This document shows, in pieces, positions 1 through 64,000 of a stretch of 64,000 nucleotides of DNA. Every line of letters begins with the position of its first letter. Position 1 is the stretch's first letter. Under the pieces are notes generated by a model that was given only the letters and a program-made list of their open reading frames with translations, was not told the DNA's origin and did no database searches. The position numbers were made by a program, and so were the translations under genes. Source of the stretch: an uncultured Chloracidobacterium sp. (lineage in GTDB: Bacteria; Acidobacteriota; Blastocatellia; Chloracidobacteriales; Chloracidobacteriaceae); contig CALCKX010000002.1 in assembly GCA_937966115.1 (NCBI GenBank), positions 19,988 to 83,987 on the forward strand. Reading direction: 5' to 3'.

Positions 1-1
1 C

Positions 2-1312
2 ATTGACCGGCGCTTTTTCCGCGAGGCGTACAAGACGCAGCAGGTGCTTAGCAATCTGGCGACCTCCGTCCGCCAAGCGACCAACATCGATGAAATGCTG
101 CGCCGCGTGGCGGCGACGGTGGACTCCGCTCTCCATGTCAAGACGATTGGCTTCCTCCTGCACCCGACCCTGCTTGGCGCGACCGCGACGAGCGCGGCCG
201 ACAACGGCGCGCCGCCCATGTTACGGGGCTTCGCCTGTCGCTTTGGCCCAAACGCATCCAGCATTATCGAGTCAGAGCTGCTGTTTCCGACGACTTCGCC
301 GCTGATAGCCAAGCTGCGCCGCGAGCCGGAGCCCTTTGATCTCGATCCGGAAGCCACCGATGGCATCCCCTACGGCAAGCATCCCACCTTTCGGCGGCTG
401 GATTCCAATCTGCTTGTGCCGCTGGTGTCCGGCGACAACCTGCTGGGCGTCTTCAGCCTTGGACCCAAGCTGTCGGGCGAGCCATACACCAGCGAAGATA
501 AATCGCTTCTGATGACCGTCGCGGAGTCGGTGGCGCTGCGACTCGACAATGCGCAGCTCGTGCGTCGCCTGACGGCGGAGGCGACGCTGCGTCGCGAGCT
601 GGAGATCGCCCGCGATATGCAGCAGCAACTGCTGCCCGCCGCGCCCCCGACGATTCCGGGCGTTGCCGTTACGGGCATTTCGCTTCCCGCCAGCGACGTG
701 GGCGGAGATTACTATGACTTTTTCATTCTCGGCCCGCACCGCTTGGCCGTGGCCATTGGCGATGTGACCGGACACGGCGTTTCATCAGGGCTGATGATGG
801 CGCTGGCCAAGGGCGGACTGCACAATCAAGTCCGCAATGACGCTCACCCATCGGCGGTCATGGCGGCCATGAATCAGCTCATCGCCGTGTCAGGCGGCAA
901 GCGCGATCTGATGACGCTCGCCTATGCGGTCATTGACACGTCCAGGCGCTCGCTCGAAATCGCCAACGCTGGACACCCCTTCGCCTATCGCTACTGCGCC
1001 GCGACGGGCCAGGTCGAGGCAATTGAGCACGGCGCGTACCCGCTTGGCGCGCGTCTCGCTGGACAGTACCCTACGCGGCAACTGACCTATCACCCCGGCG
1101 ACACGCTGGCGTTCTACACTGACGGACTGGTAGAAGCGCGCAACCGCCAGGGCGAGGTCTTTGGCTTCGAGCGGCTCGAGCGACTCATCGCCCAGCGCGG
1201 CGCCAGCCCGGCGACCGAACTGCAAGCGACGCTCTTACAAGCGCTGCGCTCCTTCTTAGGCGACTCGCCCGCCGAAGATGACGTCACCCTGGTCATTATC
1301 CGCTTCGAGTGA
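2..1312 (+). CDS. GAF + PP2C/SpoIIE (RsbU-like) phosphoserine phosphatase, 5'-truncated by the window edge
   Basis: Frame open from base 2 (IDRRFFREAY...). GAF-like 'LLVPL...LLGVFSLGPKLSGEPYTSED'. SpoIIE motifs 'ELEIARDMQ', 'VGGDYYD', 'GDVTGHG', 'NAGH', 'YTDGLVEA', 'DDVT'. Confidence 0.92.
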   Translation: MDRRFFREAYKTQQVLSNLATSVRQATNIDEMLRRVAATVDSALHVKTIGFLLHPTLLGATATSAADNGAPPMLRGFACRFGPNASSIIESELLFPTTSPLIAKLRREPEPFDLDPEATDGIPYGKHPTFRRLDSNLLVPLVSGDNLLGVFSLGPKLSGEPYTSEDKSLLMTVAESVALRLDNAQLVRRLTAEATLRRELEIARDMQQQLLPAAPPTIPGVAVTGISLPASDVGGDYYDFFILGPHRLAVAIGDVTGHGVSSGLMMALAKGGLHNQVRNDAHPSAVMAAMNQLIAVSGGKRDLMTLAYAVIDTSRRSLEIANAGHPFAYRYCAATGQVEAIEHGAYPLGARLAGQYPTRQLTYHPGDTLAFYTDGLVEARNRQGEVFGFERLERLIAQRGASPATELQATLLQALRSFLGDSPAEDDVTLVIIRFE

Positions 1313-1601
1313 GTCGCGGATGCGCCCGCGACGCTGGGGACGCCTTCCCTCATCGCTTCTGAAACCTTCCGGCCACACGCCTTCCAGGAGGTCATTGCTT
1401 CGCCAAGCAAGCTGTCCTAGACTCGCCTGGGGGTTTCAGCGTCCAAGCTCAGGATGACAACCGCCTTGCGCGCAGTTCAGATGCAGCTCAGAATTCAGCC
1501 GCCGCCTACCAGCAGTTACGCCGCTCAGTAGCCGCGCTGCGCGGGAGACCCCAAGCAGTGAACAGCCTTGGCGAAAAGACGCCTGACAACCCTGACTCAC
1601 T

Positions 1602-3839
1602 ATGGAACTTTTCAAAAATGTCCGGCGACAAGTTGCCAGCCAGCTCGACCAGATGAAGCTCGCTCGCGAGATCGAGCAGCTCCTGAATATCGTCCGCGAT
1701 AACCCGCACAATGTCGACGCGCTGAAGCGACTGGCTGAAGCCTATCAGGAAAGCGGCAACCTCGAAGCGGCTGTGAGCCACTTCCTGCGCCTTGCCGACG
1801 CCTACCGCAGCGGCAAGCAGTACGAGCTGGCGCTCGTGTTCTACCGCAAGGTGGAGCGCATGGTTGAAGCGTCCCAGCGGGCCACGATTTTGAAGCACAT
1901 CGTCAACATTTACTTTGAGACGCGCCAGTTTGACCGGGCGTATGATTACTGTCGCCAGGTTATCGGGCTGTACCTCGAGGAGCAGCAATCGGAAGCCGCC
2001 ATGGGCTTTCTCAAAATGCTGCCGGGCTTCGGGGAAAAGGATGCCGATTACCGCAAAGAGCTGCGCGAGATGATTCAGGAGCGCAGCGAGAAGTGGATGC
2101 AAGGCGCGAAGGCGACCTGGGTCACGGAGGAAAACAGCGCCCGCGCGACGAAGGATCAGGATGACTTCTCCGACCGCTTGGTGGTGCTGGTGGATGACGA
2201 GCCGCACGTGCTGATGATTCTGGAGAAAATCATTAAGCCGCTCGGCTGCCAGATCATGACCGCGAGCAATGGACTGGAAGCGCTGTCTATCATTCGCGAA
2301 CATGCGCCGGCGCTCATCATCTCCGATCTCATGATGCCCAAAATGGATGGCAGCCAGCTTTTCGCGGCGCTCCAGAGCGAGCCCAACCTGTCTAAGATTC
2401 CGTTTGTTTGCCTGTCTTCGCGAGCGCAGGAAGACGAAAAGGTTTCCGCGCTCGAGCTTGGCGTCGAGGATTACTGGGCCAAGCCGTTTAGCGTCAAGGA
2501 AATTCCGCTCAAGATCAAGCGCATTCTCAAGCGCCAGCCGGCAGCGACGCGCATTGGCGGCCATTTGTCGCACACCAGCGTGACGGACCTGCTCAATCAA
2601 ATGGAGCGCGAGCACAAGGAGGGCGTGATTAAGATTGTGACGCCCAACCAGAAAACCGGCAGCATTTACTTCAAGGATGGCGCGGCCGTGGATGCCGAAA
2701 GCGACGGCTTCACCGGCCTGGCGGCGATCATTCACATGATGCAGTGGTCGGATGGCAGTTACGCTTTCACGCAGCAGTCCGTCGCTCGCCCCAATGTGAT
2801 CAACATGCGGGCATCGGAGCTGATTCTGGAGGCGCTGCATCGCTATGACGAAGAGCAGGGCCTCCTGGCTTCCCTGCCTCCGCCAGATACGCTGGCCCTG
2901 CCGCCGCCCAGCTTCGATGTCTCGTGGTTCGCCGGCTTCCCGCCCGAAAAGGCGCGCCAACTAATGGCGCTTTTGGATGGGGAGCGGACGGTCGGGGCGT
3001 GTATCGAGCAGGCCCGCCACGACATTGACCTGCTACGCATGCTGTCCATCCTCTGGTCGCCGAACGCCCGCAACCCGCTGCCGCCGAGCAGCTACAGCGA
3101 GCCGGCTGCGCCGGCGCTCCCGACCTATCCGCCCGCATCGGGCGCGCTCAGCTATCCGCCGAATCAGCCATACTACGGCGGGGGCGGCTATCCGCCGCCG
3201 ACCAACGCGCCGCTATCGCCGGCGTCGCCCCATGTCACGCAGGGGGGAGGCTCATTTCCGTCCGTTCCTCCGGGGCATTTGGCGCCAAGCCCTCCGGTCT
3301 CTTATACGCCCGCCAGCTATGGACAGAGCGGCTATTCGCCGCCATCCTATTCGCTGCCGCCAGCGGTCTATGCGCCGCCCGCTCAGCCGCCGCCATCCTA
3401 TTCACCGCCGCCGCCGTCCTATTCACCGCCGCCGGCGGTCTATGCGCCGCCCGCTCAGCCGCCGCCGTCCTATTCGCCGCCGGCGGCTTATGCGCCCCCG
3501 CCCGCGACCTCCGAGCCAGCCCCCGCCCCGGCAGCGCCGGCTTACCCTGGGCCGAACGCGCCGCTGGCGGCGCAGTCTCCGCCTGCGATGCAAGGGGAAT
3601 ACCGAGTGACATTCACCGACCCGGCAGCGGAGGAAACGCTCGCTAAGCAACTCTATGAGGCGGTCATCATGGCCAAGCGGCAATGCGGCGAATCGCTTCA
3701 GGATTTTACATTCGCCCGCTTTCATCGAATCTTGTGCGAGCAATCAGTGAAAATTAAGAGCCAGCTCAAATGCACCCATATCTCTTTCTCAGTCTCGGTT
3801 GATAACGGACGCGTCAAGTTCATCGCCAAAGGTCTTTGA
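1602..3839 (+). CDS. Multidomain response regulator: TPR - REC - DUF4388 (PatA-N-like) - Pro/Tyr/Ser-rich linker - C-terminal domain resembling MXAN_5187-C
   Basis: N-terminal TPR-like helices; REC motifs 'LVDDE', 'SDLMMPKMDG', 'AKPF'; DUF4388-like 'GHLSHTSVTDLL...GSIYFKDG...W.DG.Y.F'; C-terminal 'LYEAVIMAKRQCGE...FSVSVDNGRVKFIAK'. Confidence 0.75.
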   Translation: MELFKNVRRQVASQLDQMKLAREIEQLLNIVRDNPHNVDALKRLAEAYQESGNLEAAVSHFLRLADAYRSGKQYELALVFYRKVERMVEASQRATILKHIVNIYFETRQFDRAYDYCRQVIGLYLEEQQSEAAMGFLKMLPGFGEKDADYRKELREMIQERSEKWMQGAKATWVTEENSARATKDQDDFSDRLVVLVDDEPHVLMILEKIIKPLGCQIMTASNGLEALSIIREHAPALIISDLMMPKMDGSQLFAALQSEPNLSKIPFVCLSSRAQEDEKVSALELGVEDYWAKPFSVKEIPLKIKRILKRQPAATRIGGHLSHTSVTDLLNQMEREHKEGVIKIVTPNQKTGSIYFKDGAAVDAESDGFTGLAAIIHMMQWSDGSYAFTQQSVARPNVINMRASELILEALHRYDEEQGLLASLPPPDTLALPPPSFDVSWFAGFPPEKARQLMALLDGERTVGACIEQARHDIDLLRMLSILWSPNARNPLPPSSYSEPAAPALPTYPPASGALSYPPNQPYYGGGGYPPPTNAPLSPASPHVTQGGGSFPSVPPGHLAPSPPVSYTPASYGQSGYSPPSYSLPPAVYAPPAQPPPSYSPPPPSYSPPPAVYAPPAQPPPSYSPPAAYAPPPATSEPAPAPAAPAYPGPNAPLAAQSPPAMQGEYRVTFTDPAAEETLAKQLYEAVIMAKRQCGESLQDFTFARFHRILCEQSVKIKSQLKCTHISFSVSVDNGRVKFIAKGL
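3345..3500 (+). repeat. Imperfect coding tandem repeats (PAVYAPPAQPPPSYSPP x2 plus SYSPP units)
   Basis: Duplicated 'gcggtctatgcgccgcccgctcagccgccgcc(a/g)tcctattc' and several 'tcctattc(a/g)ccgccg' units. Confidence 0.85.
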
Positions 3840-3885
3840 CATAGCCTTTTCAGGCCGGCTGTAAAGCGCCTCGCACTCCCTTACA

Positions 3886-5199
3886 ATGAGCCGCCGAATT
3901 CTCATTGCTGACGACCACGTTCCAACCCGCCGCGACCTGCAAGCCTTTTTCCAGCAACGGGGGTTTGAAGTCGTCGCCGTTGGCAACGGCGACCTCGCGG
4001 CGCGCCGGGCCGGGGAAATGCGTCCCGACTTGGTCGTTCTGGATGTTCTGATGCCTGGCAAGACTGGCTATGAGGCTTGTCGCCACATCAAGCAGGTGCT
4101 CAAGCTGGAATTGCCTGTCCTGATGATCCATCACGATGGCGAGCCATTTGATCGCCTGGAAGCGCAGCGCGTCGGCGCGGATGAGACCCTTGTCAAGCCC
4201 ATAGACCCTTTCGCGCTGCTCGAAACGATCAACGCGCTCTGGCGCAAGTATGGGCGGGCGCCCGTCGGCTTTGATTCCGGGGATTTCTCCGAAGCGGTTC
4301 AGGAAGAGGACCTCGAGGCCGCTTTTGGAAACGGGCAGGCCGGGACGCCAGCGCTCCCAGCGGCGGCCGGCGTCCCGGATAGAGAGTCGCCGGCGGCGGC
4401 AGCCGACTTGGCGCTTCCGCCGCCCGCCGCCGACCCGCCGCCGGCGCCGGTCATCTCGCCATCCGTTCCAACCGGCCCGCTGGCGACGCCTGCGGAAGCC
4501 GAAGCGGAAGTCGCCGCCGCGCGCACGCCAACCAGCGAGCTGCCCGATCCGTACTCGGTTGTCGCCAGCGACGGCTATGCCTCCTACTTTGAGGATGAGG
4601 CGCCGGCTCAGCCGCTGGCGCCCGCCGGTCTCGCTTCGGATCAGCCGGCTCAGCCGATTTCCGCCGCGCCCGTGACAGAAACCGTCCCCGTGACAGAAAC
4701 CGTCATTGACCAGGCGCTTTCCTTCACCGATCCCTACCCCTCGACGAACTTCTTTGCGCCAATTCCTACGCAAGCCAGCGAGGGCGTCAGCTTTAGCCTG
4801 CCGGAACGCATCACGACCGAGCTTCAGCCCCCTGACCCGGCCGCCGGGCTGAGCATCCGCTTTGACCCGGGAAACGCCGCCGTCCATATCGGCGGACTTT
4901 ATGAAGTGACGGAAGTCGAGTTGCCGGAAAGCGCCACGCAGGAAATCCCGCTCGCTTCGCCGCCGATAGCGGAAACGCTTGACGAGGCGGATGTGTCGAG
5001 CGACGGCATCGCCCCTGAAGAGGTCGCGCTGCTTCAGGAAACTGGCACTGACATTCTCGCCGCCGCCGCCGTGATCGTGTCCGTGACGCCGACCTCTGAA
5101 GGGGCGCGCCCCGCGTCGCCATCCCAAGAATGCCCGCACTGCGGCGGTCGCGTCTTTGAGAGCGACATCCTCTGTCCGCACTGCAACGAGATGCTTTAG
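3886..5199 (+). CDS. Response regulator with a long acidic Pro/Ala-rich linker and a C-terminal double zinc ribbon
   Basis: REC 'LIADD', 'LDVLMPGKTG', 'VKP'; C-terminus 'CPHCGG...CPHCNE'. Confidence 0.8.
   Translation: MSRRILIADDHVPTRRDLQAFFQQRGFEVVAVGNGDLAARRAGEMRPDLVVLDVLMPGKTGYEACRHIKQVLKLELPVLMIHHDGEPFDRLEAQRVGADETLVKPIDPFALLETINALWRKYGRAPVGFDSGDFSEAVQEEDLEAAFGNGQAGTPALPAAAGVPDRESPAAAADLALPPPAADPPPAPVISPSVPTGPLATPAEAEAEVAAARTPTSELPDPYSVVASDGYASYFEDEAPAQPLAPAGLASDQPAQPISAAPVTETVPVTETVIDQALSFTDPYPSTNFFAPIPTQASEGVSFSLPERITTELQPPDPAAGLSIRFDPGNAAVHIGGLYEVTEVELPESATQEIPLASPPIAETLDEADVSSDGIAPEEVALLQETGTDILAAAAVIVSVTPTSEGARPASPSQECPHCGGRVFESDILCPHCNEML
4669..4704 (+). repeat. 18-bp perfect tandem duplication (PVTETV x2)
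   Basis: cccgtgacagaaaccgtc occurs twice in tandem. Confidence 0.9.
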
Positions 5200-5215
5200 T
5201 CGCCAACCAGGGGAG

Positions 5216-6544
5216 CTACTCGAACAGGCTGTCGACGAACGCTTCCGGCGAGAAGACGGTCAAGTCATCGAGTTGCTCGCCCGTGCCGATATAGCGGATC
5301 GGCAGGCCGAGCTCGCGGGCGATGGCGACGACAATGCCGCCCTTGGCGGTTCCATCGAGCTTTGTGAGCACGAGGCCCGTCACAGGCACGGATTTGGCGA
5401 ACTGTCGGGCTTGCTCCAGCCCATTTTGCCCAGTCGCGGCATCGAGCACGAGCAGCACCTCGTGGGGCGCTTGCGGAACCTCCCGCCGGGCGATACGGGA
5501 CATCTTTTCCAGCTCGTTCATCAGGTTGACCTTGTTGTGCAGTCGCCCCGCCGTGTCCACGATCACCACGTCGGCGTCGCGCGACTTGGCCGCCTGCATG
5601 GCGTCATAGACCACTGCGGCCGGATCGGTTCCCGGCTTTTGCTGGATAATCGGGATGCCGACTCGCTCGGCCCAAACCGTCAGCTGGTCAGCCGCCGCCG
5701 CCCGAAAGGTATCCGCCGCGCAAACGATGACCTCGTTCCCTTCGCGCTTGATGAGATTCGCCAGCTTGGCGATAGTCGTCGTCTTCCCGACGCCATTCAC
5801 GCCAACGACCATCATGACGTAGGGGCGAATATCCAATGACAAGTCGCTTTCCGAGCGGACGGCGCGGCCAGATACGGATTTCACCGGCGAGCGCAGCAAG
5901 GCGAGCAGCTCCTGGCGCAGCGCCCGCTTGAGCTCGTCGGTGTCGCTGAGCAGCTTGCGGTCCGCCTGGGCGCGGATTTTCTCGACGAGATCGAGCGTAG
6001 TGCGAACGCCGATATCGGCCCCGATCAGAATTTCCTCCAGCTCGTCCAGCACTTCAGGACTGATGACTTTCTTGCCGCGCACCAGCGTGTCGAGCCGCCC
6101 TACAAGGTTCTGCCGCGTTCGCTGCACGGCGTTTTTCATACGCAGCAGGAAAGTCTCGCGCGGCGCTTCAGCCGCGACCGCTGAAGCCGGCGCGGGCGGA
6201 GCCGGCGCGGGCGCGGGCGCGCTCACTTTGTCAGCGGTCGGGGTCGCCGCGGAGCCTGTTCCGAACCACCGCGATAGCAGTCCGCGCGCTTCTTTCTCGA
6301 CCGGCGCTTCCGGCGGCGGCGCGACCTCAGCCGCCGGGGGCGGGCTGGCTGGCTCGACTGACCGCGCCAGCGGCGGCGGCGCCTCGGCGGGCGGCGCCAT
6401 GAGCGGCGGCGGCTCGCTCGCGGCTTCAGGCTGAGCTGCGGCGACCTGCGACTGGATGACCGGAATCGGCTCGCTGCCAAAAAGCGTGGTCAGACCAGCC
6501 CGCTCAGCCGGCGTTTCATCCTTTTTCCGTCTCCAGAACAGCAT
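5216..6544 (-). CDS. ftsY: Signal recognition particle receptor FtsY
   Basis: [34 protein letters not shown]; Pro/Ala-rich N-terminal domain. Confidence 0.97.
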
Positions 6545-6583
6545 GGTTATCCTTCAGCGGCCATCTCGCCGGCGGCTTGGCGA

Positions 6584-9355
6584 TCAACGGTCGCGGATGG
6601 GGCTCTCGCGCTTGGGCGGCTCGCGCCGCGGCGGCTTGGACGGCTCATCCGTCACAAAAGACGGCTTTTTGACGGTCGGCTTGGAGGGCGACTGAGGCGC
6701 GGCGCTATCGCTCGGCGCGTCGCGCCGTTGGGCGCGCTTGGCGGATTGCGCTTCATCCACGGCCGTCTGCCCGAAGGCTTCCTCGATGAGCGTTCGCTCG
6801 CGGCGCGGCTTGGGGGCGTTCTCCTCGCGGGGCGGCGCTTCCCGCCCGGAAGCCGCCTGCTTGGCCGACGAAGCCCCGGTATCCTCCATCAAGGAGGCCA
6901 CGCCGCTTTCCAGCTCCTTGCGCTCCTGGCGGTCGCGCTCGGCTTGCAGCTTTTCGAGCGCCGTGTCCGGCGCGGGGGACTTGTCGAAGGCTTCGAGGGG
7001 CTTGCCCTGGAGGTAAAGCTTCATAAACTCGATCCACATCGGCAACGCCGCCTCGCTGCCCGTCTCGCCGCGCCCGAGCGTGCGCTTTTCGCCCGGATAG
7101 CCAATCCAGACGCCGCAGGTCAGCGACGGCGTATAGCCGATGAACCAAGCGTCGGTCCAGTCATTGACCGTGCCCGTCTTGCCCCCGAGCTGGCGCTTGT
7201 TGAGGTCGCCCTCGGCGACGGCGCGGATTTTCGACGCCGTTCCGCCGTCAATGACGCCGCGCATCATATCCACCATCTGGGCCGCGACATAGGCCGACAC
7301 CACCCGCGACTCGCGCTCTGGCTCATCCTTGTCGAAATCGAACAGCGTCCGTCCGTCATAGTCGAGAATGCGCCGAATCAGATGCGGCTTGGCCCGCTTC
7401 CCCTGATTTGGAAAGACGGAATAGGCGGAGACCATCTCAATCAGCGGCACTTCCGTCGCGCCCAGCGCGGACGGCAAATAGGGCGCCATCGGGTTGGTGA
7501 TGCCAAACCGGCGCACGATTTCCGCGCCGCGCCGGATCCCCACATTGGCCAGCAGCCGGACAGCCGGGATGTTCCGCGACTTGGCCAGGGCGACGCGCAG
7601 CGGAATCGAGCCGGTAAACCCGCCATCGTAGTTGCGCGGCGACCAGTTGCCCGACTGGAAAGGCGTGTCGGCAATGAGATCATCCGGCGTCCATCCGTTT
7701 TCGATGGCGGCCGCGTAGATGAACGGCTTGAAGCAGGAGCCGGTCTGCCGATTGGCCTGCGTGGCGTTGTTGAACTTGGACTGCGAGAAGTCGTAGCCAC
7801 CCACCATGGCTTTGACTTCGCCGGTCTGGGCGTTGAGGCAGAGCATCGCGCCCGCGATAGCCGGCAGCGAGCGCAACTCGACCTGAAGCGTTCTGTCGCT
7901 TGCAACCGTCTCGGCGACCGGCTTGCCCAGCCCCTTGCCCGTTTCCCTGCCTGTCGCCTTGCCTGGCTCCTTGCTTAGCTCGCGCTCTCCGCCCTTGCGC
8001 GCCGCCGCCGCCGCGGGAGGCGCGCCGGGCGCGGCCTCCGTTACCGGCGCGAAGGCGTTTCGGCGCGGCGCGCCGCTTTTGATGAGAAACATCGGCAGGT
8101 CGCCTTCGCGCAGCGGGCGCTCCGGCGAAAACGTCACCGTGGCGCGGTATTTCCCAAACGAGACTTCCGCCGTCCGTCCGACGACGCGGGTGACAAGGCC
8201 GTGCAAGTACATGCCGTTGAATGGCTCATAGGCCCACTCCGGGTGGCGATAGGCGGATAGGTCCTTGCCCTTCAGCTCCTCGAGGACATTGGGGATTGGC
8301 GCGTCGCGGCGCGACCCGCCATGACGCTCCTCATAGCGGTGAATCCCCCACCGCACGGCATTGACCGCGTGAATCTGCGCCGGCGCGTCAATCGTCGTAA
8401 TGACCTGAAGACCGCCAGTATGCGTTCCGCGCGTGCCAAAGCGGCTCTCGAGCTCGCGCCGCACCTCCTCGACGACGTGGGCGAACGGGCCGCTGGCGTT
8501 GAGCTCGCGCGCCGACGTGACGTTGAGCTCCAAATCGGTCGCTTTGGCCGCCTCGGCCTCGGCCGCCGTGATGTAGCCCGATTCCAGCATGCTCGCGATC
8601 ACCAAGTTGCGCCGGCGCTTGGCTTCCTGCGGCTTGAGGATTGGCGAGTAGCCGGAAGGCGCCTTGGGGATGGCCGCCAGCAGGGCGCACTCCTCAATCG
8701 AGCAGTCCTTGACGGATTTGCCAAAGTAGTATTGCGCGCCGGCCTCGACGCCATACGCGCCGCCGCCGAGATTAATCTGGTTGCAGTACAGCTCCATGAT
8801 TTGCTCCTTGCTGTACTGCCGCTCAATTTGCAGCGCCAGAACGGCCTCCCGGATTTTACGCTCGAGGGTTCGTTCCGGCGAGAGGAACAAAATCTTGGTG
8901 AGCTGCTGGGTCAGCGTCGAGCCGCCCTCGATGGCGCGCCCGGCCAGAAAGTTTTTCCAGGTCGCGCGCGCCAGGCCAATTGGGTCCACCCCCCAGTGCT
9001 GCTCAAAGCGCGAATCCTCAATGGCCATGATCGCCTGCCGCATCCGCGGCGGGATTTCCTCATAGGCGAGCGGGACGCGCCGCTCAAGGGCGAATTCGCC
9101 GATGACCGTGCGCCCGTCGTCGGCGTAAACCCGCGTCACGACGCTCGGCTGAAAGTCGGCGAGCGCCGCCACTTGGCGCTGGTCGTCCGTCGTGGCGAAC
9201 CACTGCAAGAACAAAAACATCGCCAGCGCCCCGCCCGCCGCCGAAACCGCGAGCGACAGCGGCCAAACCAATTGGCGACGCCAGCTGGAGGGCGGGGTTG
9301 CCGTCAACGGAGCCGGCGATTCGTCAAGACGAGACAGCTTCAGAGCGTTTGGCAT
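6584..9355 (-). CDS. mrcA: Class A penicillin-binding protein 1A (transglycosylase/transpeptidase)
   Basis: N-terminal TM; AIEDSRF, GGSTLTQQL, RKIRE; transpeptidase SCFK, SRN, KTGT. Confidence 0.93.
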   Translation of the reverse strand: MPNALKLSRLDESPAPLTATPPSSWRRQLVWPLSLAVSAAGGALAMFLFLQWFATTDDQRQVAALADFQPSVVTRVYADDGRTVIGEFALERRVPLAYEEIPPRMRQAIMAIEDSRFEQHWGVDPIGLARATWKNFLAGRAIEGGSTLTQQLTKILFLSPERTLERKIREAVLALQIERQYSKEQIMELYCNQINLGGGAYGVEAGAQYYFGKSVKDCSIEECALLAAIPKAPSGYSPILKPQEAKRRRNLVIASMLESGYITAAEAEAAKATDLELNVTSARELNASGPFAHVVEEVRRELESRFGTRGTHTGGLQVITTIDAPAQIHAVNAVRWGIHRYEERHGGSRRDAPIPNVLEELKGKDLSAYRHPEWAYEPFNGMYLHGLVTRVVGRTAEVSFGKYRATVTFSPERPLREGDLPMFLIKSGAPRRNAFAPVTEAAPGAPPAAAAARKGGERELSKEPGKATGRETGKGLGKPVAETVASDRTLQVELRSLPAIAGAMLCLNAQTGEVKAMVGGYDFSQSKFNNATQANRQTGSCFKPFIYAAAIENGWTPDDLIADTPFQSGNWSPRNYDGGFTGSIPLRVALAKSRNIPAVRLLANVGIRRGAEIVRRFGITNPMAPYLPSALGATEVPLIEMVSAYSVFPNQGKRAKPHLIRRILDYDGRTLFDFDKDEPERESRVVSAYVAAQMVDMMRGVIDGGTASKIRAVAEGDLNKRQLGGKTGTVNDWTDAWFIGYTPSLTCGVWIGYPGEKRTLGRGETGSEAALPMWIEFMKLYLQGKPLEAFDKSPAPDTALEKLQAERDRQERKELESGVASLMEDTGASSAKQAASGREAPPREENAPKPRRERTLIEEAFGQTAVDEAQSAKRAQRRDAPSDSAAPQSPSKPTVKKPSFVTDEPSKPPRREPPKRESPIRDR

Positions 9356-9454
9356 ATGCGGCGTTTGCCTTCGAAGTCACGGATGGCGCATCGCCAGGGG
9401 ATTATTCGCCAGGTCGCCGGGTTGCGCAATCCAGACTGGGCGCGGCCTTGGGTC

Positions 9455-9552
9455 TGGCGAAGGCGTGTGGGAGTCGAACCCACCCATCCGCGCTTCCGCG
9501 CGGACGCGACGGATTTGAAGTCCGCGACGGCCACCCGACCGCATGCGCCTCC
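9455..9552 (-). tRNA. selC: tRNA-Sec (anticodon UCA)
   Basis: Reverse complement GGAGGCGC AT GCGGTC GGGT GGCCGT C GCGGA CTTCAAA TCCGT ... TCCGCGC GGAA GCGCGGA ... GTGGG TTCGACT CCCAC ACGCCTTC G CCA. Shows a 6-bp D stem with 4-nt loop, UCA anticodon, long variable arm, 8-nt acceptor strand, G discriminator and encoded CCA. Confidence 0.95.
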
Positions 9553-9581
9553 GCAAGAGGGAACGACGCCTCCGAGAGCCG

Positions 9582-10727
9582 CTACAGCTTGACGGCGGCA
9601 ATCCCGCGCTCGGTCGCTGCAATGAGCAGTCCCGGCGCCCGGCAGAGGGCCGAAAACAGGCGCTCGTCCGCAAGCTGCCACCGCGCCACGATTCGCCCGT
9701 CAAGGCGGCTCACAATCGTAATTTCGCCGTCATCCAGCGCCGCCACCGCCAGCGTGGTCTCCGTCAACGGGGTCGGCGGCGCGGTCAGGCGTCCGGCCAT
9801 TTGCTGTCGCCACTGCATCTCGCCGCGCGCCCCGTCAAAGGCGTAGAGAAAATTATCATATGAGGCAAACAGCGCGCGCCCGCGATCAATGAGCGGCGGC
9901 GCGGCTATCGCCCCGCCAGTTCGGCGGCGCCACCGAATCCGGCCGTCGGCGCGCCGGATGGCGACGGCGTCGCCTTGCGCGGTGCCGCAGTAAACGCGCT
10001 CGGCGTCGCCCGCCGCCGGGCCGGGCTGGGCGCCAAGCTCGCAAGCCCACTGCCGAGCGCCATCCGCCGCCCGCAGCGACCAGAGCGCGCCAGCGGTCAG
10101 GCCCGCCAGCAGACCATCGCCGTCGCAGGTCAGATGCTCGGTGAAATCGCCGGACACGCGCCACAGGATGGAAAAATCGCCCGGATCGAGCGCCGCGACT
10201 TCCGTTGCGCCAAGGCGCGCATAGAGCCGAACGCCATCGCTGACCAAATTCGACGTGATCGGGCGCGGCAACGAAATTTCTCGCTGCACCACGCCGGTCG
10301 CCAGGTCGAGCAGCCGGACGACGCCAGTCGCGGCATCGCCATCGGCGGGCGGGCGCGTCGCGCAGGCGACGAGGCGGTCGCCTAGCCGGTAAAGCGTCCC
10401 CGCTGTCGCCACTCCGGGGGATGTCTCCCATAAGCGGGTGCCATCCTGCCGCGCCAGGGCGACCACTTTCCCGCTGCGCAGCGGAACATACACGGCGGCT
10501 TCGGTCACGAGGGGCTCGCGGCGCGCGCCATCCGGGTCAAGGTAAAGCCATTCAGCGGGCAGCGTCACAAGCGGAACCGTCGCGCGACCATTCAGGACGC
10601 CGGATGCGCGCAGGCGCGGACGCGGCTGGGACGTCGCTACGGAATCGCCCAGCGCGAGCAGGGCGAGCCCGCAGCCCAGCCAGCGGGAACAGCTCAGCCG
10701 GCGCGACATCCAGCTCGGGCGACTCAT
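9582..10727 (-). CDS. Exported PQQ-like beta-propeller protein (BamB-like)
   Basis: Signal-peptide-like N-terminus; repeated 'A...DG...W' blade motifs (ALARQDGTRLW, ADGARQW, ADGRIRW, ARGEMQW). Confidence 0.8.
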   Translation of the reverse strand: MSRPSWMSRRLSCSRWLGCGLALLALGDSVATSQPRPRLRASGVLNGRATVPLVTLPAEWLYLDPDGARREPLVTEAAVYVPLRSGKVVALARQDGTRLWETSPGVATAGTLYRLGDRLVACATRPPADGDAATGVVRLLDLATGVVQREISLPRPITSNLVSDGVRLYARLGATEVAALDPGDFSILWRVSGDFTEHLTCDGDGLLAGLTAGALWSLRAADGARQWACELGAQPGPAAGDAERVYCGTAQGDAVAIRRADGRIRWRRRTGGAIAAPPLIDRGRALFASYDNFLYAFDGARGEMQWRQQMAGRLTAPPTPLTETTLAVAALDDGEITIVSRLDGRIVARWQLADERLFSALCRAPGLLIAATERGIAAVKL

Positions 10728-11491
10728 TGAAAGGCTCCGTGACGCCCGCCGCCGTCCGAAAAGCGCTGCGCGCCAGCTTGCGCCTCGCCGGACGCCAGCG
10801 CTGTCAGGCCCCGCCGAAACTCATTTTGAAGCGCCCGCGCCCAATCCAGCTCGGCTTGTTCATACAGGGATAGCCGGTCGCCGCGCAGGCAGGACTGGGG
10901 AAAAGCGGCTATCGCTTGCGCCAGGTCGAGCGCGGTTTCGAGCGCCGCGCCTTCCGGGCAGAGGCGATTGACCAGCCCAATCGCCAAAGCTTCCTGGGCC
11001 AGCACGGGACGCCCGGTCAAAACCAAGTCCATCGCCCGTCCAAAGCCAATCAGCCGCGGCAGGCGCACTGTCCCGCCATCGATGAGCGGCACGCCGAAAC
11101 GACGGCAAAACACGCCGAAGACGGCCGTCTCGGCGGCAACCCGCAAATCGCACCAGAGCGCCAGCTCCAGCCCGCCCGCGACGGCGTGGCCTTCAATGGC
11201 CGCGATGACCGGCTTTGACAGCCGCCGTCGCGTCGGCCCCATTGGGGCGACGCCGGCTTCCGCGATATTGACCCGCGCCCCGGCCGCCACAGCCTTGAGG
11301 TCGGCCCCAGCGCAGAAATGACCGCCCGCCCCCGTCAACACCGCGACCGCGCAGGCGTCATCCGCGTCAAAGCGCTCGAAGGCCGCATCGAGCGCCGCCG
11401 CCGTCGGATCATCCACGGCGTTGCGCGCCTCGGGGCGCTGGAGCGTGACGACCGCGACGCCAGCGCGAATTTCATACGCGACAGCATTCAT
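10724..11491 (-). CDS. Enoyl-CoA hydratase/isomerase (crotonase family)
   Basis: FCAGADLK, KPVIAAIEGHAVAGGLELALWCDLR, 'CRRFGVPLIDGG'. Confidence 0.93.
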   Translation of the reverse strand: MNAVAYEIRAGVAVVTLQRPEARNAVDDPTAAALDAAFERFDADDACAVAVLTGAGGHFCAGADLKAVAAGARVNIAEAGVAPMGPTRRRLSKPVIAAIEGHAVAGGLELALWCDLRVAAETAVFGVFCRRFGVPLIDGGTVRLPRLIGFGRAMDLVLTGRPVLAQEALAIGLVNRLCPEGAALETALDLAQAIAAFPQSCLRGDRLSLYEQAELDWARALQNEFRRGLTALASGEAQAGAQRFSDGGGRHGAFQ

Positions 11492-11548
11492 CCGGGACTC
11501 CGGTTTCTCGAGCGACGCCGGTTGCCTGGGCGACGCCGGCGCGCCAGG

Positions 11549-12733
11549 TTACGAGGCCTTGCGCAGGGGCGTCGGCAGCCGCTTCGGCGCGCCCGACGCC
11601 GGGACGAGGTCAGCCAGCTTCGCTTTGGGCTTCGCCTTGGGCTTCGCTTTAGGCGCGGCTTGGCGGCGCGAGCGAGCGTCCAGCCACTCGGCTGTCAGTC
11701 GCCACGCCCGCTCGGCGCGCGAGCCAATCAGCATGCCGAGGTGCCCGCCTCTGACGAAGCGCGTGGCGACATCCTGGACAGTCAGCTTTTTCGTAATGGC
11801 AGTCACCGCCGCCGGCGGCACCAAGCGGTCTTCCCGACTGGCGATGACCAAAACGGCGGCGCGAATGCGCTCATAGCGAACCCGGCGGCGACCAATGACG
11901 AACTGATCAGCCGCCAGCTCGTTACCGAGCACCAAGTTGTGCCACAGTTGCCTGAAGGCGGCTTCCGTCAGATTGACGTATTCCAGATTTCGCCCGCCGT
12001 CGGGGCGCGGCGACGCCAGAAAATCAGGATCGCTCAGTCCGCGCCAGAACTCCGCCGGCCGCCGCAGAACCGCGTCAGGGTGCAGGATATGAAAAGAAGC
12101 GTTGCAAACGGCAGCCGGAATGTAGCCGTAGCGAGCGGCGAGCGTTTCGAGCGGCTGACGAGAAACGCCGGCCAGAATGCGATGGAGCGGCATCGCTGAG
12201 AAATCCGTCGGCGTGCCGATGGTGACGATGTTTCGGATGCCGGCCTGCGGGTGGAGCGCCGCGTAACAGTTGGCGAAGATGCCGCCCAGGCAGTACCCGA
12301 CCAGCGACAGCTCATCGCTCCCCGTGACCCGCTTGACCATCCGCGCGCCAGCGCGCAGGCGATGCTCGATATAGCGTCCAAGCGACAAGCGCCGGTCGCG
12401 GGCCTGCGGCTTGCCGTAGTCCAGCAGAAAAACGTCATAGCCCTGCTCGACGAGATAGCGCGCCAGGCTGCGCCTCGGGTGCAGATCAAAAACGTCGGCC
12501 GTCACCATCAGCGGCGGCACGAGCAAGACCGGGATGCGGCGGCGCGGGCGACGCAATGGCAAATAATGGCGCAGCTTGAGCGTTGGCGCGTCAAGCAAAA
12601 GCTCATAGCGGAGCGGGCGCGTCGCGCCAGCTCGGCGCTGACGCCGGTCGCCGACGTAGCCATCCTCGTGGAGCGGCGCGGTCGGCTCGCCAAGCAGGGC
12701 GGCGAATAAGCGTTCGGCAATAAGCAGCGACAT
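11549..12733 (-). CDS. PHA synthase class III/IV-like alpha/beta hydrolase (PhaC-like)
   Basis: 'PVLLVPPLM...FDL.P.RSL..YL...GYDV', Cys lipase box GYCLGG, Asp in 'EDRLVPP', His in 'GGHLG'. Confidence 0.75.
   Translation of the reverse strand: MSLLIAERLFAALLGEPTAPLHEDGYVGDRRQRRAGATRPLRYELLLDAPTLKLRHYLPLRRPRRRIPVLLVPPLMVTADVFDLHPRRSLARYLVEQGYDVFLLDYGKPQARDRRLSLGRYIEHRLRAGARMVKRVTGSDELSLVGYCLGGIFANCYAALHPQAGIRNIVTIGTPTDFSAMPLHRILAGVSRQPLETLAARYGYIPAAVCNASFHILHPDAVLRRPAEFWRGLSDPDFLASPRPDGGRNLEYVNLTEAAFRQLWHNLVLGNELAADQFVIGRRRVRYERIRAAVLVIASREDRLVPPAAVTAITKKLTVQDVATRFVRGGHLGMLIGSRAERAWRLTAEWLDARSRRQAAPKAKPKAKPKAKLADLVPASGAPKRLPTPLRKAS
11618..11653 (-). repeat. 12-bp x3 coding repeat (PKAK x3)
   Basis: cttcgctttggg / cttcgccttggg / cttcgctttagg. 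Confidence 0.85.
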
Positions 12734-12772
12734 GATGTAATCAAAGCCACTCTGGAATCAAACCTGCCAGCG

Positions 12773-13525
12773 ATGGTGTTAAACCAGACTAGAATGAAAT
12801 CGGCAACTCAATCCGCGGACTGGCCGCCCCTGCGGTCGGCGACAGCCCATCTGTGGTGGCTGAAGCTGTCGCCGGCGGAGGCGGACGCGGCGCTCCAGGA
12901 CATCCTGAGCCCCGCCGAGCGCCGGCGGGCGCGCCAACTGCGCCGACCGGGCGCGGCAAGCCGCTTTTGCCTTGGCCGCGCTCACTTGCGCCGCATCCTG
13001 GGCGAATATCTTGGGGCGCCGCCGGAATCGCTCCAGTTCGCCTATACGCCCAATGGCAAGCCCTACCTGCCGGAGGCCCCGCGCTTGTCGTTTAACTTGG
13101 CGCATGCCGGCGACCTGGGACTGCTCGCCGTGGCGGATGGTCGCCACGTTGGCGCGGATGTCGAGCTGCCCGGCCCGCCCGCCCGCTGGCTCGCCATCGC
13201 CCGGCGGTGCCTGCCTGAGAGCGAGCGCCGGCGCCTCCAGGCGCTGCCTGAGGAAGCGCGAGCGCGGGCGGTGCAACGGAGCTGGACGCGCCAGGAAGCG
13301 TTCCTCAAGGCGAGCGATCAGGCCTCGCTGCGACGACTGCTCCGACTGGAAATGCCTTGCGCCGCCAGCCCAGGCCAGTTCACGATACGGGACGCGCAGG
13401 GCTGCCACTGGCTGGCGCAGGATGTCGCCCGGGCTGGCGCGATCGGCGCGCTTGTCGTCGAGCATCGGCCAAACGAGCGACTCGAGGTTTTGAGCTTCGC
13501 TTGGCCCGGACGGGAGCGCCTATGA
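12773..13525 (+). CDS. Sfp/HetI-type 4'-phosphopantetheinyl transferase
   Basis: 'LSPAERRRA', 'NGKPYL', 'FNLAHAG', 'VGADVE', 'WTRQEAFLKA'. Start codon uncertain. Confidence 0.88.
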   Translation: MVLNQTRMKSATQSADWPPLRSATAHLWWLKLSPAEADAALQDILSPAERRRARQLRRPGAASRFCLGRAHLRRILGEYLGAPPESLQFAYTPNGKPYLPEAPRLSFNLAHAGDLGLLAVADGRHVGADVELPGPPARWLAIARRCLPESERRRLQALPEEARARAVQRSWTRQEAFLKASDQASLRRLLRLEMPCAASPGQFTIRDAQGCHWLAQDVARAGAIGALVVEHRPNERLEVLSFAWPGRERL

Positions 13526-15300
13526 ACCCGCTGTACGCCCGCCTCATGAACCTGATCGTCTCGCGGCTGGTCGTCATCTCGACACTGCTCGCGCTGGCCG
13601 TCGCCATGGCGCGCTCCGATAGCTCCTGGGCGAATGCCGACATCAATCCCCAGCCGCTGGTCTGGCTGGCGGTTGTCGCTGGCGCGCTTTCGGTAGCCTA
13701 TTTCACGTGGCTGCGCATGTCCGAGCAGTACCTGCTGCAAGGCTACGTTCAGTTGGCGGGCGATGTCGCGGCGGTCACGTGGCTGACCTATCAGATGCGC
13801 GATTCAGCGTTCCCGCTCGCGCCGCTCTACCTCGTGATTGTCTTCGTGGCGGCAATGATTTTGCCGCGCATCGGGACAATCGCGATTGGCGTCTCCTGCG
13901 CCCTAGCTTACGTCGGGCTCATTGTCGCCTTCAAAGTCGGCTTGCTGGTCGGGGGCTACGCCATCGTCGAGCAAAATGAGCGGTATCTGCAAAACAATCC
14001 GCTCCTCTACGTGGTTGCCATCCTGGCGCTGACGGTGCTGGGCGGACAGCTCGCCGAGCGACTGCGCCGCAGCGACGCCGAGCTGGAAGCCGCCGCGCGC
14101 GACCTGGCGCAGCTCCGGGCCTTCAACGAGCGCATTGTGGAAAGCGTCAAAAGCGGGCTGGTCACCATAGACCTCAAAGGGCGCATCATGACCTTCAACC
14201 GCGCCGCCGAGGAAATCACGGGCTACCGGGCGAAAGTGGTCCGCGGCAGGCATCTGGGCGAGGTGTTTGAGAATCTGGAGCAAAAGCTCGAGCCGGAGCT
14301 TCTTGCGCCAGCTCCGCAGCGAGAGGATTTCCGCCGGTTTGAAGCCGACTGTCAGTCCGCGGATGGGCGCGCCCTGCATCTCGGCTTTGCCGTATCGCCT
14401 TTGACGACTGAATCTGGCGACGCGACGGGCTACGTTCTCTCCTTTCAGGACCTCACCGAGATTCTCAAGCTCGAGGAGGAAATCCGCCGCCAGGATCGAC
14501 TGGCCGCGCTGGGCAAGATGGCGGCCGGCATCGCGCACGAAATCCGCAACCCGCTCGCCGCCATGCGCGGCTCCATCCAAATGCTCCAATCGGAGCTTGA
14601 GCTTGACTCGGAGCAGTCGAAGCTGATGCGCATCGTCCTCCGCGAGTCGGACCGCCTCAATCGCACCATCGAGGATTTTCTCAAATACGCTCGCCCGCGG
14701 GCGCTGCAACTCGTCACCGTCAACCTCGAGCGACTCATCAGCGACACGCTTTCCCTGCTGCGCCACAGCCCTGAAATGCGAGCCGACCACGAGATTACGC
14801 TCCAGTTCCCGCCGGACCTGCCGGCTATCGTGGCGGATAGCGATCAGATTCGACAAGTGATCTGGAATCTGGCGCGCAATGCCATTCAAGCGATGCCGAC
14901 CGGCGGCAAGCTCAGCATCGTCATCACGCCGCAGGCTGAACACATCGAAGTTCGCTTGACCGACAGCGGGACGGGCTTCCCGCGAAACAACCTGGAGCGC
15001 CCATTCGAGCCATTCAACTCGAGCCGCGAAGGCGGCACGGGGCTGGGCATGGCGATTGTCTACCAAATCCTTCTCGATCACGGCGGACGCATCGCTATTG
15101 GCAACCGCGCCGATGGGGCGAGCGGCGCTGAAGTCGTCATGACGCTCCCGCGCGCGGCGACCGCGCCGCTGCCCAAGGGCAAGGTCGCCGCTGACTCGCG
15201 GCTGCAGATACGGCGCACGCCAAGCGAGCTGCCGGCGTTTTCCCTATCATCGCCGGGGGAATCGCCAGCGATGACAACGGACGCCCCGTCCAGCCGCTAA
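13522..15300 (+). CDS. PilS-like membrane PAS sensor histidine kinase
   Basis: ATGA overlap with the upstream stop; about 6 TM segments; PAS 'FNRAAEEITG'; H-box 'AAGIAHEIRNPL'; N-box 'WNLARNAIQAM'; 'GTGLGM'. Confidence 0.9.
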   Translation: MNPLYARLMNLIVSRLVVISTLLALAVAMARSDSSWANADINPQPLVWLAVVAGALSVAYFTWLRMSEQYLLQGYVQLAGDVAAVTWLTYQMRDSAFPLAPLYLVIVFVAAMILPRIGTIAIGVSCALAYVGLIVAFKVGLLVGGYAIVEQNERYLQNNPLLYVVAILALTVLGGQLAERLRRSDAELEAAARDLAQLRAFNERIVESVKSGLVTIDLKGRIMTFNRAAEEITGYRAKVVRGRHLGEVFENLEQKLEPELLAPAPQREDFRRFEADCQSADGRALHLGFAVSPLTTESGDATGYVLSFQDLTEILKLEEEIRRQDRLAALGKMAAGIAHEIRNPLAAMRGSIQMLQSELELDSEQSKLMRIVLRESDRLNRTIEDFLKYARPRALQLVTVNLERLISDTLSLLRHSPEMRADHEITLQFPPDLPAIVADSDQIRQVIWNLARNAIQAMPTGGKLSIVITPQAEHIEVRLTDSGTGFPRNNLERPFEPFNSSREGGTGLGMAIVYQILLDHGGRIAIGNRADGASGAEVVMTLPRAATAPLPKGKVAADSRLQIRRTPSELPAFSLSSPGESPAMTTDAPSSR

Positions 15301-15480
15301 CGCGCCCGGGCGACTGACGCGAGCGGCGACGCGGAAACGATCCGCCGCCCATCTGGGGCCTGGCTTGTCTCGGGAGGCTCGTCGCCCCCGGCAACCCCAA
15401 AATATGCCGGAAAAAGCGCCTGCGCGACGCCTGCGTCGAAAGCGCTCCGCTCGCTTAAATCGCCCGGGGAAGGGCGCGAG

Positions 15481-17115
15481 CTACTCGGCTGCCGGCGAGA
15501 GCTGGCCGCCCGGCGCGGGCTTGGCGACCTTCACGCCCAGCCCATTGAGCAGCGATGCCACGCCGACGTAGCCATAACCAATGACAAAAATGGAAAGAAA
15601 AGGCAAAACGCCCCAAATTTCACTTTGAATGGCATAGATAATTGCCAGCAAAAAATACGCCGTCATCGCAATTTCAAGGAGAGGCAGCCAGCCCATCGTT
15701 CTTCGGTATTTCTTTCCCTGCCAACTCCGCCCTTTCTCATTTTGGTTGATAGCGTACTTAGGCGTTCTGACAAAACCGCTTTGAATGCCAAACAAAGCTT
15801 CTAAAACAGCTTTTGCATTACTGATTGAGATGCCAACGCCAATTGACATGGCCAGGTAAATCATCAGTAAATCTTTCCATCGCTTGCCGTGCAGCTCCTT
15901 GAGCGATATGAAATAGTAAGAAGTCACTGAAAAAGTCGAAAGGAGCAAGAACGGAATATCCAGGAGCATGAGATGGAAGAGGCCCTGATTATAGCGAACG
16001 ATCAAAACTGGCAAGTGCAGCAAGTGGAATACAACCATCAACGGGTAGATAAGATTGCCCGATAAATGAAAGAAAGTTTCAATCTTGGCATGAAGCGGCA
16101 GGTTCAGGCCACCCAGGCGGGGTAGAATCTTGAGGGCGACTTGCGTGTAGCCCTTTGCCCAGCGACGCTGCTGAACCTTGAAAGCGTTGATATCGACCGG
16201 AAGCTCTGCCGGCACGTCCTCGTCGAGGACATAAACAAACTTCCATCCCAAAAGCTGCGCTCGGTAGCTTAGGTCGGTATCCTCAGCCAGCGTGTCCGCC
16301 TGCCAACCGCCCGACCGCTCGATGGCTTCGCGCCGCCACATGCCGGCTGTCCCGTTGAAGTTGAAGAAGCCGCCGCTCCGATGCCGGGCGGTGTGCTCAA
16401 TGACAAAATGCCCATCGAGCAGGACGCTTTGCACGCGGGTCAGGAGATTGTAATCCGCATTGAGATGGCTCCATCTGAACTGAACGACGCCGACGCGCGG
16501 TTCCGTAAAATAATGAATCATTTTACGGATACAGTCCGGCTTGGGCTGAAAGTCAGCGTCAAAAATCAGAATGAACTCCCCTTTGGCGACTTTGAGCCCC
16601 TCGCCCAAAGCGCCAGCCTTGAAGCCTGTTCGATCCTTTCGGTGGAGATAAACGATATCGAGACCTTCGGCGGCATAGCGATCCACCGCCGCCTTGGCAA
16701 TGGTCTGCGTCTCATCAGTCGAGTCATCCAAAACTTGAATCTCAAGCTTTTCCTTCGGATAGTCCAGGGATGCGCAAGCCGCCAGAAGACGCTCGACAAC
16801 ATACATCTCGTTGAAAAGCGGCAGCTGAACTGTCACGCGCGGCAGGGCGTCTTCGCCAAACATCGCCTTTGGCTTCGGCTGGAAACTATGGTAGCGCAGA
16901 AATAAATAGGTAATGCGAAGGCGGTATAAGCCATAGACAGCAAGAATGAAGAGCAGTCCAAAATAGAGCGCGAAGATTGTCCAGTCAAGCCCATCGAGAG
17001 TGTAGAGATAGCTTATGTTATTTGTTCGAGTAAATTTCTCCAGACTGGGAATGCTCGAAAAGTCTCTCTCGAAAATGCTTGAGAAAGATATTTCCCATGT
17101 AGAAAGCGTTGTCAT
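15481..17115 (-). CDS. Processive membrane glycosyltransferase family 2 (cellulose synthase-like/mannan synthase-like)
   Basis: VTVQLPLFNE, LDDSTD, GFKAGAL, FDADF, AEDTD, QQRRW; C-terminal TMs; 'FVRTPK'. Confidence 0.92.
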   Translation of the reverse strand: MTTLSTWEISFSSIFERDFSSIPSLEKFTRTNNISYLYTLDGLDWTIFALYFGLLFILAVYGLYRLRITYLFLRYHSFQPKPKAMFGEDALPRVTVQLPLFNEMYVVERLLAACASLDYPKEKLEIQVLDDSTDETQTIAKAAVDRYAAEGLDIVYLHRKDRTGFKAGALGEGLKVAKGEFILIFDADFQPKPDCIRKMIHYFTEPRVGVVQFRWSHLNADYNLLTRVQSVLLDGHFVIEHTARHRSGGFFNFNGTAGMWRREAIERSGGWQADTLAEDTDLSYRAQLLGWKFVYVLDEDVPAELPVDINAFKVQQRRWAKGYTQVALKILPRLGGLNLPLHAKIETFFHLSGNLIYPLMVVFHLLHLPVLIVRYNQGLFHLMLLDIPFLLLSTFSVTSYYFISLKELHGKRWKDLLMIYLAMSIGVGISISNAKAVLEALFGIQSGFVRTPKYAINQNEKGRSWQGKKYRRTMGWLPLLEIAMTAYFLLAIIYAIQSEIWGVLPFLSIFVIGYGYVGVASLLNGLGVKVAKPAPGGQLSPAAE

Positions 17116-17140
17116 ATTTTTTTCTCAATACGCCTGAAAG

Positions 17141-18547
17141 TTATTTTATGTTGTAGTTCTTGATCTTGCTATTGAGGGTCGTAGGGTTGAGTCCAAGCAG
17201 CTTGGCGGCTTTGCTCTGATGGTTATGCGTCAGATCCAGCGCCCGCTGGATCAGCTCTATCTCGAACTGAGCGACCACGTCGTAGAAGCGTATGCCCTGC
17301 GCGACATCGAGCTGCGCGGACAGCAGCCTGCCCGACAGGGACGGCGACGCGATGCGCGCCGGCGGATTGAGAATCTCATCCCTCAGGCATTCCATGGACA
17401 ACTGATTCGAGCGCGAAATGACGACCGCCCGCTCGATGACATTTTCAAGCTCCCGCACGTTCCCGGGAAACGGGTAAGCCTCGAGCAGCGCCAGCACATC
17501 CGGATCAATGTCCTCAACCATCTGGCGCTGGTTCTCGGCGTTGTACTTGCGGATGAAGTGCCGCGCCAGCGGCAGAATATCCTCCGGGCGCTCGCGCAAG
17601 GGCGGCATTTTGATGGTGATGACGTTGAGGCGGTAGAACAAATCCTCCCGGAACTTCCCCTCCGTCACCGCCTGCTTCAAGTCGAGGTTCGTGGCGGCGA
17701 CGATTCGCGCGTCCACGCGGCGAGGCGTGGTTTCCCCAAGCGGGATGAATTCTCGCTCTTGGATGACTCGCAGCAGCTTGCTCTGCGTTTCAAAGGAGAT
17801 GTTGCCAATCTCGTCAAGGAACAGCGTGCCGCCGTCAGCAATGTCGAATAGCCCTTTCTTAGCCGTGAAAGCGCTGGTGAAAGCGCCTCGCGCGTGACCG
17901 AAAAGCTCGCTTTCAAGCAATTCCGTCGGGATGTTGCCGCAATTGACCGGGACGAACTGCCCCGTTTTCGCCCGCGGGCTGGCAAAGTGAATGGCGCGGG
18001 CGATGAGTTCCTTTCCAGTTCCTGACTCGCCCGGACTGAGCACCGGGGTTCGCGCCGGGGCGACTTGCTCCACGAGCGCCAGAATGTCGCGCATGACGGC
18101 GCTGCGGGCGATGATGCCGTGCTTGTCGGCGCTTTGTTGCAAAGCGCGCTTGAGCTGGGCGTGCTCCTCGTCCTTGCGGCGGCGGCGAATGCCAGCCTCG
18201 ACGACGCGCAAGATGTCTTCGTTCTCAAATGGCTTGCGGATGCAGTTGAAGGCGCCGCGCTGCCAGGCGCTGACCGCCGTCTCGAACGTGGCGTAGGCTG
18301 TGATCATGACCACGATGGCTTCCGGGTCGAGGGTCAGCAGCGCATCGAGGGTCGCCAAGCCGCCCATGCCTGGCATCGAGACATCAAGTAACACGGCGTC
18401 AAAGATGTGCTCGCGGTAAAGCTGTAGCCCTTCCTCGCCGGTTCGAGCGAGCTTGACGTTGTAGTTGGCGCCGGAGAGAAGCGTCTCCAGCACATCGCGC
18501 ATAATCTCCTCGTCGTCAACGACGAGCAGCGATCCCTTCCTTGGCAT
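17141..18547 (-). CDS. Sigma-54-dependent NtrC-family response regulator (REC-AAA+-HTH)
   Basis: REC 'LVVDDE', 'LDVSMPG'; GESGTGKE; ESELFGH..GAFTSA; LFLDEIG; FREDLFYRLNV; FPGNVREL; Fis-type HTH. Confidence 0.93.
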   Translation of the reverse strand: MPRKGSLLVVDDEEIMRDVLETLLSGANYNVKLARTGEEGLQLYREHIFDAVLLDVSMPGMGGLATLDALLTLDPEAIVVMITAYATFETAVSAWQRGAFNCIRKPFENEDILRVVEAGIRRRRKDEEHAQLKRALQQSADKHGIIARSAVMRDILALVEQVAPARTPVLSPGESGTGKELIARAIHFASPRAKTGQFVPVNCGNIPTELLESELFGHARGAFTSAFTAKKGLFDIADGGTLFLDEIGNISFETQSKLLRVIQEREFIPLGETTPRRVDARIVAATNLDLKQAVTEGKFREDLFYRLNVITIKMPPLRERPEDILPLARHFIRKYNAENQRQMVEDIDPDVLALLEAYPFPGNVRELENVIERAVVISRSNQLSMECLRDEILNPPARIASPSLSGRLLSAQLDVAQGIRFYDVVAQFEIELIQRALDLTHNHQSKAAKLLGLNPTTLNSKIKNYNIK

Positions 18548-18549
18548 GG

Positions 18550-19899
18550 TCAGCTCTGCGCAAGCAGCTTCTCTTCGGCTGAGCCTGACCGCTGAAGCTG
18601 CTCCAAAACGGTAAAGAAGCCTGGAAATGACACGCCTACGCAAGCCGGGTCGTCAATAAAGGTAGGACCCTCGGCGACCAGCGCCCCGATGGCAAACGCC
18701 ATGGCGATCCGGTGATCGCCGGCCGTCTCGATTGTCGCGCCGCGGAAGCGTTGCCTTCCAGGGATCGTCAGCCCGTCAGCGCGCGCTTCCAGCTCGACGC
18801 CCATAGCACGCAAGTTGCGGGCAATCAGCGCGAGGCGGTCGCTTTCCTTCACGCGCAGCTCGCTCGCGTCAGTCACGTGGAGACCGCCAAAATAAGCTCC
18901 CAGCACGGACAAGACGGGAATTTCATCGATGGCGTTAGCGGTCAGCGGGCCCTCCAAGCGGATTTGCCGTTGCGGGCGCGCCGTCGTCGAGCTGACGAAC
19001 AAGTCGCCGATCGGCTCGCCGCCCTCCAGGCGCTCATTCCTGATGTCAAGGCTCGCCCCGGCGTCGCGCAGCGCCGTCAACAGCCCGGCGCGAGTGGGAT
19101 TCAATCCAACGCCTTCAAGGCACACCGCCGCGTCTTCAACCATAAGCCCGGCCGCCAGCAGGAAGGCGGCCGCCGAAAAGTCGCCTGGCGCGCGCAATCG
19201 CCCCGGGCTTTGCAGCCGATAATCGCCAGAAACCCGGCGCGTCGCGCCGCTCACGACGACCGGAACGCCAAACGCGCTAAGCAGTCGCTCCGTGTGGTCG
19301 CGGGTCGGGATTGGCTCAATCACGACCGTTTCGCCAGCGGCAAAGAGACCGGCCAACAGCAGACAGGACTTCACCTGCGCGCTCGCCAGCGCGGACTCAT
19401 GGGTTATGCCCCGCAAGCGACCGCCGCGAATGACGAGCGGCGCGAGGTCATCCTCCGCAGCCGAGATTGTCGCGCCCATGCGCCGCAGCGGCTCGATGAC
19501 GCGACGCATCGGGCGGCGGCGCAAGGAAGCGTCGCCAGTGATCACGGTTTCGAAGGGCTGACCGGCCAGAATCCCAGCCAGCAGTCGGATGGTCGTTCCG
19601 GAATTGGCGGCGTCCAGCGCGCCCGAGCTTGGCCGCAAGCCCGATCTTCCAACGCCCTGGATGAGCAAGCCCTCGGCGGTCGCCTGCGCGGCGACGCCCA
19701 GTCGCCTCAGGCACTCTAGCGTCGCCAAGCAGTCAGCGCTCGCCGAATAGCTCTCAATCAAGGTTTCGCCGTCAGCGATGGCGGCCAGCATCGCCATTCG
19801 GTGCGAAATGGATTTGTCGCCGGGCGCCCGAACCCGCCCGCGCAGGCGACGCGCCGGCTCAAGCCGCCGGGCCATGGCAGCCTCCACCGCTCCGCTCAC
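18550..19899 (-). CDS. aroA: 3-phosphoshikimate 1-carboxyvinyltransferase
   Basis: PGDKSISHR, NSGTT.RL, RPM, SAQVKS, RDHTE, ELRVKESDR, DHRIAM. GTG start overlaps the prkA stop; alternative ATG at 19875. Confidence 0.96.
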   Translation of the reverse strand: MSGAVEAAMARRLEPARRLRGRVRAPGDKSISHRMAMLAAIADGETLIESYSASADCLATLECLRRLGVAAQATAEGLLIQGVGRSGLRPSSGALDAANSGTTIRLLAGILAGQPFETVITGDASLRRRPMRRVIEPLRRMGATISAAEDDLAPLVIRGGRLRGITHESALASAQVKSCLLLAGLFAAGETVVIEPIPTRDHTERLLSAFGVPVVVSGATRRVSGDYRLQSPGRLRAPGDFSAAAFLLAAGLMVEDAAVCLEGVGLNPTRAGLLTALRDAGASLDIRNERLEGGEPIGDLFVSSTTARPQRQIRLEGPLTANAIDEIPVLSVLGAYFGGLHVTDASELRVKESDRLALIARNLRAMGVELEARADGLTIPGRQRFRGATIETAGDHRIAMAFAIGALVAEGPTFIDDPACVGVSFPGFFTVLEQLQRSGSAEEKLLAQS

Positions 19900-21827
19900 C
19901 GCGACAGCAAGCTTCCCACGTAGTTGAGCAGCTCGTTGGCGCTTTCGGACGTGTAGCCATGCTTTTTCACCAATCGGTCAATGACTTCATTAATTCGCCG
20001 CAACTGGTCCGCATCCGGAGACTTGGTTGAGGTCGTGATTTTGACGATATCCTTCAGGTCGGCGAAAATCTTCTTCTCGATGGCCTCTTTCAGTCGCTCG
20101 TGCGAATTGTACTCGAACCGCTTCCCCTTACGAGCATACGTCGAAATGCGAATCAGGATTTCCTGTCGGAACATGTTTTTGGCGTTTTCCGAAACGCCAA
20201 TTTGCTCCTCAATCGAGCGCATCAATCTCTCGTCCGGCTCCATTTCTTCCTCAGTAATGGCATCCTTGAGCTTTTCCTTGTTGCAGTAGGCTTCCACATT
20301 GTCAAGGTAGTTATCGCAGATGCTCTTGGCCATTTCCTCAAATGAATAGACAAACGCCCGCTGAACTTCTGTCTTGGCGATTTCGTCATATTCCTTGCGC
20401 ACCAGGGCGATCAAATTCAAATACCGCTCGCGCTCCTCGGTTGTGATCCCAGTGTGCTGGTCAAAGCCATCCCGGATGGCGCGCAGCGCGTCAATGGGCG
20501 TGATATATTTTTTCGACTCTTGCACCAGCGCGTTTGACAGCCGATTGATAATGTAGCGGGGCGAAATGCCGAACATGCCTTCGCGCGCGGTCTCCGCCTT
20601 GAGCTCCTTGACATCCTTGCTTTTGAACCCGTCCACATCCTCGCCGTCGTAAAGCTTCATCTTTTTGACCAGGTCCACATTGGCCCGCTTGGGCGCTTCG
20701 AGGCGCGTCAGCACGGCGAACATGGCGGCGACCCGCAGGGTGTACGGGGCGATGTGGACGCCCTGCAGGCTGCTTTGCGAAAGCAGCTTCTTGTAAATCC
20801 GCTCCTCTTCCGAGACCTTGAGATTGTATGGGACCTTGATCATGATGATCCGGTCCTGGAGAGCCTCGTTTTTCTTGTTTCCGACAAAGGATTGATACTC
20901 ATTCTCGTTGGTGTGCGAGATAATCACCTCGTCGGCATAGATCATGGCGTAACGCCCGGTTTTGATGGCCTGCTCCTGCGACAAGGTCAAGAGCGAGTAG
21001 AGAAACTTTTCGTCGCACTTGAGAATTTCAATAAACTCCATCATGCCGCGGTTGGCCACATTTAGCTCGCCGTCGAAGCGATAGGCTCGCGGATCGCTTT
21101 CCACGCCGACCTCGCCAATGGTTGAAAGGTCAATCGAGCCGGTCAGCTCGGAGACATCCTGCGACTTGGGATCGCTGGGCGCGAAGGTGCCAATGCCAAC
21201 GCGGTCTTTTTCAGAGAAAACGATCCGCTCGACAATGACGTCCTCGTGCCGCCCCTTGTAGGTATGCTCCAGATCGTAGCGCGCCTGCGGGCTAAGCTCG
21301 CCCTCGATATAAATCCCGTAGTGCTTCTGAATTTCCGGGCGCAAGTCCTGGGGAATGAGATGCATGGGGTCGCCATGCATCGGGTCGCCCTTGATGGCGT
21401 ACACCGCGCCGGCCTCGGAGCGCGTCCACTTCTCAAGCCCGCGCTTGAGGAGCGTCACAATGGTGGACTTGCCGCCGCCGACCGGCCCCATCAGTAGCAA
21501 AATGCGCTTGCGCACTTCCAGACGCTGAGCGGCCGACTTAAAATACTCAACCAGCTGCTCAATCGCCTCATCGATGCCGAACAGCTCGTCGCTAAAAAAG
21601 TTGTAGCGCGTCATCTCGTCGCGCGTCCCTTCATTGATGACAGTCGTGCCAGCGGCGAGAATCATGTCGCAGATGCGGGCATGCGCTAGTTGCGTCAGCT
21701 TGGGGCGCTTGACCGCCATCTCGAAGTACTCGCGGAATGTCCCTTCCCAGTGAAGCGAGGCGCGGTCGCGCCGATGCGCTTCCAGCAGTTGGGCGATGTC
21801 GGGCTTGGAGTTTTCAGTGTCAGACAT
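19896..21827 (-). CDS. prkA: PrkA/YeaG-family AAA+ serine protein kinase
   Basis: 'ILLLMGPVGGGKST', 'ESDPRAYRFDGELNVANRG', 'HTNENEY', 'EALQDR', 'GISPRY'. Confidence 0.93.
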   Translation of the reverse strand: MSDTENSKPDIAQLLEAHRRDRASLHWEGTFREYFEMAVKRPKLTQLAHARICDMILAAGTTVINEGTRDEMTRYNFFSDELFGIDEAIEQLVEYFKSAAQRLEVRKRILLLMGPVGGGKSTIVTLLKRGLEKWTRSEAGAVYAIKGDPMHGDPMHLIPQDLRPEIQKHYGIYIEGELSPQARYDLEHTYKGRHEDVIVERIVFSEKDRVGIGTFAPSDPKSQDVSELTGSIDLSTIGEVGVESDPRAYRFDGELNVANRGMMEFIEILKCDEKFLYSLLTLSQEQAIKTGRYAMIYADEVIISHTNENEYQSFVGNKKNEALQDRIIMIKVPYNLKVSEEERIYKKLLSQSSLQGVHIAPYTLRVAAMFAVLTRLEAPKRANVDLVKKMKLYDGEDVDGFKSKDVKELKAETAREGMFGISPRYIINRLSNALVQESKKYITPIDALRAIRDGFDQHTGITTEERERYLNLIALVRKEYDEIAKTEVQRAFVYSFEEMAKSICDNYLDNVEAYCNKEKLKDAITEEEMEPDERLMRSIEEQIGVSENAKNMFRQEILIRISTYARKGKRFEYNSHERLKEAIEKKIFADLKDIVKITTSTKSPDADQLRRINEVIDRLVKKHGYTSESANELLNYVGSLLSR

Positions 21828-21976
21828 GGCAGCGACTCCCGTCATGGACGATGAAATGCAAGATTCAGACGCGGGCGCCTGCGTCGGGGACGCAAGTCGG
21901 GCAGGCGAAAAGTATGGGCGCATTTGGCGTTATCGTCAATTGCTCGCAGGGCTGTCCGAAGGGCTAGGCGATTCCG

Positions 21977-22441
21977 GTGAAACTCACGCTCTATCTTGAA
22001 ACCTCGGTTGTCGGAGCTTATCTCGACAATGACGATTCCTTCCGCCGCGACTTGACCATGCGGTGGTGGGAACACGATATGCGGGAGTATCGCGCCTTTG
22101 TCTCGCCGCTCGTCCGGCATGAGCTGGAGCGACTCGCCGAGCCGCATCGCTCGGCCTATCTCAACCTCATTCAGCCCCTGCCACAGCTGCCGTTGCGCGA
22201 CGAAGCGGCCATGCTGGCCGCCGGCTACCTTGGCGGCGGCATTTTTCAGCGACGCTTCCTGGCGGACGCGCTCCATGTCGCCCTGGCTTCTGTTCATAAC
22301 ATAGACTTTTTTGTAACCTGGAACTTCGGGCATATTGCTAGCGTCCATCGCCAGGCGCGGGTCCGGCGCTTCAATCTCGTCAGCGGCTTTCCCTGTCCGA
22401 TCATTGTCACGCCGGAGTTCTTGGTCACCACCGGCGTCTGA
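21977..22441 (+). CDS. PIN-domain (VapC-like) nuclease
   Basis: 'LYLETSVV', 'S.LV..EL', 'DALHVALA', 'FVTWNFGHIA', 'PIIVTPE'. GTG start. Confidence 0.85.
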   Translation: MKLTLYLETSVVGAYLDNDDSFRRDLTMRWWEHDMREYRAFVSPLVRHELERLAEPHRSAYLNLIQPLPQLPLRDEAAMLAAGYLGGGIFQRRFLADALHVALASVHNIDFFVTWNFGHIASVHRQARVRRFNLVSGFPCPIIVTPEFLVTTGV

Positions 22442-22557
22442 GCGCGGATGAGCGAGCGCGGACGGGACGCGAGACGATGACGCGGCTGGCGGCGCGCGCG
22501 GCCGGGAATGGCCGACATGGAATAGCCTGGCATGGCGAAGAGGCAGGGTGAGCAGGC

Positions 22558-23697
22558 ATGGCGAAACGGGTTCTGCTAGTTGAGGATGATGCGACCATCG
22601 TCCAGATCGTGTCCAAGTGGCTGAGCCGCTACCGGGAAGAGTTTGAAGTCGTCACAGCCGAGCATGGACGCGCCGCGCTCGACGCCCTGGCGCGGCAACC
22701 AGCGGATATCGTGGTCACGGACCTGCAAATGCCCGTCATGGATGGCTTCGAGCTGATCGCCCACTTGCTTAGCGAAGCGCGGCGAACGCCGATCATCATC
22801 ACCACAGGCATGCCGATCGGCGATGTCGAGACGCGGCTCGGCAAGGTCGGAGACTTTCCGGTGCTCGGCAAGCCGCTCAGCGTCAGCGCGCTCTACAGCG
22901 TCATCCGCAATGAGCTGGACGCTCTCCAGCAAGGCGTGATCCAGGGCTTGACGCTGGCGTCGTTCCTGCAACTGCTGGAAGTCGAGCGCAAAAGCTGCGT
23001 GCTCCGCGTCACCGCCGCCGGCCGCGTCGGCTATCTATATTTCAGCGACGGCGAGCTCATCCATGCCGAGACGGGCCAACTGGCAGGCGAAGCCGCCGCC
23101 TTTGACATCCTGCTCTGGGAAGGCGTCAAGCTTCAGATGAGCGCGCCGCCGGCTGAGCTCCCGCCGCAGACGCTCCACGACCGGCTCATGGGCTTGCTCA
23201 TGGAAGCCTTTCGCCGCCGCGACGAAGCGGAAGCCAAGCGCCGCCCCGCCGCGCCCAAGCCGCCGGATCAGAGCGCAACGGCTGAGCTGGCCCTGAGCGC
23301 TTTGTCGGAGACGGAAGCGGAAGGCGACTGGAACGACGCGGCGCAAGCCATCGGCGACAAGCGACGACTGCCCGACGCGGCGGCGCAAGCCGCCGAAATG
23401 CTTCTTAGGCTGACCCATCAGCTTCTCCACGCCGGCGTCGAAGCCTCGAAAGCTTACGCCGTCGAGCCGGAGCTGCGGCGCCGCGTCAACGCCGACGATC
23501 TTCCGCAAGAGACCATCAACTTGCTGCGTCTCTTCGATGGTCATCTCCAACTTGGGGAAATCCTCGCCCGCGCATCGGACCAAGCCGCCGCCATTATGTT
23601 TCTCGCGAGCGGCCTGAAGGCCGCCGGCTTGCTGCGCGAAGTCAAAAGCGACGCTCCGGCGCCGGACATCGCCCCGCCCCCGACGCCTGGCGACTAA
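22558..23697 (+). CDS. Response regulator, REC + DUF4388 (PatA-like)
   Basis: 'LLVEDD', 'TDLQMPVMDG', 'GKP'; 'IQGLTLASFLQLLEVERKSCVL...GYLYFSDGELIHA'. Confidence 0.88.
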   Translation: MAKRVLLVEDDATIVQIVSKWLSRYREEFEVVTAEHGRAALDALARQPADIVVTDLQMPVMDGFELIAHLLSEARRTPIIITTGMPIGDVETRLGKVGDFPVLGKPLSVSALYSVIRNELDALQQGVIQGLTLASFLQLLEVERKSCVLRVTAAGRVGYLYFSDGELIHAETGQLAGEAAAFDILLWEGVKLQMSAPPAELPPQTLHDRLMGLLMEAFRRRDEAEAKRRPAAPKPPDQSATAELALSALSETEAEGDWNDAAQAIGDKRRLPDAAAQAAEMLLRLTHQLLHAGVEASKAYAVEPELRRRVNADDLPQETINLLRLFDGHLQLGEILARASDQAAAIMFLASGLKAAGLLREVKSDAPAPDIAPPPTPGD

Positions 23698-23972
23698 TAT
23701 GTTTCGCTCCCTCCCTGGCGCCTCATCCCTGGCGCGATTCCTGGCGCGGCCGCCCGCTCGTCGCGCTCTTGTCGCGCGGGGCGGCTCGGATGAAGCGTCG
23801 CTGGCGGCGACGCTCGACGCGCCCGCTTCAAAGCGGCAGCGTCGTCGCCAGCGCAGGCGCTGCGGGATGGCGGAACTGAGCGCCAGACTGAAGCGCTGGC
23901 AAAGCCGCCTCCGCAAGCATTGCTTGTCGCCAACGAATGCGCCCGAAGCCCTCGCGTTGGCAGCGCCTCCAT

Positions 23973-24002
23973 CAACGCTCGCGATGCCAACGCTCGCGAT
24001 GC
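23973..24002 (+). repeat. 15-bp perfect direct tandem repeat in an intergenic region (possible enhancer site)
   Basis: caacgctcgcgatgc x2. Confidence 0.85.
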
Positions 24003-24120
24003 GCCGCTCAGGGAGCGAATCAGTGACCAAAGTCTGGAAAAACCGCCTTGCCCCTGGTAATTTCAGTCGCGTCAGGCTACTCTCGGATCGCTTTCAACGC
24101 CACTCCAAGCTTCTCTTGGC

Positions 24121-24138
24121 CTGGCCGAGGGTTTGCTT
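24121..24138 (+). promoter_or_regulatory. Putative sigma-54 (-24/-12) promoter
   Basis: CTGGCCGAGGGTTTGCTT: GG (24123-24124), 10 nt, GC (24135-24136). Matches TGGC-N7-TTGC(A/T)-type spacing and lies upstream of the 24.2-30.9 kb gene run. Confidence 0.55.
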
Positions 24139-24241
24139 GTGATACCGAGCAAGCGGAACCGTCAGGGCGCCCGCTTGCCAGGGCGTCAGGACGGTGACGT
24201 TCAAAGCCGTCATCCAAATCAGCTCACAGGTGTCGCTCGTC

Positions 24242-25009
24242 ATGCCGCTCAACGATATTTCCATTTCGCCATCATTTTCGTCAGCGCCTAGCGAGCGCCT
24301 TTCAGTCCGGCAACTGCCCGCCCTGACCCGTCTCATCTACGGATGGTGCGCAAGCGTCGTCAATCGCGCGCTCGCCCGCTTCCCGACGCTCCAGCATGGG
24401 CTTCACCGCCTCGAGGAGGCCGAGCAAACCATCCGCCGATTGCGCCAGGAGCGAGACGAAGCGCTCGGCTTTTTGCGGGAGCGCAACTATGAGCTGGAGC
24501 GTTACGATACGGCGGCGCGCAACTTCTTCTCGGCCGTCAACGAGGCTTCGCGGGAGCTGGAAGATATCCGGCAAGCTCTATTGACTCATCAGGCGCGGGT
24601 TGCCGACCATGCCGAGCAACTCAAGCTTTACATTCTCCGCTTGCAGCAGAGTCTCCGCGAGGCGGCGCTTGACATGGAAGACGCTCAGTCTGAGCTCGAC
24701 GGCATCAAGTCGGCTTTTCAGGACCACCGGCGGCAGGTGGATGAGCGAGTCAGGCGCGCCGGGACGGCGACGCTCGACCTATTCAACGCCCTGCAAGAGG
24801 CTGAATCCGAGCTTGCGATATTAGAGCGACAAGCGCGCCGACATCAAAAAACAACATCGCGCGTCTATGGAGAAGCGGCGGCCGAAAATGAGCGATTGTC
24901 GCGGGAGCTGAACGTGATCGTGGCGGAAGTCGCGCAGACAAACAACCTTACGGTGGCGCACATCAACCAGCTCGAAGCCGAGCTAGCCGCCCTGCGCAAA
25001 GGTCGTTGA
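24242..25009 (+). CDS. Hypothetical long coiled-coil protein
   Basis: Heptad-rich Leu/Glu/Arg/Ala/Gln helix of about 200 aa. Start uncertain (GTG 24194 or ATG 24242). Confidence 0.7.
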   Translation: MPLNDISISPSFSSAPSERLSVRQLPALTRLIYGWCASVVNRALARFPTLQHGLHRLEEAEQTIRRLRQERDEALGFLRERNYELERYDTAARNFFSAVNEASRELEDIRQALLTHQARVADHAEQLKLYILRLQQSLREAALDMEDAQSELDGIKSAFQDHRRQVDERVRRAGTATLDLFNALQEAESELAILERQARRHQKTTSRVYGEAAAENERLSRELNVIVAEVAQTNNLTVAHINQLEAELAALRKGR

Positions 25010-25109
25010 AAAGCGAAGACTACCGCTCGCTAGAGAAAGCTCAATCGCCCCACTGCGCACGCAGCGTCTCTCAAACCCATTCTGCGCCCGGCGGCGACGC
25101 CTTTAGCTT

Positions 25110-25805
25110 ATGAAAACCAACTCCTACGTTCTGCGGCGGATCATTCAGGAGACGCCAGATGTGCGCTCATTCATCTTTGACTTTGGCGATTCCCCCTTCA
25201 GCTTTACGCCTGGGCAGTTTGTCATCTTCCGCCTCGATGACAAGCGGCAAGCGCCGCTTACCCTTAGCTCCTCCCCGCACGATCAGAAATACTTTCAAGT
25301 CACAGTCAAGCGAACCGGGAATTTTGGCACCCGATTCTACGATCAGATGCAGGTAGGCGACGCTGTCTCGATTGGCGAGCCGATGGGAAATCTCAAGCTC
25401 GATGTCAACGCGAGCGATCCAGTTTGCTTTATCGGCTCAGACTACTGCATCCCGGCCGCGCGGAGCTTCTTCTATTATATCCTCATCCGCCAGCCGCAGC
25501 GTCGAATCACGCTCTTTCACGAGCTGACCGACCCAAGTCAGGCGCTTTATGATAATGAGTTCAAGCACTTCGACCAAAACAGCCCGCTGACCAGGGTTCT
25601 CATTCTCAACCAGCTAATCCGCCCGCCGGGCTGGATGGGCGGACTAGGACGCATCACGCCGGTGATGCTCAGAAGTCTGTATCTTGAAAACCCGAATACA
25701 AAGTTTTACGCTGCTGGGGAATATCCAGAAACAAAGTTTTACCAACAAGCTCTTCAGTCTGCCGAGATTCCGAAGCAGAGCATTGTTGTCGAGCGATGGA
25801 GCTAG
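25110..25805 (+). CDS. Ferredoxin-NADP reductase-like FAD-binding oxidoreductase with degenerate motifs
   Basis: 'IIQETPDVRSF', 'FTPGQF', 'LSSSP', 'VTVKR.G.F', 'PMGN', 'GRIT', C-terminal 'ERWS'. Confidence 0.8.
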   Translation: MKTNSYVLRRIIQETPDVRSFIFDFGDSPFSFTPGQFVIFRLDDKRQAPLTLSSSPHDQKYFQVTVKRTGNFGTRFYDQMQVGDAVSIGEPMGNLKLDVNASDPVCFIGSDYCIPAARSFFYYILIRQPQRRITLFHELTDPSQALYDNEFKHFDQNSPLTRVLILNQLIRPPGWMGGLGRITPVMLRSLYLENPNTKFYAAGEYPETKFYQQALQSAEIPKQSIVVERWS

Positions 25806-25809
25806 CCTT

Positions 25810-26283
25810 ATGAAAACGCTGACGCTGCAGCCGATCAACAAAACGATCTCGGTCAAGACGGACACCAAGGTGCTTGACACGCTACTGGCTTCGCAATGCG
25901 AAGTCGCCATGGCCTGTGGCGGCATGGGGCTGTGCGCGACCTGTCACGTCTTCGTCATTAGGGGCGAGCAGGCGCTGACGCCGCGCACTGAGCGCGAGAT
26001 TCGCACGCTTGGCACCATTACCGGCGCCACGGCTCGCTCGCGGCTTTCCTGCCAGGCTCGCATCATTGGCGACGGCGTGGTGGTTGAGCTTCCCGAAGGC
26101 ATGTATCTTCAAAGCATTGAAGATCTGCGCGCGCTCGTCGGGAAGCGCGCCGAGGCCCCTATCCTGCACCCGCGCGACGGAAGAGTCCTTATCGAGCGTG
26201 GGAAAATTATCACGAAGTCGCGAATTTTAGAGCTTGAAGGCGAGGACTTCGACATGACAAAATTAGCGGCGTCGGCCTCGTGA
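25810..26283 (+). CDS. 2Fe-2S ferredoxin with C-terminal extension (Synechocystis Slr0148/Fd5-like)
   Basis: CGGMGLCATC...RLSCQ Cys pattern; extension 'ELPEGMY...LVGKRAE..ILHPRDG.VLIE.GKIIT'. Confidence 0.9.
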   Translation: MKTLTLQPINKTISVKTDTKVLDTLLASQCEVAMACGGMGLCATCHVFVIRGEQALTPRTEREIRTLGTITGATARSRLSCQARIIGDGVVVELPEGMYLQSIEDLRALVGKRAEAPILHPRDGRVLIERGKIITKSRILELEGEDFDMTKLAASAS

Positions 26284-26425
26284 AGTCGCCTCCTCGCTGC
26301 GCGCAAGCGCTTGCGCCAGGCTTTGCCTGGCTTCAAGGCTGATCTGACATTGACTGACATGACCTTCCCGAGCGATCCTGTCAAGCCAAACCCAACCTAC
26401 TCTTCACCTGAGGAGCGCTTATTCA

Positions 26426-27088
26426 ATGGCAATCAACGTAGCGGATGGCGGCATCAAAAACTACCATAACTATTTCGTTCCCGAGGATTTTCTGTCCCGC
26501 GACGCGCGCACGCGCACCATTCGGCTGCGGGATGGGCAGCGCGGCGTTTACGCTTCCGAGGATTTTATCGTCAGCTTGCACAGCGGACTCAACGAAGAGG
26601 TTGGCGACGCTTCCAATCTCGTGATGTACAAGTCCGGCTATGAATGGGGCGTCAGCGACATGAAGCGATTCGCCGAGAAAATGCGCCACGAGTTCGGAGG
26701 CGGCAAGCTCGATATTTGGCAAATGAACCGCAAGTTCGTTCTCGAATCCTGGTGGTGGCCGCTCACGACCGAGGGCTGGGGTGCCTGGGCCATTGACTTT
26801 AGCTTCGAGAAGCAGGGCATGGTGTTTGTCACCATCAAAAACTCCGCGGTCGCCAAGGCCATGGAGCAAGTCGGCAAGCCGGTTTGCTACATGTACGCCG
26901 GCATGTTCGCCGGCGTGTTCAGCGTTTTCGACCGCGAGGAGCGGGGCGGCATTGAGGTTCAGTGCTATTCCATGGGCAACGACTGCTGCAAATTCATCGT
27001 CGGCTCGCAAAAGAAGGTCAATGCGGCTGAGTTCTGGCGGCGAGAAGGGGCCACGGCCAAGGAAATCATGGAAAAGCTCGTTGACTAG
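26426..27088 (+). CDS. V4R-domain protein (Slr0144-like)
   Basis: RBS GAGGAG; 'EDFIV.L..GL.EEVG', 'ESWWWP...GWG', 'GKPVCYMYAG', 'EVQCYSMG...CKF', 'AAEFW..EGATA'. Confidence 0.88.
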   Translation: MAINVADGGIKNYHNYFVPEDFLSRDARTRTIRLRDGQRGVYASEDFIVSLHSGLNEEVGDASNLVMYKSGYEWGVSDMKRFAEKMRHEFGGGKLDIWQMNRKFVLESWWWPLTTEGWGAWAIDFSFEKQGMVFVTIKNSAVAKAMEQVGKPVCYMYAGMFAGVFSVFDREERGGIEVQCYSMGNDCCKFIVGSQKKVNAAEFWRREGATAKEIMEKLVD

Positions 27089-27151
27089 TCGCGTCGCTTA
27101 GCGGCGTTCACTCTCAACAGCATCAACTCATTTAGAAGGACGCTCATCCCC

Positions 27152-27652
27152 ATGGCGACTATCAGTTTCACACTTCCCAAGGAACTGCTCGACGAGCAGG
27201 AGGCTTTGCTGGAGCGCATCGCCCGCTGCCGCGAAAAGCTTAGCCTTGCCGTCCAACGCGCGCGCGCGGCGCTGAGTCTGGAAGACACGGCAGAAGTCTT
27301 TTTTGGGGAGCAGGTGCCGTGGGCCAAGCGCGGCGGCGCGCCGATTCGCGCCGCCATCGCCCGCCCGGCTTCGACGCGCCTGACAGCGGCGACCCGGATG
27401 ACGGGAGAGCTTGCGCCGCCGCCGGCAGCGCGCCTTGCTCCGGTCCTTCCGGCCCGGACTCCCGCCCCCGCGGCGGCCGTTGCCGGGACGGCCGCCGATG
27501 AAATGACGGCGCTGGCTTTCTTCGAGAGCATTCCCTGGGGGTCGAGCGGCGTTGGCAAGGTATCCAAGTCGCCTTGGTCAAGCCCTGGCGCCAGCGACTT
27601 TCTACGCGCCGCGACGGAAAGCGCCGTGCGCGCGTCGCAATCCAAGAGCTGA
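27152..27652 (+). CDS. Hypothetical protein with repeated FF-x(3,4)-PW motifs (possibly Slr0146-like)
   Basis: Same strand within the cluster; motifs 'AEVFFGEQVPW' and 'ALAFFESIPW' separated by a Pro/Ala linker. Confidence 0.65.
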   Translation: MATISFTLPKELLDEQEALLERIARCREKLSLAVQRARAALSLEDTAEVFFGEQVPWAKRGGAPIRAAIARPASTRLTAATRMTGELAPPPAARLAPVLPARTPAPAAAVAGTAADEMTALAFFESIPWGSSGVGKVSKSPWSSPGASDFLRAATESAVRASQSKS

Positions 27653-27789
27653 GGCCAACTCAGAGTCGAGGCGCGCGGCGACGACTTTGCGCGCCAAGCG
27701 GCTGAAGACTCGCCGCGCCCTCGGGCAACCAGACGACGCCGGACCAGACGCTGGATGGCTATGACCTTTCACCGGAGGACCCTTTTTCA

Positions 27790-28389
27790 ATGACAGCGCC
27801 AGCTACTGTGATTCAACCGCATCGCCACCCTGACCTGGCGGACATGTTTCGGCAGGCCGAAGGCAAGTACTTCACGGATGTCGAGCTTGCCAAGCTCGAA
27901 AGCTATTATCCGAGCCTCTCGGCGCACATCGAGGCCGCCAAGGACGTGCGCGCCAAGGAAACCGGCATCGTCGGGCGGAGCGTAAAAGAGATTTACGCCA
28001 TGTATCCCTACGAGCAGCATCACGAGCATGCCACGGCCAAGTGCGTTCGTGACGCGCGCTATGTGCTTTCCTACGCGACGCTCTCCATGCTGATTGACGA
28101 CACGCGGTGGTTTGAAGATAAGCTTCTCATCTGGATGAAGACCATCTTACAGGCGTTTGAGTTCCCGGAAACCGGACAGACTGACGCCATGCGCGAGGCG
28201 TTCGCTAAGATTGATCCCGCCCTGGCAAACCGGCTCAAGCCGTTCAAGGGCAAGGTCAAGTCCATTTATCACATGTACTACGTCATCAAGCGCGAGTGTC
28301 AGCAAACGTTACAGCCGAATAGCTTTCGACTGATGGAACCCTACCTTGACCTCGCCATGAACGTGCTTTCGGAGGACTACGGAGCGTGA
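27790..28389 (+). CDS. Phycobiliprotein-fold (allophycocyanin/globin-like) protein
   Basis: RBS GGAGG; 'AEGKYFTDVEL..L..Y' (compare AD..GRYL...EL), 'MYP', 'AKCVRDARYVLSYATLSML.DD' (compare CLRD..Y.LRY.TYA). Confidence 0.8.
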   Translation: MTAPATVIQPHRHPDLADMFRQAEGKYFTDVELAKLESYYPSLSAHIEAAKDVRAKETGIVGRSVKEIYAMYPYEQHHEHATAKCVRDARYVLSYATLSMLIDDTRWFEDKLLIWMKTILQAFEFPETGQTDAMREAFAKIDPALANRLKPFKGKVKSIYHMYYVIKRECQQTLQPNSFRLMEPYLDLAMNVLSEDYGA

Positions 28390-29030
28390 TGCTTGCTACA
28401 ACCGACTTACTCGAAGGTCTCGAGAATTTCTTTGACGAGGCGCGCCTCGGCTTCGATCTGCGTGAAGGCACGCTCTGGAATCCGGCCAAGACGCGCCTAT
28501 GCCTGCTCTCCACCGATTTCCTGACCGGCGTGTATGCGGCGGTCAAGGATGAGGCAGGTCCCGCCTGGCCGGTCATCTTCAAGACCTGCGGCCGGATTTG
28601 GGGCGAGCGCATCATGCGCCGCCTGGAACGCGAGGCGCAGACGGTCGGCAATCTCCAGCTCCGCGAAATGCCAGTGACGATGTTTTTGCGCTTTTTCCGC
28701 GAATACTTCGTCTATCACGGCTGGGGTCTCATGGCGATTGATGTCGCGCAAGCGCGCGAGACGGGCATCGTGACCGCCTCGCTGGAAGACTCGATTTTCG
28801 CTGAAATTATCCGCGACGAGGAAAATTTCTCAGACCCCATGATCGCGGGCATCCTCGCCGGGATGCTCAGCCACATCAGCGGTCACGAACTCGATTGCGT
28901 CCAGACCGAGTGCATTTCGCGCGGCGCTGAAGCCAGCCGCTTCGTGGTGACCGGCGCGGCGCGTCTCCGCGGCGCGGAAGACAAAATCAAGGGCGGCATG
29001 ACGCACGAGCAGGTTGTCGCCAGCGTGTAG
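28389..29030 (+). CDS. Second V4R-domain protein (Slr0147-like)
   Basis: Start overlaps the upstream stop (GTG 28386 or ATG 28389); 'CGRIWG', 'HGWG', 'AGILAG', 'LDCVQTECISRGA...RF'. Confidence 0.85.
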   Translation: MLATTDLLEGLENFFDEARLGFDLREGTLWNPAKTRLCLLSTDFLTGVYAAVKDEAGPAWPVIFKTCGRIWGERIMRRLEREAQTVGNLQLREMPVTMFLRFFREYFVYHGWGLMAIDVAQARETGIVTASLEDSIFAEIIRDEENFSDPMIAGILAGMLSHISGHELDCVQTECISRGAEASRFVVTGAARLRGAEDKIKGGMTHEQVVASV

Positions 29031-29138
29031 GCTGCCGGCGCGCAGGCTTCTACCTTGCTCACGCCGGCGCGATGGCTCGGCTCGGCTATCCGCGCCGAGC
29101 CATTGCGGATAGCGCAGGTTATGGAGCGAGCTTCGGCT

Positions 29139-30890
29139 ATGGCATACGAAAATCTCAAACTCATCGGCAGCGGAGCGCACGCCGTCGTCCACCTGGCGCG
29201 GGACACCCTCACCGGCGAGCTTTATGCAGTCAAGGAATTCCTGGGCGGCGGCAAGGCCGCCCATCTCTTTTTCCGCGAGCTGTCTTCGCTAGTGGCGCTT
29301 CAGCATCCCCACATCGTCCGGTGTTTCGATGTGATTTACGGGCAGGGCAACCAGCGCAACAAGCTGGTGCTGGAGTATGCCGCCGGCGGCAGCCTCCGAG
29401 ATATGCTCAACCAGCGCGGCGCGCTGCCCCTGGCGGAAGCCATCCAGGTAATGCGCGACGTCGCGGCCGGACTCAGCTACGCCCACGACCGCCAGGTTTT
29501 GCACCGCGACCTGAAGCCGGAAAACATTCTGGTCTTTCCTGATCCGAGCGCCGGGACAACCACCTACAAGGTTGCCGATCTAGGCATTGCCAATCATTTG
29601 GCAAACGTTCTCGACCAGCAGAAGCCGAATGGCTCGCCGGCCTACATGGCGCCGGAGCAGTTTTATGATTCCTCAACCTACGCCAGCGATCTTTACTCGC
29701 TAGGCATCATTTTTTACGAGATTCTGACTGGCGACCGGCCATTTCATGGCCTGGCGGCCGAGCTGTTCGCCAAGCACGCCAAGGAGCCGCCGGATTTGCG
29801 CCCCATCCCCGAGGGGGCGCGGCCCATTGTCGAAGCCCTCCTGCGAAAATTGCCCGGAGAGCGCCTGCGCTCGGCGCACAGCCTACGCGCGGCGCTCGAC
29901 AACTGCCTAGGGTCAACCGCTTCCCTGCCTGCGCCGGAAGCTTTCAGCGCCGCGCCGGCAGTCGCTGCGTCGCCGGAAGCGGAGTTGGAGGCGACTCAGC
30001 GGCTCGAGCCGTGGTTTACGGTTGAGCTAGCCGGCAGTCAGCGACTTTTCACGCTCAACCCGGCGCAGCGCCCAACGGTCTATATCGTGGATGAGCGGAC
30101 GACCGGCTTTCTGGAGCTTGAGCGACGGCGCTTCGTCCCCTACTTCCTGCCGGAGCGCATCTGCGCCGCCGCGACTTCCAGCCCCGCGTCAACGACGAGC
30201 TACTTTGCCACCAATCAAAGCCTTTACGCGCTCAAAGCGGACCGGGACGCTCCACAACGATTGTTTCAGCTTCGCCTTCCAGTCACGAGCCTGGCGGTCA
30301 CGCCGTCGGAGACGCTGCTCGTTCTGGCCAATCAGAGAGGCGCCTTCGGCTATTCGCCCGAAGGCCGCCAGCTCTGGGAAGTCGAGTTATGCAACTACTT
30401 GCAGTCGCCTCAGATCATCATCCTCGGCGAGGATGATATCCTCGTCGCTTCCGGCCCGATTCGACCGGCCGTGACCTGCCTCGACGCGAGCGGCGGCATC
30501 AAGCGCCGAATCCCGCTCTCGTCTCCGGCGCTATCCATTATGCGCTCATCGATCGGAGGCGACTTTCACGTCGCGCTCTTTGGCGACGGCAGCCAGCGCC
30601 CCATGCGGATGGCCACCTTTGCCGGCGACCGTCAAGTGGCTGAAATGGATTTGGGCGAGCCGGTCTATGCCGCCAATCATCATGGGCATTTCACGACATT
30701 TTTTCATTCCTCCGGGCGGGTTTCGCTGGTTTTGGACGGATTGCCAATTGCCGAATATCGGCCGGACGGTATGATACTCGACGACGCCTGGTCGCCAGCG
30801 GCGCGAGCCTATGTCAATATAGAGCGTCGGTTGCCGCGCACCTTCATCAACGTTTTTCGCCTCATCGCCACGACGCCAGCCACGCTTTGA
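29139..30890 (+). CDS. Hanks-type Ser/Thr protein kinase with beta-rich C-terminal region (SpkG/Slr0152-like)
   Basis: IGSGAHAVV, AVKE, FFRE, HPHIV, HRDLKPENIL, ADLG, GSPAYMAPE, DLYSLG; no TM segment seen. Confidence 0.92.
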   Translation: MAYENLKLIGSGAHAVVHLARDTLTGELYAVKEFLGGGKAAHLFFRELSSLVALQHPHIVRCFDVIYGQGNQRNKLVLEYAAGGSLRDMLNQRGALPLAEAIQVMRDVAAGLSYAHDRQVLHRDLKPENILVFPDPSAGTTTYKVADLGIANHLANVLDQQKPNGSPAYMAPEQFYDSSTYASDLYSLGIIFYEILTGDRPFHGLAAELFAKHAKEPPDLRPIPEGARPIVEALLRKLPGERLRSAHSLRAALDNCLGSTASLPAPEAFSAAPAVAASPEAELEATQRLEPWFTVELAGSQRLFTLNPAQRPTVYIVDERTTGFLELERRRFVPYFLPERICAAATSSPASTTSYFATNQSLYALKADRDAPQRLFQLRLPVTSLAVTPSETLLVLANQRGAFGYSPEGRQLWEVELCNYLQSPQIIILGEDDILVASGPIRPAVTCLDASGGIKRRIPLSSPALSIMRSSIGGDFHVALFGDGSQRPMRMATFAGDRQVAEMDLGEPVYAANHHGHFTTFFHSSGRVSLVLDGLPIAEYRPDGMILDDAWSPAARAYVNIERRLPRTFINVFRLIATTPATL

Positions 30891-31090
30891 CTACCGCCCC
30901 AATGTATCGAAAGCCGCGTTTTCTGGAAAAACTCCATGCCATCCGGGAAGAGCTTGCCGAAGCCTGCGGCTATGATGCAGAGCGATTGTTAACCATGCTA
31001 CGGTTCGGCGGCTCATCCGCGCCGCCGCCGCTTGATGAGCCGCCATCTCATCAAGCGACGCCTATTGGGGCGCCGTCCGAATCGATTTGA
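30887..31090 (+). CDS. Small hypothetical protein of the type often found next to PIN genes
   Basis: 'MYRKPRFLEKLHAIREELAEACGYDAERL'. TTG start overlaps the kinase stop (alternative ATG 30902); stop overlaps the next start. Confidence 0.65.
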   Translation: MTTAPMYRKPRFLEKLHAIREELAEACGYDAERLLTMLRFGGSSAPPPLDEPPSHQATPIGAPSESI

Positions 31091-32106
31091 TGACTTCACC
31101 TTGCCTTCGGCTTCTGACTTGCTGTCTCCTTTGGGCGGGCGCAAGTTCAGTCATCGCCGTCGCCCAACGCCCAGCGGATCGCGCCAGGTCGCGCCCGACG
31201 GCGACGGCATTCCCGAATATCGCCGACGTCGCCGCCCGCGCCAATGGGGGCGTTGTCAACATCCAGTCGGTTTCGGAAGGTGGCGGGACTTCCATCGGCA
31301 GCGGCTTTTGCCTGGATGCCAAGGGCGAGCTGGTGACGAATTTCCACGTCATCCGGGAGGCGCTCAAGATCGGCGGCCCCATCCTGGTCGTGACCCAGGA
31401 TGGACGCGCCTTGCCGGCCAGCGTGCGCGGCTATGACGAAGCCACCGACTTGGCCCTGCTCGAAGTCGAGCTAGGGGGGAAACCGCTCCCGTCGCTGCCG
31501 CTCGGCGACAGCGACGCGGTTCGGGTCGGCGACTGGGTCATCGCCATCGGCAGCCCCTTTGAACTCGATCATACCGTGACGGTCGGCATCATCAGCGGCA
31601 AGGGCCGCAGCGGGCTGGACGGGGCATATGACGATTTCCTGCAAACCGATGCCGCCATCAACTTTGGCAACTCCGGCGGCCCGCTCATGGCGCTGACAGG
31701 CGAAGTCATTGGAATCAACACGCTGGTTTTGGCCCGCGGGCAGGGGCTGGGCTTCGCCATTCCAGTCAACATCCTGCGGGATATTCTGCCCGATCTGCGC
31801 AGCCTTGGGCGGGTGCGCCGCAGTTCCATTGGCGTTGAAGCCGTGGACATTTCAGCCTTCGACCGGCGGGGTTTAGGAATCACCGGCGGCGCGCGGGTAG
31901 TCAAGGTCGAGCGCGGGCTTCCGGGCGACCAAGCCGGCCTTCGGCGCGACGACGTGATCCTCGCCATCGAAAATACGCCAGTCGCCTCCAGCGGGCACTT
32001 CAACCGCCTGGTGGCGCGCAGCCGCCCCGGCGCCGGCATTCAGATTCGGATTCGCCGCGAGGGGAAAGAGTATACCATCACTGCCACGCCTATTGAAAAA
32101 AAATAG
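31090..32106 (+). CDS. HtrA/DegS-like exported serine protease with one PDZ domain
   Basis: Signal peptide; GSGF, TNFHVI, DLALL, QTDAAINFGNSGGP; PDZ domain. Confidence 0.93.
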   Translation: MTSPCLRLLTCCLLWAGASSVIAVAQRPADRARSRPTATAFPNIADVAARANGGVVNIQSVSEGGGTSIGSGFCLDAKGELVTNFHVIREALKIGGPILVVTQDGRALPASVRGYDEATDLALLEVELGGKPLPSLPLGDSDAVRVGDWVIAIGSPFELDHTVTVGIISGKGRSGLDGAYDDFLQTDAAINFGNSGGPLMALTGEVIGINTLVLARGQGLGFAIPVNILRDILPDLRSLGRVRRSSIGVEAVDISAFDRRGLGITGGARVVKVERGLPGDQAGLRRDDVILAIENTPVASSGHFNRLVARSRPGAGIQIRIRREGKEYTITATPIEKK

Positions 32107-32160
32107 CCATTACCTCAATGGCCAGTCCATCCGATTCGCTAGGAGCGTTCATCTGCCGTC

Positions 32161-32604
32161 ATGACCCCGCAAAATCCATATCAGCAAACGCCATACCCGC
32201 CTCCTAATCCTTATCAATCCGCGCCGCCGGGCGGCGGGAATCAGCCTGGCCCGCTTGGATTGCAGCCCAATGTCGCCAGCATGCTCGCCTATGCGCCCTG
32301 CTGCGTCGGCTTAGTCATGTCCATCATTTTGGTTGTCACGGAAAAGACCAACCGATTCGTCAAGTTTCATGCCTGGCAGGGGCTTTTCTTTCACCTAGCG
32401 CTGACGGCGATTAGCATCATCAACTCGGTTTTGGGCACCATCCTGAGCAGCGTCAGCAACTTGCTTTCGTTGATTTCAACCATTTTGGGACTGGCGATCT
32501 TCCTGGTCAGTCTCGGGCTATCCTTTTTTCTGATGGTCAAGGCCTATGGCAATGAAACGTTCAAGCTGCCGCTGCTTGGCGACATCGCCGAAAAACAATC
32601 GTAA
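32161..32604 (+). CDS. DUF4870/Tic20-like membrane protein with a Pro/Gln-rich N-terminus
   Basis: 'LQPNVASMLAY', 'EKTNRFVKFHAWQG', 'KAY...FKLPLLGDIAEK'. Confidence 0.82.
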   Translation: MTPQNPYQQTPYPPPNPYQSAPPGGGNQPGPLGLQPNVASMLAYAPCCVGLVMSIILVVTEKTNRFVKFHAWQGLFFHLALTAISIINSVLGTILSSVSNLLSLISTILGLAIFLVSLGLSFFLMVKAYGNETFKLPLLGDIAEKQS

Positions 32605-32620
32605 GGCGACTTAGCACGAC

Positions 32621-33988
32621 ATGCCGCCGGCTGCCGATTATTTTCATCAGCTCATCATGGATGACCTTCCGGCAGCGAGCGCCGATGCCGACCAGCTCGA
32701 CGCGGCGCTTGTCGGCCGCGGCATTTTATTCGCCGGCAAGGCGATGCCAGCTCACCTGCGGCCGCATTTCTTTACCCTTGAGGAGCGGCGACGGCTCGAA
32801 GCCGCCGCGGCTAGCGTCCTGCGCGCCGCGCTAACGGCGGAACGCGGACTCTTCGGGGGCGACCGCGAGCGGCTTTACGCGGCGCTCCGCCTTCAGGATG
32901 CCGAGCGCCGCCTCTTGCGCATCCATCCGGGCTACGACGATGCTGTGGTCTGGACGCGCTTGGACGCCTTTCCTGCGGCGGACGGCGTGTTTTTTCTGGA
33001 GTTCAACCATGACGCCCCGGCCGGCATCGGCTACTCGGCGGCGATGACGGAAATCTACCTTGAGCTTCCCATTCTCAAGCGATTCGCCGAGCGATTTTGT
33101 GTCGCGGGCGACGAGCCGCGCCCGGCGCTACTGGCCGCGCTGCTCGGAGCCTACGCCGCGTTTGGCGGACGGGAGCATCCGAACATTGGCATCGTCGATT
33201 GGACGGATGTGCGCACATCGTCCGACCAAGTCATCCTGCGGGACTACTTTGCCGCGCAAGGCCACGCGGCGGCGATCGCCGATCCGCGCGAAGTCGAGCT
33301 GCGCGACGGGCGACTTTACGCCGGCGACCTTCGGCTGGACATCGTTTATCGGCGGGTGGTCACGAGCGAGCTGCTCGCCAAGCTCGATGAAACGCGCCAC
33401 TTCATCGCCGCCTATGAAGCCCGCGCCGCCTGTTTCGTCAACGCGTTTCGATGTCGCGTCAGCGAAAACAAAGCGTTCTTCAGCTTTTTGACCGACCCGG
33501 AGCAGCTCGCCTTCCTGGCCGACGACCTGCGGCAAACGCTGCTCCAGCATCTGCCCTGGACGCGCATCGTGGTCGAGCAATCCACTCGCCTGCCTGATGG
33601 TCGTCGCATTGATCTGTGCGAGCATGCCGCGCGTCATCGGGCGGATTTCGTGCTCAAGCCGGCGGACGCCTACGGCGGAACGAATGTTTATGTCGGCAGC
33701 GAAACCGACGACGCGACTTGGGCGAACGCGCTGACGCGAGCGCTCAGAGACGACGCGCTGTGGGTGCTCCAACAGCGCGTTTCCACGCCAACTGAAGTCT
33801 TTCCAATCCGGCAGCCCGACGGCGGCTTCGCCTTTCGCCCGATGAAGTATAACGTCAACCCATTCTACCTTGGCGGACGGATTGCCGGCGCCGTCGCGCG
33901 GACCTCGGAAAGCGTCGTGATCAACGTCAGCGCGGGCGGCGGGAGCATACCAACCTTTACCGTCGCTCCCCTGACGCCAAGGGCCTAG
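32621..33988 (+). CDS. Circularly permuted ATP-grasp (glutathionylspermidine synthase-like) protein
   Basis: 'RLDAF', 'LEFNHDAPAG', 'DIVYRR', 'ENKA', 'PWTR', 'VLKPADAYGG.NV..G', 'VINVSAGGG'. Confidence 0.8.
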   Translation: MPPAADYFHQLIMDDLPAASADADQLDAALVGRGILFAGKAMPAHLRPHFFTLEERRRLEAAAASVLRAALTAERGLFGGDRERLYAALRLQDAERRLLRIHPGYDDAVVWTRLDAFPAADGVFFLEFNHDAPAGIGYSAAMTEIYLELPILKRFAERFCVAGDEPRPALLAALLGAYAAFGGREHPNIGIVDWTDVRTSSDQVILRDYFAAQGHAAAIADPREVELRDGRLYAGDLRLDIVYRRVVTSELLAKLDETRHFIAAYEARAACFVNAFRCRVSENKAFFSFLTDPEQLAFLADDLRQTLLQHLPWTRIVVEQSTRLPDGRRIDLCEHAARHRADFVLKPADAYGGTNVYVGSETDDATWANALTRALRDDALWVLQQRVSTPTEVFPIRQPDGGFAFRPMKYNVNPFYLGGRIAGAVARTSESVVINVSAGGGSIPTFTVAPLTPRA

Positions 33989-34071
33989 CTTCTCATTCAT
34001 CTCTCGCCTGCGCTGCCGCCGACTGAGCAGCGCGCCCGAGTCGCAAGTCAGTTCCAGGATGGAGGCAAGAA

Positions 34072-34617
34072 GTGACAGCCGAAGCCTTTCGCATCGCCGA
34101 AGTCTCCGACCCGGCGATCATTGCCCGCATCCAGCGCCTGCGCGCTGAATGCTGGGCAACCGCCGGGCTTTCGGCAGACCAGTTTCACGATGGCAAGTGG
34201 CGCGATCCGGGCGAGGAAGGCCCGCCATTCCGCCACTGGGCGGCGTTTGTCGGAGAGCGACTGGTTGCCGCCGGGCGGCTTTCAATTCACTCGACGCTCA
34301 GCCAAGCGCCGGGCGGACACCTCTTTGCCCAACTGGCCTGTGAAATCACCCCGCCAATCGCCTCCATCAACCGCTTGGTCGTCCACCCGGACGCCCGCCG
34401 CCAAGGGCTGAGTCACAAGCTCGACGCGGCGCGCCTCGCGGCGGCGCGCGCGGCCGGCGCGCAAACCGTCCTCGCCTACTGGTCGCGCGTCACCGGCCTG
34501 GCGCGCTATCGCAGCCTCGAGGCGCTTGGCTTCGTCCGCGTCAGCGAGTTCGATTTTTTTGACGAGCCGCCCACGGGGCTGGTCACGGCGATGATCCTGG
34601 CGTGGCCGCCGGGCTAG
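34072..34617 (+). CDS. GNAT-family N-acyltransferase
   Basis: Acetyl-CoA-binding motif 'RLVVHPDARRQGLS'; 'LGF'. GTG start with GGAGG RBS. Confidence 0.82.
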   Translation: MTAEAFRIAEVSDPAIIARIQRLRAECWATAGLSADQFHDGKWRDPGEEGPPFRHWAAFVGERLVAAGRLSIHSTLSQAPGGHLFAQLACEITPPIASINRLVVHPDARRQGLSHKLDAARLAAARAAGAQTVLAYWSRVTGLARYRSLEALGFVRVSEFDFFDEPPTGLVTAMILAWPPG

Positions 34618-34629
34618 CCGCTGTTCGCG

Positions 34630-35448
34630 CTAGCGCCGAGCGCCATCCGTCAACGAGCGCGCCCGACAGCGCAGCCAGTCAATGGCGGCGCGGCCCTCCT
34701 CGCCTAAATCGCGCGTGAACTCGTTGACGTAGAGCGCGATGTGCTGCGCCTGAACTTCGGATGACATCTCCTGCGCATGCGCGGCAATGTACGGGCGAAC
34801 ATCCTCCGGGCGAGCGTCGGCGTAGTCCAAGCTTTCCCGAATGGCCGTCGTCACCGCCCGGCGCGTCGCTTCATCCAGCGTCTGGCGGATGGCGATTCCG
34901 CCGAGCGGCAGCGGCAGCCCGGTCGTCGTTTCCCACCACTCGCCCAGATCGACAATGCGCGTCAGCCCAAAGGTCGGATACACGAAGCGACTCTCGTGAA
35001 TGATGACGCCGGCGTCATACGCCCCGGCCGCGACAGCCGGCATGATGCGCTCAAACGGCAGTTCCCCCGCGCTGGGCGCATCATCGGTGAACAGACGCAT
35101 CAGCAAGCGCGCCGTGGTGAGCGTCCCCGGCGTTACAATGCGCTTGCGCCGCAGCGCTTCGGCGGCGAACGGCTCGCGGGCGACAACCAGCGGGCCGCAG
35201 TTGCGGCCCAGCGCCGCGCCAACGTCGAGCAAGGCGTATCGGGCCGCAATGGGCGGCGTCAGCAGCGCGGCGAAAGAGAGCTTCGTGACATCCAGCCTGC
35301 CTTCGAGCGCCCACTCATTGAGCGTCTGCACGTCCGCGAGCCGGATGTCGAATGTCACGCCCGGCGCGCGGGTCAGCCCGAGCGCCAGCGCGCCAAAAAT
35401 GTGCGTATCGTTTGGACACGGCGAATAGCCGAGCGTCAGCGTGGTCAT
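34630..35448 (-). CDS. mqnD: 1,4-dihydroxy-6-naphthoate synthase (futalosine menaquinone pathway)
   Basis: 'GYSPCPNDT', 'DVQTLN', 'ALG..CGPL', 'IIHESRF', 'DLGEWWE', 'PLPLG', 'HIALYVN'. Confidence 0.95.
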   Translation of the reverse strand: MTTLTLGYSPCPNDTHIFGALALGLTRAPGVTFDIRLADVQTLNEWALEGRLDVTKLSFAALLTPPIAARYALLDVGAALGRNCGPLVVAREPFAAEALRRKRIVTPGTLTTARLLMRLFTDDAPSAGELPFERIMPAVAAGAYDAGVIIHESRFVYPTFGLTRIVDLGEWWETTTGLPLPLGGIAIRQTLDEATRRAVTTAIRESLDYADARPEDVRPYIAAHAQEMSSEVQAQHIALYVNEFTRDLGEEGRAAIDWLRCRARSLTDGARR

Positions 35449-36974
35449 GGCGGCGCGGCGTTCTCCCTCGGGATGCGCTGAAAAATCTGAAGCTCCCCGC
35501 CGCCGGGCGCGGGCAAGACGGCGACGCGGCGGTAAGCTTGATCAAACCAGGCGTCTGCGCGCAGCGCCGGTAGAAGGTCCCAAGTTGGACTGGCGACGTA
35601 CCATTCCGGCGACAGCGCCCTGACGGGCCAGGTCAGGTCGCGCCGGGCGAAATGGGGCAGCGTTTCCGGCGTCGTCAAGCCGCACAAATCTACAATGCGC
35701 TGCTCGCTGTAAAAACCCAGATACCCGACTTCGTGGAAGGCGACGCGCTCGGTCGGGCGGGCATGCGCCCGAAACCACGCCGCCAGCGCGCGGTATGACG
35801 ACGCCCGCCAGTCGCCTTGGTAGGTCGCGACCGCTCGCGCCGATGGCAAGAGGCTCGACGCCAGGCCGAGCGCCGCGACGGTCATCCCCGCCAGGCGAAG
35901 CTTTTCCGAGCGGGCGGCCCGCAGCGATTCAAAGACCGCGACCAGCCCGAGCGCGAAAAAAAGCTGAAGCGAAAGGAAGATGGGAACCTGATACCACCAG
36001 TAGCCCGCGACGCCGAGCGCCGCGTAGCCGCCCGCGTACGCGCCAAGCCAGAGCAGCCACAAAAGCCATTGCCGTCGCGACCGAAAGGCGACGACAACGC
36101 CAACCCCAACCAGCGCCCACCAGGGGCTGAGCAGCGGATGGCCAAGCGCCGGGACGCCCCAGGCGCGCCACCAACTGGTCATTAGCTCGCCGGCGAAGGT
36201 CGGCCAGCCGAGCGCCACCTGCGCTCGCTTGGCGGCGAGGGTCGCCGGAAGAACTTGTCCAAAGGTTGCATAAGCATAGAGCGCCCACAGCGCGAAGACC
36301 GCGCCAAAGCCCAGCGCCGACCAGCCCAGGCGACGCGCGAGCGCCGCCGCGCCCCGATTGCGGACGGTAGCGCGTCGCGCCGCCACAAGCCACTGACCAA
36401 GCGCGGACGCGCCGATGACGCCTAGCGCCAAGACGCCTTCGCCGCGCGTCAGAAACAGCGCTCCGGCGGTCAGCCCGGCGGCGAAATCCCGCCCGACGAG
36501 ATGCAGCGACAGCGTCAGCGCCAGCAGCGCGTGAAACAGAAAAGCCTCCGAGCCGAGCACGCCCAGCGGACCGCGCCAGCCGCCGAATAACGCCGCCAGC
36601 GCGACCACTAGACCCGAAGCGTCGCCCAGGCCCCACGCCCGCCGGAAGAGGAAGAGGATCCAGCCGACGGCAATCCAGGCCAGCGCCGTAAGCCACACGG
36701 CGAGCGTGTCGGCGGGCGCGCCCCGCAGCAGAGCGGCGAGCGCGCCAACCGCCAGCGCCAGGAGCGGGGTCGTCGTGCCAAAGGTCGCCGGCGGATGGTT
36801 GAACACAAAGCCGCGCCCGGCGGCCAGGCTCTTCGCATAGGTCAGCGTGATGTAGGCATCGTCATTGAGGTCAAACCCCTGCCCTAACGCGCACCACAGC
36901 GGAAACAAGCCGGCCAACAGCAACGCCGCCCAGATGAGGCGCGGCGCCGACGGGCCGCCGGCAGCGACGGTCAT
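35445..36974 (-). CDS. Polytopic membrane protein, GT-C glycosyltransferase-like
   Basis: 'DDAYITLTYA...G.GFVFN...GTTTPL', 'TRGEG', many TMs, 'EVGYLGFY...IVDLCGL'. Confidence 0.75.
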   Translation of the reverse strand: MTVAAGGPSAPRLIWAALLLAGLFPLWCALGQGFDLNDDAYITLTYAKSLAAGRGFVFNHPPATFGTTTPLLALAVGALAALLRGAPADTLAVWLTALAWIAVGWILFLFRRAWGLGDASGLVVALAALFGGWRGPLGVLGSEAFLFHALLALTLSLHLVGRDFAAGLTAGALFLTRGEGVLALGVIGASALGQWLVAARRATVRNRGAAALARRLGWSALGFGAVFALWALYAYATFGQVLPATLAAKRAQVALGWPTFAGELMTSWWRAWGVPALGHPLLSPWWALVGVGVVVAFRSRRQWLLWLLWLGAYAGGYAALGVAGYWWYQVPIFLSLQLFFALGLVAVFESLRAARSEKLRLAGMTVAALGLASSLLPSARAVATYQGDWRASSYRALAAWFRAHARPTERVAFHEVGYLGFYSEQRIVDLCGLTTPETLPHFARRDLTWPVRALSPEWYVASPTWDLLPALRADAWFDQAYRRVAVLPAPGGGELQIFQRIPRENAAPP

Positions 36975-37121
36975 GCGCAGACTCGACTTCCTCGCGTAAC
37001 GACGCGGAGACGCAGGGAGCTATTCTCCATCGCCTTCCTTCCCTCCGTCAGCGGCTTGCCCGCCGTCAGCGCGCCTGGCCCTAGCGCGGGGCGGCAGCGC
37101 CCTTCCGCGCAGGAACGCTCG

Positions 37122-38090
37122 CTAGGCGGTCTTGCGGCGACGAGTCGCCGGAACTCCCGCCATCATCGCGCGCGGCGCGGGCGCGACCGCAGCCAGCCGC
37201 CGGTCAAACACGATTGGGGCCGTCTCGAGCGCCGCCGCCGGCTCCGGAATGGCATAATACGCCTGCAAGCGCGCCCAGTCGCAATCCCGAATCGTCACCA
37301 GCGTTCCGCGCGCTTGGCTGACCCAGACATCGCCGATGCGCGAAGCGGATGGCGTCTGGGCGAGACGCTCGCGGGCGATGGCGACATAGCCGGCGTCGAG
37401 TTCCGCGCCGAGGTAGCGCCGTCCGAGCTTCTTTGCCGCGACGAGCGTCGTTCCCGTGCCGGCAAACGGATCCACCACGAGATCGCCCTCATCGGTCGTC
37501 ATCAGGATGAGCCGTTCCAGGACAGCTTCCGGGAGCTGGCAGGGGTGGGCGGCGCGGCGCGAGGCATGCTTGATGCGGTGCAAGTCGCTCCAGACATCGG
37601 AGACCAGCGGGCCAAACGGATGCAGGCCATGCTTTTTGCCGCCGTAGTCCTTGTGCAAGACCTGGCACTTGCGACAGCGCCGGTGCGGGTGCCGGATTTC
37701 ATAAAACTTCTGGCGCCGCTTATCCTTGGCATAAAACAAAATGCCATAGTGACGCGGCATGAGCGTTTTCCCGAGCGGCATTCCGAGCGCATCCCAGGCA
37801 ATCCAGTGGCGAAAGTCCGCCTGCGCGTTGAGGAAGGCGGCGTAATGGGTGAGCCACTTGGGGATGTTGTGAACGAAAAGGCTGCCCGTGGGCTTTGTGA
37901 TGCGCAGCAGCTCGCGCAGCCACTGGCGGCACCAGGCAAGGTATTCCTCGCCGCCCCGGCAGTCGTCATAGCTTTGATACTTTTTGGCCAGATTGAAGGG
38001 CGGGTCGGCAAACGTCAGATCAGCCGTCTCCGACGGCACTTGGCGCAGAATTGCCAGGCAGTCACCGTGCACAACGGTATCGAGGGTCAC
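37122..38090 (-). CDS. Beta-class N6-A/N4-C DNA methyltransferase
   Basis: 'HGDCL', catalytic DPPF, 'HPCQLP..VLER', SAM motif 'DPFAGTGTT'. Confidence 0.92.
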   Translation of the reverse strand: MTLDTVVHGDCLAILRQVPSETADLTFADPPFNLAKKYQSYDDCRGGEEYLAWCRQWLRELLRITKPTGSLFVHNIPKWLTHYAAFLNAQADFRHWIAWDALGMPLGKTLMPRHYGILFYAKDKRRQKFYEIRHPHRRCRKCQVLHKDYGGKKHGLHPFGPLVSDVWSDLHRIKHASRRAAHPCQLPEAVLERLILMTTDEGDLVVDPFAGTGTTLVAAKKLGRRYLGAELDAGYVAIARERLAQTPSASRIGDVWVSQARGTLVTIRDCDWARLQAYYAIPEPAAALETAPIVFDRRLAAVAPAPRAMMAGVPATRRRKTA

Positions 38091-38128
38091 GACGCATACA
38101 ACCTCCGGCGGGAGCTACCCCTGGATGC

Positions 38129-38161
38129 CCCCTTGCTCGAAACCCCTTGCTCGAAACCCTT
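38129..38161. repeat. 14-bp tandem repeat (2 copies plus a partial) in a divergent intergenic region
   Basis: ccccttgctcgaaa ccccttgctcgaaa ccctt. Confidence 0.85.
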
Positions 38162-38301
38162 TGATATAACCTAGAAACTCGGCGTCGCCGCTAGCGACAA
38201 GCGCTGGCGACCAGCTTGATGGCGGCGACGAAGCGGACGCGCGCTATATTCAATCAGCGGGCGCGAAAACGCAACTCGCGCCATCGCCCGGATGGTGCCG
38301 C

Positions 38302-38988
38302 ATGGCTTCTCCAATTGTCATCATCGCCGGTCACTTTCTCGAATGGCGGGCGTATTGGCCGCTTGCCAAGCGCCTTCAGGCGACGCCATTCAACCGGAAA
38401 GCCTGGATTGCGCCGATTGAGCCATACCATTGGTGGCAGTCGTCCGGCGCGAATTTTCGGCCTGTCATCGATGTCCTGGCGGAGTGCGTTGAACGCGTCG
38501 CCGAGAAAACGGGCGAGGCCGTGACGGTGGTCGGGCACAGCGCCGGCGGGCGACTCGCGCGAAAGTTCCTTGGCGAAGACGACTACTGCGGACGCCGCTA
38601 TGCCGGGCATCGCTTCGTCAACGCCCTGGTCTGCCTCGGCACGCCGCACCATAGCTGGGCTGCGGCGAGTTCGGTTTCGACGCGGTGGGCGAACGAGCAT
38701 TACCCCGGCGCGTTCTTCGCGCCGAAAATCCGCTATGTGAGCGTGATCAGTCGCTACATCAAGGGCGACCGCCAGGGCACGCTCGCCGAGCGAGCGGCCT
38801 ACACGATGTATGAAAGCCTGCTCGCCGCGCCGGGCGACGTATGGGGCGACGGCATTGTGCCGGAACCCTGCATGACGCTGGATGGCGCGGAGGTCATTCA
38901 GCTCGAAGGGGTTTACCACCTGCCCGTGCCGTTCGCGACGTGGTATGATGCGCCACGAATTTTGCCTCAGTGGGCTGCCCGCATCTGA
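38302..38988 (+). CDS. Alpha/beta hydrolase (lipase/PGAP1-like esterase)
   Basis: GHSAGG nucleophile elbow, 'LGTPH', 'GDGIVP', 'GVYH'. Confidence 0.85.
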   Translation: MASPIVIIAGHFLEWRAYWPLAKRLQATPFNRKAWIAPIEPYHWWQSSGANFRPVIDVLAECVERVAEKTGEAVTVVGHSAGGRLARKFLGEDDYCGRRYAGHRFVNALVCLGTPHHSWAAASSVSTRWANEHYPGAFFAPKIRYVSVISRYIKGDRQGTLAERAAYTMYESLLAAPGDVWGDGIVPEPCMTLDGAEVIQLEGVYHLPVPFATWYDAPRILPQWAARI

Positions 38989-41900
38989 ATCCGGCGCCGG
39001 CCGCCGAGATCCGCAGCCCGCTGCCTCAGCGCCCGGCGGGGGCGCTCTTCAGCCCTTACGTGTCACGCTTTCTGGTCGGCTTTTACAACCTTGGCGTTCA
39101 GCTTGGCTGGCTTTGCCTATGGTCGGCGCTGGCCCTGGCTTCGGATGTCAAGCCGCTGCGCGACTACACGCTGGATGCCTGGCGCGACGAGTTGCCCCAG
39201 GCAGCGACGCTGGCCATCGCGCAGGATCGGCGCGGCTACCTGTGGATTGGCACCTACGAGGGGCTGGCGCGCTTTGATGGCGCGCGCTTCGTCGTCTTTG
39301 ACAAGCGCCGGACGCCAGCTTTTCGCAATCACAACATCCGGTGCATCTTTGAAGATCGCGCGGGCGCGCTCTGGATTGGCACCTTCGGCGGCGGCGTCGT
39401 CCGCTATCAGGAAGGCGAGTTTGAAAGCTTCGCCACCGAGCAGGGCGTGGCGAGCGACTTTGTGATTGACGTGGCGCAAACGCCCGACGGGACGCTGTGG
39501 CTGGCCACCAGCCGCGGACTGACCTGGCGGCGGGATGGGGAGTGGAAAACCTTCACGACCAAAGACGGCTTGCCGCTGGATAGCCTGCAACAACTGGCGG
39601 TCGCGCCCGACGGCGCGCTGTGGATTGCCACATACGGGCGCGGTCTATCCGTCCTTCGAGATGGCGTCTTTCACAACTATTCGCCGAACGGCGGCAAGCC
39701 GAATGACATTGTTTACGCGCTCCATGTCGCGCGCGACGGAACGGCCTGGGTTGGCACCAACCAGCAGGGCTTGCTTCATCTGAGCGGACAGGGGCAAGTC
39801 CTGGCGCAATATGCGCGCCGGACGGGCTTTCCCGACGACGCCGTTCACGCCATTTACGAAGACGCTGACGGCGCCATCTGGGCGGGCACTGAAAGCGGGG
39901 GGCTGGGGCGGCTCGTCAATGGTCGGTGGGACTGGCGAACCCCCGACGACGGGCTCCTGCACCGTTTTGTTCGCGCTATCTGCCGCGACCATGAGGGAAG
40001 CTACTGGATTGGAACGAACGGCGGTCTCAACCGCCTGCGCGAGTCAAAGATCGTCAACCTCACGAAGTATCATGGTCTGACGGATGCGAACGTCCGCGTC
40101 GTTTTGGAGGACTCGCGCGGGCGGCTCTGGGTTGGTCTCGATGAAGCCGGGCTTGACTGCCTCGAGGACGGGCGGTGGAAGCATTACGGGCTGGCGGAGG
40201 GGCTGAGAACGCTCGGCATTCGCGCCATTGCGGAAGACGCGCGGGGCGACATCTGGCTCGGCCTCAATCAAGGCGGAGTGGCGCGCTTCGACGGCCGTCG
40301 CTGGACCTCCATCACAACCGCGCAGGGGCTGACCAACGACAATGTATATGCCCTCTGCGCGGCGCGCGACGGGACGCTCTGGGCAGGCACCGTCGGCGGC
40401 GGCGTCAATGTGCTCCGCGCTGGGCGAGTCATCCGAACCATTGACCCGCAAAACGATAAAGTCACTGGCGGCAACATTCGGGTCATCGTCCAGGGACGCG
40501 ACGGCGCGATGTGGGTTGGCACCAACGGGCGCGGGCTGCTGCGCATACAGGGCGAGGAGGTGACGCGCTTCACCGTCCGCGAGGGATTGCCCAGCAATTT
40601 GGCGTTCGCCCTCCATGAAGCGGACGACGGCACGCTCTGGATTGGCACCGGCGGGGGGCTTGCCTGGCATCGCGACGGGCGGTTTGGCGTCATCGCCCAC
40701 AAGGACGGCCTCTTTGACGATACGGTTTTCGCTATCGTGCCCGACGCCCAAGACAACTTTTGGATGAGTTGTAACCGCGGCATCTTCCGCCTTGACCGGC
40801 GGGAGCGCGAGGCTTTCCTGGCAGGCGCGCAGGCGCGGGTCAACTGCATCAGCTTCGACATCAGCGACGGGATGGGCGCCAACCAGTGCAACGGCGCTTC
40901 GCAGCCCTGCGCCATTCGCCGCCGGGATGGAACGCTGATATTCGCGACGATTGGCGGCGCGGCCACGGTGAACCCGGCGCGCCTGCCCTCCAACGTCCAG
41001 CCCCCGCCCATCGCCATCGAAGAACTCGTCATTAACGGCGAAACGCGCTTGGTCCAACCGACCCTGACGGTGCCGCCGGGCGCGGAGAAGCTCGACATTC
41101 ACTATGCGGCCCTGAGCTTCCTCGCGCCGCAGCGCATCCGCTTCCGCTTTCGCCTCGAGGGCTTTGACCGAGCCTGGGTCGAGGCCGGAACGCGCCGGAC
41201 GGCGTACTACACCAACCTTCCGCCGGGCAACTACCGGTTTCACGTCACGGCCTGCAACGACGACGGCGTATGGAACGAGGCCGGCGCTACCCTGACCATC
41301 GTCATCCAGCCGTTTTTTTACCAGACGATCTGGGCGCGGGGCCTGCTGGCGTGCGCGCTCGGGCTGCTCGCTTGGGCTGGCTTCCGCTGGCGCACGCTGA
41401 GGCTGCGCCAGCGCGCGGTCGCGCTGGAGCGACAGGTCGCGGTTCGCTCGGCGCAACTTCAGGAGAAAAACGCCGCGCTGGAGCGGGCGCTGGCGGATGT
41501 TCAGGCAGCGCAGCGGGAAGCGCAGGTCAAAAACCGCGAGCTGGCGCGCAAGAACGAGGCGCTGGCGGAACTCCACCGCCGCGCCGACGCAATCTTCACC
41601 GCGCTGACAGATGTGCTGCCAGGGAGGGTGGTTGACGGCAAGTACCGACTCGGCGAGAAAATCGGCGGCGGCGGCTTCGGCGTCGTCTATCGCGCCGAGC
41701 AAATCGCGCTGCAGCGCCCAGTCGCCATCAAGATTTTTCGTCCAAGCGGCAAAAACGCGACAACGACCAGCGTCGAGCGCTTCCGGCGGGAAGGCATTTC
41801 CGCCTGTCGGATCAACCACCCCAACGCCGTGAACGTCATTGATTCCGGCGTGTCGGCGGACGGCATCGCCTACCTCGTCATGGAGCTGCTGCAAGGCGTC

Positions 41901-42620
41901 TCGCTGGCGATGGAACTCAAGCTCTGCGGACGACTCTCCGTGGAGCGCTGCCTAGCCATCATGCTGCCCGTGTGCGACGCGCTGGCGGCGGCTCATGAGT
42001 CCGGCGTCATTCACCGCGACATCAAGCCGGACAATATCTTCCTGCACCAAGCCCCGGAGGGGGAAGTCGTCAAGGTCGTGGACTTCGGCATCGCCAAGCT
42101 CGTCGAGCCGGACGCCAACGACCCGCTGGCGGCCATGACCGAAACGGGCGGCGCGGTCGGGACGCCTATCTACATGGCGCCGGAACGCCTCGATGAGCGC
42201 CCCTACGATGGACGCTCGGACGTTTATAGCGCCGGCATTGTCTTGTACGAAATGCTCTGCGGGCGGACGCCGTTCGCTCCAACCGGGAGCGGGCTGTTCG
42301 GCGTCATCATCGGGCACCTTAGCGAGCCGCCGCCCCCGCTGGAGGGCGTCCCCCCGGCCATTGCCGCGATTGTCCTTCAAGCCTTGGCCAAGTCGCCGGA
42401 AGAGCGCCCCACAGCGCGGGAGCTGGGCGACCGCCTGGCGGCGGCGGCTGGCGTCCCGCCTTACCGCGGGGTGATGGGCGCGACCGAGCGACTGAAGCTG
42501 GAAAGACCGCCCAGCGACGAAGAGGAGGCTGCAACGGTCTTGCCCGAATCGCAGGACACCATCCTGCTGAAACGGTCGCCGACGGAACAGAGTCGCCCGC
42601 CTGAAACGCGCTCCCGCTGA
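38970..42620 (+). CDS. Membrane sensor kinase: Reg_prop beta-propellers + Y_Y_Y domain + TM + coiled coil + Hanks Ser/Thr kinase
   Basis: Repeated 'D..G.LWIGT..GL' blades; 'AYYTNLPPGNYRFHV.A.N.DGVW'; TM; GGGGFG, VAIK, HRDIKPDN, DFG, GTPIYMAPE. Start uncertain. Confidence 0.9.
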   Translation: MGCPHLNPAPAAEIRSPLPQRPAGALFSPYVSRFLVGFYNLGVQLGWLCLWSALALASDVKPLRDYTLDAWRDELPQAATLAIAQDRRGYLWIGTYEGLARFDGARFVVFDKRRTPAFRNHNIRCIFEDRAGALWIGTFGGGVVRYQEGEFESFATEQGVASDFVIDVAQTPDGTLWLATSRGLTWRRDGEWKTFTTKDGLPLDSLQQLAVAPDGALWIATYGRGLSVLRDGVFHNYSPNGGKPNDIVYALHVARDGTAWVGTNQQGLLHLSGQGQVLAQYARRTGFPDDAVHAIYEDADGAIWAGTESGGLGRLVNGRWDWRTPDDGLLHRFVRAICRDHEGSYWIGTNGGLNRLRESKIVNLTKYHGLTDANVRVVLEDSRGRLWVGLDEAGLDCLEDGRWKHYGLAEGLRTLGIRAIAEDARGDIWLGLNQGGVARFDGRRWTSITTAQGLTNDNVYALCAARDGTLWAGTVGGGVNVLRAGRVIRTIDPQNDKVTGGNIRVIVQGRDGAMWVGTNGRGLLRIQGEEVTRFTVREGLPSNLAFALHEADDGTLWIGTGGGLAWHRDGRFGVIAHKDGLFDDTVFAIVPDAQDNFWMSCNRGIFRLDRREREAFLAGAQARVNCISFDISDGMGANQCNGASQPCAIRRRDGTLIFATIGGAATVNPARLPSNVQPPPIAIEELVINGETRLVQPTLTVPPGAEKLDIHYAALSFLAPQRIRFRFRLEGFDRAWVEAGTRRTAYYTNLPPGNYRFHVTACNDDGVWNEAGATLTIVIQPFFYQTIWARGLLACALGLLAWAGFRWRTLRLRQRAVALERQVAVRSAQLQEKNAALERALADVQAAQREAQVKNRELARKNEALAELHRRADAIFTALTDVLPGRVVDGKYRLGEKIGGGGFGVVYRAEQIALQRPVAIKIFRPSGKNATTTSVERFRREGISACRINHPNAVNVIDSGVSADGIAYLVMELLQGVSLAMELKLCGRLSVERCLAIMLPVCDALAAAHESGVIHRDIKPDNIFLHQAPEGEVVKVVDFGIAKLVEPDANDPLAAMTETGGAVGTPIYMAPERLDERPYDGRSDVYSAGIVLYEMLCGRTPFAPTGSGLFGVIIGHLSEPPPPLEGVPPAIAAIVLQALAKSPEERPTARELGDRLAAAAGVPPYRGVMGATERLKLERPPSDEEEAATVLPESQDTILLKRSPTEQSRPPETRSR

Positions 42621-42739
42621 AGCGCCCGCAGGCGACTGCCGGCCCCTTTGGAGGCAGCCGCCCGCTTTTCAGCGGCGGCGTGACAACCATTGGGGATTGT
42701 GATTCAATCGCGGGCCGTCGTTGATAGCGACGAGCCCAA

Positions 42740-42816
42740 CGGGATGTGGCGCAGCCTGGTAGCGCGCACGCTTGGGGTGCGTGAGGTCGCTGGTTCAAAT
42801 CCAGTCATCCCGACCA
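42740..42816 (+). tRNA. tRNA-Pro (anticodon GGG)
   Basis: CGGGATG TGGCGCAGCCTGGTAGCGCG CACGC TTGGGGT GCGTG AGGTC GCTGG TTCAAAT CCAGT CATCCCG ACCA. Confidence 0.97.
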
Positions 42817-42947
42817 CTTTTGACGCTCCGCTCGGCGAGACGGTCCTGACTGCCTCGCCGTTTCGCTTTCAACCGCCGTCCCGCCGCGGCCCGCAGCTCG
42901 CCAAACCGACTTGGCGCGGGTCGCCAATTTAGGCTATTGACCCTGCC

Positions 42948-43703
42948 ATGCCGCTTATCCTCGTAACTAATGATGACAGTATCTACGCGTCGGGGCTGCG
43001 CGCGCTGGTCGAGCGCCTGGAGCCTCTGGGCGATGTGATGGTCGTGGCCCCGGCCAGCGAACACAGCGGCTGCTCGCGCTCGGTGACGCTCGGGCGGCCG
43101 CTGCGCGTGCGCAAGCAGCGCGAGCGGGACGGATGGCATGCGGTCGAAGGCACGCCGACCGATTGCATCGTCCTCGCGCTGCACTGGCTCCTCAAGGGTC
43201 AGCCGCGCCCGGACATCGTGGTTTCCGGCATCAACCGCGGCGCCAACCTCGGCGACAGCGTAACCTATTCCGGCACCGTCGCCGGCGCGCTGGAAGGCGC
43301 GGTCAACGGCATTCCCAGCATCGCGTTCTCGCTGGTGTCGCGGACCGAGTTCGACTACGCGCCGGCCGCCGACTTCGCGCAGCGCCTGACGCGCCGGGTG
43401 CTGCGTTCGGGACTCCCCCCAAATACCTTGCTTAACGTCAACATCCCCCCCGGCCCGATTCGGGGCTATCGCTTCACGCGCACCGGCGCCAAGCTCCTCT
43501 GCACGAATATCGAGGAACGCTTTGACCCGCGCGGCCGGCCCTACTACTGGATTGGCACGGAAGCCGAGGGGCGGGATGAGTCGCCCGACGCGGACTACGC
43601 GGCCATCACTGACGGGCTGGTGGCCATCACGCCGCTGCGCAATGACTTGACCGACCGTAACGCCCTCGCCCAGCTCAAGAGCTGGGAAACCGAAGGCCTC
43701 TAG
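42948..43703 (+). CDS. surE: 5'/3'-nucleotidase SurE
   Basis: ILVTNDD, VVAP, GTPTDC, SGINRGANLG, YSGTV, RGRPYYW. Confidence 0.96.
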   Translation: MPLILVTNDDSIYASGLRALVERLEPLGDVMVVAPASEHSGCSRSVTLGRPLRVRKQRERDGWHAVEGTPTDCIVLALHWLLKGQPRPDIVVSGINRGANLGDSVTYSGTVAGALEGAVNGIPSIAFSLVSRTEFDYAPAADFAQRLTRRVLRSGLPPNTLLNVNIPPGPIRGYRFTRTGAKLLCTNIEERFDPRGRPYYWIGTEAEGRDESPDADYAAITDGLVAITPLRNDLTDRNALAQLKSWETEGL

Positions 43704-43735
43704 GAACGAAGGTTTTTAGGAAAAGGCAGACCGAC

Positions 43736-44497
43736 ATGAAAATCATCACGGCGCTACGGCTGGCGACGACCATCTTGCTGGCGGCGCTCATTCTGCTTGT
43801 CCCGGCGCTGGTCGCGCTTCCCTTCCGGCAACCGGCCCGGACGCGCATCATGACGTATCCATTTCAGCTCTTTTCATATTTGCTTCGGTGGATTTTCGGC
43901 GTCCGGCTCGCCGCCGAAGGACAGCGCCACACCCGCGGCCCGCTGATGAAAAACCATTTGTTCATCAGCAATCACCTGAGCTTGGCGGACACGCCGCTGT
44001 TGCTCTCGCTCAGTCCCTATCCGTTCATCGGCAAGAAAGAGGTCAGGAGCGTCCCCATCATCGCTTTTGCCGGCAACATTGGCGGCAACCTTCTCTTTGA
44101 CCGGGACGACCCGGAAGACCGCAAGCGCATCCACCGCGACGCCGTGCGCCGCATGCGCGAAGTCAGCTCCATCTACCTTTTTCCCGAAGGCTCGCGCAGC
44201 AAGACTGGCGAGCCGAAGCCTGAGCCGCGCTGGGGACTCATTTGGACGGCCTGGCAGGAAAACATCGGCATCGTTCCAATTGCGATTTTTGGCTCGGAGA
44301 AAGTCTTTGAGCAGCTCACCACGCGCGTGTGGATCAAGTATGGTCAGCCCCTCCTGCCGGCTGACTTCAGCACGAAGGAACAGTTTGCCGTCGCTTGCTG
44401 GCAGCGAGTTCATGTCATGTTCAACGAGTTGAAAGCGGCTGCCAAAGCGACGGTTTCCGGCATCGCCATCCAGTCGGCGCAAAGCTCCCGACAGTGA
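43736..44497 (+). CDS. 1-acyl-sn-glycerol-3-phosphate acyltransferase family (PlsC-like)
   Basis: NHLSLAD (HX4D), 'FDR', FPEGSRS, 'IVPIAI'. Confidence 0.88.
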   Translation: MKIITALRLATTILLAALILLVPALVALPFRQPARTRIMTYPFQLFSYLLRWIFGVRLAAEGQRHTRGPLMKNHLFISNHLSLADTPLLLSLSPYPFIGKKEVRSVPIIAFAGNIGGNLLFDRDDPEDRKRIHRDAVRRMREVSSIYLFPEGSRSKTGEPKPEPRWGLIWTAWQENIGIVPIAIFGSEKVFEQLTTRVWIKYGQPLLPADFSTKEQFAVACWQRVHVMFNELKAAAKATVSGIAIQSAQSSRQ

Positions 44498-44509
44498 CCC
44501 GCGCGGCTT

Positions 44510-45457
44510 ATGGAGCGATCTGAGACCATCCCCGCGCCCGCTCCGAATGAACCGCTCTCGGCAAGCGAAAGCGTCGCCCGGAGCGGCTTCGTCGCTCTCG
44601 TCGGGCGTCCAAACGCCGGCAAATCCACGCTCATCAACTACCTGGTCGGCGAAAAGATCGCCGCCGTCTCCGACAAGCCGCAAACCACCCGCTCCCGTAT
44701 CCTAGGCATCGTGACGCGCCCGGAAGGACAGGTGGTCTTCGTGGACACGCCTGGCGTTCACAAGCCGGGCTACCGCCTCAATAAGCGGATGATGCAGGCG
44801 GTTCTTGACGCGCTGGCGACGGTGGATGTCGTCGTGCTGCTGCGCGACGCGTCGGTTTCAACCGGCAACGGCGACCGGTTTACGCTCGATCTGGTCAAGC
44901 AATCCGGCCGTCCGGCGCTCTTGGCGCTCAATAAGACTGACCGCCTGCGCGACAAGGGCAAGCTCCTGACGCTGACCGACTTCTACCGCAACGAACACGA
45001 CTTCCTCGACTACCTCCCCATCTCGGCGCTCACCGGCGAAGGGACGGGAGCGCTTCTCGACTGCCTGCTCCGCGCCTTGCCAGTCGCGCCGCCGCCGTTT
45101 GCCGAAGACGACCTCACCGACCAGACCGAGCGAAAGCTGGTCGCGGAATTTCTCCGGGAACAGCTCCTGCGCCACCTCTCCGACGAGCTGCCCTTTGTCG
45201 TCGCCGTCGCCGTCGAAAAATGGGAAGAGCGCGCGGACGGCGGCCTCAATCTGGCGTGCGTCATTCTGGTCGAGCGACAATCGCAACGCGCCATCGTGCT
45301 GGGACGCGGCGGGCTGCGCCTGCGCGATATGGCGACCGCCGCCCGCGCCGAGATCGAGGCTATGCTGGAACGCCCGGTGTTTCTTGAAATCTTCGTCAAG
45401 GTCGAGCCCCGCTGGCGCAACGATGAGCGTCGCCTGGACGAGCTGGGGATTGGCTAA
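44510..45457 (+). CDS. era: GTPase Era
   Basis: GRPNAGKSTL, KPQTTR, DTPG, NKTD, KH-like C-terminus 'FVKVEPRWR'. Confidence 0.96.
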   Translation: MERSETIPAPAPNEPLSASESVARSGFVALVGRPNAGKSTLINYLVGEKIAAVSDKPQTTRSRILGIVTRPEGQVVFVDTPGVHKPGYRLNKRMMQAVLDALATVDVVVLLRDASVSTGNGDRFTLDLVKQSGRPALLALNKTDRLRDKGKLLTLTDFYRNEHDFLDYLPISALTGEGTGALLDCLLRALPVAPPPFAEDDLTDQTERKLVAEFLREQLLRHLSDELPFVVAVAVEKWEERADGGLNLACVILVERQSQRAIVLGRGGLRLRDMATAARAEIEAMLERPVFLEIFVKVEPRWRNDERRLDELGIG

Positions 45458-45495
45458 AACCTGACTTTATCTTGTCCATTTCGCTACCCGAGAGC

Positions 45496-46398
45496 ATGTC
45501 GTTCTACCTTGCGCAGGCGACCATTCCGCCCGACGCCGCGGACGCCGTCGGCGAAGCCCTCTGGCAAGCCGGGGCGGAGGGCATCGAAACGCTCGCTGAA
45601 ACCGAAGCGGCGCTCACCCTGCGGGCGTCCTTTTCAGTCGCGCCGGGCGCTTCCGCGCTTCAAGCGGCGCTCGAGCGGACGCTGGCGGCATTCGGCTACC
45701 CAGCCGAGCGCTTGCGAGATTTTTCAGTCGAGCAGCGACCTTGCGAAGATTGGCTGGCGAAGTGGAAAGCCGACTGGAAGGCGCAGCCAGTCGGCCGACG
45801 CTGGCTCGTTGTTCCGCCGTGGCGACGCGCCGAAGCCCGCGCGCAGCCCGACTGGGCGGAACGAATCCACCTCGACATCGAACCCGGGATGGCTTTTGGC
45901 ACAGGCACCCACGAAACGACCCGCGCCTGCCTGATCCTGCTCGAAGACCTGCCGACGCCGCCTCGGGCCGTCGCGGATGTCGGCACCGGAACCGGCATCT
46001 TGGCCATCGCCGCCGCCAAGCTCTTCGCCCAAGCCGATTGCGAAGCCTGCGATACCGACCCCGACGCAGTTGCCATCGCCATCGAAAACGCTCGCCTCAA
46101 CGGCGTCGAGGAGCGCATCCGACTCGCGGTCGGAAGCGCGACGGATTATCCCGACCGCCGCTTCGATCTGGCGCTGGCCAACCTCACTGCGGAAGTCATC
46201 GCGTCGCTAGCGCCAGAGCTGGCGCGCATGCTGCGGCCCGGAGGGAAGCTCATCGCGGCCGGGGTGTTGCAGGAGCGACGGGCCGGCGCGCTGGCCGCGC
46301 TGGAAGCCGTCGGACTTAGAATCGTCGCCGAACGCGCCGATGGCGAATGGTGGGCCGGCTTGGCTCAGGCGGCCGCCCATCCGCGGGCGCGACGATGA
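45496..46398 (+). CDS. prmA: Ribosomal protein L11 methyltransferase
   Basis: 'EDW...WK', 'VVPPW', 'EPGMAFGTGTHETT', 'DVGTGTGILA', 'ANL'. Alternative TTG start at 45472. Confidence 0.93.
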   Translation: MSFYLAQATIPPDAADAVGEALWQAGAEGIETLAETEAALTLRASFSVAPGASALQAALERTLAAFGYPAERLRDFSVEQRPCEDWLAKWKADWKAQPVGRRWLVVPPWRRAEARAQPDWAERIHLDIEPGMAFGTGTHETTRACLILLEDLPTPPRAVADVGTGTGILAIAAAKLFAQADCEACDTDPDAVAIAIENARLNGVEERIRLAVGSATDYPDRRFDLALANLTAEVIASLAPELARMLRPGGKLIAAGVLQERRAGALAALEAVGLRIVAERADGEWWAGLAQAAAHPRARR

Positions 46399-46407
46399 GA
46401 CTGGCGG

Positions 46408-48042
46408 CTAATCCACGCCGGCATACGAGTGCAAGCCCGGCAGCAGAAAGCTGACGCCCAGATACGTGAACAGCACGAAGATAAAGCCCAGGACGGCAAA
46501 GTAAGCCGAGGCGCGCCCTTTCCATCCGTGGACAATCCGCGTGTGAAGGTAGCCGGCATACGCCAGCCAAGTGACCAGCGCCCAGGTTTCTTTCGGATCC
46601 CAGCTCCAGTATGTGCCCCACGACTCATTCGCCCATACCGCGCCCGTCACTAGCATCATCAGCAGCAACGGAAAGGCGACCGAGACGGTTTTGTAGGTCA
46701 GGTCGTCCAGCGCGTCCAAGCCGGGGAGCTTTTCCAGCATGGGGCGACCGCGCCAGGCAAAGAGCGCGACAAACGCCGTGCAGGCGATGAGGGTCAAAAT
46801 GGCGGCCAGCTCGACCGGATTCGAGTTGAAGCCAATCTCCAGGCCGCCGGCGTTTTGACTGAGCCAGCGCTCCCCTTCCGCTTTCAACTGCTGCGGCGCG
46901 AGGGTCGCCGGGTCAATGTCCGAGCGCTTCGCCAGCCACGCGCCAAAGGCCTGATGCTGATCTGGGCTGATGGCCTGCTTGATGTCCATGGGCGATTTCA
47001 TCTGATAGAAAATCGCGCCGAAAACCAGCGCTTGCACGATCAGCGCCGCGACCATGAGGCGATTACCCCACTGCCGCGCCAGCTCCTCCTGACGAAAGCA
47101 GTAAACCGCCAAGGCGATGCCCGCCGCCGCATAGACCAGCCAGCCAAAGAGCATCAGCGTCCCGACGCCGGGCAGCGTCGCCCGCAGCGAGCCGCCGCCG
47201 GACAGATTCAGCCCGCTGCCCATCCACCGGACGCCCAAGCCGTACGCGCCCGTCGTCAGCACTTTGTAGTCGCCAATCGTCGCGTAAGTCGCCAGGCCAA
47301 AGACCGCTACGCACAGCGCCATGCTCTCGATTCGGACGCCATCCTTGAGCAGATACAGCACGGCAATCCCGAAGCTGACCAGACACACGCCGTAGCTGAT
47401 CGCGGCGATGCTGACGTGAATCGGCCGCCAGTAGCTCCGTAAAATCGGTTGGAGCGTGGTCACTTCGCTGCCCAAGAACACGACGAGCGTCAGCGTGAGC
47501 GCCGCCAGCGGCATCGTTACCGCGCCAATGAAGCGATACTTGTCGCGCGTCGCGATGATCAGGCTAGAGAGAACCGCGAAGCCTGTGAATGCCAGCCCGA
47601 TGTCGTAGAGATTGTTGAGCGGGTAGGTGTGCGAGATTTTCTCCATCAGCGGCAGCGCGTGCCAGATAGCCTGCATGGCGGGCTTGGTCTTCTCGAACTC
47701 GACGTATTCAATCCACCGCGCGCCCCAGGCCGCCAGGTTCATCGCGTAGCCAAAAGCCATAACGCCAAGGCCAAGGCGCAGTAGCAGCGACTCGCGCCCC
47801 AGCATCCACATCACGAACGCGGCGGTCGCGCCCAAGTAGGCTAGCAACGCCAGGACCGTCAGGTTGCCTTCTTTCAAGAAGGACGGCGCCATCCCGGAAG
47901 CGCGCGCCAACACCAGAATGGTCGCCGCGACAATCGGGAGGACGAACAGCAAGCTCCGCGGCCAAGCCGATTGGGCTTCTGACGAAGAAGGCGCGGATGA
48001 CGACGGGAGAGAGGACTCTAGTTTGAGCGCGTCAGTGGACAT
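46408..48042 (-). CDS. ccsA: Cytochrome c biogenesis system II protein CcsA/ResC (extended)
   Basis: 'PLNNLY', 'LQP.LRSYW..IHV', WWD domain 'GAVWANESWGTYWSWDPKETW', 'YLH.R', 'GLHSYA'. Confidence 0.92.
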   Translation of the reverse strand: MSTDALKLESSLPSSSAPSSSEAQSAWPRSLLFVLPIVAATILVLARASGMAPSFLKEGNLTVLALLAYLGATAAFVMWMLGRESLLLRLGLGVMAFGYAMNLAAWGARWIEYVEFEKTKPAMQAIWHALPLMEKISHTYPLNNLYDIGLAFTGFAVLSSLIIATRDKYRFIGAVTMPLAALTLTLVVFLGSEVTTLQPILRSYWRPIHVSIAAISYGVCLVSFGIAVLYLLKDGVRIESMALCVAVFGLATYATIGDYKVLTTGAYGLGVRWMGSGLNLSGGGSLRATLPGVGTLMLFGWLVYAAAGIALAVYCFRQEELARQWGNRLMVAALIVQALVFGAIFYQMKSPMDIKQAISPDQHQAFGAWLAKRSDIDPATLAPQQLKAEGERWLSQNAGGLEIGFNSNPVELAAILTLIACTAFVALFAWRGRPMLEKLPGLDALDDLTYKTVSVAFPLLLMMLVTGAVWANESWGTYWSWDPKETWALVTWLAYAGYLHTRIVHGWKGRASAYFAVLGFIFVLFTYLGVSFLLPGLHSYAGVD

Positions 48043-48318
48043 GGCACATCCTTGATGCGTAAGGGCTGAAGCGAGCGAAAAACGTTCAGGGGGTGACGCC
48101 CGAAGCGCGCGCCTGGCGGCGTCGCTCGATTGGAAGCGTTTGAAACTATACCGAGCGCATCCCGGGGCGGCAACCCATGGCTGGCGCTTTGCCCGCGCCG
48201 GGCGCGCGCCAGAGCGCTCGGCGTTGGGCGGCTTTGCGCGCCCCCGGACCTGCGTGCTATAGGCCAGGTCAGCTTTGACCCGATACCTTTCGACCCGACA
48301 CCTAAGGACAGAAGGCGC

Positions 48319-49326
48319 ATGGCAATTTTCATCACGGGCGGCGCGGGTTTCATCGGCTCGGCTTTCATTCGGACTTGGCTGAAGCGGTATCCGACCGACG
48401 CCGTCATCAACTTTGACAAGCTAACCTACGCCGGCAACCTCGACAACGTGGCCGAAGTCGCCGATTATCCGGGCTACCAGTTTGCGCGCGGCGACATTTG
48501 CGACGCCGAGGCGCTGCGGGCGGCCATGCCTGACGGCTGTGACGCGATTGTCCATTTCGCGGCCGAATCGCATGTGGATCGCAGCATCCTGAGCGCCCGC
48601 GAGTTCATTTCGACGAACGTGCTGGGCACGCAGGCGCTGCTCGATGTCGCCCGGGAAAAAGGCGCCCGCCGCTTCCTGCACATCTCGACCGACGAAGTTG
48701 GCGGCAGCATTCCCGAGGGACAGCTTTTCGCGGAGGATTCGCCGCTTGCGCCCAGCAGCCCCTATGCCGCGAGCAAAGCCGCCGCGGAACACCTCGTCCG
48801 CGCCGCGGCGCATACGTTCGGGCTGGATGCGGTCATCATTCGCGCGAGCAACAACTATGGACCTTACCAGTTCCCGGAAAAGCTCATCCCGCTGGCGCTG
48901 ACCAACGCGCTCGAGGACCACCCAATTCCCATCTATGGCGATGGTCAGCAAGTGCGAGACTGGATTCACGTTGAAGACCACTGCGCCGCGCTGCGGGTGG
49001 CGCTGGAAAAAGGTCGGCCAGGCGCGACCTACCACATCGGCGGGCGATCGCCGCTGTCCAATCGCGCGCTGCTCACGACCCTGCTCGACTTGCTCGGCAA
49101 GCCGACCTCGCTGCTGACGGAAGTCGCGGATCGCCTTGGTCATGACCGGCGTTACGCAGTGGATTGCTCAAAAATCGAGCGCGAGCTGGGGTGGCGGCCC
49201 GAGATCGCCCTTGCGGAGGGCCTGGCGCAAACCGTCTCCTGGTACCGCGAGCATACCGCTTGGGTGGCGCGCGCTCGGAGCGGGGCCTACCGCCAGTATT
49301 ACGCCCAGGTGTATGGCGCGTTGTAA
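48319..49326 (+). CDS. rfbB: dTDP-glucose 4,6-dehydratase
   Basis: TGGAGFIGS, DKLTYAGN, HFAAESHVDRSI, STDEV, YAASK, NNYGPYQFPEKLIP, GHDRRYA. Confidence 0.95.
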   Translation: MAIFITGGAGFIGSAFIRTWLKRYPTDAVINFDKLTYAGNLDNVAEVADYPGYQFARGDICDAEALRAAMPDGCDAIVHFAAESHVDRSILSAREFISTNVLGTQALLDVAREKGARRFLHISTDEVGGSIPEGQLFAEDSPLAPSSPYAASKAAAEHLVRAAAHTFGLDAVIIRASNNYGPYQFPEKLIPLALTNALEDHPIPIYGDGQQVRDWIHVEDHCAALRVALEKGRPGATYHIGGRSPLSNRALLTTLLDLLGKPTSLLTEVADRLGHDRRYAVDCSKIERELGWRPEIALAEGLAQTVSWYREHTAWVARARSGAYRQYYAQVYGAL

Positions 49327-49463
49327 GCGAATGGCCTCACACCCAAGACGGCGGCAGAAACCACAGATGGGGCTTCCCGACGTGGCAGTGCAACGACCGC
49401 GCGATGAGATTGCCCCACGGCATCGAAAGCCAAAACGTCAATCGCGGCAATGGCAACATAGGC

Positions 49464-50582
49464 TTACCGACCTCCTGCGACGCAAGCTTCAATGTGGGCC
49501 AGACGGGCGTCGAGGCTGGGCAGCGGATGAAACACCTGCTGCTTGCCGCCGGCAATATCCGGCTGAGCGCGGTTGATCTCCGCCAGCGTCGCCAGCGTTT
49601 CGCGTAACGTCTGGGGATCGCCCCCGTTGTCAAGGTAAAATTTATCCGCCGCCAGCACGCTCCGCCTTCCAAGCGCGGGCAGCGCAAACAGTCCCGCGAA
49701 GCTCCACCAAGTCAGGCCAACCGCGAGGACCAGCATATCCGCCGCGCCGCCAGTCGCGGCCCAGTCCGTCAGCGCCGCCGCGAAAGCCAGCCCGACGGCC
49801 AGCCAGAGACTCGAGACGACGACGCCCAACGTCCGGTGGCCGGTCTGGCGATGGCCGATTTCGCGGATGATCAGACAGGCCACCTGTTCCGCCCGCAGCT
49901 TGTCGAGCGTGGTCTGGCTCAGCCACAGGCGCGTCGTTGGCCCCCATCCGACAAGGCCGCCATTGACCGCCTCATCGTCATCGCCGGTAAAGACAGCGAT
50001 CCGTGGCGCGTCGGCCCGGAGCGCGGGCGGCACGGCAGCGAGCGCCGAGCCAGCGTCAGCCGAGCCACCGTCAGCCGAGCCAGCGTCAGCCGAGCGGAAG
50101 CAAATGACCGGCGGCAGCAGAAAGGGCTGTAAGAACGCCAGCCCCAAGGAAACGAGCGCGACCAGAGCGGCCGCCGCCCATCCCCAGCCGCTCGGCAGCC
50201 ATTCGCGCAGTTGCCATAGAGCGGTCAGGCCGAGAACAAACATCGCTCCCTGCGCGCTCACGCCAATTCCATAGGCCACTAGCCACTGACGCAGCGTCCG
50301 GCGCGTCATGCCGAAGCTGCGCTCGGAAGCCCAGCCGGTCAGCAAATCGAGGGGGAAGTTGAGCGCGGCGTAGAGGACGTAAAAGACGCTGAAGCCAAGC
50401 GCCGCCATCCAGAGCGAAGGTCGGCTGTCAACGCCCAGCCCCTGAAACAAGGCCACGTGCAAGCCGGCCAGAACGAAGATCGTGAAAAATAGCAAATTCC
50501 AGCCAATCGAGCCGATGCCGCTCCAGAGGCGAAAATCCTGGTAGGCGCGTCCCGCCGTTAGCAGAGCCGTCCGATTCGCCAT
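49464..50582 (-). CDS. Peptidase M48 (Ste24/HtpX)-like membrane protein with degenerate zinc motifs
   Basis: TMs; 'NGGLVGWG.T.RLWLS.T.L', 'IIREIGH', 'AD', 'HPLPSLDARL'. Confidence 0.7.
   Translation of the reverse strand: MANRTALLTAGRAYQDFRLWSGIGSIGWNLLFFTIFVLAGLHVALFQGLGVDSRPSLWMAALGFSVFYVLYAALNFPLDLLTGWASERSFGMTRRTLRQWLVAYGIGVSAQGAMFVLGLTALWQLREWLPSGWGWAAAALVALVSLGLAFLQPFLLPPVICFRSADAGSADGGSADAGSALAAVPPALRADAPRIAVFTGDDDEAVNGGLVGWGPTTRLWLSQTTLDKLRAEQVACLIIREIGHRQTGHRTLGVVVSSLWLAVGLAFAAALTDWAATGGAADMLVLAVGLTWWSFAGLFALPALGRRSVLAADKFYLDNGGDPQTLRETLATLAEINRAQPDIAGGKQQVFHPLPSLDARLAHIEACVAGGR
50044..50095 (-). repeat. 15-bp x3.5 coding tandem repeat (SADAG/SADGG)
   Basis: gccgagccagcgtca / gccgagccaccgtca / gccgagccagcgtca / gccgagc. 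Confidence 0.9.
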
Positions 50583-50715
50583 AAACGGTGATGCAAAAGG
50601 CCGCAAGGGATAGCGCGAGGAGGGAGGCGCGCATTCTCGCCTGTCCCTGGCGGGCGCGCAACTTGGTTTTCCCAGCGACCGGCGAGGCCAGCCTGCGCGA
50701 CGCGGATTTTTTCCG

Positions 50716-50744
50716 TTGCATTACAAGTCGGTTCGGCCTAGAGT
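50716..50744 (+). promoter_or_regulatory. Putative sigma-70 promoter of the fad operon
   Basis: -35 TTGCAT (50716-50721), 17-nt spacer, -10 TAGAGT (50739-50744). Confidence 0.65.
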
Positions 50745-50745
50745 T

Positions 50746-50765
50746 CTGAATGATGGTTCATTCAG
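50746..50765. promoter_or_regulatory. FadR (YsiA-type TetR) operator palindrome
   Basis: CTGAATGA-TGGT-TCATTCAG is a perfect 8-bp inverted repeat resembling the B. subtilis FadR box TGAATGAnnnnTCATTCA; it lies just downstream of the -10. Confidence 0.85.
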
Positions 50766-50833
50766 CGCGCGATCCCGACGCGCGCTCCGCGTCCTGATAA
50801 CTTCGCACAACGTCTCAGACAAGGTTTGCCGCC

Positions 50834-51514
50834 ATGGCGCGACAGGTGGCCGCCCGGGCGGCCGACAAACCATCCGTTAGGCCATCCGTTCCCGCTCCGA
50901 AGGGCGAGAATGGCAAGCATGACGCCATCCTGCGCGCGGCTATCTCGGTTTTCGCTCGAAACGGTTACTTCAACTCGAAGGTGTCCGACGTGGCGCGTGA
51001 AGCCGGGGTTGCCGACGGCACGGTGTACCTCTACTTCAAGAACAAGGACGATCTGCTTTTTTCCATCATCACGGAGATGCTGGATTCCTTCATCGCCCAC
51101 GTTCGCGCCGCGATTGCCCCGCTGCCGAGCCCGCTCGCCCAACTGCGCGAGATTGCCCGGCTGCATCTGGACATGCTGGGCCGCGACCGGGATTTGGCGG
51201 TGGTGTTTGAAGTTGAGATTCGGCACTCGACCAAGTTCATGGAGGAGTTCTCGACCAAGAAGCTCAGCGAATACCTGGACCTTATCCAGCAAGTCATCGA
51301 GGCCGGGCAGCGCGCCGGCGAGTTTCGCCCCGGCATCAACCCGCGCATCGCCACGAAGGTGTTCTTTGGCGCGCTCGACGAAATGGCGACTAACTGGATT
51401 CTGAGCCGGCGGGGCAAGCCGCTGGCGGAGGCGGTCGAGCCGGTGCTCGATCTCCTGCTCCACGGCTTCGCGCCCAATGGAGCTTCGCAACCCGTGTCGC
51501 TCAGCGAGGAATGA
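50834..51514 (+). CDS. fadR: TetR-family fatty-acid degradation repressor (Bacillus FadR/YsiA type)
   Basis: 'VAREAGVADGTVYLYFKNKDDLL', 'DLAVVFEVEIRHS', 'FGALDEMATNW'; heads the beta-oxidation genes. Confidence 0.88.
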   Translation: MARQVAARAADKPSVRPSVPAPKGENGKHDAILRAAISVFARNGYFNSKVSDVAREAGVADGTVYLYFKNKDDLLFSIITEMLDSFIAHVRAAIAPLPSPLAQLREIARLHLDMLGRDRDLAVVFEVEIRHSTKFMEEFSTKKLSEYLDLIQQVIEAGQRAGEFRPGINPRIATKVFFGALDEMATNWILSRRGKPLAEAVEPVLDLLLHGFAPNGASQPVSLSEE

Positions 51515-51517
51515 ACC

Positions 51518-53365
51518 ATGGCTTACGGAACGTCCCCTTCCGCGGCAAAACAACCGACGACGCTTTGCGAGGCTTACGCGGCGGCTATCCGCAACCATGC
51601 CAAGGAAGACGCTTTCGCCTACAAGCGCGATGGACAATGGGTCAAGGTCTCCCATGCGAGCTTCGCCGAGCAAGTTCGCAAGATTCGCGCCGGCTTCCGC
51701 GCCCTTGGCATTCAGCGGGGCGACCGCGTCGGGCTGCTTTCTGAAAATCGCCTGGAGTGGACGATTACGGATGTAGCGCTGCTGAGCTGCGGAGCGGTGG
51801 ACGTGCCGATTTACGCCACCTCGACCAGCGAGCAAATCGCCTACATCCTCAACGACGCCGGCGCGGAAGCCCTGGCGCTGTCGAGCCAAAAACAATTCGA
51901 TAAGGTGGCGGCCGCCATCGGCGAGCTGCCCCAACTGAAGTTCATCATCGCCTTCGACCCGGTGACCGTGACGACGGCGCTGCCGGCGCGGGTGAAAGTC
52001 CTGACCTTCGAAGAGCTGGCGCAGCTTGGCGACCGCGGCCCGGTCGGCGACTTTATTGACGAGATGGCCCGCGCCGCCGCGCCCGACGACTTGGCAACGC
52101 TCATTTACACCTCGGGCACCACTGGCGATCCGAAGGGCGTCATGCTCACGCATGACAACCTGACCTTCAACCTGGTGGCGAATGTCGAGCGTCTGACCGA
52201 CCTCGGGCCGGACGATATCGCGCTTTCGTACCTGCCGCTCTCGCACGTCTATGAGCGAACGGTCATGAACGTCTTCGTTTATTCCGGCGTCTCGATGTAT
52301 TTCGCCGAAAGCGTGGATGCCGTCGCGCAAAACCTCATGGAAGTCAAGCCGACGGTGATGACGAGCGTGCCGCGCATTTTCGAGAAGATTCTGGCCAAAA
52401 TCGAAGACGAAGGGCGCCGGGCCGGCGGCGTCAAGACCAAGCTGTTCACGTGGGCGCTCCAGACCGGGCGCGCCTATTCCCGCGCCCAGCACCAAGGCGG
52501 CGCGCCGCCGCTGCTGTCGCTTCAGTACGACATCGCGCGGGCGCTGGTGCTGTCTAAAATCAAGAATAAAATCGCGCCCCGCGTGAAGTTTTTCTCCTCC
52601 GGCGGGGCGGCGCTGGCCGAAGACGTGATGCATGCCTTTTCGGCCATGGAACTCACGATTTTGCAGGGCTACGGCCTGACGGAAACATCCCCGGTCATCA
52701 CCTCCAACACCAAGCATGAAAACCGGCCCGGCACGGTCGGCAAGCCGCTGAAAGGCGTCGAAATCAAAATCGCGCCCGATGGCGAGATTCTCACTCGCGG
52801 GCGGCACGTCATGCGCGGGTACTACAACAAGCCTGACAAGACCGCCGAAGTCTTCACGCCAGACGGCTGGTTTCGCACCGGCGACATCGGCGAAATCGAC
52901 GTCGACGGCTTTTTGCGCATCACCGATCGCAAGAAAGACCTGTTCAAAACATCGGGCGGCAAATACGTCGCGCCCCAGCCCATTGAAAACGCGCTGACGA
53001 CTTCGCCGCATATCGCGCAGGCGGTGGTGGTCGGCAACGGGCGGAAATTTCCTGGCGCGCTCATCGTGCCGACGCCCTCGACCATCGAGGCGCTGGCGCG
53101 CGAGGCCGGCGTGGCTTCAGCCAGCTACAAGGAGCAGCTCAGGCATCCCAGAATCCTCGACTTTTACCGGCGGGAAGTCGACCGCCTGACGCCCCGCCTC
53201 GCGCCCTGGGAAAAAATCAAGAACATCGCCCTGCTCGAAAGCGAGCTGACAATTGAAAGCGGCGAGCTGACGCCCACGCTCAAAGTCAAGCGGCGAGTCG
53301 TGGACGAGAAATACAAAGCCGAAATTGACTCGATTTACAGCGAGAGCGCGGCGGCGGCCGGCTGA
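51518..53365 (+). CDS. fadD: Long-chain fatty acyl-CoA synthetase
   Basis: YTSGTTGDPKG, LPLSHVYER, QGYGLTE, TGDIG, DRKKDLFKTSGGKYVAPQ, LTPTLKVKR. Confidence 0.93.
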   Translation: MAYGTSPSAAKQPTTLCEAYAAAIRNHAKEDAFAYKRDGQWVKVSHASFAEQVRKIRAGFRALGIQRGDRVGLLSENRLEWTITDVALLSCGAVDVPIYATSTSEQIAYILNDAGAEALALSSQKQFDKVAAAIGELPQLKFIIAFDPVTVTTALPARVKVLTFEELAQLGDRGPVGDFIDEMARAAAPDDLATLIYTSGTTGDPKGVMLTHDNLTFNLVANVERLTDLGPDDIALSYLPLSHVYERTVMNVFVYSGVSMYFAESVDAVAQNLMEVKPTVMTSVPRIFEKILAKIEDEGRRAGGVKTKLFTWALQTGRAYSRAQHQGGAPPLLSLQYDIARALVLSKIKNKIAPRVKFFSSGGAALAEDVMHAFSAMELTILQGYGLTETSPVITSNTKHENRPGTVGKPLKGVEIKIAPDGEILTRGRHVMRGYYNKPDKTAEVFTPDGWFRTGDIGEIDVDGFLRITDRKKDLFKTSGGKYVAPQPIENALTTSPHIAQAVVVGNGRKFPGALIVPTPSTIEALAREAGVASASYKEQLRHPRILDFYRREVDRLTPRLAPWEKIKNIALLESELTIESGELTPTLKVKRRVVDEKYKAEIDSIYSESAAAAG

Positions 53366-53431
53366 CTTCAGCCAGCTTCCCGACCCGGCGGGCGCGACAA
53401 GCGACATTCAACCTTGGAAGGGTATGTGATT

Positions 53432-55813
53432 ATGGCTCGTAAAATGGAAAAGGCGGCGGTGCTCGGCGCGGGCGTCATGGGCGCGCAGATTGCGGCGCAC
53501 CTTGCCAACGCCGGCATTCCCGTGGCTTTGCTCGACATTGTTCCGCCCGATGCGCCGCCGGAGGCGGACGCCAAAACGCGCAGCCGCTTCGCGCTTTCCG
53601 CTCTTGAGAAAATGCACAAGCTCAAGCCGGCGCCCTTTTTTCTTGCCAGCCACGCTTCGCGCATTCGGGCCGGCAATTTCGAGGACCACCTCGAATGGCT
53701 CGCGGACGCCGACTGGATCATCGAGGCCGTCACCGAAAGCCTGCCCATCAAGCGGGCGCTTTACGAAAAGATCGAGCCGTTCCGCAAGCCGGGCAGCCTC
53801 ATCACGTCCAACACCTCGGGCATTCCCATCGCCTCGCTGGCGCAGGGCCGGTCAGACGACTTCCGGCGGAACTTCCTGGGAACGCATTTCTTCAATCCGC
53901 CGCGCTACATGTATCTCGTCGAGCTGATTCGGACGCCCGACACCGATCCGGAAGCCGCCTGTTTCGCCTCCAAGCTGTGCGACGAGCTGCTCGGCAAGGG
54001 CATTGTCTATGCCAACGACCGGCCCAACTTCATCGCCAATCGCATCGGCATCTACGGCTTCATGCGAACGATCCAAGTCATGATGGAGATAGGGCTTTCG
54101 ATTACCGAAGTGGATAAAATGACCGGCCCCGCCATCGGTCGCCCCAACAGCGCGACCTTCCGCACCGGCGATCTTTCGGGGCTGGATACGACGGTCGCCG
54201 TCGCGCAGACCGTTTACGAAACCATCCCGGACGACGAGTGCCGAGCGATCTTCATCCCGCCGGATTTCATCCGCCAGATGGTCGAGCGCCGCTGGGTGGG
54301 CGACAAGGCCGGACAGGGCTTCTACAAGCGCGTCCAGACCGAGACTGGGCGCGAGATTTACGAGCTGGACTACCGTGCCCTGGATTACCGCCCGCAGCCC
54401 AAGGTCGCCTTCCCTTCCCTCGAGGAAGCCAAGCGCATCGGCGATGCGCGGGAGCGGCTGCGCTTCCTTGTCAACGGTCAAGACAAGGTCGGTCAATTTC
54501 TGTGGTCGGTTCTGGGCGACGCGCTGGCGTATGCCGCCAACCGGATTCCCGAAATCACCGATGACTTGGTCCAGGTGGACCGGGCGATGAAGTGGGGCTA
54601 CAACTGGGAGCTGGGTCCCTTTGAGACCTGGGACGCGCTGGGCGTCGCCGAGACCGTTAAGCGCCTGGAGGCCGACGGCAAGCCGATCCCGCCGCTGGTC
54701 GCCGATCTGCTCGCGGCGGGCAAGTCGAGCTTTTACGACGCGAGCAGCCCGCAGACCGTCGTATTCGTTCCGGCGCAAAAGGCTTACGCGCCAGTCAGCG
54801 ACCGGAGCGGCGTGATTTTGCTCAAGTCGGTCAAGGAGCGCGTCGGCGTCATCAAGAAAAACGCGGGCGCATCGCTCATTGACCTTGGCGATGGCGTGGC
54901 CTGCCTGGAGTTTCACGCCAAGATGAACGCGCTTGGCGCGGATATGATCAGCCTGATCCAGTTCGCCATCAAGGAAGTCGCGCAGAACTTCGTCGGGCTG
55001 GTCGTCGGCAACCAGGGCGAGAACTTCAGCGCCGGCGCGAATCTCATGATGATGCTGATGGGCGCCCAGGAAGGCGAGTGGGATGAGCTCAACCAGGCCA
55101 TTCGGACGTTCCAGAACGCGGTCATGTCGCTGCGCTACTCGCCCAAGCCGACGGTGGTCGCCCCGTTTGGGCTGACGCTGGGCGGCGGCTGCGAAATGAC
55201 GCTCCACGCTGACCGCGTCCGGGCTTCGGCTGAAAGCTATATCGGACTGGTCGAAGTCGGCGTCGGGCTGCTTCCGGCGGGCGGCGGAACTAAGGAAATG
55301 CTCCTGCGCTGCGCCGACCGGGCGCGCGGCACCGAGGCCGACCTGATGGCTTTCGTCAAGGAGGCCTTTCAAAACATCATGCTGGCCAAGACCTCGACCA
55401 GCGCCGAGGAAGCGCGCGCGCTCGGCTACTTGCGCCCGACCGACGGCATTACGATGAACCGCGACCGCCTCATCGCCGATGCGAAGCAAACTGTTCTGGC
55501 GCTGGCGCTGGAGGGCTACCGGCAGCCGGCGATGCGAACGGACATTCCGGCGCTCGGCGAGTCGGGGCTGGCCACGCTCAAGCTTGGGCTGCACCAGATG
55601 GTTCGCGCCGGCTACGCCACCGAGCATGACGCGCTCATCGGCGCGAAGGTAGCCAAGGTGCTGACTGGCGGCGACCTCAACCATCCCAGCGTTGTTTCGG
55701 AACAAGACCTGCTCGATTTGGAGCGAGAAGGCTTTTTGAGCTTGCTAGGCGAGCGCAAAACGCAGGAACGCATTCAGCATACGCTCAAAACCGGCAAGCC
55801 GCTGCGCAACTAG
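53432..55813 (+). CDS. fadN: 3-hydroxyacyl-CoA dehydrogenase/enoyl-CoA hydratase (FadN/YusL type)
   Basis: GAGVMG, EAVTE, SNTSG, HFFNPPRY, FIANRIG; C-terminal crotonase 'FSAGANL', 'LGGGCE'; ends 'TGKPLRN'. Confidence 0.93.
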   Translation: MARKMEKAAVLGAGVMGAQIAAHLANAGIPVALLDIVPPDAPPEADAKTRSRFALSALEKMHKLKPAPFFLASHASRIRAGNFEDHLEWLADADWIIEAVTESLPIKRALYEKIEPFRKPGSLITSNTSGIPIASLAQGRSDDFRRNFLGTHFFNPPRYMYLVELIRTPDTDPEAACFASKLCDELLGKGIVYANDRPNFIANRIGIYGFMRTIQVMMEIGLSITEVDKMTGPAIGRPNSATFRTGDLSGLDTTVAVAQTVYETIPDDECRAIFIPPDFIRQMVERRWVGDKAGQGFYKRVQTETGREIYELDYRALDYRPQPKVAFPSLEEAKRIGDARERLRFLVNGQDKVGQFLWSVLGDALAYAANRIPEITDDLVQVDRAMKWGYNWELGPFETWDALGVAETVKRLEADGKPIPPLVADLLAAGKSSFYDASSPQTVVFVPAQKAYAPVSDRSGVILLKSVKERVGVIKKNAGASLIDLGDGVACLEFHAKMNALGADMISLIQFAIKEVAQNFVGLVVGNQGENFSAGANLMMMLMGAQEGEWDELNQAIRTFQNAVMSLRYSPKPTVVAPFGLTLGGGCEMTLHADRVRASAESYIGLVEVGVGLLPAGGGTKEMLLRCADRARGTEADLMAFVKEAFQNIMLAKTSTSAEEARALGYLRPTDGITMNRDRLIADAKQTVLALALEGYRQPAMRTDIPALGESGLATLKLGLHQMVRAGYATEHDALIGAKVAKVLTGGDLNHPSVVSEQDLLDLEREGFLSLLGERKTQERIQHTLKTGKPLRN

Positions 55814-55856
55814 GCCGGCGACTGACGCCGCATCTTGCTTACCCTGTGGAGGCCTT

Positions 55857-56063
55857 ATGGCTCGAACGCCTGAAGAAATCGTCAAACGCTACAAGGAAGC
55901 CAACATTTGGCTTCGTCACTGGAAACAACAAATCGGCCTCGCCAAGGACGCCGAGCAGCGCGAGATGTTCACGCAGTATTACGAGGAGCGCGTCCAGGAA
56001 ATCGCCGCCCTCGAAGAGCCATACCGCGCCGCGCTGAAGATTCTCGGCGGGAGCGGGAGCTGA
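55857..56063 (+). CDS. Small helical hypothetical protein (68 aa)
   Basis: GGAGG RBS, GC3-typical codon use, fills the fadN-fadA gap. Confidence 0.7.
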   Translation: MARTPEEIVKRYKEANIWLRHWKQQIGLAKDAEQREMFTQYYEERVQEIAALEEPYRAALKILGGSGS

Positions 56064-56099
56064 CCGCCGACACCCGACTCTTTTTCGAGGTATTGCCCA

Positions 56100-57290
56100 A
56101 TGCAGGAAGCCGTCATTGTCTCCGCCGTCCGAACGCCGGTTGGAAAAGCCAAGAAAGGCGCGCTTGCCCACGTCCGTCCGGACGATTTCGGCGCCGTCGC
56201 CATCCGAGCTGCCGTTGAGCGCGCCGCCCCGCTCGACCCATCCGCCATTGACGATGTAATCCTTGGCTGCGCGATGCCGGAAGGCGAGCAAGGGATGAAC
56301 GTCGCCCGGATTGCCGCTTTACGCGCCGGGCTGCCGGTGTCGGTCAGCGCCGTGACAGTTAACCGCTTCTGCGCTTCCGGGTTGCAAGCCATCGCCTTCG
56401 CCGCCGAGCGAATCCGGGCGGGCGGGGCGGAGGTCGTGGTCGCTGGCGGCACGGAAAGCATGTCGCTCATTCCCATGACCGGCAACAAGCTGTCGCCGAA
56501 TCCGACGCTCGTCGAAACCTACCCGGACGTTTACCTGAGCATGGGGCTGACGGCTGAAATGGTGGCGCGCAAGTATGAAATCTCGCGCGAGGACGCGGAC
56601 GCCTTTTCGTACCGCAGCCACCAGCGCGCCGTCGCCGCGCAGCAGGCGGGCAAGTTCGGTCAGGAAATCGCGCCAGTCACCGTTGCCTACAAGCAACGCG
56701 ACGCGCGCGGCAAAACCGTCACCAGCGAGCAAGTCTTTGAAGCGGATGAAGGCCCGCGCCCCGACACGACCCTCGAAGCCCTCGCCAAGCTCAAGCCAGC
56801 CTTTCACGTCGCGGGACAAGTCACGGCCGGCAACGCGTCGCAGACCAGCGATGGCGCGGCGGCGGCGGTGGTGATGTCAGAGGCGAAAGCGATGGAACTC
56901 GGCCTCAAGCCGCTCGCCCGCTTTGTCGCGTTTGCAACCGGCGGCGTCGCTCCGGAGATCATGGGCATCGGGCCAGTGGAAGCGATCCCCAAAGCCCTGA
57001 AGCGCGCCGGGCTGACGCTCGACGACATTAAGCTCATCGAGCTGAACGAAGCCTTCGCCGCGCAGTCGCTGGCGGTGATGAAAGCGCTGGCGCTAGACCC
57101 TGAGCGCGTCAATGTCAACGGCGGCGCGATTGCGCTCGGCCACCCGCTCGGCTGCACCGGCGCGAAACTGACTGCCTCGCTGATCTATGAGCTGCGTCGC
57201 CGGGGCGGCGGCTATGGCCTGGTCACGATGTGCGTTGGCGGCGGCATGGGCGCTGCCGGCATCTTCGAAGTTTTCGCCAACGAAGCGTAA
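56100..57290 (+). CDS. fadA: Acetyl-CoA C-acyltransferase (thiolase)
   Basis: [32 protein letters not shown]. Confidence 0.95.
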
Positions 57291-57306
57291 GGAGTCATCA
57301 CTGCTT

Positions 57307-57939
57307 ATGACAAATTCCGCAGGGCATTTGTTTCATCGGCTTTTGCTCGGGCTGACCATCTTTTTCGCCGGTCATGGCCTCGCTGGCGCCCAGGACAAGC
57401 CCGAAGTCAATCCCCGCGCCGCTTCCAGCCCGGAAGTCGTCAGCGAAACCTTGGGCATTCGCTTCGCCAAGCCGGACCGCCTGTGGACGGTGATCAATGA
57501 AGAAGACTCAGGCTTGCCCAGACTGGCTTGCCTAGCTGAGGAGTCTGACGCCTGGTCTCCGCGCTTTGCCGTCATCGCGCTTCCAAGCGTTGTCATGCCG
57601 AACGGCATGGAATCGCGCTTGCGCCAGGTGAAAGTAAGTTACGCTGACAATCGCCGCGCCGCTCAGGAGCAGATGACCTCTGAAATCGCCTCCTCGCAGC
57701 TTCGCATTCTCAAGTTTGAGAACGCGACCTTAGCTGGGAAGGAAGCGGTGCTCTTCGTCTATGAAATTACTGGGGAAAAAACCTACCGAACGGTTGAGTA
57801 CGGCATTCTCCACCAGAATAATTTCTACATCATTCAAGCTGCGGCGCCAGCCGGAGTTTGGGAACGTCCGGAAGGCGCGGCCATGTTTGAGCGTTCATTC
57901 AAGAGCTTCGCGTTCCTGAAGTCTTCACCGCGTAGATAA
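57307..57939 (+). CDS. Exported hypothetical protein (possible PsbP/DcrB-like fold)
   Basis: AAGGAG RBS; signal peptide ending AGA-Q; 'TLAGKEAV...Y...Y.I.....F.RSF.SF.F' pattern. Confidence 0.65.
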   Translation: MTNSAGHLFHRLLLGLTIFFAGHGLAGAQDKPEVNPRAASSPEVVSETLGIRFAKPDRLWTVINEEDSGLPRLACLAEESDAWSPRFAVIALPSVVMPNGMESRLRQVKVSYADNRRAAQEQMTSEIASSQLRILKFENATLAGKEAVLFVYEITGEKTYRTVEYGILHQNNFYIIQAAAPAGVWERPEGAAMFERSFKSFAFLKSSPRR

Positions 57940-58032
57940 GCGTTGCGCCTCCCTCGACGCTAACCATTCACCCCCACGCCCACGATGCAGGACGGGAAGC
58001 GATCTTCGTCCTCTTGGAAAGGATATTCACCC

Positions 58033-59853
58033 ATGTCAGCCGCAAGACCTGCCCCTGAACTCCCTGCGACCTATCCCAAAGGCGGAAGCTTTCTCATTGA
58101 AATGGTTTCGCCAAGCGAAGTCTTCACGCCAGAAGACTTCAATGACGAGCAACGCATGATCGCCAAGACAACAGCCGACTTCGTCAATAACGAAGTGCTG
58201 CCAAACATGGATAAGCTCGAAAGCCAATATAAGACCGGCGACTTCAGTCTCACCGTTAGCTTGCTCCGCAAAGCAGCTGACATTGGACTGTTAGCTGGCG
58301 ATATTCCAGCCAAGTATGACGGGCTTGAGCTTGACAAAGTATGCCAAATGCTGGTGTCGGAATTCATTTCGCGGTCTGGCGGATTCTCGGTCTCGCTTGG
58401 CGGACACACCGGCATCGGCACGTGGCCGATCACCTACTTCGGCACGCCGGAGCAAAAAGCGCATTACTTGCCCAAGCTTGGAACCGGCGAGTGGCTGGCC
58501 GCCTATGCGCTCTCCGAGCCAGGCAGCGGCTCGGACGCCCTTGGCGCGCGGGCCAGGGCCAGGCTCAACGAGGAAGGCACGCACTACATCCTCAACGGCA
58601 CGAAGATGTGGATTTCCAACGCCGGTTTCGCCGACATTTTTATCGTCTTCTGTAAAGTGGATGGCGAGAAGTTTTCGGCTTTTATCGTCCACCGCGACTA
58701 TCCTGGCGTTTCGACCGGCAAGGAAGAGGACAAGATGGGCATTCACAGCTCATCCACCCGGCAGCTCATCCTCGAAAACGTTCCGGTGCCGAAAGAAAAC
58801 CTGCTCGGCGAAATTGGCAAGGGACACCTCATCGCATTCAACTGCCTGAACTTGGGACGCTACAAGCTGGGCGGCGGCGTGGTTGGCGGCGCAAAGTCTA
58901 TTCTCGAGCACACGACCAAGTACGCGATGGAGCGAAAGCAGTTCGATCGCCCGATTGGCTCCTTTGGCGCGATCAAGCACAAGATTGGCGAAATGGTAGC
59001 GCGCATCTACGCGACGGAAAGCATGTCTTACCGAACCGCCGGACTCATTCATAACATTCTGGCGGACATTGACGCCGACGACGCCGAGCGCATCCTCAAG
59101 GGCATCGAGGAATACGCCATCGAATGCTCGATCATGAAAGTCTATGGCAGCGAAATGCTCGGCTATGTCGCGGACGAGGCGGTGCAAACCTTCGGGGGCT
59201 ATGGCTATTCGGAAGAGTATCCGGTGGCCAGGGCCTACCGCGATGCGCGGATCAATCGCATTTTCGAGGGCACGAACGAAATCAACCGCCTGCTCATTCC
59301 CGGCATGCTGCTCAAGCGCGGCATGCGCGGCGAGCTGCCGATCATGCAGGCGACCCAGCGCATCTTGGACGAGCTGTTGTCCGGGCCGTCCTTTGACGAA
59401 GCGGATGACGCCCCGCTGACCAAAGAGCGGAAAGCCATCGTGGACTGCAAGAAGATCGCGCTGCTTATTGCCGGGATTGCCGTCCAGAAGTATGGGCAGA
59501 AGCTGAGCGACGAGCAGGAGGTCCTGATTGCGTTCAGCGACATTGCAATGGATACCTTCGCGATGGAAAGCTGTTATCTTCGGGCGCTCAAGCTCTGCCA
59601 GGCGCGGGGCGCGGAGGTGACGACTCGCGATGCGCTTGCCGCAACGCAGGTCTTTATCAACGACGCCGTGGGCAGGATCGAGCTGACGGCGCGGCGCATC
59701 CTGCCCACGTTGTCGGAAGGCGACAACCTTCGCATACAGCTCGCGGCGGTCAAGCGCTTCAGCAAGTATGAACTCGTTGACACCGTTGGGCTGCGCCGGT
59801 ATTTGGCGGATCGAGCCTTTGAGGCGCAGGGCTACCCGGTCTTTTCCATCTAG
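58033..59853 (+). CDS. fadE: Acyl-CoA dehydrogenase (FadE/YusJ, VLCAD-like)
   Basis: KGGSFL, YALSEP.SGSDA, LNGTKMWISN, KMGI, RKQF, GGYGY, RINRIFEGTNEINR. Confidence 0.94.
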   Translation: MSAARPAPELPATYPKGGSFLIEMVSPSEVFTPEDFNDEQRMIAKTTADFVNNEVLPNMDKLESQYKTGDFSLTVSLLRKAADIGLLAGDIPAKYDGLELDKVCQMLVSEFISRSGGFSVSLGGHTGIGTWPITYFGTPEQKAHYLPKLGTGEWLAAYALSEPGSGSDALGARARARLNEEGTHYILNGTKMWISNAGFADIFIVFCKVDGEKFSAFIVHRDYPGVSTGKEEDKMGIHSSSTRQLILENVPVPKENLLGEIGKGHLIAFNCLNLGRYKLGGGVVGGAKSILEHTTKYAMERKQFDRPIGSFGAIKHKIGEMVARIYATESMSYRTAGLIHNILADIDADDAERILKGIEEYAIECSIMKVYGSEMLGYVADEAVQTFGGYGYSEEYPVARAYRDARINRIFEGTNEINRLLIPGMLLKRGMRGELPIMQATQRILDELLSGPSFDEADDAPLTKERKAIVDCKKIALLIAGIAVQKYGQKLSDEQEVLIAFSDIAMDTFAMESCYLRALKLCQARGAEVTTRDALAATQVFINDAVGRIELTARRILPTLSEGDNLRIQLAAVKRFSKYELVDTVGLRRYLADRAFEAQGYPVFSI

Positions 59854-59898
59854 GCGACCCGAACGAATTTAGCCAGAGAACCGACGCTGCATTGCGTC

Positions 59899-59936
59899 AG
59901 GTGCGGGAGACAGCGCGGCTCCCGCGCCTTTCTCTT
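59899..59936 (+). terminator. Probable intrinsic terminator after fadE
   Basis: Stem AGGTGCGGGAG / CTCCCGCGCCT (11 bp, one G-U pair) followed by TTCTCTT. Confidence 0.6.
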
Positions 59937-60092
59937 ATCCGCGCGCTCATCTACAGTTCATAAATACAGTTCACAAAGCCAAGGCGTGAAGTTTGAGATT
60001 GCCGAAAAAAGCGGCTTTCCCTATCGTTTCGGCGGCGTCGCCAGGCGATCAGGATTGCCAAGACGCTCAACCCCCGTAAAGGAACAAGCTCG

Positions 60093-61196
60093 ATGTTCGG
60101 CTGGTTACTATTGATTTCCAGTCTGTTGGTGGCGATTCCCATAGGCGGGCTGGCCCTTACGCTGTTCTACCGCACCCTCCAGGCGCAACGGGTCGAGCGG
60201 CAAAAACAGCACTACGAACGCTATCGCGGTCAGCTAGGCAAGCTGCGTGACGCCATAGCGCAGGCAAAGTCTCCCGAAGACTTGATAGCCCTCTCTCAGT
60301 CCTTCCAGGCAACGACCCGCGACGAAGTGGCAGCCCTCAAGCACGTCATTGTCGAAGCTTACGGAGAGTCTCCCGATACCATACGCAAGCCTTTGGCGCT
60401 GCTTTACGAGTCGCTTGGACTAGTGGCCGACGACATGCAAACCATTCGCAACGGCACCCTGGAAGAGCAGTCGCACGCGACATTTCGACTTGGAAGACTG
60501 CGCCACCTGCCAGCCCTTGACACCCTGGAGCGCGTGAGCAAGCACCACTCCGCCGAGTTACGATTGGTCGCCATCTGGGCGCTGACCGAGCTGGCGGATG
60601 CCCGCGGGATCAAGCCCATCGTCATTGCGCTCTCGGGAGCCAATGGCTGGCAGCTGATGCAGGCCGCCAATCGCCTGCTTGATATGCAGCTCGATCTAAC
60701 GCTTCCCCTCCTGGAGCTGTTGGATTCCGCCGGCGGCATGCGGGAGCGCCGCGAGCGAATCATTATGACCGTGCTCGACCTGATCAGCGATTTCGGTCCT
60801 CGCGCGAGAAACTACATCAACCCGACCGCCGGGCGGCAAGCCGCGCTACGTCTCCTGGATAGCGAATCTGTCAATCTCCGCACTCGCGCTATCCGCGCCC
60901 TGACGGCGCTTGGCGTTGAGTCGTCTCGGGAAATTGAAAGCATCCTCCGCGCCCTCAAAGACCAAAGCTGGGAAGTGCGCGCAGTCGCAGCGCGAGCGAT
61001 TGGCGATCTGCAACTTGCGGACGGGCTGCTCTCGCTCCAAGAAGCAGTCAGCGACAAAGCTTGGTGGGTGCGGCATAACGCCGCCCAGGCTCTCAAAAAG
61101 CTTGGCGATGCTGGAGAAGCGATACTACTTCAACTTATGCAAAGCGATGATCGCTTTGCCCGCGAAACTGTCACCCAAGCTTTGCAAAGCAATTGA
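60093..61196 (+). CDS. Membrane-anchored HEAT-repeat protein
   Basis: N-terminal TM; repeats 'LKDQSWEVRAVAARAIG', 'SDKAWWVRHNAAQAL', 'DDRFARE'. Confidence 0.85.
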   Translation: MFGWLLLISSLLVAIPIGGLALTLFYRTLQAQRVERQKQHYERYRGQLGKLRDAIAQAKSPEDLIALSQSFQATTRDEVAALKHVIVEAYGESPDTIRKPLALLYESLGLVADDMQTIRNGTLEEQSHATFRLGRLRHLPALDTLERVSKHHSAELRLVAIWALTELADARGIKPIVIALSGANGWQLMQAANRLLDMQLDLTLPLLELLDSAGGMRERRERIIMTVLDLISDFGPRARNYINPTAGRQAALRLLDSESVNLRTRAIRALTALGVESSREIESILRALKDQSWEVRAVAARAIGDLQLADGLLSLQEAVSDKAWWVRHNAAQALKKLGDAGEAILLQLMQSDDRFARETVTQALQSN

Positions 61197-61210
61197 GGCA
61201 TTGCGCAGCC

Positions 61211-61903
61211 ATGGACCTGAAGAGCGAGCAATCCGTCTCGTTGGCCTCGTTTATCGATCACACCCTGCTGAAGCCGGAAGCCACCTCGGCCGACATTGTA
61301 AGATGCTGCGACGAAGCGCAGGCATACGGCTTCGCAGCCGTATGCGTAAATCCAGTCTGGGTTTCTCAAGCCGCTCGAGCGCTTGCTGGCCGAGCGACTG
61401 CCGTTTGCACTGTCGTCGGCTTCCCCCTTGGAGCAACGACAACCGAAGCTAAGGTCTTCGAGGCTCGACAAGCTCTTGAAAACGGCGCTAAGGAAATAGA
61501 CATGGTTTTGGCAATCGGCAAGCTAAAGGAAGGTGATTTCTCGTTTGTCGAGGCTGATATTCGCGCCGTCACTGAAGTAGCTCATCAGCATCACGCCTTG
61601 TGCAAGGTTATCATCGAAGCGGCCTTGCTTGACGATACGGAGAAACTAAAGGCTTGCCAGCTTATCCAAGCAGCCAACGCGGACTTCGTCAAAACATCAA
61701 CTGGATTTAGCCAAGGAGGAGCGACCATCGGCGATGTAAGGCTGCTTCGTCAAGCGGTAGGGCCAGCGATTGGCGTCAAGGCGTCAGGCGGCATTCGAAG
61801 TCGAGAGGCAGCCCAGCAACTCATCGCAGCTGGCGCGACTCGCATCGGAACCAGCAATGGCGTCAGCCTCATAAAAAGCGAAGACGGACTGTCAAAGTAC
61901 TAA
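61211..61903 (+). CDS. deoC: Deoxyribose-phosphate aldolase
   Basis: IDHTLLKP, VVGFPLG, EIDMV, KVIIE, FVKTSTGF, GVKASGGIR, RIGTS. Confidence 0.96.
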   Translation: MDLKSEQSVSLASFIDHTLLKPEATSADIVRCCDEAQAYGFAAVCVNPVWVSQAARALAGRATAVCTVVGFPLGATTTEAKVFEARQALENGAKEIDMVLAIGKLKEGDFSFVEADIRAVTEVAHQHHALCKVIIEAALLDDTEKLKACQLIQAANADFVKTSTGFSQGGATIGDVRLLRQAVGPAIGVKASGGIRSREAAQQLIAAGATRIGTSNGVSLIKSEDGLSKY

Positions 61904-61911
61904 GCGCTTGC

Positions 61912-62304
61912 CTACTCGCCCTTGTCCTTCAACAAAGTCACTCTCGTCACTTGCGTGGGTAAAGACTCGCGGTAAACTACCTCAATTCGCTGCCCAGGCT
62001 TGATGTCAGATAGGCGAATCTCCCTAGATTTTCCAATAATCGGAAATCCCTTTTCAGAACTAATCTTGGCGTTCCGTGAAATGCGATATGTCAACTCGTC
62101 GCCTGTGATCTCATCAGTGGCATCTATTGTGTAGAGATCGGAGTTTATCGACTTTACAATCAAAATTGTCTTCAGATTACGTTTTATCTCGCTAGCTGTC
62201 CGTGGAGCGCGTCCTATCCCAACGCTCCCCTGCCCAAAGGCAACGAAAGGCAGCGTCAAAAGCGAGAAAGTAAGCAGTTTTGCAAAAAAAGCGGTAAACT
62301 TCAT
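61912..62304 (-). CDS. Exported hypothetical protein (OB-fold/DUF5666-like)
   Basis: AGGAG RBS; signal peptide AFG-Q; 'IRLSDIKPGQRIEVVY'. Confidence 0.7.
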   Translation of the reverse strand: MKFTAFFAKLLTFSLLTLPFVAFGQGSVGIGRAPRTASEIKRNLKTILIVKSINSDLYTIDATDEITGDELTYRISRNAKISSEKGFPIIGKSREIRLSDIKPGQRIEVVYRESLPTQVTRVTLLKDKGE

Positions 62305-62369
62305 TTCGATGACTCCTGAAAGGTAAAGGTCAGAGAACGGATGAAGCAACTTAGCAAAATCGAACAAAT

Positions 62370-63026
62370 ATGATAAGAGCTGTAATTTTTGACTTCGATG
62401 GTATCATCGCGGACAGCGAAGAAGCTCACTTTGCAGGACTTAGAGAAACGCTTGCTAGGGAAGGCATTTACATTGACCATCAGGAGTACAATGATCGCTA
62501 TATCGCGCTGAGCGACAAAGATTGCTTCAAGGAAGCTTTTGGAGCGTCCCTTTCTTCAGAAAAACTCTCGGAGCTTATCCAGTATAAGTCTAGGATACTG
62601 AAGCTAAGCTTGCAAAAGGTTAAACTTTTTCAAGGTATTCCTGAATGGATAAAAAAATATTCAAAAGAAATCTCTCTGGGAATTTGTTCAGGAGCGTTGA
62701 GAGAAGAGATCACTGAAGCCCTTACCGCACATGACCTGCTTGAGCGCTTCAGCGTAATTGTCAGCGCTGAAGATGTTCAACAAGGAAAGCCATCGCCGGA
62801 AGGTTATCTGCTCGCCCTCCAAGAGCTAGGCAAGCTACAAGGAAACAAGCCCCAACTCCTAGCATCGGAATGTCTTGCCATCGAAGACTCCATAGCGGGA
62901 GTCCAAGCCGCTAAGTCAGCTGGTCTGCTCTGCGCTGCAATAACCAACTCTTTTCCTAAAGAAAAACTAAAAAATGCTAATTTTATTTTCACCTCAATAA
63001 GCGAGCTAAGCTTGGATAAGCTTTGA
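62370..63026 (+). CDS. HAD-superfamily hydrolase (beta-PGM/CbbY-like)
   Basis: FDFDG, 'ICSG', 'GKPSPE', 'IEDS..GVQAAKSAG'. Confidence 0.92.
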   Translation: MIRAVIFDFDGIIADSEEAHFAGLRETLAREGIYIDHQEYNDRYIALSDKDCFKEAFGASLSSEKLSELIQYKSRILKLSLQKVKLFQGIPEWIKKYSKEISLGICSGALREEITEALTAHDLLERFSVIVSAEDVQQGKPSPEGYLLALQELGKLQGNKPQLLASECLAIEDSIAGVQAAKSAGLLCAAITNSFPKEKLKNANFIFTSISELSLDKL

Positions 63027-63068
63027 GCCTGCGCTAGTTAGTAGCCATATCAATGCGCTTTAGTCGTA

Positions 63069-64000
63069 ATGTCATCAGCTATCCCTGAATGGCTCATCAC
63101 AATTTGCAAAACCATAGAAGCCTCGGGAGGGAGGGCGTTTTTTGTTGGTGGTTGCGTGCGGGACAGTCTGCTAGGGCTACCAGTAAAAGATTATGACCTT
63201 GAAGTTTATGGCTTGCCAAGCTCCATCTTGAGAGCCTTGCTAGAGCAACAGGGGAAAATTAGCGCAGTTGGGGAGCAATTTGCAGTCTATAAGCTCAGAC
63301 CGCAGGCCGATGCATCAGCGGAGATAGACGTATCGCTTCCCAGGCGCGAATCCAAGCGAGGTTACGGACACCGCGGTTTTCTTATCGAAGGAGATCCATG
63401 GATGAGCTTTCAGGATGCCGTCAGCCGGCGGGACTTTACAATCAATGCCATCCTGCAAGACCCTCTAACTAGAACCATCATAGACCCCTGTCAGGGAGTG
63501 AGTGATCTGAAAAGTAAAAAGCTTCGCGCAGTCAACTCCAGGACTTTTAGAGAAGATTCGCTGCGAGTTCTACGGGCAGCGCAATTGTCCGCTCGATATG
63601 GTCTAACTATATCCGCTGAAACAATTTTACTGTGCCAGCAAACTTCTCTAAAAGATATACCAAGAGAAAGAATTTACGCGGAGTTTGAAAAGCTGTTATT
63701 ATTAGCTCCCAGGCCATCCGTAGGGTTAAGCTATTTTTCAACTCTTGGCATAACTACACAAATTTTCCCTATGCTTTGGGATCTCTATAGCTCCCCAATG
63801 AACAATAGTCTTTATTCAAAAGACTCCTTGTGGAACTACACTCTAAAGTCAATCGACAAGGGCAAGACTCTGGTTAAGCAACTTAGCGAGCCAGAGCAGC
63901 TTTCAGTGCTAATATCTGTTCTTGGAATAAGATTAGCTCTGCCAAGATTTTTGGAGTTATTGGATAGATTAGGAATATATAGTCGCCGAGGATATAAGCT
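63069..64000 (+). CDS. cca: CCA tRNA nucleotidyltransferase, 3'-truncated by the window edge (absent from the supplied ORF track)
   Basis: Manual translation: MSSAIPEWL...FVGGCVRDSLLG..VKDYDLE...RRDFTINA...EDSLRVLRA...ERI..E.EK; open to the window end. Confidence 0.9.
   Translation, partial: MSSAIPEWLITICKTIEASGGRAFFVGGCVRDSLLGLPVKDYDLEVYGLPSSILRALLEQQGKISAVGEQFAVYKLRPQADASAEIDVSLPRRESKRGYGHRGFLIEGDPWMSFQDAVSRRDFTINAILQDPLTRTIIDPCQGVSDLKSKKLRAVNSRTFREDSLRVLRAAQLSARYGLTISAETILLCQQTSLKDIPRERIYAEFEKLLLLAPRPSVGLSYFSTLGITTQIFPMLWDLYSSPMNNSLYSKDSLWNYTLKSIDKGKTLVKQLSEPEQLSVLISVLGIRLALPRFLELLDRLGIYSRRGYK

Follow-up and report, generated by a model that had tools for sequence, protein, structure and literature searches.

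We analyzed a 64,000-nucleotide stretch of DNA (hereafter the window) from an uncultured Chloracidobacterium sp. The original prediction placed a run of seven co-oriented genes in it, together with a PatA-like regulator and a coiled-coil protein. All seven genes were found to be real and of the predicted types based on their open reading frames and Pfam matches, and both additional genes were present upstream of the run. The features are listed below in their order along the window.

22558..23697, + strand: REC-DUF4388 (PATAN-type, PatA-like) response regulator (Pfam Response_reg and DUF4388)
24122..24137, + strand: uncertain sigma-54-like -24/-12 element before the coiled-coil gene, with two mismatches to the consensus
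24194..25009, + strand: coiled-coil protein of 271 aa, a lineage-specific accessory (no Pfam family above the cut-off)
25110..25805, + strand: FNR-like protein whose FAD and NAD(P)H motifs are eroded (FAD_binding_6 at E 2e-4, marginally over the cut-off)
25810..26283, + strand: 2Fe-2S ferredoxin of the Slr0148 (Fd5) type, 157 aa (Fer2)
26426..27088, + strand: V4R protein of clade A, Slr0144-like, here V4R-A (V4R, E 6e-16)
27152..27652, + strand: slot protein of 166 aa, largely disordered and of low complexity, the Slr0145 counterpart (no Pfam family; recognized by motifs)
27790..28389, + strand: BBAG, a phycobiliprotein-family globin with a CxRD motif (Cys85) (Phycobilisome PF00502, E 1e-21)
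28386..29030, + strand: V4R protein of clade B, Slr0147-like, here V4R-B (V4R, 30.2 bits; cut-off 31)
29055..30890, + strand: soluble SpkG-type Ser/Thr kinase (Pkinase, E 2e-46)

The ferredoxin reading frame was called as 25684-26283, but its true start is the ATG at 25810, 4 nt past the stop codon of the FNR-like gene. The GTG start of V4R-B overlaps the stop codon of the globin gene, indicating translational coupling. The kinase has no membrane segment, and its likely start is at 29121 or 29139.

The host is an acidobacterial anoxygenic phototroph in which FMO and a PscA-like type-1 reaction centre are present, which rules out a plain heterotroph. Searches for PSII genes gave zero PF00124 matches in the host metagenome-assembled genome (MAG) and in three complete congeneric genomes. 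In a PF00502 search for phycobilisome genes, the globin gene was the sole match in the host genome. These results agree with the expectation of a non-cyanobacterial host that has neither PSII nor phycobilisomes.

We found that the run is very probably a BBAG gene cluster of the pre-PcyA (pre-1) associated type, in its Chloracidobacterium form. This identity is based on the Pfam types, a published Chloracidobacterium cluster, the CxRD motif, reciprocal matches to cyanobacterial proteins, the gene order, and the presence of a bilin reductase gene in the genome. Clusters of this type, comprising an Fe-S protein, two V4R proteins, and a BBAG, have already been reported in non-cyanobacterial bacteria with Chloracidobacterium named among them (Rockwell, Martin and Lagarias 2023, PMC10151467), so the suggestion that the system is undescribed did not hold. 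The same work describes the cyanobacterial slr0144-slr0149 genes as descendants of such non-cyanobacterial clusters. The core is shared with the published pre-1 BBAG-1 clusters (PMC10151467; Frascogna et al. 2026 preprint, doi 10.64898/2026.05.08.723791) and consists of the Fe-S protein, a V4R protein of each clade, the CxRD globin, and a pre-1-type FDBR in the genome. These papers cover the core genes only and set the neighbours aside. What is new beyond the published core is that the propeller kinase, the slot protein, REC-DUF4388, the FNR-like protein, and ParA-like genes all recur with it.

The predicted homology to slr0144-slr0152 (the Pap operon) of Synechocystis sp. PCC 6803 was supported by reciprocal matches to a cyanobacterial slr0144-0151-like locus and by a motif shared between the slot protein and the Slr0145-like protein. 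The ferredoxin was 47% identical to the Slr0148-like protein over 150 aa, and the globin was 29% identical to the cyanobacterial cluster globin. V4R-A was 45% identical to the Slr0144-like protein versus 28% to the other cyanobacterial V4R protein, while V4R-B was 32% identical to the Slr0147-like protein versus 25% to the Slr0144-like one; the clades A and B were assigned by these pairwise identities. Slr0144, Slr0145, Slr0146/0149, Slr0147, Slr0148, and Slr0152 have counterparts here, and both clusters have V4R-A, slot protein, globin, and V4R-B in the same sub-order. In some cyanobacteria (L075, L078, and L080), the kinase gene directly follows these four genes. Neither Slr0151 (the TPR protein) nor Slr0150 (the plant-type ferredoxin) had a match in the window or among the non-cyanobacterial loci, confirming the lack of a TPR gene that had been pointed out. 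Unlike the Pap operon, the Chloracidobacterium run has one globin, places the ferredoxin first with the FNR-like gene before it, and belongs to a host without PSII.

The order ferredoxin, V4R-A, slot protein, globin, V4R-B, kinase was found to recur in loci of many phyla, which indicates that the arrangement is non-random. It was observed in loci from Acidobacteriota, Verrucomicrobiota, Vulcanimicrobiota, Pseudomonadota, Planctomycetota, and Sumerlaeia. V4R-B lies at most 50 nt after the globin gene in most loci that have it, and the kinase gene follows V4R-B in 14 out of 15 assessable non-cyanobacterial loci as well as in 3 further loci. The slot position holds a motif-bearing protein of variable length in every locus. 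This cross-phylum comparison shows that the SpkG-type kinase and the small disordered motif protein are ancient members of the cluster.

The slot proteins are characterized by a repeated [FY][FLW]xx[LVIF]xW motif and an AATESA-type motif. The aromatic-Trp motif occurred 23 times in 15 slot proteins, compared to 0.08 occurrences expected from shuffled sequences. V4R-A is the best-conserved protein of the cluster, with 60-96% identity across phyla. The V4R proteins have a fold in common with the sensors MopR, PoxR, and DmpR (PDB 5kbe, 5fru) and with MJ1460 (2osd), the sequence match to solved V4R structures being weak (E 0.1-0.9). The likeness to MopR lies in V4R-A, whose invariant C154, E177, C180, and C188 (Cys-x22-Glu-x2-Cys-x7-Cys) can be aligned to the corresponding segment of the MopR sensor domain; V4R-B does not have this pattern. 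We take this segment of MopR to be a structural zinc site and not a redox centre. Unlike MopR, PoxR, and DmpR, the V4R proteins of the cluster stand alone and lack an AAA+ or DNA-binding output.

The globin shares the PF00502 family and the chromophore-cysteine motif CxRD with light-harvesting phycobiliproteins. Unlike these, it is encoded by a single gene without an alpha/beta pair. Across 18 homologs, K84, R87, and D88 of its K-C-x-R-D motif do not vary, and at least 90% of them retain C85. BBAGs have been reported to bind bilins by themselves, to fluoresce weakly, and not to be antenna proteins (PMC10151467). The bilin reductase gene (PF05996, 44.7 bits) is located outside the cluster on another contig (C139), adjacent to a third V4R gene and a gene encoding a ParA-like ATPase. 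A profile of this enzyme and its relatives matches FDBR structures (E 5e-20). The enzyme carries Glu at the position of PcyA Asp105, a feature described for pre-1 enzymes, and shares 42% identity with a reductase encoded within a cluster. In other phyla the reductase gene lies physically within the cluster, but in Chloracidobacterium it is unlinked, and in complete relatives about 1 Mb separates it from the cluster. In published biochemistry of its relatives, a pre-1 enzyme converts biliverdin to 3E-phytochromobilin.

The ferredoxin has the ligand pattern Cx5Cx2C...C and a conserved C-terminal extension of ~60 aa. We identified 236 homologs of equal length; C36, C42, C45, C81, T17, and residues of the extension are invariant or nearly so. 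In the FNR-like protein and its orthologs, the RxYS flavin motif and the GGxGxxP nucleotide motif are absent, and the sequences replacing them (APLT-SS and G-x-D-Y-x-I, respectively) are conserved across orthologs. A chain from this presumed reductase to the ferredoxin is doubtful because the former lacks the standard motifs for flavin and NAD(P)H. FNR-like orthologs adjoin the bilin reductase gene in loci L017 and L024.

The kinase consists of a kinase domain (approximately residues 30-290) and a 7-bladed WD40-like beta-propeller (residues 314-611, DNA 29994-30887). All 13 orthologs compared retain K60, E75, H150-x-D152, N157, D175, and the APE motif, so that the domain looks like an active Hanks-type kinase by its sequence. 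The propeller was modelled with a pLDDT of 92, and its best structural match was WDR5 (TM 0.69). The claimed homology to SpkG was borne out by a kinase-domain tree, built from a quick search with a limited outgroup, in which the 13 non-cyanobacterial and 9 cyanobacterial cluster kinases formed one clade of 22 (SH-aLRT 95), apart from 32 paralogs from the same genome and 7 cyanobacterial non-cluster kinases. Identity was 36-42% to the cyanobacterial cluster-end kinases versus 29-35% to the kinase's own paralogs. The 7-bladed propeller was confidently modelled in both cyanobacterial and non-cyanobacterial cluster kinases; sequence profiles of the propeller had zero matches in 301 cyanobacterial genomes, and hhalign gave a borderline probability of 63% to the cyanobacterial propellers. 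The models suggest that the architecture of kinase plus 7-bladed propeller is the same as in the cyanobacterial cluster-end kinases. The kinase gene is missing from many cyanobacterial clusters. PknD of Mycobacterium tuberculosis is a bacterial Hanks-type kinase with a beta-propeller sensor domain, and PknD-type kinases likewise combine an N-terminal Ser/Thr kinase with a C-terminal propeller. Unlike them, the cluster kinase is cytoplasmic without a membrane segment, its propeller is 7-bladed and WD40-like, and it is tied to a specific cluster.

In a Gemmataceae locus (L081), a kinase domain is fused to a cluster-type ferredoxin with 50% identity over all 157 residues. SpkG is required for the phosphorylation of Fd5 in Synechocystis, according to Angeleri et al. 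2018 as cited in PMC11863333 and PMC10651672. The fusion, together with the SpkG dependence as relayed in these citing papers, is indirect support for phosphorylation of the ferredoxin by the kinase. Conservation of Thr17 and Thr71 in the ferredoxin extends to loci with and without a kinase gene and is therefore no demonstration of phosphoregulation.

Taking identity and proposed working together, we assign the BBAG-cluster explanation a probability of about 0.6. The cluster may function as a module for linear-tetrapyrrole handling and signalling. The signalling role put forward in the original prediction remains tentative, and so does the signalling mechanism below, with odds somewhat against it. 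The cluster ferredoxin would pass electrons to the bilin reductase, yielding a reduced linear tetrapyrrole. The V4R proteins could keep or hand over this hydrophobic pigment, which the globin would attach at Cys85 of CxRD. By analogy with SpkG and Fd5, the kinase might dock through its propeller and phosphorylate the cluster ferredoxin, and perhaps the disordered protein. The unit would then be a pigment-dependent signalling switch and neither an antenna nor a PSII factor. The lack of a canonical heme oxygenase, the distance of the reductase gene from the cluster, and the many cyanobacterial clusters without a kinase speak against this reading.

The same genes could instead form a metabolic unit, in which a product of tetrapyrrole breakdown, such as a (bacterio)chlorophyll or heme catabolite, is processed or detoxified by the V4R proteins, the globin, the ferredoxin, and the FDBR-like enzyme, much as RCCR does for chlorophyll, with the kinase merely tuning activity. 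BchJ, which has been proposed to handle chlorophyll precursors, is itself a V4R-domain protein. Among acidobacterial relatives, the globin was present in 10 out of 10 FMO-positive versus 2 out of 31 FMO-negative genomes, although this phototroph association comprises two related genera only. The reductase and the Cys-bearing globin are kept despite the lack of a canonical heme oxygenase: PF01126 had no match in the MAG (85% complete) or in five relatives (99-100% complete), and this absence in Chloracidobacterium is also stated in PMC10151467. The first pre-1 enzyme assayed had poor activity on biliverdin (PMC10151467), but a second reduces it well. The cluster is also found in many non-phototrophs, usually with heme oxygenase, and regulators (kinases and REC-DUF4388) are abundant in the clusters, which points to signalling. 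We consider the metabolic unit unlikely. The co-occurrence with FMO, the homology to slr0144-slr0149 and slr0152, and the published ties of the Pap operon to PSII and PSI would also be consistent with a photosystem assembly or repair set, as proposed for the Synechocystis operon, serving the type-1 reaction centre or the chlorosome. The lack of PSII genes in the host and the wide occurrence of the cluster in non-phototrophs (e.g., Gemmataceae, Verrucomicrobiota, and Thiomargarita) make such a role highly improbable. In addition, the assembly phenotypes may come from slr0150-0152, and the cluster is dispensable in many cyanobacteria (PMC10151467).

A redox or oxygen sensor would assign sensing to the Fe-S ferredoxin and the Cys-rich V4R-A, leaving a globin that binds heme or nothing and a distant bilin reductase that is unrelated. 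The invariant Cys/Glu set of V4R-A, the dedicated ferredoxin with its conserved extension, the FNR-like partner without normal cofactor motifs, and the unlinked reductase gene agree with this. However, the Cys/Glu set fits the presumed structural zinc site of MopR, and the reductase gene lies within the cluster in other phyla. The CxRD cysteine is also conserved, and relatives of the globin attach bilins (PMC10151467), so that we regard a redox sensor as very unlikely. We tentatively favor the pigment-dependent switch. A bolder version of it, which we consider distinctly unlikely, is that the BBAG cluster represents ancient pigment-gated kinase signalling, with the kinase, its ferredoxin substrate, and the multivalent motif protein jointly inherited from heterotrophs by cyanobacteria, and with a non-canonical linear tetrapyrrole, such as a (bacterio)chlorophyll breakdown product, as the ligand in Chloracidobacterium. 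If true, the pigment-gated reading would tie pigment turnover to signalling in an anoxygenic phototroph.

The gene of the cluster ferredoxin has a REC-DUF4388 gene upstream of it in Blastocatellia (L007, L008, and L010), Verrucomicrobiota (L013 and L014), and a MAG labelled Blastochloris (L017). Homologs of the coiled-coil protein were confined to close acidobacterial relatives (L007, 50% identity; L008 and L010, 26-29%). Sites like the sigma-54-like element before the coiled-coil gene were no more common in the window than expected by chance, and the closest relatives (L007, L008, and L010) do not share the element. Near-perfect sigma-54-like sites are located upstream of the REC-DUF4388 gene in L013 and L017.

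We examined the ORFs and Pfam domain types on the forward strand between 22.5 and 31 kb of the window and found the co-oriented gene run as the original prediction had described it. The run comprises the following genes:

22558-23697, +, REC-DUF4388 response regulator
24194-25009, +, coiled-coil ORF
25110-25805, +, FNR-like protein
from 25810, +, 2Fe-2S ferredoxin of 157 aa, whose true ATG start lies four bases past the preceding stop
26426-27088, +, V4R protein (V4R-A)
27152-27652, +, low-complexity protein of 166 aa, here called the slot protein
27790-28389, +, PF00502 phycobiliprotein-family protein (the globin)
28386-29030, +, second V4R protein (V4R-B), whose GTG start overlaps the globin stop
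29055-30890, +, Ser/Thr kinase of 611 aa without a membrane segment

Shine-Dalgarno-like sequences precede most of these genes. A promoter and terminator scan found no intergenic terminators inside the run; matches were no commoner than in shuffled sequences, which makes the scan uninformative. The regulator and the coiled-coil gene are separated by 497 nt (23699-24193), with a perfect 15-bp tandem repeat at 23973-24002, and the same interval is merely 150 nt in the closest relative. A 147-aa ORF at 23699-24142 was dropped; homologs were found in 0 loci and it is probably not a gene.

The run is very probably (roughly 90%) a cluster of the published pre-1 type built around BBAGs, phycobiliprotein-like globins with a CxRD motif. 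The cluster had already been described by Rockwell, Martin and Lagarias, who also noted the genus (PMC10151467), so the novelty claimed in the original prediction does not stand. According to that study, clusters of non-cyanobacterial bacteria combine a pre-PcyA bilin reductase with an Fe-S protein, one or two BBAGs, a pair of V4R proteins from separate clades and usually also a heme oxygenase; BBAGs attach bilin unaided and fluoresce weakly; and the cyanobacterial genes slr0144-slr0149 descend from such clusters, as judged by phylogeny (PMC10151467). The K-C-x-R-D motif is kept in the window globin. For comparison with cyanobacteria we used a locus of Pannus brasiliensis, which was reached by a V4R-A search of representative proteins and whose gene order matches the published one of slr0144-slr0151. 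The window genes and this locus were paired by reciprocal BLAST as follows.

Table. Window proteins and their Pannus brasiliensis counterparts.
Window protein; counterpart; identity
Ferredoxin; 160-aa Slr0148-like ferredoxin; 47%, extension included
V4R-A; Slr0144-like protein; 45%
V4R-B; Slr0147-like protein; 32%
Globin; two cyanobacterial globins; 29% and 21%

The best matches of the globin were Chloracidobacterium MAG proteins (83-94% identity), and it is the only PF00502 gene in the host genome. This genome (2.8 Mb, 85% complete) has adjacent genes for FMO and a PscA-like type-1 reaction centre; no type-2 reaction-centre protein was found in the host MAG or in three complete genomes of the same genus. 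The single PF00502 gene, the lack of a type-2 reaction centre and the Chloracidobacterium matches together indicate a non-cyanobacterial host that lacks both PSII and phycobilisomes. An earlier inference to this effect was thus borne out; the anoxygenic phototrophy had gone unseen.

The genus Chloracidobacterium was reported to lack heme oxygenase, and pre-1 clusters to have members often located elsewhere in the genome (PMC10151467). Both points hold in the host. No match to the heme oxygenase family PF01126 was found in the host MAG or in five relatives with 99-100% completeness, and three further genes of interest lie on another contig (C139, locus L003):

L003:9082 onwards, pre-1-type bilin reductase, real start probably near 9409
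L003:10267-10848, third V4R protein, after the reductase
L003:11090-12010, ParA/CbiA-like ATPase, after the third V4R gene

In complete relatives the reductase is about 1 Mb from the globin. Genes of the reductase, third V4R and ParA/CbiA-like types are contiguous with the cluster in a Gemmataceae MAG. As a single query the host reductase matched no solved structure, and a five-sequence profile of this protein and its cluster-linked relatives matched solved ferredoxin-dependent bilin reductases (E 5e-20). At the position of the catalytic Asp105 of PcyA the host reductase has Glu. Glu at this position is typical of pre-1 enzymes, one of which converts biliverdin to 3E-phytochromobilin (Frascogna et al. 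2026, doi 10.64898/2026.05.08.723791).

Among 40 relatives, the globin was found in 6/6 genomes of the same genus, in 3/3 of a second FMO-positive genus and in 2/31 FMO-negative genomes; across 301 genomes sampled evenly from the phylum, it was restricted to the host genus. The cluster was found to be patchily distributed over Acidobacteriota, Verrucomicrobiota, Planctomycetota, Pseudomonadota, Vulcanimicrobiota and Sumerlaeia, a pattern consistent with horizontal transfer and with a function independent of oxygenic photosynthesis. Two loci labelled Actinomycetota (L008 and L009) encode a ferredoxin and a V4R-A 80-90% identical to those of Chloracidobacterium, with lower identity for the other cluster genes. 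Over the whole cluster these loci share synteny with a Blastocatellia MAG (L010), and one contig name reads 'Acidobacteria'; the Actinomycetota labels are probably wrong.

The kinase is discussed neither in the 2023 study nor in the 2026 preprint; the former had set aside the neighbouring Synechocystis genes for lack of conservation evidence, and its supplement mentions neither Chloracidobacterium nor kinases (PMC10151467). We took 22 loci from species-representative genomes, 15 of which could be judged at the kinase position, and found a kinase aligning over its full length after V4R-B in 14 of the 15. The same arrangement was observed in three further loci from Gemmataceae, Planctomycetaceae and Sumerlaeia. 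In cyanobacteria, an Slr0148-like ferredoxin was present in 55 of 301 sampled genomes, and 9 of the 20 fetched loci with this ferredoxin contained a cluster kinase (586-667 aa); in three of the nine, the kinase gene immediately follows the one for the Slr0147-like V4R protein, matching the order in the window. The catalytic domain of the window kinase was 36-42% identical to eight of these nine kinases and 29% identical to the ninth (L075) over a longer alignment of 433 aa, compared with 25-30% for cyanobacterial non-cluster kinases and 29-35% for 33 other Hanks kinases of the host genome. By tblastn, the 2.8-Mb host genome (G000) has at least 33 such additional Hanks-type Ser/Thr kinase genes.

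A kinase-domain tree built by maximum likelihood from 61 sequences and 274 columns (quick-type search with a limited outgroup) placed 13 non-cyanobacterial and 9 cyanobacterial cluster kinases in one clade (SH-aLRT 95), divided into two well-supported sub-clades (97 and 99). This mirrors the published pattern of the core genes. The C-terminal 298 residues of the window kinase were modelled as a 7-bladed WD40-like propeller (pLDDT 92), with WDR5 chains as the best structural matches (TM 0.69), and the C-terminal region of the cyanobacterial cluster kinases has the same modelled fold (pLDDT 87). A profile of the window propeller matched nothing convincing in 301 cyanobacterial genomes (two matches of 22 bits) or in the nine cyanobacterial cluster kinases. 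The profile-profile comparison of the two propellers was borderline, and sequence profiles connect them weakly. At L009:4137-5776 the cluster kinase is split over two overlapping ORFs, reflecting a frameshift or an assembly error.

Two observations point to the ferredoxin as a likely kinase substrate. A Synechocystis spkG mutant is described as losing phosphorylation of Fd5 (Slr0148) (Angeleri et al. 2018, as cited in PMC11863333 and PMC10651672). In a Gemmataceae MAG (L081:6306-7904), a single fusion protein combines a second cluster-type ferredoxin with a Ser/Thr kinase domain; its ferredoxin part is 50% identical to the window ferredoxin across all 157 residues, and the fusion lies directly after a heme oxygenase and before a stand-alone ferredoxin. 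Across 121 homologs, ferredoxin Thr17 was invariant and position 71 was always Thr or Ser. This conservation was the same in loci without a kinase gene and hence is, alone, no argument for phosphoregulation.

Every locus examined encodes a low-complexity, little-conserved protein of 120-320 aa between V4R-A and the globin. These slot proteins conserve the motif [FY][FLW]xx[LVIF]xW, often at the extreme C-terminus, as well as a second motif of the AATESA type. The former occurred 23 times in 15 slot proteins compared with 0.08 expected from composition-preserving shuffles, and its density was 6.5 per 1000 residues compared with 0.18 across all ORFs of the loci. The 124-aa Slr0145-like protein gave no BLAST match to the window slot protein, and the short motif is present in it three times. 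The persistence of the motif from Planctomycetota through to cyanobacteria suggests a highly conserved surface as its partner. V4R-A is 60-96% identical across phyla; V4R-A and the ferredoxin would be the best candidates, and the poorly conserved kinase propeller a worse one.

Sequence comparison establishes the parts list, the homologies and the co-inheritance of the parts. A possible way of working is that the ferredoxin acts for the bilin reductase, with the V4R proteins as carriers of a hydrophobic pigment that the globin attaches at Cys85; the kinase would modify the ferredoxin and perhaps the slot protein, with output through phosphorylation and possibly also the REC-DUF4388 regulator. 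In relatives, bilin attachment by BBAGs (PMC10151467), pre-1 reductase activity (2026 preprint) and, according to the secondary accounts, SpkG-dependent Fd5 phosphorylation have been reported. As a whole, this mechanism is tentative and somewhat less likely than not. Given that no canonical heme oxygenase was found in the host, the pigment may come from another source, or the role may be metabolic instead of signalling. A general sensing and phosphorylation unit, rather than a PSII factor, seems a reasonable reading, as the original prediction had suspected. Phycocyanobilin synthesis and, at a greater remove, the phycobiliproteins are believed to derive from the core cluster. The kinase, slot-protein and accessory-gene comparisons modestly extend its published description. 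If the kinase, its likely ferredoxin substrate and the motif protein have accompanied the core through at least six phyla and into cyanobacteria, the function becomes testable as signalling, and the unexplained SpkG-Fd5 observation in Synechocystis would be tied to a module of far greater age. Chloracidobacterium is of use here as an exception, with the reductase and the chromophore cysteine retained although no canonical heme oxygenase was found.

Among the accessory genes, the REC-DUF4388 regulator also precedes the ferredoxin in loci of Acidobacteriota, Verrucomicrobiota and a Blastochloris-labelled MAG. Sigma-54 activators adjoin the cluster in L014 and L017, and two of the loci with the regulator have such an activator in divergent orientation beside it; near-perfect -24/-12 sites lie in front of the regulator gene in L013 and L017. 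The sigma-54 activator of the window is 4 kb off, behind aroA, prkA and a PIN gene. A weak sigma-54-like site at 24122-24137 found no support as a conserved promoter: it departs from the consensus at two positions, such sites are no more frequent than chance predicts, and the closest relatives do not have it. The neighbourhood upstream of the run (13357-22441) is rich in regulators:

13357-15300, PAS histidine kinase with a PilS-like membrane domain
17141-18643, -, sigma-54 response regulator
19896-21923, -, PrkA
21977-22441, PIN-domain gene

Orthologs of the FNR-like protein were found in acidobacterial relatives and also adjoining the bilin reductase in two loci (L017 and L024). Its flavin and nucleotide motifs are replaced in the same way in all orthologs, so that the family is divergent but stable and the gene is not in decay. 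V4R-A has an invariant Cys-Glu-Cys-Cys set, which V4R-B lacks and which aligns with the MopR sensor domain, in the stretch that holds its structural zinc site. Further proteins are encoded in more distant loci: one of about 200 aa, one of the DUF3386 family, one of 1400-1800 aa and two ParA/CbiA ATPases. In L012, L014, L016, L017, L018, L021 and L024 the kinase is followed by the protein of about 200 aa, which belongs to no family, in some also by the DUF3386 protein, and by the 1400-1800-aa protein, which has a faint protoglobin match. No homolog of these three proteins was found in the host genome, where the ParA-like gene beside the reductase is the only one of the extras. The HtrA, DUF4870 and ATP-grasp genes downstream of the run were rejected as parts of the module, with synteny in close relatives only. 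At the end of the window (62001-64000) the GC content falls to 0.45, compared with a genome mean of 0.65.
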